Shown here: piece after piece, positions 1 to 64,000 of the stretch
Numbering within the stretch: the first letter of the stretch is position 1
How the letters are laid out: every line of letters begins with the position of its first letter
NCBI GenBank assembly: GCA_036172245.1
Contig: JAYWIR010000022.1
Location: 2,852,001 to 2,916,000, forward strand
DNA: 64,000 bases
DNA from: Raillietiella orientalis
Taxonomy: Eukaryota
Direction of reading: 5' to 3'
The notes under the pieces: generated by a model
What the model was told of the DNA's origin: nothing
The model's input: the letters and a program-made list of their open reading frames with translations, nothing else
The model's database searches: none
Translations under genes and position numbers: made by a program

Positions 1-2655
1 AAGAAGGACGGGCGCCTTGCCCTGGCGCTGATGCTGCGGAGCGATTCTTCATCGGGAGTACTCTGACGGCTTCTCTCTCTCCTCGTTTTCGCGTGTTTTC
101 CTTCTTCTTCTCAGAGTAGACGGAAGCAGCGGGAACCCGCATCTTCCGGAACATCGAGCCCAACGACGTAATGTGCGGGAGGATCTCGCAAGGAAGGTCC
201 CTACACTTGCGCGCGCGCTCCCGCTGCCGGCGAAGAGCGTCAAATCCGCACGCGATACCCGAGGGGATCGACAGAAGTAGGGTGGGGCAGTCGAATGGAG
301 AGCACCCCCGCAAGAGCGAGCGTTCGGGCGCTGTTGGTTGAGCGCGTATCCCGTTTCGGTCGGCGCTCTCGAGTTTGGTCATCTGCCAATTCGGGGGTTC
401 TGGGGGACACCCCCCTCTTCCCATTCCACCGATCCCCTTTCGAAGTCATCCCGAGAACCCTGCTCTCGGAGACACTCCACTGTCTTCTCGCTGCCCTTCT
501 TCTGGATCGACCACTGGTTTTTAAAGCCACGCCCTCGGGTCCCTGGAGGCCGCACGTTCCCTTCGGATCGCCCCGAGCCACTCTATCGCTCCTAGACTTT
601 CGTCAGGTGTCCTCTATGGGGCAGAAAGTTCACCTAGACCACCTTCTATGCGAACTCCGGGTGTGTGTGGGGGTGGGTCGAGAAGGGTTGGAGGAGGAGA
701 GGTGGTTCCGTCAGTCAACGAGAGGGTGGCACCCAGAGAACGAAGGGCAGCAGCGCCCTTGGGGCAGTTCGACCGTCGCTTCTTCCCCGATGCCCGCGAG
801 TGCGGAGATGGAGACAGGGGAAAAGGAACTGTCGACGGCAGAGCGGCGGGGGAAGGGGAGGGACTCGCAGGTCCCTGGTCGTTCCTGAGCGGGCCGCGGC
901 ACACCGACTTTCGGGAGTTCGGGAGGGAGGGAGGTTCTAAACGCAAGATGATGCAGTGCGCGGTTCTCGATGAGCAGAAGCTCTGGTCCTTTCCGGCAGC
1001 CAGAAAGGGAAGAGAGGGAGGGAGAGCGCAAAGAAGCATCTGAGACGCCTGGCGGATCCAGATGCAGGGAGGCTGCAAGATCGTTTCTCTTGTTCGAGAG
1101 ATTCTCGAATCTAGAAGGTCAGGGAGAGAGAACAAGATGGAGCGTGGGAGGCGGCAAGACTCTGGAAAGATTTTTTCTCCCCCCCTCTCCCCCCCTTTAA
1201 CTCCGCACAGCCTCTTCGAAGGGGGCGGGGGTTGCGGGACCGGAAGCGGAACCCCTGCGAAGCAAGGAACCCGGCGGATGTATGCGGCGGCTTTCAGACG
1301 CGCGGCTGGGTGATGCCGCAGAGGTGCTTCTCCTCTTCTGGACCTTTCAAGTTCCTATGGAAGCTCTCCGTGGGTTCGCTGCCCGCCAGCGCCTGACGGG
1401 GATCTCCTGTGGCTCTCTGCCTCCCGTCTCCTCTCTGGGAACTGCGGAGGGGCGACCGGCGGCCAGCTGCACCTTCTGCGAGCGCCGAGGGGACGCAGTT
1501 GGAGAGCCAGCGATCCGATAGGAAGGGGAGAGGGGAGCCTCCCTCCCTCCTTGGCTGACTGTAGGAATTGTCAAGCCCCCGGTGGTTCGGTGTGACGAGG
1601 AGTCTGCGGTTTCTCCCTGCGTCCATGAGGAGTCCTGCCCTCTCTGGCACCTGTCACATGATTCGGGAATGTCCGGGGTGTGGCCCTGGATCAGCACTAC
1701 CGTCTGTCGAGAAGCCGCATTGGGCGTGTCTCGGCAACTGCCATGCTTGAATAGGTTGGGGATCATGCAGGGGCGCGAGGGGAGGAGCGTGGGTTTAGCC
1801 ACGCCTCCGGACGGGGTTTTAGGGTCAGTCCCAGCATAGGGAGACCGGGAGCAGCCCGAGGGAGCCATTTCTATCACATTGGAGAACATGAACAAAGAGG
1901 TGGGGGGGAAAGGTGACCATGGAAATGCATAGGTCTCCAAGGTAACGAGAGGCGTTCCCGGAAAAAGAGGGCGAACCTAATTTCGAACTCCTCCTAGTCT
2001 AGGAAGAAAGAAGGGAGGAAGGCAGGATCCTCCGGAATTCGAGCATCTCCCATGAGCTCCTGGAAGGTCTTCACGGAAGGCCGGTGGCGACGGAAGCCGC
2101 GTGGGCAGCCTGACTACATGAAGGAGGACGGAAGAAGCGGAAAAGGGAGGAAGCGGGAGGGGCAAGCTTTCCTCCCTGCTTCCAGGAGCGCGCAATGGCG
2201 TCGCTCCGAAGGAAGAAAGGACAGCGCCACCAGGGTGCATCAGCTTCCCGAACAGCGGAGGAAGGAAGGAAGCCGCAGGCGTCTTTCGGTGCCTGAGGCT
2301 TCCTTCCTTTTCGGCGCGGTCGAGAGCGGCGGGGGTCAGGGATGCAGGAGGAGGAGTGGGAAGCGGAGCGTCCGCTCCCGCGGAGAGGGCGCGCTCCTCC
2401 CAGCTCAAGGGTGTATCCAGAGATGGGACAGAAGCAAGCAGAGTAGGGGTGGGGAATGCTGGTGCCGGCGATGCGCGCGCCACCGCCAGCGCTCCTCAGT
2501 CGCAACCCCGACCGTTTCCCGGAGATGCGCGCTCCACCCCCTCCTGAGGGATCGGAGAGAAAGCCGCGGGGCCGAGAGATCCGGACCGTCGGGAGGACCC
2601 TCTCGGCCCCTTCTCCTTCGGCCGCCGAGACCCGTCCATAACCCTTCCTCCTCAC

Positions 2656-2776
2656 CTCTGACCGCCAGCTTCAGTATCTTCAGCGGCAGCTGGTCCTCGG
2701 CGACGCCGCGCAGGGTGAGCGTCTCGTCGAATTCCGGGTTGGAGCTTCGGACCGCCTTCGTCCTCAGCTTGGAGCA
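2656..2776 (-). CDS. Rph: Rabphilin exon 10, C2A (CSKLRTKAVRSSNPEFDETLTLRGVAEDQLPLKILKLAVR)
   Basis: Aligns to KLRTKT...NP.WNETL.Y.GIT..D...KTLRISV; acceptor ccgcgcag|, donor G|gtgagg; 121 nt, phase 0-1. Confidence 0.92.
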
Positions 2777-2866
2777 CTGCGCGGGGCCATGGGGCCGACC
2801 AGAGAAAGGAAAAAGGAACGGACGGCGGGGTCGGCCAGGGCAGCCTCCTGGGGGGCGGGCACTTAC

Positions 2867-2950
2867 GCCATCCGCTCCGTTGGCGGGAGTCGTCGACGCC
2901 TCCACGTACACCAGCGGCACGGAGAACCGACTGTCCCTGACCACGAGACC
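2867..2950 (-). CDS. Rph: Rabphilin exon 9, C2A (GLVVRDSRFSVPLVYVEASTTPANGADG)
   Basis: Acceptor tgtacttccag|, donor GGC|gtaagt; 84 nt, phase 0-0; aligns to [25 protein letters not shown]. Confidence 0.85.
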
Positions 2951-4867
2951 CTGGAAGTACAGGGAATGGAGAGAGAGGAGGAAGCGGACGGAACAAGGGA
3001 GAGGGGAGAATTCCCCGGAAGGAAGGAGCTGCCTTTCCTTCACCTCTCCCTGAGTCCACGGGAAGTCTCTCTTTCCGTCTCTCGCCAGGAGCGAGAGACG
3101 CCTCTCTGCTGCTCGGCCTGCCCACCCGCCCCGCAGCCTCAGACACCCCGGAGGAGTGGCTCCTCTTCCACCCTCGGGGTCTGCCCCCTCACCGTCTTGT
3201 CCCCTGAATGCCGATATCGACATTCCCATTTGCAGGGGACGACCCAGGAGAAACGCGCCCCGGTCCCACGGAATCATCAAGAGGTTTGTCTACCCCTTTC
3301 TCCCCTCCCTTTCTAAAGAGGGGGGGAAGGGAAGATTCGGCGGTCTCCTCCAAGGTGGACGGGCTCCCTCCCCACCTTCACGCGGCTCCCGACGGGAGGA
3401 AGAGTCCCGGACAGGCAGAACTTCCTCAGTGCGGAGGCCAACACACGTCGTGTGCACACCGGAGGCCACCCTCCCACGGCTCGAGAAGACCCCCTCGATC
3501 GTGGATGCCCACGCCGACCTTGTGACTTTTCCACTGGTGGTTTTTTCCGACTCCGTGGAAGTGAAGAGGATGGCTGCGCCGCGACGGCGCTCTTTCCCAG
3601 GATTCTTCTTGTCGAAATGCCCGGAGAGACGGGGTCTCGGACACCCCACTCGGATGCACTCCCTTCGACGATTCCCGGAACGCAGGCGGAGCTCCTGAGA
3701 CGTTGCAGCGGTAGATGGGGAAGAAGCAGCGGTTGCCTTTCGGTGGCCGACCACTCTTCGGTGGGACTGTTTGACCCAAACGGGACGTGCTTGGTACCAC
3801 CTCGAAGCCTGGAATCCCTTGACAAATCAGTAGGATGAGGAGGGACCCAGTGAGCGCCTTGCATGACCTCGGAAAGTCACTGCACGGAGCATTGGTCGAG
3901 TGGCGAGAATCACTGCCACCTGGATGAGGAACAATTCGCCATCCTCAGGAGACTGGGCGACAGATTCTCTGGAAGTTCCCTGAAGAGGTGCTGCCACCTT
4001 ACCCCACTCCCCCTCCAAGGTGAGGAAAGCTTCGAGGCGGTTCAGACTCATGTTGCCAGGGCGCAAGACTGCAGCTGCAGCAGCCCTCCAAGTTTTCCTC
4101 GTCTTGCAGCTTCCGGGGTCTTCCAGGCACCACTACTATCCCTTACCAGTTGCCTGGCGATCGGGAGGCGGGGGAGGAGGACCAGCGGGGAAGAGGAGCA
4201 GGGGGAATTCCTTTCTTCCGTGTGAAGAGCTCCCGACGACGACGAGAGACCTCGGCGCATCTTTACGCGACCTTGTCTTCAGCGCTCCTGCAGCTTCCCG
4301 CACCTTCTTGCACGTAAGTTTCGTCGGGACCACACCGCGGCGGCTCCAGGCTTTGCGCACCCTCGCTGCTCTACTCCTTCTCTCCCTTCTTCCTCTTCCT
4401 CCTCCTTCATTAATTCATTTCTGCTCCCTCTCCCTCCTCCTCGTCGTCGTTGTGATCGCCATCACCCCTTCTTCTTCCTCCTCCTCCTTCCTTCCTTCCT
4501 TACTTTCTCCTCGACCACGCAGAATTTCGGGATAATGCATCCGTCGTCGCGCGGGCCGTGGGAAGGACACCATGAGAGACCAGCAGGATCGGGAGAGGTC
4601 TTCAAGCCACGTACCCTCGCTGCAATCGGAGGCGACAGGAGCCATCGACATGCAAAGGCGAACCGCAGGGCCTGTTGTCGCCCCAACATCCCTTTCCTTT
4701 GAATTCCCCACAACTGCCAGAGGGAAGGGGGAGGAGAAGAGCCATGGTCCTTACGAGAACGGACCCCATTCCTCGCACCATTTGCTACCGACATCTATGG
4801 CCACCATCCCCTGAGAACCGAGGACCCCCAGAGGGAGGGACGCAGGGAGCGACTCCCGATGGGTTAC

Positions 4868-4947
4868 CTTCGCTCGGAAGATGGCGCAGCACAGGGTGTG
4901 GGAGATGGCGTTGTACTCGGTGGAGAACTCCAAGCTGCCCAGAGTCA
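4868..4947 (-). CDS. Rph: Rabphilin exon 8, start of C2A (LTLGSLEFSTEYNAISHTLCCAIFRAK)
   Basis: Matches rabphilin/Doc2 C2A TLG.LEF...Y......L.C.I..AK; acceptor ttcatag|, donor AAG|gtaacc; 80 nt, phase 1-0. Confidence 0.92.
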
Positions 4948-5012
4948 CTATGAACGGGCCCGAAGAAAAGCTATGGTCAGGCTTCACGGGGGGCACCGGC
5001 CCCCCTACTTAC

Positions 5013-5068
5013 GGTCGCTGGCCGGCAGATTCCTCAGAGGCGTGCTGGAGCTGTTCCCTATGCTGCCG
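5013..5068 (-). CDS. Rph: Rabphilin exon 7 (CGSIGNSSSTPLRNLPASD)
   Basis: Acceptor ctaaccttgccccag| with ctaac branch site, donor C|gtaagt; 56 nt, phase 2-1 bridges exons 6 and 8. Confidence 0.8.
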
Positions 5069-5114
5069 CTGGGGCAAGGTTAGGAGCCTCGGTGATGAAG
5101 GGGTGGGGGCTTAC

Positions 5115-5226
5115 CAGCTCCTGTTCCTGGTGGAAAGGAGGACAACTTCACGGGGTATCCTCTCCCTCTCCTCCTGGAGGGAGTAGAAGGAGTTCTGTCT
5201 CTGCCAGGGTCGGCCGTAGTTCGAAT
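5115..5226 (-). CDS. Rph: Rabphilin exon 6, linker (DSNYGRPWQRQNSFYSLQEERERIPREVVLLSTRNRS)
   Basis: Long pyrimidine acceptor tgttcttctcccttcctccag|, donor TG|gtaagc; 112 nt, phase 1-2. Confidence 0.8.
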
Positions 5227-6020
5227 CTGGAGGAAGGGAGAAGAACAGACAGAGGTCCCGTGACGAATTGGATCTTCGGGCATCTGCACGCGCGCGCGTT
5301 CTCGGGACGACTCGCCCGGCGTCCCTCCCCCCTCCTCCCCAGGCGGCGTGCTCGTGGTTACCGGAACAGCCGCCTTCGATCGCGCTCTCGTTTTCCTCTC
5401 GCTCTGGAGAGCGCTGCTCAGTTTCTGACGATGCGGAAAATTCCCGGGAGGGCTCGGTCGCGCGCGGGAACGCTCTCCTTGCTGCTGCTGCTGTTGAGCT
5501 GCATCCCAAAGGATAGCCTCAAGGGATCTTCTCCCGTGAGAAGGAACCAGCGGGCCGAGAAAGACCGTACTTCGCGGATGTGGGGGAGGGGAGGCACCGA
5601 GGCACCGTCGCAGTCAGGACGTCGTTCCGGGCGTCGAGGAGAGCCGCCGCACAGCAGGAACCCCCTCTTCCCTTCTCCCGCTGCTTCCAGCCTGCTCAGC
5701 TCACAGGAGACGTTCCCGAAGGCCGCGCGATTGACCGCCTTTCCTCGCAGAGGTCCCTCTTCCACCTCTTCCTTTCTCGCGAAACGTGGAGCGGTAGCCC
5801 TTGCTGGTGTTCGCTCCCGCCAGTGCACCTCCGCGTTCCCCTGTTCTTTCCGTTCTCGCTGCAGACGGTATTGGACTCTTTCTCCATTTTCCCCTAGCTC
5901 GCGTCCTGTGCCTTCCGGGGAGAACCGTCCCTCCGTTCCGCGGAGCTGCTTCAGGAGATGCGATTCCCGGAAACAAAGGGTCCCGGTCCCGTCGGATTTG
6001 CGAGCTTCCGCTTACAAATT

Positions 6021-6142
6021 TCCCTGGGGGGTCACTGGAAGATAAATTCCAGGGGCGCAGGGGCGGGAACTCCTGCCGCTATACTCAACAGAGTATCCCG
6101 AGCAGTATGGGGGATGCTGAGCGGAAGCATCTACAGTAGGAG
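6021..6142. repeat. ~120-bp structured direct repeat A, copy 1
   Basis: Closely similar to 7791-7913. Confidence 0.9.
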
Positions 6143-7790
6143 GAGAGAGGTCGCCTCCCATCTTCATCCGAGGCTGGGAAGCATTTGCCCCAGGGTGCTG
6201 CTTTCACCAGCCCCCTCCCCCTCCTCTCCTCTTTGTTTATACCCTCATGGTGCATTTTCGTCAATGATATATCCTCCCTCCCCTACTCCTATCTCTCTTT
6301 CTCTCCTTGCTTTCATTTTTGGATCCCTTCGGCGTCATTTTGCAGGGAGATCAACTCCTCCTAGCTACGCGTCGTTAGGGAAACCATTTTTCTTCCTCCT
6401 CCCCTCTGCCCCAGGGGAATCGCGAGTCTCTCTGCTCCTCCGATTCCCCCTTCTGACTTTCCCTGCAACTCTTGCGCTGGTGAACCTCGAGGACTCCAGC
6501 TGCCTCCCCTGCGTTTCGGGGGCCGAAAATTCCAGCCAGAGGAAAGCCCACTTCCTGCCTGCTCGGGGCTTAGCCCAACACGGTGTCCATCGCGTTCTTC
6601 AGCAAGACGTGACCTCGACGTTCCCTATCGATCCGCGAGCCGACAGGAAGGAGGCAGCTCCCGGATCCTCCGAACGCATCCGAAGCTCTGAGAGCATCGA
6701 AGGGATCACGCGGTAATGCTGCGCCCGCTGGAGGGGGGGAGGTCCGGGTGTCCAGGAAATGGAAACATTCCTCCCCCCATCCGGCGAGGAGGCACATGGT
6801 TCACCTAAGAACCGCGACCGCTTCCCTCGCGCGCTCCTTGGATTTTGCAGGCTGATCTTCCCAGCTTGGCGCGCGATCGGACACCCGCGCGTCCTTCCGC
6901 GTGGGCACGAGACGCGAGCTCCGACGCTACACACCTCCTCTCGGCTCGCGCGGAGCACTGACGACCCCAAAATCTCCCTAGAGGGGACGACGCCCCTCCC
7001 TCCTGCGCCCTATGAAATCAAAATTCTGATCCGCGACCCCATCACCATTTCCTCATCACCACCGCGCTCTTCTTCGAAGGTCCTCAAGTTCCTCTGGTCG
7101 CTCCTGAGCTCGAAGAACGCTTCCGACACCCACTGCAGTCCAACTCCATCCCGTAAGATTCCAGGAGGATTCTCAGACGCCGAACTCTATCGGACGTGGT
7201 GCCGTCTTTACCTCTTGGTCGTGGCTCTCGGCGACGCATTTCCCTTCTTGCACGGCCACGCAGCCTTCGTTTTCGCGCCTGAACCGTAGGCTCTGCAGGT
7301 CACGTGGTCCATGACCGACTCTCGGGACGGATGCTCACGGTGCAGCGAGGACTTGTTACGTCACCGACAGAATGTAAACGACTTTCCGCGTCTTCGTACC
7401 GTCACCCAAGTTGCCGAGACCTGCGTGAAATTAGGTGTGGCATCTGCAGGAGTGCCTGAGGCAGACTTTCGAGATCCCAGGGACCTTAGCTGGCCCCGTT
7501 GTCCGCGAGTCGGAGCTCGGAATCTCGGCGAAAATGTCAGCCATCGTCAAAAAGATGGGTTTCCATTTCCGGTCTTCTGGAACTTCCAGGAATCGAGACC
7601 TATTTCTGCAAGGAAACGAGTGGGGAGCGAACTTGCACGGAAAGGATCGACAGGAAGGTGAGAGGAAGACTGCTGCTGGGGATGTTCTGTGGTTTTTCCG
7701 CTTCAGAGAAGAGAAAGGGCGGAAAGAGGTGGACATTGCGGAAGCAACTCAGACGCCCCGGAAAGAGTGGTTGGGATAGCCAAGCGAATC

Positions 7791-7913
7791 TCCCTGCGGG
7801 GGTCATTGAAAAATAAATTCCAGGGGCGCAAGGGCGGGAACTCCTGCCGCAATACTCCACAGAGTACCCCGAGCATTATGAGGGATGCTGTGCGGAAGCA
7901 TCCACAGTAGGAG
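7791..7913. repeat. ~120-bp structured direct repeat A, copy 2
   Basis: Closely similar to 6021-6142. Confidence 0.9.
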
Positions 7914-8171
7914 ATTCGCTCGGCTCCTCTCCCTGAATTCACCAGCGTCACACGCCGTTGGAAACTGTCCAGGAGCTGTCAGGACTCTCCAGTCTTCGAA
8001 CCCGGAAACGAACGGAGAAGATTTGCTCGCGGACAGCACTGGACCGCCTGTCCCGACGACTTTTACGAAGTTTACAGGGCAGGAGAGGGGAGCGGACTAG
8101 GGCCCGGGAACCAGATGTCTCTCCACCCCTCGATGTACGATGAGCACATGGATCACCCGCACTCCTAAGGG

Positions 8172-8288
8172 AACACGGGAACGCTCCGGAACTCCGCGCA
8201 GCGTCAGGGGGCGTCCATTAGCATCCTCTCCATGGGACGCTTCTGTGCAACGCACGGTCCTCGCCCCTCAAGCATTCCAGGAAGAGGG
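8172..8288. repeat. Diverged ~117-bp direct repeat D, copy 1
   Basis: aacacgggaacgc...cgtccatt...cgcttctg.gcaa...ctcgcccctc..gcattcc.ggaagaggg shared with 8690-8806. Confidence 0.8.
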
Positions 8289-8689
8289 TCTTACAGTTGA
8301 AGCTCGAAAAGGTATCACGTGGCGTGTGCTGGTCGGACGGTCTGCCCGCAAGACCTGCCGCCTCGGGGAAGAGGCGTCGCCGCAAGCATCCTAGCGACGT
8401 CCTCATCGGCAAGAAGGAGATTCTTCCTGGATTGGATTCCAGTCCAAGGATGCGAGATTCCCATCCCTTCTTCCGCATTCCAGAGATTCCGTTCCCCTCA
8501 TAGCTAAGGGACTCTGGTTGCATGCTCCCCACGTGTATGCAGCCCGTGGGAACCGGTGCATACGAGGCAGCTGATCCTTCCTCCCGAACTGACGGAATAA
8601 CGCCCTGGAGATCTCCATTCCCCTTCCTCTCCATTTTGTGTGTGTGTGTGTATTTTTTTCCTCTGAATTTCTTCCCCTTTCATTTAGGC

Positions 8690-8806
8690 AACACGGGAAC
8701 GCGCTGAGATTCCATGCTGCATCAGGGGACGTCCATTGGCGGCCTCCCTCCGGGGCGCTTCTGCGCAATGCATGGGTCTCGCCCCTCGGGCATTCCGGGA
8801 AGAGGG
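8690..8806. repeat. Diverged ~117-bp direct repeat D, copy 2
   Basis: See 8172-8288. Confidence 0.8.
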
Positions 8807-10351
8807 GGAAAGAACGCTTTCCGATACGGAGAGTCCTCTCTAGGGATCTGAGAGGGGAGTGGGGAAAGGGAGAGGGGAGGTTGAAGTCAGAAACTCGAGG
8901 GAGGACTCCTTCCGTGTCGGATGCTCGGGACAGGGGCGGGGTGGCGCCGGCCCTGTGATCCCCTTGCGCACTACTCCGGTTGAGTCTCGGAGCCCCTGAC
9001 CTTGGGTCAGAAGAGGCCACTGCCGCGCACGTGCCGGGCGTTACGACCATCAATGGGATCACATGGTTCTGTCTTCCAGGTCTCTTGTCCCTCGCAGCCA
9101 CGCGAGCCCTGACATCGCGATCGTGCCGAGATGACTCCTCCCAGTCAGAAGAGCACCGGATCCAACGACGCCGGGTCCGCCAGCTTCCAGCTTCAGGGTT
9201 AAAGCCGCCGCCGGAGGAGATGCTCTTGGAGGAGGCGGAGGGAAAGGCTCGACCCCAAGCCAGCGCACATTTCACACGATGGGTCTCGACGGCGGACTTG
9301 ACACCGCAGGGGCGACGCATAGGTCAAGTGATCTCCCGCGCGGAATGCAGATGGGGTTGCTCATTCCTTGCCGCTCGTTTCTTCGCTTGCCCAAGGACGA
9401 GGTCCACGTGGCTTCTGATCGTCAGCTGCATTCACCATCAACGACTTGCTCCCGGTCGTTCGACCAGAGGGGAGGATGGGTCAGCGGTGGATGAGGACTT
9501 TGTGAAGGGAGGGGAAGAAAGATGTTCCTCTTCCGCTTGCGGAATTCTCAAGACGCCCAAAGGCGCAAGAGAGAAGGAGGAAAGGAAGAGGTGGATTCTT
9601 GCTTGGCTTGCTCATAACCTGGTCTCTGTGAAACGATCGAACGTAGCGCCCTGCATGCTGACCCCGTGCTCGAGAACCACGCCCGCCGTCTAGCTCATCC
9701 CGCATCGGACTGGTTGGTTTGCGCCCTCGTTCGACTGCAATGTCCTTCCCTTTTCCCTTCTCCGCGCCGCACTCGCGAATTTCACCGCCGACTGAGAACG
9801 GGGAGCTTCGTGCACGGGGGCGAAACCGGAGGACCCTGGAGAAGAAGTCCTGGAAACGTGCTTTATCTGAGAGGGCAGACTTCCTCCCTCTGGGTCTTCG
9901 GTCGTCAGAAACAGTCCGAATGGCCTCGGGAGGGAGAGATGGGGAAGAGGATGGACGGAAAGGAATTTGAAGCCACAAACCTGCCTCCAACAAGAGAGGG
10001 AGAGGAAGGGAAAGGGGATTCAGTTCTATCGTCGAAGTCGAGATGCGCGTATTCAAGTAGCCAAAGGTCGTGGGCGAGACGGACTTCCTGATTTCTTGGA
10101 GTGTCGTCCCTTCGGTGGGATCCGTCGCCTGCGCTTCAGTTTCGAAGAGATCCGTGGAGAAACGGATGCTGCGCGCCGACACGAGGTTTAGAGACGCGTT
10201 CCTCGATCAGGTGGAAGGCGCTGCGAGTGGGATTCAGGAAGCTGGACAAACGGGATACCGAACCGAGTCGCCTCTTTCTCTCCCCCTCCATCGCCTGTCA
10301 AGTTGGACTGCCATGCCCCAAGGCCAGGAGCGCCTTGCCAGCTATCCGAGG

Positions 10352-10532
10352 GCAAGCATTTCGTTTCGGTGCGATCTGAGAAAAGAGAGCACTCCACGAA
10401 GGCTTTCGAAGTGAGTGGACGTAAGGCTATTGACGGACAAGCAAGGGATGGGGACGGAAGATGAATGCAGCTGGAAGACGAGCCAACAGTCACGCGGGAA
10501 ATGGAGGGACATGCCCCTTGCTCCCCAATGCG
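10352..10532. repeat. ~180-bp direct repeat B, copy 1
   Basis: Highly similar to 13235-13416 (cgtttcggtgcgatctgagaaaagagagcactc...ggaagacgagccaacagtcacgcgggaaa). Confidence 0.92.
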
Positions 10533-10933
10533 CCCACCTCACTCCTCGCCGCGATATCCATTCCGGTTTGCAAGAAGTTTCCTGCCCGAACTTCAGAAAA
10601 GGTCAGGGTCTCCAGAAACCCCTTCCATCCTCTTTCTTTTTTCTCGGACGCTTCGGAAGCCCAGCTCTCTTTCCGGAGTGCATGCTTCGCCATCGGCAGT
10701 CTGGAGCACGAGATGTGCCGCAACCATCGTAGTGTACTTGCGCTGTTCCTGGAGGAGGGCTTTCCTCAAAAGCAGGGGAGGGGGGAAGAGAAGAAGGGGT
10801 GGAGGTGGCGGGGGAGACGCTCGCTGCGTAGTAGTGCTGAAGCAACCGGCCGTCGCAGTGGCAGTCTTCCCCCTCCCTCTCGACTGCACATTCCGGTGGG
10901 CGATCCGGACACGGCCCGTACAACTCGTGGACA

Positions 10934-11606
10934 CTAAACACTCAACAACCGCCTAGGGGCTCATAAAGCTCTTTGACGCTGTCCACTCCACCCGTGGCGT
11001 GCGACTCTTCACGATAAGGGATGCCCGGGAGAAGAGGACGCTGCTATGAATCCAGGAAGGCTCCGGAGGAAAGAGTCCGTTCCCCTTACCCTCTGGAGGG
11101 GTCCCCCAAAGGAGATCACTCATTTCTTCTTCGAAGGGAATCCAGAAAGGATCCGCTCCTCGTTCCCTCCTTCTCTGAAGAGAACCCCGGAGGGATGCTT
11201 CCCAGTTTCTCTGAAGGATGCTCCCCGAAGGGAGCAACGCGCTCCTGACGCTCTGGAGAGGCGACCCCCCGCAAGGGGGGTATCAAACAGATCCATGGTA
11301 CGCGATACCAGAAAGCGGCTCCATTTCTCAACCGGAACTTCTTGGTTCCTGGAAGGGCCTCGGAAGGTTAAATCCCGATCCCGGCCTGTCGAAGGGGGCA
11401 TCATCGGCTCCTCCTAGTGTCCATTGCTGCACCCAAAGCCCGCAGGCCAGCCAGCGCCATCCCGGGGGGAGGAGGAGGAGGAGGGAGTTTCTCGAAACCC
11501 ACGACGTGCCCATTTCTCGGCGTCGATACTTCCCCCAGGCGGGATTCGAACCGGCAACGCCTGGCGGGTGCCACGTGCGGACGCCGTAGCCACACGGCCG
11601 CCAACA
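10934..11606 (-). mobile_element. tRNA-derived SINE-like element with hairpin-array body, copy 1 (uninterrupted)
   Basis: Minus-strand A-box-like GGCCGTGTGGCTACGGCG (11582-11599) and B-box GGTTCGAATCCC (11541-11552); body collinear with 56595-56940 + 62386-62705 + 63526-63605. Confidence 0.72.
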
Positions 11607-12943
11607 TGGGCGCGAGTTGTCGAGCGGCTCGACGATTCTTCGTGCACACGAGGGATTGCGCGCTCATGAAGACTCCATGACTCCAGGGTCCCCGGAGAGC
11701 CTACCGCCGACGGCTGTGCAGACGGCGCCTGCGCTCTTTCCTCCTTCCCTGGAGGGTCCCAGTCTGCTCCCTGTCCCAAACTCCCTCTCTTCTCCTACTT
11801 CCGACCGCGTCTCCGGTCTTTCGAAGAGAAGGCAGGAGGCCTTGAGGATGGTCGTGGTCCGAGCCCTCTTCCGGAAGTGTCACGTTCGACCAAGTCCCCA
11901 GCCGTCTCCCGGGATGGGTCGATCGCGGGACAAGAGTTCTAAAAAACTCTAGGAGCTTCGAGCGCCTTCGCCCGGAAGTTCCCCTTGGAACTCTTTTCGG
12001 GAGGAAAGAGGAGCGAGGTTCGCTGCAGTCTCCTCTGGAACCTCCCGTCTTCCGCGAAGTGACTGAATGAATTGCCCTCGAGTGACGTTGCAGGTCGTCG
12101 CCGCAAAGGTGCACGGGGTTCGGCTGCCACGGGCTCGCGCCGACGACACCTCCCGCAAGGTGGAGTGAAGGGGTCAAAGGGGAACGGCGGGAACTTTCGA
12201 AAGCCACCGGAACGAATCCGCGTGCTCCCAGTTGTGGGAAAGATGATGATTCCGAGAGGGTCATCAGGGCAGGCGCTGCGCGAGGGTGGGGAGGTTTTCA
12301 GGGATAAGCACCCGGAGAATGGGGACGCGCATGCTCTTGCGGGAGGCTGAGCGGTCGCGTTCGGGGATCCCTGCTCAGATCAGTTGGGACTGAGACGGGG
12401 ACCTCCGGTTTTTCCTTGGCTGGGGGGCTCTGCCTGAGTCGATCTTGGGTCGGCGCCGGGACTTTTTTGAAAGAACGGAACACCTCAGATCCCTCCCGAC
12501 CCTCTGGGAGTCGGAGAGAGAGAGTCGCTTGTTCCAAACGGTGAGCCGCGTCTGCGTTTCCTTCTATGCCGAACTCTTTTATTGCCACTTCTTCGGACCA
12601 CTTTGCAGCGTCGCAACGAATCTCCCCCCAAAAGGCCGAGACCCCGCCAAGCGCAGGAAACGAGCAGCCCTCAGACGGGGCTGTAGACCATCGCGAATGG
12701 GGGTTCCATGCGTGCGTCGTCCGCCCCCACGACCCCTTTCGAGAAACGGGACCAGGTAGCTGCCGCGCATGCCCGTTCCGTTCAAGAGAGGAAAAGCGGG
12801 GTAGAAGAGAGAGAGACCCCCTCCGTTTTCGCAGCTTCTGCAGAAAAAGTCTCGCTCTTTGGAACGGACCGTCGGTCAACGTCCCTCCTGGGCACTGGGA
12901 CCACACGCGGAAAGAGGACAACATCGACTGCTCCACTTCTTAC

Positions 12944-13138
12944 CTTCGCTAGTAGTGCTGAAGTCCAAGCTGTCAATGCTCGACTGAGAGCTGTCTTTTC
13001 TTCTGTTGCAAGCTGTCTGAACAACTCTTATCATTTCATCTTGAGCACCTACCGAATTGTAAACGTCATGGTCTTGGATTTTTCCCCTGGAAGCCATCAA
13101 GTGTTTTGGTAAGTCGGTCACAGTGACACGCACGCGTA
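12944..13138 (-). CDS. Rph: Probable rabphilin exon 5, linker (VRVRVTVTDLPKHL...RRKDSSQSSIDSLDFSTTSE)
   Basis: Acceptor gatgtgcag|, strong donor GAAG|gtaaga; 195 nt, open, phase 1-1 fits both neighbours; junction SWTNG-VRV resembles Noc2 TWARGRVV; linker is not conserved so homology support is limited. Confidence 0.7.
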
Positions 13139-13234
13139 CTGCACATCACGAACACATTACGAGTCTCCTAAAGCGATCTAACTGTTAAGGCACAGATGCA
13201 TTCGTGGCTGCTATCGTTACCGTTGTCAGGACGC

Positions 13235-13416
13235 GCAAGTATTGCGTTTCGGTGCGATCTGAGAAAAGAGAGCACTCTACGAGAGCTTTCCAAGTGAGTG
13301 GACGTAAGGCTATCGACGAACAAGCAAGGGATGGGGACGGAAGATGAATGCAACTGGAAGACGAGCCAACAGTCACGCGGGAAACGGAGGGACGTGCCCT
13401 TGCTCCCTGCAATGCG
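13235..13416. repeat. ~180-bp direct repeat B, copy 2
   Basis: See 10352-10532. Confidence 0.92.
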
Positions 13417-15829
13417 TGTCAGACAGGAATGCGTTGAGAAACAACTTTCATGAGAACGGCAGGTGCATTTCGTGCGGACAAACTCGTGCGAGAGGCGAGG
13501 AGGAGGGGGGGGAGTCCACCGATCGGCCACCGACCAACTGCTGCTTTGGGATTGCCGTCAAAAGCGAAAACCCCTCTCCCTATGGCCTCTGAACGTGGAC
13601 TTTGGCTGATCAGGCTCGGGAGGAGCGAGCACGCCCAGGAAGCGTGAGTCCGGTTGCGTAAGAGCGCATCATCACGAGGGAGGAAGTGAAGCATCCGGAC
13701 AAAATCCACGGGGTCTGTGGATGCCCTCGGGAATTCTCGACGACGTATGCCACGGGACGAAGCGACCCCGGCTCAAGTCGTACCTTCACAGTCGGGCTGC
13801 CCCGGGGGAAGACGACTAGGGTCAGCCTTTCAGGCCCGTGCGGCGTATCCGCGCCAATCGAGGGAGCTGCCTTGTCCTGGAGGGAAGGGAAACTGCCGCT
13901 TCCGGAGGCGAGGCCGGGGGCTCGAACCGCGGGGCGGCTCTGCCTTCTGGCCGCGGACCAGCTAATGCCGAAAATAAAGCTCAGCAGTTCTGCGGATGCC
14001 CAGCTGGCAGCGCCTTCGGGATCCGGTTGAGACGCACTTCTCGGGCCGGGTTTGAAGGCTCTCCGTCGCGGATCAGTCAGTCGCCGGGCTGGAGCGCCGA
14101 GTCGGAGGCTGAACCCCTCTTCCTTATGAGAGACGACACGGAACCCTTATCGTTCGCCCGTCGCGGATCAGTTAGTTGGGCCAGCTCGTGGCGACGACCG
14201 AAGGCACATGCGCCTGCGCGAAGGCGGGAGAAGCTTCTCTTTTTTTCTCTCGTGGGAGGCCGCGCGCGCGCTCGGCGCGACGCTGTGCAGTCGACTGCGG
14301 GGGACATTTCGAAGCGGGGCGCAGTGGTGCACCCTTGCTCGCGGTTTCGTCCTCCTGGTTCGGCGGCGAGCGGTGGAGAAAGAAGTGAGAGGAATTCGGC
14401 TACGGGGCGCATCATCCGTCCCGTCTCTGCAGCGAACCGAAAAGGTGCAGGCCCTCCTTGGGGTCGGGGCTCTCCTGCCGGAAACGGACGACCGCACGAG
14501 CCGGGTGGCCTTCCCCCGACTACCAGGACTGACGCGCGCGCGCGCGTGACCTGCTGTAGGCAGGCACGGTGGCACCCCCAGCAGTGGCCTCCAGGATCCG
14601 AAAATCCGAAACCTCAGAGATGGCGCGACTGCCTCCTTGACGACGGAAGGATCCTCGCTTTCCCGTCTCCTCTTCCCGGGTCGCACGCGCGTGTCCCCCT
14701 GGGGACGGCTTCTTCAAGGACCCTTAATCCCTTTGTCCCGGCCTCCGCTCAGCGGGGTCATTTCCGACGCTGCGCGTGCTCATCAGGACCCCTCAGGAAG
14801 GAGCCTCCTGCTTTCCCGGGAGGGCGGGAGGAGAGCAGGAAGAGAGTGGCGGCTCCCCGGTTGCTGCTGCATCCGCAGCTGCCTCTGTGGGGTTTCCCAT
14901 GCAGCCTTTTGAGGAGGTCCTCGGGCGAAGTCGTCCGTGGGCTTACCCCCTCCCCTCCCCGACCTAGGGGTTGACTTTCAGAGGTCATTTCCCCTCCCCC
15001 CTCATGTCATTACGGGAAGAGGCTCCCCCCGCGCGCTAAGGAGGCGTTGTGCCCCGAAGCCGGAAGAAAAACAACGGGTTCCTTGTTCGTGGGTCCTTGG
15101 GGGTGGGGTGGGAAGGGGGAAGGCATCCCCTGGCTGCCTTGGAGCTCCAGGCCCTTCTGGGAAAGGAGATCCCTTGGACAGGGGAAAAAGGGAGAGGCGG
15201 GAGGGGGAGGAAGCGGTCAAGGATGGGCACGCCCAAGTCCGCCAGCGCCGTGAGCAGCAAGCAGGCGCGACTCTTCCCCGCTCCGAAGAGGGGGACAAGG
15301 AAGAGGGGGAACCCACCTTTCGAGGGACATGAGCGTGCGTCCCTCCTCCTCCTCCTTCTCGGGGCGGGGGGGAGGAGAGGAAAGGGAGAGGAGGAAAGGG
15401 CGTCGGTGTCAAAACCCGTCCTCGTGACGGAAAGGGGGCGCCGTCGCCTCACCTTTGTTCTGCCCTCTTGTCGGTGCCCAATGAGGCGCCGCCGATGTTG
15501 TCTTCTCTGTCTTCGTCAGAGGATTCCTCCAGGTTGTCCTGACAATCGAGCTCCGCTGGAAGAGAAAGGGCGAGGAGAGCTCGTTTCTGTCGGTCGGGGG
15601 TGGCCGACGTACGGCATCATCCGGTTCCTCCCCTCATTCTTCCTCCGAAGAACCCCTCCCTGCCCCCCTTCGCGGAAACCCAGGGTCCCCCGGGAGCTGG
15701 CGCCCCCCCTCTTGCCGCCTCTCCTCGAGCAATCCCTCCTTGAGGCTGCAAGCCTGCAGGAACCGGAAGCGGCTCTCCCCCCTTGCGCGTGCACGCGCGG
15801 GGGAGGCGCACTGGATGGTGACGGCGGCG

Positions 15830-16390
15830 GAGGAAGCGAAGATGATGATGGTCTTTATGAGATGGCGACGGTGATAGCTGTTGTGTTGATGGCGCTTGTG
15901 CTGATGATGATGACGACGATGATTGTGGGTCTTGTAATGATAATAATTATTTCTTGTTGTGACGATGATGACTATTGCTGCACTGATGGTGATGGTATTG
16001 ATGCTGATTGTTGTGATGATGGTGGTGCTTGTGATGATGATGATGATTTCTTGTTATTGTTGTGATAAGCATAATGAATGTTTCTTGTTGCAATAATGAT
16101 GATGATTGTTGCTTGTCGTCATCGCTGCTGTGATGTTGGTGGTGGTGATTGTTATTGTGGCGGTGGTGGTGGCGATGATGATGATGTTGATGGCGGTGGT
16201 AACCATAATGATTGTTGCTTGTTTTTGTCGTCGTTGCCGTGTAATAGCAAATTGTGCCGTTACTGCTAATGATGATGATGATAACTGTTGCGTGCTGTTG
16301 CTGCCGTTGTGGTGATTGTTGTCATGGTGGTGGTCCTTGTGCTGACGACGACGACGACGACGATGTGGTGGTGGCGGTGGCGGTGATGCT
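15830..16390. repeat. Degenerate trinucleotide low-complexity tract (GAT/GGT/TGT/GAC)
   Basis: Mixed (GAT)n, (GGT)n, (TGT)n and (GAC)n runs in intron 4. Confidence 0.9.
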
Positions 16391-16642
16391 GAAGGGGTGG
16401 AAGAAGGGAGGGGACGGGTGTGGGGCGGCTGCCGGACTCTGCGCTCCTCCACCCCTTCCCTTCCTCCCGGCCCGGGCGGAGGCGCTCGTCGGCCCGGTCG
16501 CCGTCGTCCTCTTGGACCACGGCGAGCGGAGGGGGCAGCTAGGGTCCATCCGGCCTTCCCATCGTTTCCCCCTCCCCCCGCATCACCATGGCCGAGGCGC
16601 GGCGGAAAGGGGAAGGGTGGGGCGGGGCGCGCCTGCCCTTAC

Positions 16643-16862
16643 CACCATTGGTCCAGCTGTTGTACCTCCGGTAGACGATCTTGGGCCTGGGGACCACGCC
16701 CTCGCTGCGCTTTCTCACGGGCAGGATGAACTTGGGGAGGCTCTTGAAGAACCAGGCGCCGGACTTCTTCCACACCTCGCGGTACTCCGCGCAGAGCTTG
16801 CACAGCCAGATGCTCTCCTTGGAGGTGGAGGTCAGATTGACCACGCACTTCTCGCACAGCGC
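16643..16862 (-). CDS. Rph: Rabphilin exon 4 (ALCEKC...[30 protein letters not shown]...SWTNG), second half of Zn finger plus SGAWFF motif
   Basis: Acceptor cttttgtcctttgcag|, donor G|gtaagg; 220 nt, phase 0-1; diagnostic SGAWFF Rab-binding motif. Confidence 0.96.
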
Positions 16863-19800
16863 CTGCAAAGGACAAAAGCCGCATGGAGTGAGGCATCACA
16901 TGGCGAAGGCGGTCAGGAGCCACGGAAGGGGGAGGGCAAGGAGAGACGCTGCTCGATCGCGTCTTCCATCCTCTTTCCTGGAGGAGAAAGTTTAAGGGTA
17001 GACGCAGCTCGGAAGCGGTGTCAGGAGTCGACGGAGCCCGCGGCAGGGGGTGAGTGGGGGAGAAGGCTCCTCCCTCTCTCCCCGAAAGAGGTTCGCGTGC
17101 CTGAGGGTGCGAAGAAAACCTCCTGGTCGCGTACTCCCAGACCTGTCAACCCACCGTCCTGCATGCAGAGGAGTAGCTCCCCCCCCAGCCCCTCCGAGAC
17201 CTCTTCTTCGGAGCCCCGAGCCTCTCCCAGAGGGGAGGAGAGAGCCCTCTGGTAGTCCCATCCCGCCTCCGCAGAGCGCGCCCCGACGGCGGCTGCCGTT
17301 CTATCGCGGCGTTGCCGCGGAGACGCGGGGCTCCTCGCGTCCTTGCCTCTCACCGAACGAGCGAGCTCGCGCCTGCGCCGAGCAGAATTGAAGCGGAAGG
17401 CTCAAGCGGCAAACGCGCAGCAGGGAGGGGTTGGGGGGGGAGGGAGAATTATTGAAGAATTGGCGGCTCCTCCACCAACGCAAGAGCGGGAAGAGGAGAA
17501 GCAGCCCCGCCCACGCACCGCCACGAGCAGCGCTCCGCGCAGAGTCTCCTCCACCCGCGAGCTTGGCGCAGCTTCTTCCTCGGCAGGTGAGGCCGGAGGC
17601 GATGGCGCCGTTCCGAGCTTGTCCCGTCCCTCGGTGAAGTTTGCGCGCGCTGACGAAGCTTCCGAAGGAACGCGCCGCGCCGGCGCCCGCGAGGTTCTGC
17701 TCGGGACGCGGACACGCCATTCCTCCTACTCTCCCCCCCTCCACCGCCGCGGAAGCTCCTTTTTCCCTCCTCCTCCACTGTGCTGCTGCCGTTGCGAAAG
17801 GCGGAAGAGGAAATGCAACGTGCCTGCGGCAGCGGCAGCAGCAGCGATTTCTCCCCCTCCCCTCTCCCTAGTGCCTGCTCGCGTCCTCCGCCGCCAAGGA
17901 GTGCTAAACTTCGCGGAGGAAACGCTCGAGGGGGGGCGACGCGAGGTGGAGGAAGCAGCTGCTGCAGGGCCCCTGGGGGCGCCTCCGGGAGAAGCAAGGG
18001 GAAAGGGGAGCGAGGCGCCCTGCAGCGGAGAAAGGGGGGGGAAAGAAGGGGAGCCGGGCGAGGCAGGAGGCGATAGCACAGGCGCGAGGATCCAAGCTGC
18101 GGCGCAGCTGGCAACCCTGCTGTTTGGAGAAGCGCGCGAGCCTGCGCGTAGAAGGAGCGCGCGGGGGTCGTCTGAGGCCGGTCCAGCTGCCGCTGCTCTT
18201 CCCTGAGGTCCTCCGGATGCCTCTCCCCCCCGTTCCGAAGATGATGCAAGGGGAAGGAAAACCGGAAGGGAAACAGACTTGCTGGGTTCCACCACCACCG
18301 CCTCGGGCGCCTCCAGTCACGTGCAAGACGCCCCCACCCCCCGGCAGGGACTCGCGCGCACAGGTGACCGATCTTCTCCTCCAGGCGGAAGGAAACTGGA
18401 TTCGGCAGGAACACTCCAGCCAAAAAACACACCCTAGCAGAAGCGAGTGCGCGCGCACCTCTGGGCATGCAGGAACCTCCGGTCGATTTTTGGCGCCAAT
18501 GCAGAAGCGTGTGGAGGTAGCCACCGCACTGTGGCGCTCTCCCAGATGGATACGAGGAGCACAACTCCCTCCCCTTTTCTCTTGCCCAGAGGGACTTTTA
18601 GGGATTCCCTTCCCTCCGGAACCCACCTCCCTCCCCCTTTCGCCCGGACGCGTGTCTCATCCCAAACGGCTGATGCGGCGCGGAGAAACTCCGCCGCATC
18701 CTACCACATCCGGAACGTCGCCCACGGCACTGCCAATTCTTCGCCTGTCATCCCGGATCCGGCCGCTTCGCTCTCTCGGCTTTCCCAGCACGTACGGGTT
18801 ATCAGTCGAGCTGAGACGCCGCGCTTCCGAAGGTAACCATAGGAACGGACGATTAGAGATCGACCGGGTTTGCCAATCTCGAATGGGAAGAGGAAGAGGG
18901 GGAGAGGAGATCTCGGAGGTGAACTGCGACTTCTCGGGCAAGCCTTCTTCTTGCCCGAGGGAAGTTCGGAAGGAAGGTCTGTGCTCGCCGCGAGTCATTA
19001 ACGCAGCCGACGGGAAATTTGCAAGCGAATGGATGGATCGCAGGCGGAATGATGAAAATGCTACACTTGCGCCAGTCCCACTGGCTCCGCCGGAGGAATT
19101 GTAAATAAACAGAGATGAAAAATGGGTCGCGCGCTTCCTCGCTCCCTCCTCCCTAGTGGACGGGGTCGAGCCTCGACTGTATCAATACGACTTCGAAGGA
19201 AGAATCGGGCGTAAGACGCAGCCTCCCTCCGCACAGAAATTAACATCCGGGCAGGACGCGCCCGCGTGCCTTCGCGGAGGAAAACGCGACCGCTGATGGA
19301 GATCGGAGGCCGAGGCGGAGGGGAGGAGGGACAAGGAAGGGAGCGTGGGTGGATGAAGCACGGCCAGAAAGGAGGGTCCTTTCGGTCAGGCGTGGAAGAG
19401 TGCGGGCGCCAGAGATCCTAGCTCTTGAAAGCTTCCGGAAGCACATCTTGTTCTCGCTCTTGAAACTGGGAACGAGGCGGCCGGGAGCGCCGAAAGATCT
19501 CGAGGGTCGCGGCTCGGAAGCACTTCCATGTGCCCGCCTTGTCCATGGTGCTGAGGAAGCCAAGGACACCTTGCGACATATAAGATGCGTGCGGAGAGAT
19601 AAAGGCTTGAAAGCTTCTGGGTGTAGACATCACAAACATCCCGATCTACGACGCTCCTTCCCCGGGAGGCACCTATCTCTTGCTCCACTAAAATCTCGAG
19701 AGAGAGAGAAAGAGAGAGACAGTTTTTTTTTAAAAAAAAAAAAAAAAAAGTTCCCTTTCGTGGTAAGCATGTGGGTAAAGGCAAAAGATGCCTCCTTCTC

Positions 19801-20454
19801 CAAGAGCAGCTTCACATTCGGCAGGCAGCACAGACCACAAACGGAACAGACAGAAGAGACGTCAGGCATTCCTGTTGAACGTAGGGAAGAAGAGACGAAC
19901 GATTTGTCACCCATAATTGTCTCTGGGCCTTCTGTTTCAGCTGCTCTCACCACCTGTGTGTGGGCTGAACCTATGAGGGCCATCAGAACACTCCGCGCAC
20001 ACATTCGCGAAGGAAACGCTTTCCCACTCTTGGGAAAAGCTGCTGATTAAAAACAGGGGAAGTGAGCGCGCTCTTCAGCATCCACTCAGCACGTGCACGC
20101 GTTCTTCCTTCGTTTCTTCTGGTTTCAGGACTTGAGTTTTTCTTGACGTGCACACTCACTCTCGAAACGTGAGGGGAGAAACGCTATCCCCTCTCAGGGA
20201 ACTCCAGCTGCTCTTCCCCGGTTAGGTGCAGTCCAATTCACCGCAGGGATCCACTTCGGACCATCCCACTTCTTCCACTCTCACTCTCTCTCTTCATCGT
20301 CAACTGGCTGATGCCCTCCCTAAAGGACTTCGCCGGGAATCCTTGGAATTCCCTTGAAAGAAGTGGAGATGTCCCGGGAGTTCCACGACAGCCCCACGCT
20401 CCTCTCGAAGTGTCAGGGCTCGGCGATGCAAATGCGCTTCCTTGGGCCATATCA

Positions 20455-20515
20455 TGGGATGCACGCCTCCGCCTCTAGACCAGCGGGAGTGTGAGCCTTA
20501 GACCGCTCGATCAAA
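20455..20515 (-). repeat. Decayed tRNA-Leu-like head (SINE or pseudo-tRNA fragment)
   Basis: Minus strand CGAGCGGTCTAAGGC...GGAGGCGTG resembles the tRNA-Leu D-arm and variable-arm end; T-arm/B-box missing. Confidence 0.35.
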
Positions 20516-21166
20516 TGCTCGGTGCTCTTCTTCCGAGATCAACCTGATGGACAAAAGGACGGGAGGATGGCTCACGTCCGATGCTCTTGATTCAATACCG
20601 ATTCAGCAACAGAAGCAAAACCCAAGCGCTTTGGATCACTTCAGCAACGTGCGAGTAATCCACTCCCCTGGACAAACGAAAATCTCAATTCCTGTACAGC
20701 TTCTCGACCAGAGAGAGGAAACTCTACAGTTTCCTTCGGTGGAACGCTTGTTGGATTTCCTGCTCATTTGGAACAGCAGCCATGGCGACGGACATGGATG
20801 GATGCATGTTCGTTTAGGCACTCCGAAACTTTCGTGTGTTGGAATTGCAGGACTACTTGTTGAGGATCACGTGTTGGAGTTCCTAAAGACGTGTCAAAGA
20901 GTAGTTGGAGCGTTTGGTGAACTCACAAAGAGCATTGCGTGTCCCTTACCTATAGAGGCAACAAAATCTCTTACTTGAGCACACCTAAACGTCACGCGCA
21001 TAATTCACAACCTGCTGTGTCAGTTGTGGCCTCATACCAGCTTTTAATGCATAATATATCCATGCAAACCTGTATGTACAAATGCAGATTTTATGCACGT
21101 TCTGTGAATTTTTTCTTTAAGAAAGCTTTCTTATTCTTCTGGCAGCAACCATATTAGATAAAGATA

Positions 21167-21187
21167 TAGATAGATAGATAGATAGAT
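21167..21187. repeat. (GATA)n microsatellite
   Basis: Direct inspection. Confidence 0.85.
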
Positions 21188-22398
21188 ATGCATACATTCA
21201 TTTGTATGCATGTCTGTTACATATGTCAATCATAAATATGAGTGTTTGCTTACCACTTGCCACTCTTTGAGCATAATAATGATGTGATCTCAAAGCAGAC
21301 GGGGAGTGCACAGGAAGTTACAAGAGTTTCTTCAGAGGTGCGTGCTACAAAAGGAATTCTTGCAGTTGGTATCCATGGCCACTCTGTGGAACTGTGGCAC
21401 TGCTAACCTATGACTTCTCACTTGGTCTTGTTCAGCCCTGATTGAATCTTTGTTTCGGAGAGCGCTTCTTTCGAAGTGGCTCAAGGACGTCTTGGAAACG
21501 GCACATTTCCCTGCGTAGCACATTTACCTTCTTAGCTGCAACATCGTGTGCAGCGGGACTCAAGGGACCAGAGTTTTTTACAGTAACCCTCTTTTAGCAG
21601 CAAAGTGACAAGTTTACACTCTTGGGTTCCAGTTTCCAACGGGGAGCATTACATAACCCCCCACTCGCACTGTGCTGAGTGCGTGGAGGGAGCGCGGACG
21701 GTCCAATCAATCTGAAGCGATCCCTTTATCATCAAATTTTCATGTAGCTCAATGAGCTGCCAACTATCTCATTTGCGGGTGCAAATAGATTTCTTTCTTT
21801 CTTTCTTGCAGGGATGGGGAGGAGTAGGATCCTTTGTGAGATGTGAGCGCGGTTCGGTGTAAACCTGTTTATCTTTCCCCTTGGTCCATTGAGAGTCCTA
21901 CTCGAAAAGCGAGTTCCTTCCCTCCACGGGAGTTGGGACCAAACATCAAACCAGCTTCAGCTAAGACTTTCCGAGAGCGCACCTTCCGTCGGCTTCGTCA
22001 ACGCACAGTGGAAAATCCGTTTGCGGCGAACGTTTCCCCGTTTTCTCCGAGTGATTACTTTTCGGGAGAAGCAGCACCGAGGATGTAGCCAGTTGCAAGG
22101 ACCGTTCCCAAACCTTGTGCACACAAGAGGGAATCCCAATACAGAGACGCACACAAGAGAAACGAGCAACCGCCATAATAACACGGAAAATTGCAGTTCA
22201 TGGTTCGTGGTTTCTTAAATTCAAAGATGGTCCTCGGCCACCTTTCCCGATCAGGGGGAGGGGGAACGGGAAAAGAGCTTAGCGTTTAGCTTCACGCAAA
22301 CCTAAACCGACTCAACTTTTGCTAAGGTCTCTATTTTTGTTTTTGTTTTTTTCAGAACGGGAAGAAGTCAAAGGCATTGAATTTTTCAACGATTGTAC

Positions 22399-22528
22399 CT
22401 TATTGCAGTCCCGACACAGCAGCCCACAGGATGCTAGGAGGCGGAAGTGTTCTCCGCAAAGAGCGCACTGATTCAAACCATTTCCTTTGCTGTTTTTCTT
22501 CATATTCTCCATCCGTTCCACGAGGTAA
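22399..22528 (-). CDS. Rph: Rabphilin exon 3 (YLVERMENMKKNSKGNGLNQCALCGEHFRLLASCGLLCRDCNK), first half of FYVE-like Zn finger
   Basis: Acceptor gtgctacag|, donor AAG|gtacaa; 130 nt, phase 2-0; two CxxC motifs and the GNG..QC.LCGE motif. Confidence 0.95.
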
Positions 22529-22552
22529 CTGTAGCACGAAACACACATTTAA

Positions 22553-22570
22553 ATATATATATATATATAT
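22553..22570. repeat. (AT)n microsatellite just upstream of the exon 3 acceptor
   Basis: Direct inspection. Confidence 0.85.
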
Positions 22571-25217
22571 CCCTTACAAGCAATGAAATTAGCGATGATC
22601 AGCATGTTTGAACAACTACAATCATTTCGTCTTGCGTGTATTTTCGGCACACTTCGGAAGTTGTCCTCAGTTGGTGCGCCATCATCCCCTGTGCGGCTTT
22701 TCGGCCATCACGGCACTTTTATTGAGACTCCTTTCTGTATGTTTTGCAAATCTGATAACGCGACATGGAAAAGTCACACCGTTTTTATTTATGTAGTGCT
22801 CATTACGGTTACGTATTCCGTATGTACAAAAGAAATTGCGTCACCGGTCGAACAGACAATCGGCTCAGCGAATTGGACACAAGCAATCCGAGGGAATTTC
22901 CTTTTCTTTTTTTCTTTTCGAAGGAAGGGGGAGGAGGGGAGAGGGAAGGGGGGAAACTGGTGTTTATCTCATACATGGATCGTCAAGGAAGCGTGAAGGA
23001 AAGCAGTTCATTAGGGTGTGCATGGCTTATTAAAGCACTTCCTATTGGGTTTCCATGGAGCCCGAGAGGCTCGAGGACTTGGCTGGACGTCGAGAAGACC
23101 TCAATGAAAACGAAAAGCAGTTCAAGTGAAAGTGACGAAGGGACCCTCCCTCACCAAGTTCTTGTTTTTCCTAAAAGAAACACTACCAGAAAGTACCTAA
23201 AACAAAGGGTCTACGTGTTAAGAATCCAGAAATCTGGAGAGAAAAAGAGAGAGAGAGAGAGAGAGAAACTGAAGATGTGCGCCTCCCTGAAACGGGAAAA
23301 CTCTGTCGGTACATGACTTAAATGCTCTCTTGGTTCTTTGCTGTCAGTTTTCTTGACGAATGGACAAGGTTGGCAGACGAAGGATGTCTCGGTGTGAAAC
23401 GAACTACCGAAGAAAACGTCCATCCACTAAGGGATAGGTTTCGGAGGGGGACCGAGGAGACGGAGATGATCTGTTCGACGTATCCTGCATAATGAGAAAT
23501 GTCCCGAAGTCTCATATTTCCGGAAGAAGCGCAATGACATTATGGGGAGCGTGAAACGTCCTTGAAGGACGACTCTCTTCCCCACACAGCAAGCGGTGCC
23601 TAAGAGATGCGGAATTCAGAGTGCAAAGAATGAAGGTCCACCCGTTCAACCTCCCATCGATCGGAATGATGAAACTTAGCAGAAGCGTTCTGGATCTCAC
23701 TTTCTCTCTGCTCACGATGTGTTTGTAACACCTCAATGTGTTACGATGTGTTTGGTGAGTCGTCGTTATTTCCCAAGGATTCTCGATGCATTCTGAGATC
23801 GTGATATGGATGAACTCCCTAGTGGAACCAGGACACCAAAGGACGTGAGTGATCTTGTGAAAAACAGTGATCAAACAGTAATCCTGTGTACCACTGGACC
23901 AGCAAATTCTTCCCAGACTGATTATCTGGACGCTGAGATGGGCGCGAGAGGCTCATCGAAGTTGAAATTCCAACTTGCCCCACGCCGAGCTACCAAGAAC
24001 GATCTCATCTGAAAATCCAGGTGTGATGCAAGTGTTTTAGGAGCATCGAGACAATTTGGAATCAAAGCAGATAATCGGATAGCTAGTTATGGCCTCTTGG
24101 CGACGGCAGGATACAAACTCCTCCGGGTGGAAAACCCGCGTGGTCCTAGAGCACCACGGCAACCGTGTGGAAGTCGGTGCTCTTGCAGGTTGCTCGAAAG
24201 CGCTACCCTATCTCTTTGAGGGATTCCGGAGCGCCAGAAGCGAGAGTCAAGAGTCTTTCCGGTGCCAGCAACAAGAGCCCAACCTCGGTAGCAGATCGAC
24301 GAATCGTGAAACGGGTACACACTTGGGGGAGAGGGGAAAAACGGGGGGGAAGACGAAGTATTTTTTGAGAACACCTCGCCTGATTCATCACTGATCCGAA
24401 GAAGGTGAACATGTGGAAAACATCTCTTCCAAACACGATCGGTGCAAAATCTAAGTCAAGAAACACGCAAGCTGGTGCAAGAAGCGAGCACCCGGGATAG
24501 TAATCTGAGCGGAGTTCTCCGGGGACCGCTTTGAACGGTTTTAATCCTCTCTCTTTGCCTGCTTATCCCACAGATCCTAGAGTTACGAATGAAGTGAAGA
24601 AGAAGAGAACCTACATGCTAGCGGAATGATGCAAGAAAAACAGACTTGAGCTATCTGGGGAAACTCTTCCTTTCTCCTTCCTTCTTTTCCTTTTTCAGAA
24701 ATTTTTCCAAAATGGAAGCTGGAGATCCTGGAGTCCTGGAGATTTCCCAGGAATCAAAGAGGCAAATGAATTGCTCTCCCAACGGTGATGGTTTCCTTTT
24801 ATTAATTTTTGCCAATTATTCTCGGAACCAAGCATCCGCCAGTCGGTTTCACAGTCGCAATCTGCAGCTTCAAACATGGAAAGCATCGCCTTTCAGCCTC
24901 TTGCCTGTCTGGTCCTTGAAATGTCTCATTCCCTAGATGTTTCATATCACTTTCCTCTAATCTAATCACCCAGTTTTGCCTACAGAGTTGTAACCGGATA
25001 ATGGGGTATTTATTTTTAAGGCACAGTGCTTCGCTTCTGGCCTATTTTTGTGATTATATATATGTAACCTCCTCTTATACAAACACGAATTAATGGCGCC
25101 TATTTCCAGCATGAAGAACTAGGAAACCATCTATATTGTGATGGGGGAGCGAGGAAGGGAGGGGAGGGGGGTGAAGAATAAAAAATGGAAAACCCTTATC
25201 GATACGATAGAAACCCT

Positions 25218-25221
<4 letters not shown>

Positions 25222-25248
<27 letters not shown>
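25222..25248. repeat. (TG)n microsatellite
   Basis: Direct inspection. Confidence 0.9.
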
Positions 25249-28200
25249 TTGTTTGTTCCCGGTCATTATTCTCTCTTGATTTCTCTTTTTAATTAAGAGC
25301 CTTCGAGATTAACATGTGGTACTGCCTCTGTTTCGGCTGCTCCATCCTATCAGGTGTCGTCAAATGCAATCCATCGGATATCTGACTCAGACAAAAGGTT
25401 TGAAAACGTTTCTGAATCTATAGAAATGCTCAATAAAGATGCTGCTTTCTGTTTCAATGATGGTAATAAATACTTCGTTATCTCAGCTACTGAAGCATTA
25501 TTCTCTTCAAAAAAAAAAACTGGGAGTCTTTTTTTCTTTTTCTTCTTCCTTTTTTTTCCAGCATGAAATCAATGAGCTAATCGCCTTGAAGAAAAAATCC
25601 TCTCATTCAGGCCGCTCTCCCGAGACCATTGCTTCGGCTCTCTGAAGAAACGAAATTTCCAAGAAGAACTCTCTTCAGTTAAGTATGGCAATTATCTATT
25701 GCAATTAAAGATGGTCTTACCTCAGTCTTGAGAACGGTAATAACCACACTTTATTTTCGAGATTAAAACTCTGATTCAAAGGAGGCGATCGTTTGAAATG
25801 GGCTCTGCAATGTTATGCACCCAGGGATCACTGAGAGGAGGTTTTGCAGAAGTCTGATTAGGTTTCGGTGGCTGCCCACTGCTTAAATCCCTGATGAATA
25901 TTCAGCATCCTCGCAAGAAGATGGAAGTGTGGTGAAATTCTTCCTTTGTTTCGGTAACAGAACTGAGTTCAGCGCGTGCTCAAAACATTATCTGGTTGAA
26001 CAGGGTAGATCCGAGATCGGTGGAGAAATACTGCTGGAAATCATCATCCAGCATGCCGGAGAATGATTCATTTCCCGCATATCTTTGGAGACTCGCTTGC
26101 TTATCTCCCTTCTGCTTTAAGATTCGCATTCGCTGCTTTAAGATCGAGTATTGTAGTGGATTTTCGACTTTCGACTCTTGCAAGATCCTAAATCTGCAAT
26201 AAAAGATCGCTTTTTTCTTAACAGTGCGCTCCTCCGTTCTGCAGCTGACAATCACGGCCACTTGAAAATATTGGCTTTTTCCCGACCATAAAAATCTAGC
26301 TTTAGAGTCGTGTTAGAGGAAGGCCTAGATCAGGGTCCAGATCATCGTGGTCTTCGCGGTACACTCACCTTCCAAACACTTTCCTTAACAAGCAGATACA
26401 TAGTGCAGACGTAATCGCTTTCTCGGAATCGTATCACAACTTTCTCACCTCCGGAACCTGCGTTCCTTTCCATCTTCCAACTGCATTATTCCCCTCAGGG
26501 GCAACTAAGGAGTAATTTATCCTCCGGTAGAAGAACACGCAGGTTCCGGAAATTCCACCCTATCCTGGATGATGGACTTTTTACATGTGCAAACCCGTTC
26601 CCGCGCAGTTGCTTCATATACTTTTGCATTCGTTATTTGTGCGTACAAAAAGCCCTCGATGCTGCAAAGAAGCGTGGAAGAACAAAAGTCGGAAACGGAA
26701 TGGCAGAAAACCATGTCACATAGGGTCAAAAAAACGAGAAGGGATCCTTCCGAGCACAGTACAACGAATTCACTAACGAAAGGAAATGCACTGCTGCGAT
26801 GAATGTGGAAGTCGCTTCTGTTTATCACTACATCCATATCACGAGACCAGTAGAGCTTGGGACTTGCCCCACTAAATTACGATGCACGAAAAGTGGATGT
26901 TTCGCCTTCCCTCTGCGGAGTGATCGCCCACTTTCGAGTGCTCGGAGCTCGCAAGCACGGAAAAAACGTAGGAAACCCTTCTGCCAAATCCACCGGAATG
27001 AACACGAATATTTCTTCGTGGGTTGCATTCAGACTTTTGGCAGCAAGTTCCGCGGAACCGTCTTCCAGGGAGCGAGGCTGGACCCCGGTGAGCAAGCCCA
27101 AGATAGATCGTTGAGCCGGAAATTGAACACATGAGAACAGTGTGGCTGGCTCAGCTGCACTACGTGGGGGTGTACTTTCTTTTTCGTGTTGCTGCTGTTT
27201 TTACATTGCATCGATTCGAACCCACCTCTAGTAGACTATGCAGATTTCCTTGTTTTGTGTTGTTTTCTTCTTCAAATTCCCATTTATCCAGACAGTATGT
27301 TCAAATGGATTCAAGTCATAATGATCTTCGAGCTTATTTCCAAGGTATTCCATTTCCTTCGCCTCCTCCTCCAGCTGCTCTTATCGAGGACTTTCGATGG
27401 GGGGGCGAAGCGCTATTATCGGAGATGTGGGAAAACGCAAGCACCTAGCAGACATTCGGAAATCGGGGCCGAACTCACTCGTTCTCACTCGCGTACCGCA
27501 GTCCAAGCAGTGCCAGTTCTGCACGCAGAAATGTCATTTCCGGATTACCCGGCTGAAAAATAACCCACTTCCTGTTTAAAACGGCGCATCAGTTAATCAC
27601 ATCTATAGATCACTCTCCTTCGAATTTTTCTCATGGACAGCTCGGGATCAGTCATGCATCATGAGTCACTGCGCACACTCTTTCCGACATTTTTTCTTCT
27701 GCATCCCAAAGTCCCTTGAAGTTCCCCAAGTGCGTGTGTCACATGGAGAGAGAAGAAATGCCGAACTGTCTCTTAAGTTCGGCAGACCGCGCCAAACCGA
27801 ACGAGTTATCTGATGAATCGGCTGCAGATGCTGCCACAATTGCATGAGCCGCGAAACGGAAGGGCATGACAGTGGTCTTACCGGAGGACCACAACATCCC
27901 ACACCTCCTTCTGGTTTTGAAGTCCCCGAGCAAGAAGCTCTTCATACGGCGCGGCAGGAACAATCGATGATTCGCAGGCAACTTCGTCTGCAAATTCCTC
28001 CTTCGTCTAGCATGAGAAAAATAGGGGCCAGTGCCGAACCGGATCCCGGAAATGGTCTCCAGTAATCTTGTGGAATTTCGCTCCGTAACTCTCCAAACGC
28101 ATTGAACATCTGAAGGGGCTGCACGGAGCCACGATGCAGTTTGGAAATGAATCTTCCTATGCAGCCCCGTGAACAGCAACACATGGAATGGACCAGCAGA

Positions 28201-29929
28201 TGAGCGAAATCGGATGTTCCCATCAGCTCGCAGCAGCAAGCTGCATAGGATTTGAAGAACCAAGGGATGCCTCACGAAAGCGATCTTCCATCAACAAATG
28301 AGATTTTCCGTTCGCTGGCACGATGCACAGCTGCCGAACTCACAAGCAAAGGACGGGAAAAAAGTGCCTTCTGTTTGGAGTCTTGAGTTCGGGTTTCGAA
28401 CCCTTGAGATGGGGAGATTTAAAAGGAAGAGTCACGTCGACCTGAATTCACATAGGGACATATACAGGGAGAGTCACGTTACAGAGGAAGATGAAGAGAA
28501 TGGTAAGCAGAGAAGCGCATCGTAGTAGGCTGGACCGCGATCCCCTCACGCCGTCCAAGTAGCGCTGCATCTTCCACGGGGATCTTCTATTGCATAAGAG
28601 GAGTGACCTTGTCCACGAGGATTCGAAGAGGAAAGCGTAAATTTTTGGATCAAACGGTGACAACTCGAGAGGTGGCGGTGGAATTTTCGTCAAGCCTCTG
28701 AGAGCAAGGGCATGAGAGGAGACCTAACCAAAAAGGCATCCCTAATTCAAGAACGATAGATCCCGGAGCATATGCAGGCGTGCAGAATTCTGGAGGAAAC
28801 GACGAGGGAAACTTGGTAGACAAAAAGTTGAGGACGAGCAAAAGTGAAACAACGAGGTTCTATGTGCCTGCGGAAGAGTGCACATTGACCTCCGGAACCT
28901 CTTTGATAAAGAAAGATTGCTCAGTTGCTTCTTTATCAAAGAGGAAACAGCGAAAGGCACCCGAGTTCGCGAAGCGCTTTCGTGTCGGGCAGAGCGTCAA
29001 AAAGAACAAACCTGGGTCACAGCGGTCTATGGAGGATCCGAGAAACAAGCGTGCCGTGCCCCCAAAGAGTCACAGAGAGTCGAACAGGAAGTCTTAAAGG
29101 CTCACCGAGAACGGACTTGGAAGAACACGTTAATATCCCCCACGGGATGCTGCTGGTTGGGCAGATAGTTGGATGCAGGATAGAAAACTGCTCGATGAAT
29201 TGTCGGGAATAAAGAAAGCGCTATTTTGGGTGATCAGTTCATACCGAACCCCCCCAAATGCTTCTATCCACTGAAGACTGCAGTGAAGAGCGTTTTTGAG
29301 TCCTAAACTGAGGAGTATTGGAGCATCTCAGATGCTCTCGAAGACTCTCCAAGGAGTCAAAGGTATAGGCACGGCAAAGGGGAGGGAGAGAGAGACTCTG
29401 TATTTCAATCTAGGATCGCTAGCTGGAGCAAACGCATGGGCTCCAAAATGTGCACGAGGAAGCATATCATGGAAAGATGCCTGAAATCTTCATCCTAAGC
29501 AAAGTAAAGAATCTTCAGGAAGACTACGAATCAGATATGAAGAAATCTGCTCCTTGTTCCTTCCTTTTGAGGACTTGAAACCCGAACTCCGCTTCCATTT
29601 CTTGGATTGCAGCCTTGAGCCTGAATGGAACAAGATGTGGCATTGTGAAATGAGAACCAAGATCCTGCTCGCAGCTACGGTAACTCTGGCTGGATGTCAT
29701 TCCACTTGGGAATTACACAACATTGCAAAGCAAACGCCTCCCGCCCGCGGGACGAGACCAGTACCTTCAGTACTTTGCTTACACAACACGGGAGGGGAAA
29801 CACAAGAAACCGAGTCCGAGAAACAGCGCGAACTGCACGGAACTGCAGGATCTTCGACAGCGACCGATCGTGAGGGTAATCCAAGGATGGGCCTGGTTCA
29901 AAATCCCGAACGGTCAAAGTCCCGAAAGA

Positions 29930-30160
29930 TCATACATATAAAAATGAAGGCATTTGCCTATTCTACACAGAATAACATGCGAATTTATTTTAATATACAT
30001 ATTCATATTTATCAATATACATATTATTAACAGTAATATTATTGGAACATATATGTATCAAGATTCAGTGATATACATTTTATCAATACAATTAATGAGT
30101 TTTCGATTATATGTGCTGATACATATATATTTACATATAGATGAATATATAAATTAAAGA
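29930..30160. repeat. AT-rich low-complexity tract
   Basis: ATAT/CATAT-rich run. Confidence 0.75.
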
Positions 30161-31490
30161 AAGTCCAAAAAGAATCGGAAAAACTGATCTGTCGAAAAGG
30201 TCCAAGACGCGCTGGACGATGGTCACGTCAGAGAGGGAGTCAAGCACCAAGATCCGATGAAGCAAGGTCGCCCCTTGATTTCAACCAGGATGGTACCGAC
30301 GCAGAAAGCCGTTGAAGGAAGAACGGCAAGCTGAGAGCTCTTCGTGGCAGAAGGGCAGCTATCACTCCCGAAGCACCTGCTTGCGATGGGAGTGAAAGAT
30401 GAAAACCGCAAAAGCGAAGCAAAACAAAAAAGCTGAAATGACTGGCCCCGTCCTTTCCGAGCCAATCCTGTCTCAGAACCTCAGGAAATTTACTAGCCTG
30501 TTCACGAGCGCGAAACTGACGTCTAGACGTTGATTTCCTTTCCGAGATTTTTCTGCTTGAGCACGCTAATGTTGAAGGCACTTTATGAAGGCAAACAAAT
30601 CGACGGGTATCATGTGGTGGGATCTTTAGAGACTTGCTCACACAACTGTGGCAAAAACAAACAAGCATATAAAAAACTGATTTAGCCGGATGGCAAAAGA
30701 CCACGCCATCACTATCTGATTCTGTAGCCTGCTTGTGCGTGTACGCTGACGATGGAAACGGCCGTCTCCACGTATCGATACGTGCTCGTGTACAGCGCTG
30801 ATTAAAATAGGCTGAATGGCAAAACTTCCCGCACCGATTCATTTCTCGGAAATTTTTCCTTCCTCGACTCGGAATCCTGAAGGCAAACTGCACTCCACAG
30901 GCAGCTGACCTTGGCGCGAGCAGCCACCAGAAAATTCCCAAATTCGTTGGGGGTCCATGAAATGTGCATTCCGAATGCGCTAAGGAACACCAAGAGCGAA
31001 GAAGCTAGCTGGCAGTACTGGCGCTGTGTCAATAACATCGCTTACAATTCTTCCTACAATTGATTTTTCTTTTCTCTTTCTCTCTCTCCCTCTCCTGAGA
31101 TTGCTTCTCATGAGTTTGAACGTGAAGAAAAATCTTTAGCAGGTACCATTCGAGAACACCTCCGCCCTGCACAGCTGGGGCTGCGTGAAAATCATGTGAC
31201 ATCATTGGACCTGATCCCTGAATCCAGCCCTTGCGGTTTCCGAGGTTTACGCGGCGGATGCGTTGCGGAATCCCACCACGAAATCCCCGTTCCCCCACAA
31301 GCTGTCACGGCAGTGTTCCGAGAAGCAAACTCCTCCGTTAAAAGTGTACCGGCGTGTCTAGCGGGTGCAAAACACTTCGCCGCTGCCCTTAACCGATTAC
31401 CGGGCTTTCAGCTCGCCGTTTCCATAGCGAAATCCGAAACCGGGCGCGAAGTTTCAGTTGGCAAATGAGTTACAGATTAACCATACTGAC

Positions 31491-31634
31491 CCTATTCTTC
31501 TTTGCTCTGCTAGCTCCAGAGCCTCGGCTTTCTTAATGACGGATACGATCGTGTCTTGCTCTTCCTGAGTGAGGTGGTAGTTTTTCCCGTAGGACAGCAT
31601 CCTCGTGCTCTTCACCGACCATCCCGTGCGCAAT
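31491..31634 (-). CDS. Rph: Rabphilin exon 2 (LRTGWSVKSTRMLSYGKNYHLTQEEQDTIVSVIKKAEALELAEQRRI-G), Rab-binding helix SHD1
   Basis: Acceptor ctccaccgtag|, donor GG|gtcagt; 144 nt, phase 2-2; matches the LxTGWSV..LTxEE..I..VI..AE....EQ.RIG consensus; absent from the ORF track. Confidence 0.95.
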
Positions 31635-34600
31635 CTACGGTGGAGGACGTTCCATCAGAATGAGTGGTGAGATGGCAGCCGGCGTTCGCACTCTTGCAAG
31701 CATTCGTTCCGGTTCGCGACCTCAGGCGGCAACGAGACGGCATGCATTCGAACGGATTCGAAATCTTCGGAAGTAAAGATTCCTCCCTTTGTGACCGCCA
31801 CCTTTCTCGAACCCTTACGTGTTTCCCGAACTTCCTTTCCCGAACGTGCTCCCAGCCGAAAAGGTCTCGTCCCCTGGGCGACCGCAGACCGAACTTGGAA
31901 AGATTCAAAGAGCTGCGCCGGACCACCGAATCCACCCCTCGTTCTTTCTCGGAAGCGGACGCCAGAGGAGCGGCAGTTTTTCTGTTCTCGCGACGAAACT
32001 TCACGACCGAGTTTCCCCGAGGCAGAAACTTCGAGCGGTGGCGGGAGAGTGGAAAGGAACCGGAAATAAAACACACACACACAGCAAGAGCAAGAAGGAT
32101 GGAAAAGCACCACCGCGCCAGCACGAGGCAGCCGAAATGGATCGATCCGGGATGCTGTGGAGTTCCACAGCCAACTGGAGCTCGGAAAACGCTGCGGTTG
32201 CCGCCGTAGGGTGAAAGTTTTGTTCGGAAAAATCTTTGGCTCGGGATGCACCTTTGGGGCACAGAGGAATTCAACTCGGATTCACGGAGCTGGACCACGA
32301 AAAAGAAAGAAGAAAAGCTCTGCCATCGCGGAGGTGCTTCCCGGACGAACCGCCGCGTACGTAGCCACCCGGGGAAATTGCTCCTCAGCCTGAAGGTCGG
32401 ACCGCGCGATAAAAGCGGCTCGAACGCCGGCGCTTTGCTGTTTCGCTTTTCCCCTGGGCGCCATCACGAGGAAGTTCAAGAGAGGAAACTTCGGCCTCGC
32501 GCAACCGGGAATGGAACGGACCTCGCACGACAACGACGACGACGTCCGTCACATTCGTACCGGGCATGGCACGTTGACCGGGTCCAGCCTCGACCCTCAA
32601 GGTCTGCCAACGATCCAGATGGTGATCAAGCAATCTCCTCTACTGAGATCCGGCAAGATGCAGCTATCTGAAGTCCCTCTTATCCGACAGCATCGTACGC
32701 ACAAGCTTTTTCCGGGTGCCCGACAACGGGAAGGCAGAGCCCATCATCCCCTTGAGGGCGAGGCAGAGGACCACATCGTTCGAAGACAAGCACGAAGTTA
32801 TCCTCCGAGAGACCACCTCTGAGCCGAAAGGATGGGTCCGGGATCACCCACCTCTCAGCCGGCGTCCCTCTGTTCCGACTGCTCGATCAACACAGGGGCG
32901 GACTCGACCTTCCGTGCGGCGCGGATGCTGATCGAGACCGAGCCCACGCAAGAGCGGAGAGAGGAGCTTCCATCCGGCACGTGGATGAACCCTCCCACGG
33001 CAGAGTGCTCTTTTCTGAAGCGAGTGCATCCGGGGTGTGGGGAGGGAGGGATGGGTTTAAATGTGAGACGGGGTGGCCAACACAGCTAGAGGGCAGTGTC
33101 ATGAGCATTCAACAGACCCGTACCCATGCGATGGGATGCTTACAAATGGTTCTCTTCCCATTCTTCCGATGGAACGGTTCGCAAACGAATCAAATTGATG
33201 AGGATGTCGACATGAGCAGGGGAAGAGTAAAAATCCCGGAAGTTTCGTTAGTGAAGTTCAGAGAAGGGAGAGGGGGGGAGAATTCATCCTCCTTTTTCGG
33301 GTTACTGGCGTGTTGTTAATGGTTTGAAGGAGTAGCGTGCGAAGAGCAAATCCATCAAAGTATGGGACGTACGAGGTAGGAGAGCCCCACGACTGACAGA
33401 CACGTCACGCAACCCTCGTGTTCGTCCTTCCCTCCCTCTTTCGACGTGCACGAGCGCGCGCGGATGCCCCCGCCTGCCTTCGCGGGAGGCTGCGGAGGAC
33501 CGAGGAGGCACCCATTTCGGAGTCTCCCTCCCAGGCCGCCGAACGCTACTTTCTTTCTCATCCGGGCTGCTCCTGCTGCTGCTCGGCGCGATCCGGTCAG
33601 GGCGCTCTCGGGAGCAGCTTTAGCGCGTGCACCTGATGGCGGCGCTGTGATCGATCCGCCTCAGGCAAGGCTCTTCGCGCGCGCAGAGCTCCCAGCTGCG
33701 CCGCTTTCTCTGGGCACTTCTGGGAGCGCGCAGAGCGCACCGAGCCGCGCACACACACACACCCGTACAGGTGGTGCACACACCTTGTGCGCGCGCAAAG
33801 TTGCGGTGTTTCCAGGAACGCGCCCGCAAGAAGAGTGCGTTTGAACCACGCAGGACCCTCGGGATTCCCTTTGCACCGGCTAAGCACCGCAGCCTTGCAC
33901 CCGCATGAGGACTCTAGGACGGCTGGAGATTCGAGGGTGCGCTGGTAGGGAAGCGCTCCATGCTCACAGCGGGGTGCTCCGCTGACCGGCAGCCGAGAGC
34001 CACGAGTGGTCCTTCGGTGTCGTCCCTCCGCGCGTCAGGAGAGTCTGCACACACCGCCCCCCTTCCCGTGGGACTCGGAGCAACGTGTGCCCTCTGCATT
34101 CACGTTGCACTTGCCACATTTCCACACGCAGGCGGATCCCGAATAGACGGAAGGCGGCTCCACCACAGAATCCGAGGGAGCTCCTCCGATGGATCAAAGG
34201 GAAAGTCCTCCCTCTTTCTGAAGACTCGGGAGGGGAGACCGCGACATGACGCACCCATGCGGGGCCCCTCACATGCCGATCTGCGACGCGATGCCTCCCT
34301 TCGAGTGCTCCACGCTCAAGCAGCAGCAACAGCAGCCGTCCGCCTCCGCTCCCGCCCTCGTACCTGAGACCGCAGGGCGGAGCCCGTGCTTTCGAGAGGA
34401 AGGAAGAAAAGCAGCCTGTGTGCGTCCCAAAGTCCCTTCCAGAAACGCTCTGCACTCGCTCTCTCTTTGTCCTGGAATGCCTTCCGGGGAAAAAAAAATT
34501 CGCCCTATTTGAGCAGCTGATTACGAGAAAAAGGAAATACGAAAAAAAAAAAAAAGGGGGGGGGGGAAGTCCAAGCCCCTGAGGCACGGCCATTTCGGTC

Positions 34601-37600
34601 CGCAAAACGCTCTGGCTGGAGGCACCTTTGCGGCGCGCGTTCACCGCCTGTAGATGAGCTGGGACACCAGAGTTTCCGGCTCCCGGAAAGCCAATCAGGG
34701 TTTTCCGGCATCGCCGCGTTCCCGCCGTTGCCTTGGTCGCCTTCGCAGCCCGCGCGCACAACTGCCCTCCGCTTCCTGGCGGAACACGGAAGTGCTCGAA
34801 ACACAGGAAGGAAGGAAGGAAGGAAGGAGCCGATGGGGAAGGGGGGGAAGAGAAATCCGCAGCGCGAAACTGCCGGGCTGTCCCGGGACCTTGAAGGGAG
34901 ACGAGGCGCATCGCCGGGGGCATTTGCGTTCGGCCCGTGCTAGATCAGTTGGGTCGCGCCCGAAGGGAGCTGTCTGGACGCTCATTACTTGCTCTGCTAC
35001 TGCGTAGAGAAAGCACCTTCCTGTGCCTCTGGTCAAACGTTCCCGTTCCCTCCTTGGACCGCCTTCTTTGCATCTTTTTTTTTTTTTTTTTTTCCTTCCC
35101 CCCCTCCCTCCCGTTTTGCCTCGCAGCTCGTCGGCCTTTAAACTGCAGATGCCTTGTTCCCGATTCGGGGGAAAACTTTTTCTAGGTTTGTCCCCTTCTT
35201 CCTTTCCAGCAGCGGGTGATTTCGGATCGGAGGAGCCGAAGCTCCCTCGCCGGGACTCTCGGAAGGCGTCCGAGGCGGTTCTGAGGCTGAACGCAGTCTC
35301 CAGGGCGGCGCGAGAGCGCCACGTAGCCGGTGGAGTCCCCGGAAGCCTGCAGCGGGAGCAGGGAGGGCGTGCCACACTCCCCGTCTGCCAGGCGTCTCGT
35401 GACGGACCTCGGCGGCTCTCTCCCGCCTCGACACTTTCCACGCCCAGGAGGGAAGCGCCTCCGCTGCGAACGCTGCGGTCGATGGGGGCAACCGGAGTCT
35501 GCCCCCTTTCCTTCCAGATGCAAGAATCCGTTCCGGGGTCCGCGTTCCCAGCCTACGACAAGTGCAGTCTCCCGCGTGTCCCCACCCCCTTCATCCAGAG
35601 CTTCCTCGGCACCGGACCACATTCTACGAGACCTAGGAGGGGAGAGGGGCAGCTGGGAAGCAATTGGTTTTCGCTGCCCTCCCCTTTTGCAGCATCAGCC
35701 CTCCAGCCTAGCTCTCTCTCACTCCCCTCCCCCTCCTTTCCCACAGTCGACGGATCCTCTCCCTCCGTCATCTTCCTTTCGTGATCTCTCGTTTAATCGG
35801 AGGGGGATTCCCGGAATCTTCCTTTGCGGCGAAAGGGACAGCCCCCGTTGCTATGCGGATCGCGCGACTACCCCAAGCGGACCCTCCTAGAATAACCACG
35901 TCTGGGAGCCCGCCCACGTGCCTTTCGTCCGGACGAACGGGAGGACCCGCTCAGTGAACTCAACGCGGGGACGCAAGTTGACGTGGGCGTGAAAGGGAAG
36001 GAGCGAATGTGTGCAAAGAGGTGGAGCGCGTTCCGAACTCCGGGTTCGCCTGTAGCTGACTTCCCGGCTCCCCTCTCACTCGGCAAGGCTGAAAAGCACC
36101 TTAGAAAGCACTGGAATCTCCACCGTCCCGCCCTGTTCCGTGGGTCGAGCCGTTCCTGGAGCCGAGAGCCTCCGGCACCTTGGTGCCATTCCCGCTTGCG
36201 CGGCTTCCTCGATCCGCGGCAAGCCGTGGCGACTACGCGGCTTTCAAGTTGTGCTTCGAACACCACCCAGATGTTCCCGGGACAACGGGCCATCGTCGCT
36301 GCCGGCCGCGCGGGGGCGACTCCTTCGGTGAGGACGAGAGGCAGCCACGAGTCAGGTCGGGGGCTGCTCGCTGACTTCCTCGGAGCCTTCCGGAAGAGAG
36401 AAGGCAGCAGCAGCGAGAAGGTTTGCAGCACTGCAAACCTTCTCGCTGGGAAAAGGGAGAGGAGGGACCAGTGCGGATGCCCTGAGGCGCGGTGAAAACT
36501 TTGCTGGGCACAGCCGCCGCCATGACTCCAGTCCACGGCCTTTCCCTCGACGGCGGGCGGTAGGGTTTTCTCACCGGGACAAGCACGCTCCATCGACTGG
36601 CCGTAGTCACCTCCCTTTGGAGCGGCTCAACCGTGCAGAAATGCAGATGGCGCCCCGATATCGTCGGATGCTGGTCGGCACCTCGCTGGTTCGCACGTTC
36701 TCTCGAAATTTCCAGACCCTCCGGGAACACCGTAGCATTCGGGATCCCCAGCGACCTCCCGATGACCCGAAGATGCTCGCGCGAGCTGATTCACGGGTCC
36801 CTCTCCAGGGTGAAAGAGATTTCGACTCCCATCGAGACTCCCGTAGTCACGTCCTCCTTGCTTGAAACGGACGTGCCTTCCACCTTTCGCCGCTGCCTTG
36901 TGCCCCAGCGCTTCAGCCGCCCAGCAGGCCCTCCTTTTCCACGACCCCCACTCTTCCTCAAGATGGGATATCCGACTTGCTCTGGGCGGGAGAGAGGTGG
37001 TGAGCAGCGGGGTCGCGGCTCGGAGGGGAACCAATACCAAAGTCGGGCGAATCGGACGAGGATGCGGGCCCTCCGGCGTGACCCGACGGAACACACGGAA
37101 GGAGAAGCTCCCTCCAGCGGAAAGACCAGAGGAGCTTCGGGCCCACACGGCCCTACCAGACTCTCCCTCATTGACCTTCGCTCTCGTTCCGACGTCCCCT
37201 CTTCGTCCGATCCCAGGCGATCCTGCCGCCTCCACGAGATGCTGGATCCCCCTGCCTTCCGCAGAAGGTCCACGAGATGGCGGGCCGCACTGTGGATGGG
37301 GACTTTTCGAAGCCGCCTCGGAGCTCTCCTGGGATCAGCTTCCCCGTCTTGGCTTCCCCCTCCCAGGTCACCAAGGTTTCTCTCAAGCGCACGCGTACCT
37401 CGCACACGCTCGTCACGCTTAAGCGATAGTGGATGCTGACGATTCTCTGAGCGCTTGTGGACTCCTCTCGGGAGCGCGAGAAACGGTGGACGGCGGTTGC
37501 GGCCTTCGATCCCGTGTGCATCCTGCGCTCCGTTTCCCGTCGCGTTCCGAAGCTTCGGACGGCAGAGGAACGCGGAGACCAGCCGAAAGGAGACGACCGA

Positions 37601-40600
37601 GGTTCGGATTGCGGGTGCTCTGGTCAGCGTCTTCGGAAAGCGCAGCAAGAAGGAGCTTCTGCAGCCGAACTGCAAGCGGCGGCAGCACTCCGGAGCTGCG
37701 TGGTCTCTTCCAAACAAAGTGGGAGGTCCAGCAACTCTTGCAGGCTCTCCGTGTGAGCCACTTTTCCTTTCATTCCGGTTGTTCCATGGACAGCAAGCAG
37801 CACGGAGCGGTCCTCGTGTCCCTCTGGTTCTTCCTCCGCCTTGCAGCTCCCGATCCCATGCAAAGGCATACCATCCTGGAAGATGGCCTTCCACTCGGAG
37901 GCACCGAACCGCTGCCGTTCGGCTGCAACCGACGAGTGCGCCTGGGATGGGGTGGGAGGCTTCTCGGCGTTCGCCGCAGCGATGCTGAGCAAGGGAGATG
38001 GCGGCTCTGCGGATTTGACATCCAGTGGACGCCCTTCCGCTAGTGGCGGCATCCCCCTCGGATGACTCGCCTCGCTTCTCTTCAGGATGCGGAGCTCATC
38101 CTAGGTCCGTGACCCCTCCCTTTTGCGTCCTGCTTTCCAAGTAGAGCCTCCGGACTTACCCAGAGGTGGAGAGACCCTTTAATCTTCCTTCCCTTCTTTC
38201 TTATCTCTCCTGCTGAAAGGAAATGCCTTTCTTCGAACCGACCGGGTGTCGACACCTTCTCATCCGACGGAGCACGGGTTCCCTTCGGCCCCCCGCTCTC
38301 CGAAGTTCCCATCCTTCCGGCCTTGCCGATCGCTTTCGAACCTCCCGAACAAGCTCCTGGCTGCAGATGCGCCAGGATCGAGGGAGGTACACAGCAGGCA
38401 TGCGCCTCCTCCCTTTCTCCCTTGTCGTCTGCTGAATTGCAGCTTGCTGCCTCCGCCTGCTCTCCTTCATCTTCCCCCGAGAGGACAGAGCCGTCTCTCC
38501 GGAGGGATTTCATAACACCTTCTCTCTTTCCTCTCCCGCGGCCCTTGCATTTCCCCGGAGGCTTCGGCAGGGAGCTTCCTTAGGGAAGCGACTGCCCTCG
38601 CTTTCGCTCCTTTTCCTGCACTCCCGTCCTCTCGCTGCTGCGGAGACGGCTGGCTTATCCGACGGCTCCGTTCGGCCTGACCTGCTGCCACTTGCCTGCT
38701 CTCCTGGCCTACCCCTGGGAAGGAACCAGGATGGAGTATGACCCGGTCCACAAAAGACAAAGAAAGGGGCGGGGATGCTCCTGCGCTCTCCATGGCTCCA
38801 AGGATGAGAGCGCAACCGGCAGCAGCCGACAATTCTCCCGCAGAGGGCGAATTTGGAACTCTCGTCTCTCCGACCGATCCTCGACCGTTTTCTTTTCTGT
38901 TTTTCGCCTGAAAACTTCTCTTGGAAGCCCCCTTGTTATGGAAAAGGATCCCTTTGTGGAAACTGAACGCAGGCCTTGCAGCCTGAGGATTATCAGGACT
39001 TCTCGGTTTCTCACGAGAACGCTCCCCTCTTCCCTGCCCTCTAGAGAATCGGCTACCCACTACCCAAGCTCCTCCTCTGTGCCCCTCGACCGCCGCGTGG
39101 CGGGAAACCGTCCCCATCCACCTCCTGCAGCCGGTTCCCACTCCGGGGAGGCGAACACAGGGCCGCGGGTCTCCCGACTCCTGTGGACACCCTATCGCTT
39201 CGCCCTTCGGGAAACCCGCCTCGATCTTCCCGATGATTCCCAAATCTTCAGGAAGCGACAAGCTCGATTCCTTCCTTCCCTTCTGGACTCGGGCCAAGCC
39301 CACACTTTTCCTCCCGGCATCTCGACGGAGCCGGCAAGAAGTGTCGGCAGGCAGTGGGAGCCGGACGGTCCTCTAAGCAGGACGGTTGATTGACTCATGA
39401 GCCCTGCTTTCGCGGAAGCTTCTCGTCCTCTGCCTTCAGCTTGCTATATGATGGGGTTCAGGAGGGGTGCGCGGACACTTTTAGGTCAGCCTCAACGAAA
39501 GTGAGAACGTGCATGTGCGCACCTTCCCGGACACGCTCGTCCGTCGTTCCGGCGCGCGAGGTCGCTTTCTCTGGAGTTTCCAGCGATCGGCGGACTGGCC
39601 GCGGAGGCTCTTGCAAGAGGGAACCTACACAACACCGTGGCGTAGGAGCTTCTCGAGATCGCTCTGTTCCCGGAAGGAAGGCATACATTCCAGGATGGCA
39701 TACCCGAACGGAGGGGATAAAATCGGATTCCACGGTGGGGCAAGCGACCTTTCGCGCCGCCCGCTTCCCGGAAGGAAAGCCATCATCGGGGCTGATTGCG
39801 CGCGCTGCCTCCACCACCACCCCGGGCACCGAAAAGCTTTCTCTTGTAAAAATTCCAGCTCGTCTTGCCAGCTCTAACTGGGAGGAGGAAGGGAAGAGGA
39901 AATTCTTTTCGGATCTCGCTTTTCGTGCCGAGCGAGATGGCGAGACGGAGCCATCGGGGTCAGAACCGGCATGGCCGGAGAGATGCGGGTGGACCACGGA
40001 GTCTCTCTCATGCTGGTCGTCGGCGCGCGGCATTCCCCTCCCTCTCCCCCCCTCCCGACGCCCCGGTGTCCCAGAGACACGCGTGGAGGCTTCGTCGAGC
40101 TTTCGGAGGAAGGGCTTGAAACTACGTTCAAAGGCGGAACGGATCGCCTCCCTGAAAACGGCGGAAGGTGGCGAGATTTCGCGCGACCTTGCGAGTCCTC
40201 CCCCCTCCCGAAAACCATTATCCTCAGGGTGATCGCTGCATGGACGACTATACAGAAGGAAGAAGCAGGAACCGTCCTCTCACGAGATGACCTCCGGCAT
40301 GTAGCGGAGCTCCCGGAGGCAGTCAGGTGAGCCGATCCTTCGGTTTCAGGTGCGTCCGTCCGCTCCTGGCTCGCGCGCACTCCTCTCTGTGAGGATGACT
40401 AGGCCACGCGCTAACATCCCCGCCGTGGTACGGTATGGAGGGATAGATGGGGGAAAAGGGAGGGGAGAGATTCTTCCAGTTCTAGATACGCAGTGCGTCC
40501 CCCTAGGAACGGGGTCTTCGCAGAGGGAACGACACCAAGCTTTCCTCCAGCTGTGCGCACATCCTAAAAGGAACCTGTTACAAATTCGGCACCGATGGGA

Positions 40601-43600
40601 ACGCACGGCTTGGGAATGCTCACGGAGGTGTAAGAAGAAGATCGAGTGCCTCCCTGGAAGAAAAGTCAGTCCTGAAGGGTGCATTTCAAAAACTTCCTCC
40701 TGACGAGAAGTGCAGTTTCTCACATCTGGCCTCTGAGAAACCGGCCAAAGGACAAAGAACTCGTGAGGCTTTCGTCTTCGTCCTTTGTGCCGAATGGGCA
40801 TCTCCCCGGCCCCTTGCGAAGGCATGGGCGTCTTTTGCTGTGCCGACGCGGATCTCGTCAGAGGCGAACAGAGCCAGGCCGAATCGACTCCGTGTTGCTG
40901 AGGCCGAGGAAGGAGTCTTTCCTGACCCTCGCGGAAGCGAATAGCGAGGTCCCCTCCGTCAACTTGGAGGAATCGAGGACCACGATAGACCCTTTTCTCG
41001 ACCACTGCACATTTCTTCGATTTATGAAATGCTCTTTACCATTGCCAGGTTCTTCCCCCGGACCTATTGCATCCCCTCTGTGAGACTCCAGCAGGACCTG
41101 CAGAAACTGGCGCCTCGCGACAGACGAAAGAGAAAAACACTTCAAAATAGCCACCATCCATCCGACTCCGCATGACGGATAGCAGCTGCTTTCGATGCTT
41201 ATTACAACGCGAAGGTTGCGGAGGGGGATGACCGCGTGGGGTGGGCTACAGCTGGAAAGAGAATCTCCCAGAAGCTCAAAGCCAAAAGCCGAATGTCTGC
41301 TGCTGCGACCAACCAGGAGCCGCGCCAAGAGGGAAGAAGTAGGTTTCCGGAGCAGGCGGCCTGCTCGGCACCCCGGGTGCGCAACCCCTGTCCCGAGCTC
41401 GGAGTCCTGGTGCCGAGCACCGGTCGAAGTGTGCGTGCGCGCGTCGTCGTAGTCGTCGTTTCGGAAGGAGTCACCCGTCCGACGGAGATGCGCGACCGGA
41501 GCCTCTTGGCCGACGAGCAAACGGAAGCGCCCACGGCGCGGAACCCCGTCTGCTGGAGAGTGGAAGGGGAGTCTGGCCTCCGAGATCTTCGAGTGTTTCC
41601 GGTGACGGCGCGCTGCTTCGGGAATCTCTTATCCTCGCTCAGCAACCTCCTCTATTAGGGTTCCCTGGATCCAGTCTGCACGCAACCGTCGTAAAATACG
41701 TCGATTCTTTTAAAGTGAGTCTTGCGGTTCTCCGAGCGAGGAGCTAGCGTGCCCTTGGTCACCGCTAGCCTCCACCTTCTCCCTTTCTCCCGCCCATAGA
41801 GGCCGATGCTCGTGGTCGGTCACGAGAATGCCGCTGTACGAGACCTTATCGGGTGGCGTAAGCAGACCCCTTCGGTAGTCTGTCCATCAAAGCGACTGGG
41901 AACCAACATTCCACTCTTCCTGCTTCCGGCATCTCTTACTTCCCGTAATATGGATATGAATTTGCTGAGCCCGAGAGCCCTCCAGGACGGAACCCTCCAT
42001 CGACAACCGGTTCTCAGAACCCGTTGAGTATTGAGCGGGAAAGAGCTCCGAGCCATGAAAAGCAGAAAACCAAAAGGCTCTTCCTGCACGGGACTCCTTC
42101 CGGCAAAGCTCCTCGAGCGGAACGCGCAGGAACAAGAAGGTCCGTCTTTTGCGTGACCTTGGAATGGGGAGCGCCGGACGGAAAAAACTCGTGGAAAGGT
42201 CGCAGTTCTCTCACCGAGAGCCGGGTCATCTCGAAGGTTCGAGGAGACGCGCGACAGCCTCGCGGTGAGGCGAGCGGGAACGACGATGCTGACCGGGAGC
42301 CGATCGCGGAGGAACCCTTCCCTCCCTTTCCCCCACTCTGCGGAGGCAGTCCGCGTTTCTCGTGAGGGACGGCACTTTCCCGCACGGGTGTTTGCGACAA
42401 CCGCGGGCATGGATCTTCCGTGCTCTAGGCAGATGCCTCATTACAGGGATCGTGGGAGCATTAGGAGGAAGCTGGTGGCGGTACGATTTGCCCGATGACG
42501 CGGGGAGTAGGGAGGTAATGGTTCGGCTCCCTAATCGTCTCAAGAGAGGAGAAAGATGGGATTGACAGGGAGAGCAGGATTTTCCCTAGTGGGCAGGATT
42601 GTGAGGAGGGAGGGGAAGTAGCTCGGATAGAGAGATGCGACGTAAATGGCATCGGGACTTTTACGAAGGGAGCAAAAGCGTCAAAAAAAGGGGGGTGGGG
42701 ATCGCGGAAAAGCGTCTTTTCTTGCGTGCCTTTCTTTCCGGGTTCCGTCGCCGTGGTTGCTAAGCTCCCGGCACTTTCGGCAAGTGGGCCCTTCCGACGA
42801 AAACAGGCGAGCGATGCATCCCGCCCACCGTACTTCGCGGTTTTCCGGGAACCTCAACCGCACGGGTCCGCACGGACGTCGAAGAGGTCGGCTCGCGATG
42901 AGGCACCCCGGTGCGATGCCTCCTCCTCCCCACTTTACCCCGAGCTCGGACCCCACCGAGATTCGAGCATCCCGTTGACTCGGGCCGCCGCCGCAAGCCA
43001 GCCTTCCGCAAAACGGAGTCTTTCGGGTTTTCCGTGGACAGCCCGGTCTCGAGCCGGTTGAACGTTCCAGGCCGCCCTCTCGCCGTGACCCACTGCTCGG
43101 TAATGATCGAAACTGATCGGCAGCTAATTAAATTTTAAAAATTCATTAAATTAAGTGGCGACAGCATCTTCCCCCTTCGCTCCACATTCAAGGCACACTA
43201 GGCGCTACTCCCGCAGCGGAGATCCGGGAAGGATTCAGCAGCACGCCCATCCCGATTAATCCAATTGATTCGGGACAGAAGGGAGCTGTCTGAAGGCGGC
43301 ACACCAGTAGGAGGCGGTTTATATACGCGCGAGCACTTGTGTACATAAATCCACAGATAATGCGTGCACACATGCACACTTTTCCCTTTCTTCTCTCTCT
43401 CTCTCTTTTTCTGGATACCCTTTGGAAGCTGGTTCACAGGATCCAGGAACTACGCCTGGACCGGCGCAGGCAACGTTCCGCCTCGAGGGTTGTCAACGGC
43501 AGCGATCGGGAAAGTCCCTGCAAGTTCGCGCCCCGGGATCGCGTTGCTGGCGGAAGGTCCTTCAGGCAGGGCCTGTGCAGGGACTTCCCCCCCCCCCTCC

Positions 43601-44656
43601 CCGTCTCTTTCCCGGTCGGGCATGCGACGAGGCCGGACTGCAGAGTTCGACCTCTGAACGAGCGAAATGACTGTCCATGAGAGAAAAAAAAAAGGCGCTC
43701 CGAGGGGAATCGCTGCATCGGGCCGTGCTGCTCCTTGCAACACCACAAAGGAAGGGCTCTCTCACCCCTTCCCCCCTTACAGCTGCAAGGTCCACCGTGC
43801 TCTCTCTCAGACTGGTCGCGTGGACCAGCTGCCCTGGAGCTCGATCCGGCCACTATGCTGATTTCGAAGATGGCGGCAGGCATCTCTCTGCCTGCTGCGG
43901 CGGAGGCGGACGAAAAGGTGCGTGCAGGCGACCCGATGCCCTTTCCCGTGCTTTTCAGCTCTGGGACTCCTTATGTTCCTAGAAACAGCGCAGCCTCCTG
44001 GAGGACAAGCCGGAATTCCGCAACAAGCCCAGAAGCGCGCTCGAAGCTCGGCCGTAGGAAAGCGCCGATGGCGGGCAACACGGAGCTGCGACCGCCACTT
44101 GGTGGCCGACCTTCCAATGTCATCTGAGGACGACGGCTCTTCTGTCCGCTTTTCAGGGCTGAAGAAAAGTCGGTTGCTGCTCTGTCTTAGCCATCCGCCA
44201 CCGAAGTCCTTGGAACGCCTGCGTCTTGCTTCCGCATCCCCCGGCCCTCGAAAGACACTCAGACCCAAAGGCTGCTGCTGGAAACGTGGTTGTTCGCCCT
44301 GAGAGCAGTCCTTTCCCGGTTTCAGAGAACCAGCAGCAGCCCGGTGCGCAAGGGGACAGTGTGATGTGTGCCAAAACTGGGGTGCGCGACGGCAACCTGG
44401 TTTGGAATCGCTGCTAAACCGCTTCGTTCGCAAAGGCATTCTTTGACAATTCGTGAGCTGAAAGGTCCGAACAGAGGAGGAGGAGGAGAAGGCCGGATGA
44501 GCACTGATACGCCCATCCTTCCCTGCGCACTTTTGTGCGGCCGTTCGGTCAGACACACGCGTTTTCGCTCGTTGTGTTCACCAGTGGTCGCTCTGACGAG
44601 CGTCAGTTCTGCTTGTCTGTTTCGCTTTCAACTCTTCGCCATCCTACCGAAATCCA

Positions 44657-44664
44657 TGACGTCA
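44657..44664. promoter_or_regulatory. Full CRE palindrome TGACGTCA in intron 1
   Basis: Exact motif; function inferred. Confidence 0.35.
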
Positions 44665-45573
44665 GCGCCCTCCGTGCGCGCACGTTCGAGGACAGGGGTG
44701 TGGTGTAAAGGGATGTGCGAAAGGGGGGATCCCTTGCACTTGACAAGGAGACCTGCTCAGGGTGTAGAAGCGCCGGAAAGGAGTCTTCCGCGCGGTTTCC
44801 GTCAAGACAAGAAAGAGACACCATCTTTCAAGAGATCTGGCAACGCTGAATGAGTTGCTCCTCCGTGACGCGGCTGGAGCGAACGGGGGTGAAGAAGACA
44901 TCTTGTGTAACGTCGTACATCCGATCCCGCGTTGCGGAGAAGTGGATCGATAGGCAGATTGGCGGCTCCGGAAAGGCGCTTTTTTTTTACCGGGAGCTCT
45001 CACTCACTCTACTCGAGCAATTAGCTCTAAAAGTCACCCCGAGAGCGCGGCGCGCCGGGCGCCTGCCGCTTCCCTATAAATAAATCTTTTCAATTAGCTA
45101 TCAGCGCGACTACACCCGCGCTGGTCATCCCGAGTGAGATGAAGCTCCACCGGCAGAAATTGAATTTTTTTTTTTCCATAACCTTATTTTTTCTCTCTCT
45201 CCTCTCTTCCATTTTTTTTTTCCTTTTCCTCGTCCACAGCCAACAGCAGCAAAGCGTGGAGAGACCCTTCCGACTGCGTACCTGCTGCTGCTGCATATCA
45301 GAACCAAGTCGATATAGCAAAAGCAAACAGATGCACGCAACAAGTTGAACCCAGAAGCTGCATGCAAAGAGAAGAGCAATGGGGAGGAGAGTGGAAAGCA
45401 CGAACTGCTGGAGTTCGTCGCCGGATGAGGTTTCCTGGTGTCCGGCACCAAGCGGCAGTCTCAAAGAGCCAGAGAGCTCCCGTTCTAACAGGAGCGTGGG
45501 AACCGGAAGAAAAAAGGTTGAGCCGTCCTTTCTTTCCCTCTCCTCGTTTTCCTCCAGACGGCCACGGGTGATC

Positions 45574-45575
<2 letters not shown>

Positions 45576-45608
<33 letters not shown>
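45576..45608. repeat. (CTG)~11 microsatellite
   Basis: Direct inspection; a 19-bp tandem duplication ccgcgagaccgggaaagtg x2 follows at ~45633-45670. Confidence 0.9.
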
Positions 45609-45609
<1 letters not shown>

Positions 45610-46122
45610 CGCGAGGCATCGGGAACGCTTCGCCGCGAGACCGGGAAAGTGCCGCGAGACCGGGAAAGTGTCGCGAGCACGTGAGGGAACACGGGAGTCA
45701 CTCGCAACGGGCACGCGTTTTCCGACCTGGCGCAAGTCTTTCAGCAGTGGATCAAGTACCACATCAGTCGAAGCCCCTGTTTCCGTGCTGCCGCGTTACG
45801 CAAAAGCGCCCTCATTAGCTGCCGCCGCCCCGTCTACCGCCCTCGCTCGGAGCTGCCACATCACGCGCAACCACACCTTCAGTGAGGCCGCGTTGCGCAA
45901 GACCACTCTTTCAGTGCTGCCGCATCGCACAGTAGCATTCTCCCTCGTCCCACGATGTGTGCCTCCCTGTTAAGTGTTGCCACACCAAGTAGGGGGTGCC
46001 CTCTTGTTCGGTGCTACCACATTCTACGAAGTCCCGCATAAGCGATCCCCCCTTTCTCACACAGTCGCAACTGCCACGTCTTTCGTCGTGGGTCCATAAT
46101 TCAGAAGGTGCATGGAAGACGC

Positions 46123-46130
46123 TGACGTCA
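46123..46130. promoter_or_regulatory. Full CRE palindrome TGACGTCA in intron 1
   Basis: Exact motif, followed by ttaatt; function inferred. Confidence 0.4.
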
Positions 46131-46942
46131 TTAATTTCGGTGAGGTGATTAGCAGTTGCAAACAAAACAAAACAAAAAAAAAATGAAAGAAGGAGAAGAA
46201 GAGGGGGGGAGGGGAGGGGGAAGACGAAAAATGAAGAGAGCTGCGCAGTATCAGCGTTATCAGGCTCGTATCCCCCTTCCCTGCAGCTCTGGCTGCAGCC
46301 ACACGAACGGTTCGCGCATCCTCCTCGTCGGATGCCTCGTTACGAAATCGAGGGGGGCGGCGCCGGAGGATGCGCGGCGCCGGAAAACCTTCAGTTCCCC
46401 GTTTCATGGGAGCGAATTTCCCGCACGGCAACTACAAGTCCCAGCATCCACACTCCGTACCTTTAAAGAGAGAGTCAGAGAGGGGAGGGAAGGGAAGAAG
46501 ACGAGGGAGGGAGCGATGAGAATGCAGGATGCACGTGCGGAGGCTCCGCCGAGCGCAGCCCGTCAGCTGAAGCAAGCGGAGGCTGTGCTCGTCTTTCGAC
46601 GGGAAAGCGGGAAGCTCCCTGTGAGCCCCATAAACTACAGGGAATTGTTGCTGTTGTTGTTGTTCTGCCTTGCCCTGGATGTCCCCACGGGCTGCCGCCT
46701 TGCGAGGCGTGCGCACGGACCTCGCGTACGCGCCCGAGTGGGGCAGCGCAAGGGCAACGTGCGTGCATCGCCGTGCTCGCCTCGTCCTCCTCCTCTTCCC
46801 CTCCTTCCCTCTATCCCTGTGCGCAGAGACGAGGAGACGGGAAGCATCAGCAAGCCTGCGGGCATAGCGAACGAGGACGCGCAGCAACCAAACGGGAAGA
46901 GGGAGGATAGAAAGAAACAAAAGGAGACAGGCAGTCCCTTAC

Positions 46943-47022
46943 TTTGCACGTAACGCCAGCTGGCGGTCGTTGGGGCAAACCCACTGGTCCTTGGGCACGG
47001 CGGGGGGTTCCTGAGGGTCCAT
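46943..47022 (-). CDS. Rph: Rabphilin-family gene, coding exon 1 (MDPQEPPAVPKDQWVCPNDRQLALRA-K)
   Basis: ATG at 47022; WVCPNDRQLALRAK is the N-terminal signature of Noc2/RPH3AL and invertebrate rabphilin; donor AA|gtaagg, 80 nt, phase 2. Confidence 0.93.
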
Positions 47023-47374
47023 TCCGCGAGCGTCGGAAGGGAAAGAAGAAGAAAAACTTGGGACCACTCGTGCGAGGGGTCTCTTCCGCGGAAGTAGGGG
47101 GTCGAATGGGCAGGGATGTGGGAGGGTGATGGAGAGAAGGGAAGCGCGGACAGGCGCGGCTCGCGCTCCTCTCCCGTTCACTCCCACTGGTGGCTGCGAT
47201 GGGCGGGAACTCTCCGGGAGCACCGTCGGGGTCGGCGTTCCTGCCGTGTGGTTTCTCGCCTCACGGAGCTCACGGGAGCGAAAGACTGCCGACTCCGCTG
47301 CTGCTTCCTCGCCTTTTTCTTCCTCTCCTTCTTCCGCTGCCGCCACCGCTGCTGCCGCACAGGTAGCCCAACAT

Positions 47375-47453
47375 CACACACTCGGATCGCCCGAGTCCGC
47401 CGCGCCGCTAATAAGGCGAGGTTAAAAGAACGCTCGAGTGACGTCACCGAGCG
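47375..47453 (-). promoter_or_regulatory. Putative core promoter of the rabphilin gene with a full CRE (TGACGTCA, 47439-47446)
   Basis: CRE within the larger near-palindrome cgctcg-a-gtgacgtcac-cgagcg; TATA-like cttattag about 31 nt upstream of an Inr-like cgagt (~47382); ~360 nt upstream of the ATG. TSS is inferred. Confidence 0.45.
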
Positions 47454-49329
47454 CTGGCAGCTGCTGCCGCTCCACCGGCCGCGCTGCCGCTGCGCCGGCA
47501 GGACGCCGCACGGGAACTGGGAGGGGGAGGGGGGGGGGATCTGCCGACATCTGGATCGATTCACACATGCGTTCGGTCCTCTCGGAAACCTACGACGAGG
47601 GGGAGGAGGGAGGGGGGGGGCTTCGGTTGTTTACATGTCGTGAAGAAGAGCCGAGCGCTCCGTACACCTCGGTGTCCTTCAGAGAGGAGGCAGAGACTCC
47701 GGAGCCGTCCGTCACCGTTGGGCACCTTCGGAGAGTCGGAAAGGGGAAAGAAGCAGGTAGTCGAATGTGAAAGGGGAAGGCTCCAACTTCCAGAAATCGC
47801 CCCTCTCCTCCCAGAGCATCGGTCGTCGTGTGCCACGTGCTGATGTCCGGCGATGCCGAGAAAGGAACGGACGACCCCGAAGATCCACGACCACAGATGG
47901 TTGCGACGGCAAGATCCCTCCGTTCCCTTCGTCTCGCACCCGTCGCCAATGTTATAGCCAGCTCCTCGAAAGGAGGATCTGCCACGAGCACGATGGTCTG
48001 GACAAACGAAGAACTCGACGGAGATGGGATCTTCCCTTTGCTTCTCCCGCTTCTTCGTTTCCCTGCTAGGGAAAAGGGGAGGGCTGGGAAGGAGATCGGA
48101 GGAGAAGCCGGAGCATCGGAGAAAAAGATGTCTCGAGGAGACCTACGTTCGAGCACAAAAGGAGTCATTAGTCCCCTAGACGATGACCACGTCACAGTTG
48201 CAGGAGTTCCGTCAGATTGCAATTCCGGGAGTTTTAGATAAGGTCAGAAAAATAGCTCCAGGGGAACAAGCAAGCTCAGAGGTATGATTTCAGGAGCACC
48301 TGTTGTGGTCGCTGCACGGTTGCGGCGCTACCGGTGGCGGTCAGGGAGGAATTACGGGATTCTCAGCTAGATTCCCGGACAGGATTTCAGGAACGCCCGT
48401 TTGATCACGGTGGGATTGACCAGAGTCGCAAAAACACACTAAGAATCCAGTGGCACTGGTGACAACTTCTCTTCCCAGCACCACCGGCGGAAAATGAAAA
48501 ATGGAAGAACCTTCATCGCGCGCTTGGCACACCTCGGCGTCACCACAGCACCATCTGGGAGGAACAGGAACAGTCAGTTTCCTGCACCATGCTCTGCCGC
48601 TAGCTGGCAGCAGGTTCCTCCTGTGACCCTGAGGACCGGGGGCAGGAAAAAGCAGCACGGATGCTGCTTTTTCCTGCATCATCATCAAGGAATCGTCATC
48701 TAGGTTGCCGCCGCTGCCACACTACCCGCACGCGTCGCTCGCGATGCTCACCAGAGACGTGGATGTGCGAGCCTCCCTCCCCCTTTGATCTTGCAGTAAT
48801 CGTCTGGAGGGACTTCTCGAAAAAGGTGCCTCCGTTGCGCGGTAGCGATGGACACACGGCAAGGCAAAACTGGTGCGGTTCCTGCTGCTGATCGCACCTG
48901 TCGGCTCCCCCTCTATCTCTGGGGTTAGCTCTTCGACTTCCGGTTATCGCGATTTTGCCTTAGACGCACAGTACACCCCTCTTGTCCTCCCATAGGGAGG
49001 TCGAGAGTTCATTGTGTCGGAGGGAGGCCTCTGCAGGTCGTCTCCAAGGGGATCCTCAGACAGGCTCACCGGAAGCAAACTGAGTAAAAAAATAGGGGCG
49101 TTTCCGGATAGGGAGGGGGGGAGGGAAAGGATTCAGGATGTTGCGAACAAGGAGGACGAGAGCGTGCCCCGTTCCCGTTCCCGCTGGTGACTGGGTACAT
49201 CCCACGCCTCCTCCCGCAGGTTCCGTCGGACAGATGCCCGAGGATCATACCGCGTAGGGGTGGCACGCAAAGTTCCCGCGGATCCTCCTCCTCCGCCCGT
49301 GCCAGGGTGGTGTGCGCACGTGGGTCCTC

Positions 49330-49565
49330 TGTGTATATATTTTTTATTTTATGTATTTATATGTATTTATGTATATGTATGTATTTATTTTTCAGAATCT
49401 TTAATGCACCTATCAACAATATAATCAACACTTATTTATTTGATTAATAAAATGTATCTCATTGAATCTTAATAGATATATCTGTTCCAATAACGTTACC
49501 GTTAATAATATCCATGCTAATAAATATGAATCACTATGCGTATTAAAACAAATTTGTGTTTTAAT
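49330..49565. repeat. AT-rich low-complexity tract
   Basis: TATG/TATT-rich run within GC-rich surroundings. Confidence 0.75.
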
Positions 49566-50303
49566 CTGCGCAGGATAGGTTTACGTGTTTATGTGCTTTC
49601 GGGATTTCCATAGGCACCGGTTCCACCCCTCATGGCAAATCCCCCCCGGTCGCGAGGCGTTGCAAGCGCTACATTCGTGGGGGAGGAGAGGAAGGGAGGG
49701 AGGCGGCCAAGGGGTGCAGACCGCGAGGAGAGGAGGGGACCTGGCGTGGGGCTCCTGAAACGCCCACGGGGTGTAGGGAGCGGTCGGGACAGCGCAGCAT
49801 CCGCGGTGGCCGCGCAGGATTCCCCAGACTCCCCACGCCGCTTCCTCCCTCGACCCCGAAGACCCCTTGCAAAGCATCACGGCCATCCCGCGTGGTTGCA
49901 GTTATCTGCAAGAGTGGTTGGGGTGCGGGGGATGAATTTCTGAGGATAGGTTGTCGTCGAGTTCGTTTTCCGTTTTCAAAATAAATGATTTGTGCTCGAA
50001 GTAGGCAATCTCATGTACAGCAGCAGAACATCCATCGTCAGTCTCATGTACAGCACTAGCAACGGTTGACTCCCACGGGGCAACGTGCCTCGCGGCTCCC
50101 GTTTCGAAGCAACCACCGGCGCTGCCATTCGAAACGGGGTGGCCGGCCAACTTCCCGTCCGCTCTGGTGCAGGGTGAGCCGCTCCGAGCCGTCTCCCTCC
50201 TAGCCTCGCTGCTTTTCGCCGCAAAGCCACACTCGGCTGGAAGAGGCTCGCCCTGTATTTTTTAGGCCGCATCGTCGGCTGCCACCGCGCTGATCGTGCG
50301 CGC

Positions 50304-50311
50304 TGACGTCA
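50304..50311. promoter_or_regulatory. Full CRE palindrome TGACGTCA upstream of the gene
   Basis: Exact motif; function inferred. Confidence 0.35.
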
Positions 50312-52336
50312 CGCCGGAGGGGCTGGGTTCTAGCGGAGCTCTCCCTGTAGATGCACGCCGTACCGAACCCACTGCGAGCCCGCCCGGACCCGCAACCGGA
50401 CCTCCCCTAACCGACCGGCCCGCCGGATGGTTGAAAGATTCAGTGAAAGATCATTGTGCGACTTTTCGAGCAACATCATAAACTTACTAGCACTCAACTC
50501 CTCGTCCCCCCACGGTCGGCTAGGAAAGAGAAAGGACTCCAGGTCGCTGCGGCTGCTGTCCCGTCTCGTAGGGGGTTCCATTCGATCGGCACGCGAAGCG
50601 GACGCCGACGAAACCTCCCTAGTCTCGACGGAGGGGCAGGTGGTCTTCGCGAGCCGCCGACTGCCACCCTCCCTGTGGGCTCCGGGCACCCCGAACGCAC
50701 TCACCGTCCTGGGCACATCGGCGAGGCACTCCCAGCCGCCGATGTCAGCGCTGCCGTTTCGGCAACTCGGAGATGAACAGGGTGTGTGAAAGGTGAGAGA
50801 GGTGAAGAGGTGAGGAACCAGAAGACCAGGGATGGTTTCCGGGGTTACCCCGTGGCGGGGGAGAGGAATTGGGTGCACTCCACGTCGACCACCAGTCCCG
50901 TTCACAGAACCAAGGTCGGACCCCCATGCTACATCCGCGCCCCACTTCTCTTAGGACATCTCCCAGCACCTTTCTTGTTATCACTCCGCGGTCCGAACGC
51001 CGCGACTTTTCAGACTCCCATCCGAGAAATGCACGGGAACAAAAGACCCGCTGGGTGGCGTAGGAGGGACCTTGGGGTCGTACCCCAGCCCTCGCGAGAT
51101 TCCCACCACTTTCCCGCCTCTTTTCCGACCGCTTCGCCATGCCGAGCCACCGCTGCTCCCGCTATGTTCCTCCGCATGGCCACGCGATTGCCAAGGATCC
51201 TTTGCTCTGCGGATGAGGGAGAGCAGAAGGAACCGTGCAAGGTTTTCCTCTCCCTCTCCCTTCGAGGGATACGGCTCAAGGGTGACGGGAAGGGAGCCAG
51301 ACGGACGCAGGAGGGACAGACGGCCGGGTCGTCTGTCGTCGCACCGGCTACGCCCTTTCCTCCTCGCTCTCCTTCCCATCCCTGAGAGATACCCCCCTGG
51401 TATCGACGAGAAGGGGTCCTAGAAGCTTCCCAACCTCCCCTTCAAGTGGATCCGGGGTCTCTGGTCCCCCTTCGAAGGTATCAAAGGGAAGAGGAAAAAA
51501 AGGGAGTGAAGGGAAGGAAGGTCTGCTGCTGTGAAGACTCCAAGGGAGGAAGGCGAGCGTCCCGCACAGTGAGTTCTTAGCCGCGGAGGGCCGCTGGGCC
51601 CTTGCGGTTTCTGCGGAGGCAAGATGCCCTCCTCTCTTCCTTTCTGAACTCGCGTGGTGGCCAAGGAGGATTAGAAACCCACACCGCCTTTCCGCCGCGG
51701 GGCAGCCGCACGCTCCTTTCCACCGCCTCCATCTTCCGGGAGTGCGCGGAAGGAGCGAAGGACTGGATCAAGGGGATCCGGGCGACGGCGCACAGGGGAG
51801 TCCGCGGGCATCCAGGATCGTCCACCTGCCCTCTCAGCAAGGTAGAGTCGCCTGCGGTGGGAATCTGTTCCGGGGACGCTCGACCATCGCTCGGGGTGCA
51901 GGCGCCCGGAAGGTCGTCATCCCGCTCGCGGCGCAGGGGCGCGCGACAACTGCGGCAACGGCGAGAGTCCCTCTCCTCGCGTGCCCAGACCTCCCCCCTC
52001 TTCTCCTGGCCTCTTTCTCCAGCCCCACGACGTGCTCTCTCGGGCGTTCGAGTGACCCCGTCGTCCGTCAGCCGCTCAGGACATCCTCCCGCCAGGAACG
52101 CCGCTCACGCGGGCGTCTCGCGCCGCACACAGGCAGGGGCGAACGGACCGCAGAAGTCCCCGATGGCGGTGGCACCCCGATCGCGCGCACCTGCTAGCCA
52201 AACGACGCCAGGGTTGAGCGGCGGGTGCAGGAGGGCGGACTCTTCCTCCAGAGTCCAGGGAGGCGCTCCAAAAGGTCGTCTGCGGTCGTCCGAGGCCGCG
52301 AGGAGTCCACGCGTGCAACGGCGGCAGGTTGTGGCT

Positions 52337-53525
52337 TGACATCCAGTTGCGTCGGGGCGTTTATTTATATGGAAAAAAACTTACAGGTCAGTGGTAGAAC
52401 TCTTGGTCCTGTCACGTTACAAATGTACTAAAAGGAACCTGCCGAGTACCGGCACGCAGGCCAGCGGGGGGTTCGCCTCGGCAGCAGAGGGGGAAACAGG
52501 ACAAACAAAAAAGAAAAATGATACAAAAAAAATACATCCAATAAAATTAGGAGGGTTCGGGAAGCGATCACCGTGTTCTGGAGGGCGTCCTCTGCATCCT
52601 TGTAAGGATGCCGGGCAGTTCCTATTTCAAGACGCCCAGATGGGGCCATCTTGACACTATCCTCATGAAGAGGACAGCAAAATAGATGGCATCCCTTTCT
52701 TCCTCGGCTTCTCTGGAGTTGAATTATGCAGTCACGGTCCCGCCGCGTAGGCAGCCAAGCGCTGCTAGAGATGCCGCCGGCATGGGGGCGTCGTGCAGGA
52801 AGAGGCGCTTTATGCCTCTGAGGTTGTCTTCAGGGATCCACAGGGACGCAGCAAAGCGTTCCCACAGGGGCGGAGGACCACGCAGTCCACGAGTAGGTGC
52901 GGGAGGAACTCTCTTTAGCCACACCTGCCGCAGTTGATGCTAACCTCCTGCCCCGGGTCCAATAGTGTCGGCGTGCGTTGCACGGGAGGCCCCAATGCAA
53001 TAGAAGGATCGCAGACTCCTACCGCTTTAGAGGGAGGGTAGCACTGTTCCAGCACGCTGGGGACCAACCAAGCTCCTCCGGAGGAATTTCTAATAGTTCT
53101 CCTCAGAGTGGAAGTCCTTTTCGAGAGACACTCGGGGTGGCAGCATCTGTCAGCTCTCGAGTTGTCCACGTATCCAGATGTTTCCTTGTGTTGTCTATAA
53201 TGCATGTCACCTCCCATTTTGCCGGAGGAATGCTGTCTCTTGCTCCCAGTAGGGAGGGCGGCACTGGGGTAAAGGAGGTAAACGACGCCCAAAGCAGATT
53301 CCTGGTGTTACCCAGGATCTCCCTCAACGACTGACGAGTGTATCTGCTGTTTCGTAGGCAGCTACACTCTGCCTTCTCGCTCGTACCGTTGATTTTACCC
53401 ATGCTAACACAGAATCCTACAGCCAGGTAGTCCAGTTCGCGGGGAGGACGGAGACCCAGGGATTTCATTGTATCAAGGCAACCACTTGGCGAATGCGAGA
53501 GCCAAGCTAGCGGCGGGTTAGTGGT
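52337..53525 (-). mobile_element. Older 5'-truncated LINE fragment, same family as 54929-56534
   Basis: Translation LREILGNTRNLLWASF..WEVTC..WTTRELTDAATPSV..CGRCG parallels LREIVFNPRKLLWASF..WEVSC..WTSRELADATTPSV..CAECG; AATAAA at 52360-52365; no clear TSD, ends approximate. Confidence 0.85.
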
Positions 53526-54928
53526 CCCATCCATGCGCCACGGCACAGGCGCGGATGGAGCGGCGCCTCCTCCATCCTCGGCGTCGAGCTTACTGCGATG
53601 GCGGCTACCCGCTAGCTTCCTCCTTTCTTCCGGGAGGTGGCCTCCGGAGACGGTCGCTTTCGCGCCGCCCGGCAGTCATCTCTTTGCTGCGAGGGTTGGA
53701 TGATGATGGGGGACCACGAAATTGTGAGACCCTGGCGAGGGGCGTGCCTAACACCTCGCCTCGGACGATCCCAATCCGCTCGGCGGGACTGCCTGCTCCC
53801 AGCCGGCAGTCCCGCGAACCAGGAAGAGACCGAGAGGTTCGCTGCTGACCATGCCTTCCGGGAGATCGCGCCTCCGTCATACCTGGACCCGAACGAGAGT
53901 TGAGAAGCTGCTGCTGTCGTCTTGGGTAGGTTCCAGTGCGCCCCGCCGGCCCGGCACTTCTCCCACTCTTGACCTTAGTGGGCCACTAGACACCGTGCCT
54001 CGGGTGCTTCGTCGCCTTCGGGGGGTTCGGAACGCTGGCAGCGTTCTGTATTTAATCGGATGAAACATCCCTGAAACGAAGCAAGTTCCGTGAGCACTGC
54101 CTCTGCTCTCTGGTTCTGTGGTCCGTGGTCGGGATGGAACACCTCGAGGTGTCTTCGGTGCTGCCTGCAGGCCAGTGGAAGTCTCCGCCACTCGGTTTTC
54201 CTCTGGTCCGAAGACGATGGTGGCGCTCCTCTCACCCGGGCGCTCACGAGGAGAGAGAGGAGAGGACGGTCCAGAGGCGTGCCGCTTCCGTGGGCGTCCC
54301 TTCGGTGGCACCGCCTTCTCCATCCACCGATCGAGCCGTCAGAGAAGCCTCCCCTTTCCCTCCTCCCTAAACCGCCCTCCGAGATGATCCTTGACTACCA
54401 GTAGCCAAGGTCGCAGAACAGAGGCGGCCGAAACCCCCCCCCCCCGTCCCCTCCGTCCCTGAACTTCCCGCGCGCCGGGTCACATTCGCTGCCTTTCGGG
54501 GCAGTCTGGTCAATGCCACCCTCGCTTCCGTCGTCGACCTCCGCAACCCTCCCCTTTCCCAACCCTATAGCGAAACACCGAGCGGGAACGAGTGGAGCTC
54601 GAGGAGCCCGATTTCCCTCGCTATCACGGTTGGCGCAGCATCGCGCCTCCCGTGCCGCCATTTCCCTCAGAGACGGAAGAGCTTCCGGGCTGCCGGTGCC
54701 CTGCTTCGAAGTCCAGGAACCCTTTCGACTCCGAGGTCTCCCTGCTGCGGCACGCTCTCCGGGCTCTTCACGGAAAGCGGAAGGATCGAGCTTCCACGGG
54801 GAAATTGGAGGGAGTATTTCTGCAGCAAAGAGTGCTGGTGCGCTCCCACATCAAGTAGAGGGAGGCGATTGGATCGGCCCACCGCGGCGCTGCTTTCGAG
54901 AATCTCTTGGCTGCGAGGGTTAAATGGT

Positions 54929-56534
54929 TTTTAACCCGGGTTTTTTCACCCGGGTGAGCCGGGGCTTTTATTATTAAAATTTTTTACAATAAAAAATTCT
55001 ATAACAAAGTCGTTTTCTTTTCACTGTTTCGTACGATTTTTTTCAGCCGTAACACATGTTCCGACTGTCTTGGAGCACTTGTCCTTACCGACCCGCAGGC
55101 CGATAAAGTCCTCCACATGGGCGCAGGGGAGGGAAAACCAGAAAAAAAACAAAAAAAAGAAAAATGCCTGAGGGGGGGGCAATGTTTTTTGGGAGGGGAG
55201 GAAAGGGAGGGGATCACGGTACCCCGTGAGGAGGCCTCTGCATCCGGTTTTGGATGCTGACAAGTGCGGGCAGTACTTTTCTTAGCCGGCGCCAAGGCGG
55301 GAAGCCTTCTCCATGGTGATGACTGACCAGTGGATGACATTCCGACTCCTGCGGCCTCTTCTTGACGCGGTCCACTTATCCAGGATTCCGCGTATGCAGC
55401 AGAGAACACGCGAACCACTTGATAATAAAGTGTTGCAACACACGCGGCGGCTGGCAGGGCGTCCCGCATCAGGAGGTGACGAAAAATGTTTTTAGGGTCG
55501 CCCACCGGAACGTTAAGGGTCGACAAGAGTCGATCTCACATCAGGCGGAGAGCAACACACTTTATTATTAAGTGGGGGAAGGTCTCCCTTTTCCCGCACT
55601 CTGCACAATGGGCATCCATTCTCCCGAATGTCCAGTGAGATAGGCGTTCTCTGCTTAAGAGTCCCCAATGGAGCACCAGCAGCGCCGTCTCCTGCCAATC
55701 CAAAGGGAGGGTGCCGTTGTCCCAAGACGCCGGGGGCCTCTTCACCTCCTCCGGAGGCATATCCAGCAGCTCGCCCCAGCGCACAAGTCCATTTGACGGG
55801 ACGCTCGGGGTTGTAGCGTCCGCTAGTTCCCGGGACGTCCACACCTTCATCAGTTTTTTCCTGCCTCCGTTGAGGCAGGACACTTCCCACGATGCCTCCT
55901 CTTGGCTGTCCCTGGCTTCTCTGAGGGAGAGCAGCACGGGGGCAAGGAATGAAGCCCACAGAAGCTTCCGTGGGTTGAAAACGATCTCCCGCAGGGGCTG
56001 GCCGGCGTTCCTGCCTCGACGGAGGCAGGAGTCCACATCGCTGAAGCCGTTGATTTTTGCCCACGCGTAAACGGACTCCTGGAGCCAGGTAGTCAAGTTC
56101 GCGGGTCTGCAGGAGATCCACGGGTTGTTCCTCACCAGGGCCAGCAAGTCCCGTAGCTGAAACCCACAATGTTTCAGTCTACCGTCGTTGGCTACTAGGA
56201 TTGAGGTCAATCCGTAGCAGCCGGTTGCCCTTTGGGAGAGGAGTTGTGTGGGCGCACACCATGGTGAAATTAAGAAACTTGCCACAAGGGCAAATTTCTT
56301 AATTTGGAGCTGACGCTTTATGCGCTCCAACGTAAGGAGACCAAGTCCACTGTCCCTGGGTGGAGCGCACAAGTCTTTCAAGAGGACGCGGGACCTCTGG
56401 TTACCCCAAAGGGCTTTCCTGATAAGGCCCCTTGTCCGTGTCCTGATTTGGGGAGGGGTGGGGCACACAAAAAGTAGGAGGAGAAGGAGGGGGCTGCGAA
56501 AGCGTTCCACCACACCATCCCGGAACGGGCCGCA
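54929..56534 (-). mobile_element. 5'-truncated L1/Tx1-type LINE (ORF2 C-terminal part and 3' UTR)
   Basis: ORF 55536-56513: KALWG..LCAPPRDSGLGL..HWGL..CAECGKRETFPHLIIKC; AATAAA at 54967-54972; 11-bp TSD GGTTAAATGGT at 54918-54928 and 56535-56545. Confidence 0.88.
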
Positions 56535-56594
56535 GGTTAAATGGTAGGCTCCCTAAGGAATTTTTTTGGGGGAGGAGGGGGAAGGAGGGGGTTG

Positions 56595-56940
56595 CTAAAT
56601 GCTCAAAAGCCGCCGTTCTCCTGGCGGCTCACGGAGATCTTCACCACTGTCCACGCCACCTGAGGAGGGCGCCTGTGTTCACCCTTCAACTTAGAGGGTG
56701 CCCCGGGAGGGGACCACCCTATGAATCCAGGAAGACCTCGGAGGAAGGGACCCGTTCCTCTTCCTCCTGGGAAGGGAACCCCGGAAGGGTCACCTCTTCT
56801 TCATTCTCTCCGGAGAAGTCGGTCCCCCGGGGGAAGCTACTCCTCATTTCTTCTCCGAAGGGAACCCAGAAAGGATGGGCTCCTGGAATGTCTTCTCCGA
56901 AGAGAGACCCGAAGGGACAATTCCCTGTTTTCTCTATTTT
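56595..56940 (-). mobile_element. SINE-like element copy 2, 3' segment
   Basis: Shares ctgtccac.ccacc, ctatgaatccaggaag and ctcatttcttct.cgaagggaa.ccagaaaggat with 10934-11210. Confidence 0.75.
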
Positions 56941-57111
56941 TCCCAAGACCCACAAGGGGTGGGGTGAATTTATTTACCCTTTTTTTACATTCACACTACA
57001 TTCTCATTCATACCAAAAACTACACTGCACTTCACTAGTGTTTGCTAGAAGTCTGCTTCTTGGGTTCACTGAAAGGTTCACTGCACCTGTGTGACTGGAT
57101 GTCGTTTGTGC

Positions 57112-60100
57112 CTAGATGTTGCCTTCAATTCTTCTCAGGATATGTCGGTAGTTCCAGGTCTGCACTCTTCTACAGTTTCTTATGCCAATCTCTTTCTGGA
57201 TAAGCCCTTTCAGGATTTTCATTGGAGATACGGCGGTCCTGGTGGTCTTCATCATCATCCACCGCACAAGAATGGCAGTGATGAAGAGGGCGATGGTCAT
57301 CCTTACCATTGGATTATAGCAGGGAACATTTCTGTTTCTTGGAACATCCTTGCCAAGATTGCCATGGTCGATGTGGTGGGCAGCCCGATAACCCTTTTCA
57401 GGATGTGCCACTCTGGTTGCATCGTGGGACAGATCAAATGTTTCCACATGCTCTGCAGATTTCTTCCTCCCTTCTGCCCGTAAAGAGCCTCATTCTGGAT
57501 CCACTCAGGATCCCTCCATGATAGAACATCAGGAGGTTATCCAGAGTGTCCAGTGGCAGGTCATTCCTCCAGAGCGTCGTTCCAATCGCCAGCGGGTTGA
57601 ATCCATTATTACCGTGGCGATCGGTGGCTTTTTGAAGGGCACTGGTGTCCTTGTTTTCCTCGACTATTAGTCGGCGTAGATTTCTCGTGGTTACCCTGGA
57701 CCACACGAGGTCGTTGTAGTTTTTCCACACTTCTCGGGTCCTATGGGTGAATCTGAGAGATTCTTTGGATGTAGCGGAGTACTCGGGAATGATGTAGGTA
57801 TTCCTGCCGTCTCCATGTCTCAGTATCTCTCAAAGTAACCCTAGACCACTGGTTGATCCAGCTCCTCGTATTTTCAGGTATGGGTAGCATCCACGGGATA
57901 ACCAAGATGGATTCCTCCTGGCAGAGTTCTTTGCTCCTAGGTATGATCTTCAGCTGATACCTTTGTACCAGTTGTTGCTTTCTTCTCCATATTGGGTCGA
58001 TGGTGGCCCATTCGCCCACTTGGCCGAGCAGTACAGTCATCAGTCCCCGTGAGTTGTATTCCAACAACGAGTAGTCCCTGTGCGCTGCATACGGCCAGTC
58101 GTCCCAGTTCTTAGACATGTCCAGGATCTGTCGCACGTCCATGGTGTCCACAGCATGTGTAAGCGATTTCATCCCGGTACCGCCTTCTTCCTTAGGACGA
58201 CACAGTGGCTTGAGGCGGACTCTCAGTCTATAGCCTCCCCATAAAGTTTTCCTCTGAAGCTTTTCCACCTCTCTTTTCTTATCTTCATACATTCTGTAGA
58301 AGGCCGCCCCAAAAAGTATCTTCGGAAGGAATACTCCATTCCAAAGATTGGCCCTCCTCTTCATGTTAAAGTCCGAACGGGTATACTTCGCTCCTTTTGT
58401 GCCGTTTTCCCCAGGATTTCCTTCTACAGTAATTAAGACGATGATGCGTCACCAAGGTGGACACCCAGGTACTTGACTTGATCCACCGCTCGGAATCCTT
58501 TCCTCGTGAGTATGGATAGGTCGAGGATTCCGACGAGCAAAAGTTGGCTTTTGGGGGCATTGATTTTTAAGGCCAATCCTCTTTCCATGAGTTCCACCAC
58601 ATCCAGAAACCCTCGCTGATCCCTCTCCCCTTTTAAGAAGAGAAGATCATCTGCGTAGGCTAGATGGGTGAGCCGCTGGTCGTCCATGTTGATTCCATGG
58701 AGGTATCCACTTCTCTCGATGAATGATGAGAGGGCCTCCATGTAGATGACAAACAGCATCGGACTGAGAGCATCGCCCTGGCGGACTCCACGCTCCATCC
58801 GGATGGCTGTTGTCTCTTACCCATTGATCTTTATGCGAAAGTGTCGCTCTTCAAGTGCCATCTTCACGAAGTTGCTGAATTGTTCCGGGAGGCCGTCTTC
58901 CTAGAATTTTCAGCAGCATCCCATGGTCCACCGTATCGAAAGCCTTTTCCATGTCAGTGAAGCCCACTACCAAGTTCTCGCCGATATATCGGCTGAGTTC
59001 AATGGTAGCTTGGGCACACTTGACATTGTCCGACATGTGGCGTCCGGGCACCGCACATGTCTGGGTCGGATCGGAGAGATCAGCTTTGGCATGACCTTGC
59101 CTAAGCGGTTGGCCCAGATCTTCGCCAACCACTTGGCATCGGAGTTGAGGATCGAGATTGGCCTCCATTGGGTAACCTGAGTTAGGTCACCTCCTTTCAG
59201 CAGCAATCACATCCTACTCTCGTAGAAGGATTCCGTTAGTCGTCCTTCTTGCCGGATGCAGAGTGTCAGCTGGTGGAACAAACGCTGGTAGGCATGCAAG
59301 TACCGCTGATAGTGAGAGATGGGGACACTATCAGGGCCCGCTGCCACATCCTTGCGAAGGTCCTTGAACGCAGCTTTCACTTCTTCTTCCAGAATCTTCC
59401 GATGGTTTTCGGTCGTGCTTCTTTCCAGGCGTCTCAGGAACATGTCTTGATATAACGGGCACAGATGTTTGCGTTGGAAATGGTCCATGTAATGCCTTTG
59501 GAAGGCTTCCGCGATGTCCTCCGATGGGTGCCTAGTGTGTCCATCGTACTGGATACAGAAGATGTCTGTTGCCAGATTCTTCTTCTCCAGTACGCCGACT
59601 TCTCCTTTAACATTTTGGAAGACATACCGACTCTCATACTGTTCCCAGTACTTCCAGAGGGAGCGATCTTGGATGTTCAGCTCCCGGTGCGCTTCCTTCC
59701 TCAGTCGCCTGTCACCGAACTGCATGTTGCAGAAGAGGTGCACTCGATGTTTTAAGCTCTCCCAGTCGGCGACTCTGCTGAGAATCGCCTCGATGACTTC
59801 TTGGTGTCAGGGTAGCGTCTCGAACCAGGCGGGCATGCTGATGAGCTCTGCCCTTGTAGCCTTCTTTCACCTAGGGTTTTCAGTCCGCAGGAAAAACCTC
59901 ATCAACGGGTGGTCGGACAGAACGGGGGGCGTGTCACAAAACCCGAGGATGCGGTTCCCTATATCGGAGCTGTAGAGGACGTGGTCGATCGGCTTGTGGC
60001 TGGCTGCTAGTCACAGAAGCCCGAATTCGTCGGACAGCCGCCGATACGCCGTCCTGCCTCTTGCATGGATGATTTCGTCCAGGATATTGAAATCTCCCAC

Positions 60101-60502
60101 GATGATCACGATGTCCTTCGGTGCGACCTTTTGCTGGAGTACTCCGTGGAGCGCTTCCGCACACTGATACTTTTGTTGGTGGGATCCGTAAACGTTCACC
60201 AGGAACAGGTGAACGTTTGCGGACCAGGACATTCTTACGCCGACGATTCTTCCAGGCATGGGGCAGGTTTCCAGAATGGTGTGAGCGAACTCGTTCTTTA
60301 TTGAGATCGCCATACCCATGGTGTTCCTCTGTCTCTCGCTGGCGAACAGCTATGCGTTCAATCGCCTTTCCATCTCGAGGCTGATCTGTTGCCCCATCAC
60401 GTGGATTTCTTGCAGGCACACTATGTCTTGATGTGCGATGGTTCGCACAATTCTTTTTCTCTTTGCCTGGTCGGTGAGTCCGTTGACATTCCAGGAGGCC
60501 AT
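57112..60502 (-). pseudogene. LINE ORF2 (APE endonuclease + reverse transcriptase + C-terminal Cys/His region), multiple frameshifts and stops
   Basis: MASWNVNGL, LQEIH, VGDFN, SDH (APE); WRPISILNSD, DMEKAFDTV, GVRQGDALSPMLF, AYADD, KYLGV (RT); L..P..EGG.G and CRACG downstream. Confidence 0.92.
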
Positions 60503-60512
60503 CTTAACTCTC

Positions 60513-62266
60513 CTAGCGGTGGACAAGGACGAGGCCAATAAGGAATTTATTTCTTGGCCTTCCTGAGCTCCTTCTGTAGAGAAGACCGTTGCAGTCTCCC
60601 GGAAGAGAAGGCTTCTCGCTACCGGCGGCGCTCTCCGTGCCGGTGAAGTCGGTAAATTCGACCTCCTCGGTCGAGTGCTCGGCCTTGGCGACCGTTTTGC
60701 GTGGAAGCGTTTCCAGGCTCACCATCGCACAGGAATTCTCCTTAACGTCGAGAAGCTTGTTCTCCAGCTTCTCGCGTTGGACCACTTCCACAATTTGGTT
60801 GATGTCCTGGATCTCGCAGATTCGCCGCAGTTGTTCCTGCTGCTCCTCGCTTGGTTCCTATCGGACCTCCTTCGTCAGCTTCGCCACTTCCTCGGTTATT
60901 TGCAGGGTTTCCTGCGTCACCGGGGCTGGCTCTGCTACTTCCATTCTTTCGCCTTCCTCTGCATTTTCCTTTGGTTCGGGCTTCTCGGAGGGTTCTTGCT
61001 ACTTGGTGAGCGACCTCCTCTTACCTTTCTTCCTCACTTCAGCGAAGCCGTCCGCCGAAACTAGGACGACCTCCCTCGCCTTTCTTGGTCTCTCCACCTG
61101 TTTTTGAGGCTTTTCTGCCTCCGCTTGAATTTTTCCCTTACGGGGGAGAGTCCACACATCATACGCCAATTGGTGTACTCCGGACAACTTCACCTCGCGT
61201 GGCCTGTAGCCTTGCAAAAGGCGCACACCTCAGGCTGTTGGCAATTCCTGACTTGGTGTCCCTGCTTGCCGCAGCGGAAGCACCGAGATTTCGGACAAGC
61301 ACTGACCCTATGGCCAAAGTGCTTGCACCCAGTACAAAACACCGGCTGCTGCCTATACCGGATGTAGACTTCCTGGGAGTCCCCATCAATGTGGGCGAGA
61401 TCCAGAATCTTCGCCTCCTCGTGCAACTTAATTTTGGCGATGACATTGCCCGAAAAGATCTTGCCAGAGAAGTTCTGGAACTCCACTTCCAGGACTTCCC
61501 TATATTTGGACAAAAAGGTCCAGATTGCCTGCTTGTTTGTGGTGATGCAGACGCCACCTAGAAACACCGTCGTATACGGCATCTCGCCAATACCACGGAC
61601 CATCCTCCCTTGTATGTTAATGCCCTTTTCAATCAGGGCTTCGGTTAGTGGTTCACTATAGGTGTACACCGTGAACCCCGATCGTACTTGGAATGATAGC
61701 CTGGTCGCGATCAAAATCGACATTCTCCTTGTATAGGGCCAGGTAAACTTCCCTGATATTATTTATACGGATAAGTTCAGTCTTGAACGTGATCGGTTTT
61801 ACGTTTGGACTTATCCATATGATCGGCTCGTCAATGTTTTCTATTTTGCCGCTTTCCGGCTTCCCGAATTTCCTCTGTGGCTGGGTGATTGAACTCCCAG
61901 CCGCCACCGCCGCGTACGAAAATGGTCACGCCGTCGCACCCGCACAAGATGGCGTCGCGTCCTGAGAGCTCCCCGCCACCGGGAGCTCGTAGGCCTAGCC
62001 GTCGCGCAGGCAACCATCGGCGACCCTGTCGCACACTCGCCGGACGCTACCTCCATCTGTTGGGGCGACTCCGGCCTCTCCTCCGTCACCGCTTTCATCC
62101 TCGCGGCGGGCTGGTAGGCTCCCGCCGCTGGGTTGGGACGCAAGTCCTCCACCGTGGTGCCGCTGCTGTTGGCGGGGATTGTCCTCAGCTGCACTGTCAC
62201 TAGTGGGTGGACGGAGTCACTGTTCACTAACTTTGCACTGTTAGTTTGCTCGCTCGGGGCACACAA
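60513..62266 (-). pseudogene. LINE ORF1 (gag-like, three CCHC-type zinc knuckles), frameshifted
   Basis: FCTGCKHFGHRVSACP-RCFRCGKQGHQVRNC-CAFCKATGHAR in ORF 61190-61723, flanked by broken reading frames; ends approximate. Confidence 0.85.
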
Positions 62267-62385
62267 AAATTGCCTCGGCAGTGGTATTACACACTGCCTT
62301 GGCGGGATATTGGGTAAAGTTTTTAACTAGCAATAATCGCGCCTCAGTTGCCTTCCTCAGCTACGATATTGCCCGTGCACAAGGC

Positions 62386-62705
62386 TTCTCTATTTTCTCT
62401 AAAGGGTTGCTCCCTGAGGGAAGCAGCGCGCTTCTTCACGCTCTGGAGAGATGGCATCAATCCACCAGCTCCATGGTACGTATAGAGGGAGTCCTCCCCG
62501 AGGAAGGAGGAGGAGGACGGCTTCCATTTTCACAACCGGAGGGGCATCCCGAAAGGCTACTTGGTTCCTGGAAGGACCTCGAAGAGTCAACCTTCAGTAC
62601 CGGCCAAGTCAGCGGGGCATCCCGCTTCGACCAGGGCCGCATCCCAATAGGACAAGTGGCGTCATCTGTCGGAGGGACTCGAAACCCACGACGCATCCAT
62701 TTCTC
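62386..62705 (-). mobile_element. SINE-like element copy 2, middle segment
   Basis: Shares acgctctggagag, tccatggtacg, cttggttcctggaagg and ctcgaaacccacgacg..ccatttctc with 11205-11518. Confidence 0.78.
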
Positions 62706-63525
62706 GGGAATTTTCCACCCGATCACGCCAGGGCATTTATTTCACAAAAAAAATAAACCAGTTGAGAACAAAAGTCCCCAACTGTTTGTTTTCCAGCCGA
62801 CGACAGCAATAAACAAAAGGGAGGGTTCTCCGGCACGCAGGCCAGGACAACAGAGAGCCCGGAATGGGGGTGAAGACAACAACAAAAAAAAAAACAAAGT
62901 GGATGGGATCTTTGATCTTTGGTTTCGCTGCTTATTCGCCAGTACAAAAAAAAAAAAAGCAACAAGAAAGTTACAGAGTGAATGGAAATGGGGAATATGA
63001 AAAAATAGTAATAATAATAGAGGGAGGGAGGGGACAAGGGTCACCGGGTCCGCCGTTTCAAACCGTCCATCAACCTACGATGGATGCCGGTGATTTCCTC
63101 CTTGGTTTCCTCTTCAGACCAGGTGAGGCCACCTTGTAGTAGGCCTTCCTGATGTAGTTGGCTGCCATCCTGGTGACCCCCCTTCGCTGCGTGGGGGTTT
63201 CCAGCACCTGTCGGGCTGCCACGATGGAGCGGATGCAACCCGTGGTTGCAACAACGCATCCGTCGAGAGGCCTCTCGGTACGACGAACCGCCTCAACACG
63301 TCTCAGGCGGTGTCCTGGAGCAGGAGTGCTGTTGGCAGCCTTTGCCACAGTTCCGGGAGGGCACCTCATTCCAGAAGCAGATGCAGCGGGATCGACTCCG
63401 TTGACCCGCCTTTGGCACGACAGTTCGGGGAGGCAACCCTTCCGGAAATTCGGTGCCGTTGCTCGCTGCACTGGAATCCCCGGTGGATGAAGCAGAGCAG
63501 CGCGGCTGCTTCCAGGCAAGGGGGA
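62706..63525 (-). mobile_element. Short 5'-truncated LINE 3' fragment nested in SINE-like copy 2
   Basis: LLCFIHRGFQCSEQRHRISG..NCRAK..ESIPLHLLLE resembles the ORF2 C-terminal Cys/His region; T-rich 3' UTR; AATAAA at 62736-62741; 8-bp TSD CATTTCTC at 62698-62705 and 63526-63533. Confidence 0.78.
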
Positions 63526-63605
63526 CATTTCTCTGGAGTCGATCCTTCCCCCGGGGGGGATCCGCACACGCGACGCGCGGAGACTGCCGCAGCCACGCGG
63601 CCTCC
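63526..63605 (-). mobile_element. SINE-like element copy 2, degenerate tRNA-like head
   Basis: catttctc.gg.gtcgat.cttccccc.gg.gggat and gccg.agccac.cggcc match 11511-11599; B-box decayed. Confidence 0.65.
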
Positions 63606-64000
63606 GGCGCGGGCCGCCTGGCTACGGCCGGCTGCTTCCGGGTGCTTCTGGAGCGTGCGATGAGCGCCACTTCGGGTGTTTCTTGCAGGAGAAGCGGCTT
63701 GGGCATCGCCACACGCCTGTCAGCCACGCCGCCGAACCGGGATGCGTTGTTCCCCTCGACCGGTTCCCAGCATGCGCTCAGCTGTGGGGCGATGGAGGAT
63801 GAGAGATGAAGCTCTTCGGCCGAGCTTTCCCCTTCCGCCCTGTCAAGGGCCGGACTGCTTCACCTGCATCGAGTCGGAGAAAGTGTGCTCCTGGGGGCTG
63901 GGCCTACTGATGCGAGAGAAGATCGCAAGAGACTCACGGACAACCACGCGTGTTTTCCGTCCACGCGAGAGGGAGTTGGCCAGTTTTGCATGGGCAGACC

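Follow-up and report, generated by a model that had tools for sequence, protein, structure and literature searches.

A 64,000-nt stretch of the Raillietiella orientalis genome (GCA_036172245.1, contig JAYWIR010000022.1, positions 2,852,001-2,916,000 of the forward strand), hereafter the window, carries at about 11601-10938 of its minus strand a copy of a SINE-like repeat with a tRNA-like head and a modular body (copy 1). Copy 1 probably represents a single, old and dead insertion, now decayed, of a non-autonomous SINE-like repeat that is mobile, dispersed and non-coding. An earlier note on this DNA had described it as a tRNA-headed RNA whose body is a periodic array of twin tetraloop hairpins under structural selection; the features of copy 1 exist, though they are weaker than first described. 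The element is an ordinary retroposon, but an unusually long and quasi-oligomeric, modular one, and its SINE-like identity is reasonable, short of full proof. The result amounts to a repeat annotation, that of a long SINE-like family with a palindrome-bearing modular body, and as such serves masking and the dating of insertions. Feature coordinates are collected in Table 1.

Table 1. Coordinates in the window of the two copies of the SINE-like repeat, their parts and the insertions in copy 2, with the basis of each assignment.
Feature	Position	Strand	Basis or remark
Copy 1 head, tRNA-like Pol III-type, GC-rich	11535..11601	-	5' limit approximate, from copy 2 alignment
Copy 1 body, irregular 5' half, ~250 nt	11284..11534	-	sequence, alignment
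Copy 1 unit array, seven units	11000..11283	-	unit alignment, covariance-model hits, hairpin list
Copy 1 units	11283-11237, 11236-11197, 11196-11155, 11154-11117	-	unit alignment
Copy 1 units, continued	11116-11078, 11077-11039, 11038-11000	-	unit alignment
Copy 1 3' region, end GGCGGTTGTTGAGTGTTTAG	10938..10999	-	alignment with copy 2
Possible 3' extension of copy 1, uncertain: C-rich tract, then GCTTTTGAGGAAAGCCCT	10756..10937	-	weak matches
Copy 2 head remnant, B box lost	63526..63604	-	alignment
Insertion 2 in copy 2, 820-bp retro-insertion	62706..63525	-	sequence
Copy 2 middle part, 65% identical to 11520-11203	62387..62705	-	alignment
Insertion 1 in copy 2, 5.4-kb non-LTR retrotransposon	56941..62386	-	domains, junctions read
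Copy 2 3' part: units c, d, extra unit, e, f, g, tail ...GCTTTTGAGCATTTAGCAACCCCC	56597..56940	-	alignment
Copy 1 10952-11208 = copy 2 56620-56930			alignment match
Copy 1 11206-11520 = copy 2 62394-62707			alignment match
Copy 1 11511-11572 = copy 2 63526-63588			alignment match, head remnant

The description of a minus-strand, SINE-like sequence with a Pol III-type head and a modular body is borne out by two collinear copies with unrelated flanks, found within 64 kb, and by the lack of any overlapping ORF with a Pfam domain. ORFs in the element region are short and none of them bears such a domain; the element is thus short and non-coding as SINEs are, with a length of at least 660 nt that lies at the upper limit of known families. 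Copy 2 (63604-56597), found by BLAST and nhmmer, has the same orientation, lies 46 kb away and is collinear and, when aligned, 65-67% identical. This second copy, previously placed at 56595-56940 and 62386-62705, is real, and it also includes a head remnant (63526-63588) that had been missed. The 2 kb before and the 2.4 kb after copy 1 are without match near copy 2. A search of the window for further copies with nhmmer, using a single sequence, a two-copy profile and a unit profile, returned weak hits only (E of at least 0.047, for example around 5100-5550), and a scan of metagenome_contigs and genome_contigs with two conserved-block patterns of the element gave 0 loci throughout.

The head of copy 1 contains an exact B box, GGTTCGAATCC, at 11552-11542 of the minus strand. 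Exact B-box matches number 3 in the window against 0.89 expected, and this one is meaningful because it is placed at the 5' end of the sequence common to both copies. An A-box-like word with 2 mismatches, CGGCCGTGTGG, lies 48 nt upstream (11600-11590, minus strand), but the frequency of such words is not above chance, with 264 matches for 276 expected. ARAGORN called no tRNA for the copy 1 head, Rfam at E<=10 yielded no tRNA match to it and only five weak matches to unrelated families, and the B box has been lost from the head of copy 2. What likeness the head has to a tRNA comes from the B box and the A-box-like word. At the gathering score, Rfam matched no part of the element, the sole hit in the window being U4 at 62248-62386. 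A second exact B-box match, GGTTCGAGCCC, is located at 13918-13928 (minus strand) in GC-rich non-coding DNA with surroundings unlike the element.

The sense strand of copy 1 is free of TTTT for 825 nt past the head, where shuffled sequences average 3.2 occurrences and 26 of 500 have none; the first TTTT is found at 10771, inside GCTTTTGAGGAAAGCCCT. In the body of copy 2, no sense-strand TTTT occurs before 56608, where the first one falls at the site matching GGCGGTTGTTGAGTGTTTAG. This absence is compatible with Pol III read-through, of which it is weak evidence.

Within the body, the irregular 5' half of copy 1 holds a (CCT)n tract (11484-11468), one unit-like piece (11368-11330) and the blocks CGTCGTGGGTTTCGAG and CCTTCCAGGAACCAAG, which are conserved with copy 2. 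The units of copy 1 measure 38-47 nt, seven of them consecutive (11283-11000) and one apart, the unit-like piece of the 5' half, giving seven to eight diverged units. Each is composed of two abutting short palindromes and a purine-rich linker, and units were found at all seven positions at which a recurring ~40-nt module had originally been noticed. The 18 units of both copies yield the consensus nnnTCC-TTCC-GGGGnn-CCC-TTCA-GAG-AAnAAGGnG, with a mean column identity of 44%. When the 64-kb window was searched with a covariance model of the unit, 13 hits reached E<=0.05. Every one of them is on the minus strand and within the two copies (6 in copy 1, 7 in copy 2; copy 1 unit b reached only E 0.16), and weaker hits elsewhere in the window are at noise level. 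Since these units served to train the model, all that the hits show is that the window has nothing else like them. Tandem Repeats Finder reported no array in the element, only (GGA)n, and the peaks seen by autocorrelation (copy 1, lags 39-40 and 80-81; copy 2, lag 42) have z values of only 2-3.4.

Units at the same position in copy 1 and copy 2 are 67% identical (8 pairs); the mean over the remaining 145 unit pairs is 46%. The array is therefore old: it had already diverged in the common ancestor of the copies and predates the insertion of both. Unit number varies, with copy 2 having one extra 48-nt unit (56838-56791). This unit and three CTTCGG sites agree with what had been said of copy 2, that it keeps CUUCGG sites and has extra modules. 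The modules are largely what the earlier note had set against its own proposal, a decayed minisatellite.

The clear likeness between the copies stops at ...TTGAG..TTTAG, near position 10938 (copy 1) and position 56597 (copy 2). Some 120-180 nt beyond this point there are weak collinear matches, to 56493-56410 in copy 2 (E 0.02 and 0.054, the search space being tiny), and global alignment of the putative 3' extension is poor, at 41% identity. These matches suggest that the element may run to about 10756 in copy 1 and 56410 in copy 2, that is, ~0.85 kb. The tail of copy 2, ...GCTTTTGAGCATTTAGCAACCCCC, is followed by a C-rich tract and then by A7; this short A run is found in copy 2 only. Copy 1 may thus end either at 10938 or at about 10756, and its 3' limit is uncertain. 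Neither copy has recognizable target-site duplications, and no terminal inverted repeats were seen on reading both ends of the element. Upstream of the copy 2 head (63604-63628, minus strand) the first 17 nt of the head recur in inverted form, complementary at 15/17 positions, which makes a 5'-end palindrome that is absent from copy 1. The copy 1 region is bracketed by a pair of 174-bp direct repeats (10352-10525 and 13235-13407) that are 93% identical and are much younger than the SINE-like copies.

Copy 2 has been interrupted twice, both times at GAGAAA(T) motifs of the repeat and in the repeat's own orientation. Insertion 1 begins with a full-length U4 snRNA copy (62386-62248; Rfam 91.6 bits, model positions 1-138 of 138), its minus-strand ORFs contain zf-CCHC, Exo_endo_phos and RVT_1 domains, and it is flanked by a 10-bp duplication, AAAATAGAGA (62396-62387 and 56940-56931). 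It is a nearly full-length L1/Tx1-like LINE, with an ORF1 zinc knuckle, an endonuclease and a reverse transcriptase, situated away from any U4 gene array. A protein search with the ORF that follows the reverse transcriptase found no match, and an atlas search recovered generic reverse-transcriptase clusters only. Insertion 2 has an AATAAA about 20 nt before its 3' end, is flanked by a duplication of GAGAAATG (63533-63526 and 62705-62698) and has no Pfam match; candidates for its identity are a processed pseudogene and a LINE from a different family that lacks its 5' part. No nucleotide likeness was found between the element and either insertion, or between the two insertions. The surrounding DNA is eukaryotic, with U4 snRNA present and ~60% GC, and Pfam identified no family in 59 ORFs of the window, hand-picked among 132 that measure at least 150 aa from stop to stop. 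Within this ~0.6-GC window there is a 12-kb block of low GC (20001-32000; 0.44-0.49), whose tested ORFs of at least 150 aa are without a Pfam domain and which could represent either another isochore or an insertion of younger age.

The hairpins that the earlier note quotes, TGCTCCC-TTCG-GGGAGCA (11236-11219) and TTCTC-TTCA-GAGAA (11184-11171), are present on the minus strand. The exception it had pointed out, loops that read as GNRA on the opposite strand, is there too: the hairpin at 11280-11265 reads GCAA on the plus strand. We counted hairpins whose loop is 4 nt long and whose stem has at least 3 bp, using dinucleotide shuffles as the control. Copy 1 has 20 against 11.9±3.5 in shuffles (maximum 23), a modest excess, and the two parts of copy 2 have 9 against 5.7±2.2 and 17 against 7.5±2.8. 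Most stems are 3 bp long. C(TNCG)G occurs on the minus strand 4 times in copy 1 and 1 and 4 times in the parts of copy 2, for expectations of 1.2, 0.5 and 0.6 (counts reached by 6/300, 121/300 and 1/300 shuffles); its reverse complement occurs 1, 0 and 1 times, leaving 9 minus-strand sites against 2. This strand bias arises because the units descend from one ancestor. One of the four sites in copy 1 lies outside the array, so that C(UNCG)G occupies 3/14 hairpin positions of the seven-unit run. An array of exceptionally stable UNCG tetraloop hairpins, as first envisaged, is hard to reconcile with such a minority and with stems that are mostly 3 bp. Nor is there special support for deriving the other loops from these by CpG decay, as CpG is not depleted: its observed/expected ratio is 0.67-0.99 in 4-kb bins across the window and 0.89 in the bin of the element.

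Folding of the whole array as RNA gave z values against shuffles of -0.20 (minus strand) and -0.84 (plus strand) for copy 1 and of -0.81 and -0.36 for copy 2, and in the minimum-energy folds most twin hairpins are replaced by longer-range pairings between pyrimidine-rich and purine-rich tracts. When base pairs were limited to spans of 20 or 30 nt, the copy 1 array reached z values of -2.3 and -1.9 on the minus strand and -2.1 and -2.2 on the plus strand (span 20 and span 30, in that order), and the copy 2 array -1.2 and -2.3 on the minus strand and -1.7 and -1.6 on the plus strand; the 5' half of copy 1, at +0.9 and +1.4 on the minus strand, folds no better than shuffles. Hairpins are thus in slight excess locally, and to a similar degree on both strands, as palindromes in DNA would produce and an RNA-specific structure would not. 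None of these results indicates a role of the hairpins beyond their survival from that ancestry.

Covariation was assessed on a sequence-based alignment of the units with two stems of 6 and 3 pairs. Of the cells in this alignment, 70.6% are paired, where shuffles give 66.8±1.7 (reached by 12/500), 13 cells have changed on both sides, against 7.5±2.0 (6/500), and the covariation score is 0.202, against 0.166 (21/500). The given stem register is the best, registers slid along the alignment pairing at most 59.4% of cells. An alignment of 13 units fitted to the model is 72.8% paired against 68.5%, and its values on the three measures were reached by 20, 7 and 17 of 500 shuffles. In the tool's own trials, related sequences under no constraint attain such covariation values in a sizeable share, and in our reading the figures confirm that the palindromes exist and do not speak for selection. 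In stem 1, whose conserved core is only T·G, C-G, C-G, the three outer pairs are open in 5/10, 5/11 and 5/14 of the units with letters at both positions.

Comparison of same-position units between copy 1 and copy 2 provided 57 scored pair cells, a test of low power with two copies only. The cells that are paired and unchanged in both copies number 26; 9 are still paired after a one-sided change, 5 that pair in copy 1 no longer do so in copy 2, 3 are paired in copy 2 alone (one of them changed on both sides) and 14 are unpaired in both. Not one of the 57 was kept paired through a two-sided change. Identity between the copies is 77% in stems, 73% in loops and 52% in linkers, a contrast to be given little weight since the linker columns are the worst aligned.

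Could the twin hairpins nevertheless have been selected in a Pol III-transcribed RNA, perhaps because they form a multivalent protein-binding scaffold or are what the proteins of a partner LINE recognize? Such an RNA would account for palindrome cores that are the best-conserved columns among units sharing only 46% identity, for C(TNCG)G enriched on the minus strand only, for two-sided changes in excess of shuffles in both alignments (6/500 and 7/500) and for a body whose sense strand lacks TTTT. The structural selection originally put forward is however not supported by the measurements above. Global folding equals that of shuffles and dissolves most of the twin hairpins, both strands show the same local excess, stems are mostly 3 bp, the outer pairs of stem 1 are open in a third to a half of the informative units, and C(UNCG)G is confined to 3/14 loops of the copy 1 run. 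The covariation is not significant, falling within the range of unconstrained relatives, no two-sided change with pairing kept is seen between the copies (0/57, at the low power of two copies), and descent of the units from one ancestor accounts for the bias of the loops to one strand. We consider selection on such an RNA rather unlikely.

Doubts can also be raised about the retroposon itself. It could instead be a non-autonomous repeat of another kind, derived from a DNA transposon or carrying a minisatellite about the genome as Mariner-N4_AMi of crocodilians would. Target duplications and a clear tail were not found, ARAGORN and Rfam do not call the head a tRNA, and the B box could be coincidental, as an exact match is expected 0.89 times per window by chance; moreover, the favoured crocodilian landing pad of related LINEs is a DNA transposon, according to the available part of the source (PMC4494074). 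This origin appears unlikely, given that no terminal inverted repeats are seen at the two ends, that the B box lies exactly at the 5' end of the common sequence with an A-box-like word 48 nt upstream, and that the Mariner-N4_AMi target word is absent from the element. Less credible still is an immobile, local segmental duplicate of ordinary non-coding DNA: with only two copies visible in the window, and both in the same orientation, one might think of it, but the likeness ends at the element borders, the flanking 2 kb and 2.4 kb being without match near copy 2.

The SINE-like retroposon thus remains the preferred reading, and its history may be proposed as follows. A master element would have consisted of a tRNA-like Pol III promoter head and a long body with an internal run of ~40-nt units, each with two short palindromes, CC-TTCN-GG and CYC-TTCR-GAG, and a purine-rich linker. 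The run most likely arose in the master by tandem duplication of one palindrome-bearing unit, and as the unit comparison shows, the units had strongly diverged before both copies inserted. After insertion, the copies would have decayed neutrally, which is consistent with the data without being proved by them. The linker motif GAGAAA(T) was later struck by retro-insertions, two of them in copy 2 and one of these the U4-headed LINE. The hairpins would then be inherited palindromes, equal on both DNA strands, with no demonstrated role as an RNA device.

Some observations lean towards constraint on the palindromes, namely the 13 two-sided changes for 7.5±2.0 in shuffles, the best register, and the higher identity between the copies in stems and loops than in linkers. 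The cores of the palindromes could conceivably have been kept in masters, together with the GAGAAA(T) linker, as candidate binding or cutting motifs for the proteins of snRNA-associated L1/Tx1-like LINEs, in a paired system whereby the repeat is mobilized via its hairpin units and offers the LINEs safe landing sites. We regard this as improbable. If the units are nonetheless recognition sites common to the repeat and to the LINEs landing there, they would provide a testable case of mutual shaping between a non-autonomous element and target-preferring LINEs.

The landing of LINEs in an older repeat has a parallel in crocodilians, where Tx1 LINEs (Tx1-Mar) and SINEU prefer the abundant and old Mariner-N4_AMi, as related in the available part of Kojima 2015 (PMC4494074). 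Judged from that part, both are old non-autonomous repeats struck by LINE-type insertions at set motifs, in the present case twice in copy 2 at GAGAAA(T). Mariner-N4_AMi is a DNA transposon, however, while the element has a putative Pol III-type head. The Mariner-N4_AMi target word AGGTTCCCATCAGCAT is absent from the element and has 2 matches with 3 mismatches elsewhere in the window, for 0.46 expected. A ~40-nt stem-loop is also predicted for the Vhc subdomain of V-SINEs, which is reported in arthropod SINEs too (PMC4758252, available sections). The body of the element holds a stem-loop-type piece of this length, but Vhc is one hairpin, more than 80% identical across phyla, and the element has a diverged tandem run; this comparison is with the description given in those sections.

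The literature consulted describes no SINE with this ~40-nt unit, the accessible portion of an Ixodes repeat paper (PMC12914980) contains nothing bearing on the element, and the family may already be catalogued in Dfam or Repbase. SINEs in general consist of a head, a body and a tail, with consensus lengths of 75-662 nt in SINEBase (PMC3531059, in the part available). Going by this partial account, the element resembles tRNA-derived SINEs in its putative Pol III-type 5' head with a B box in copy 1, its non-coding body without a recognized source, its probably dispersed copies, two of them in the window, and its lack of an ORF. It differs from them in a length of at least 660 nt, at or above the top of the range, in a head without an ARAGORN or Rfam tRNA call, and in a tail and target duplications that were not found. 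The closest counterpart to its body is in the same source, where CHRS (CHR-2) is presented as a 'quasioligomer' SINE with a degenerate ~20-nt motif repeated more than ten times. Compared by description, the unit of the element is longer, at ~40 nt (two ~20-nt palindromic halves plus a linker) against ~20 nt, but both have a short degenerate motif in tandem in the body and a copy number that varies between variants. By the precedent of CHRS, as far as the available text describes it, a SINE body made of tandem units is of a known kind.
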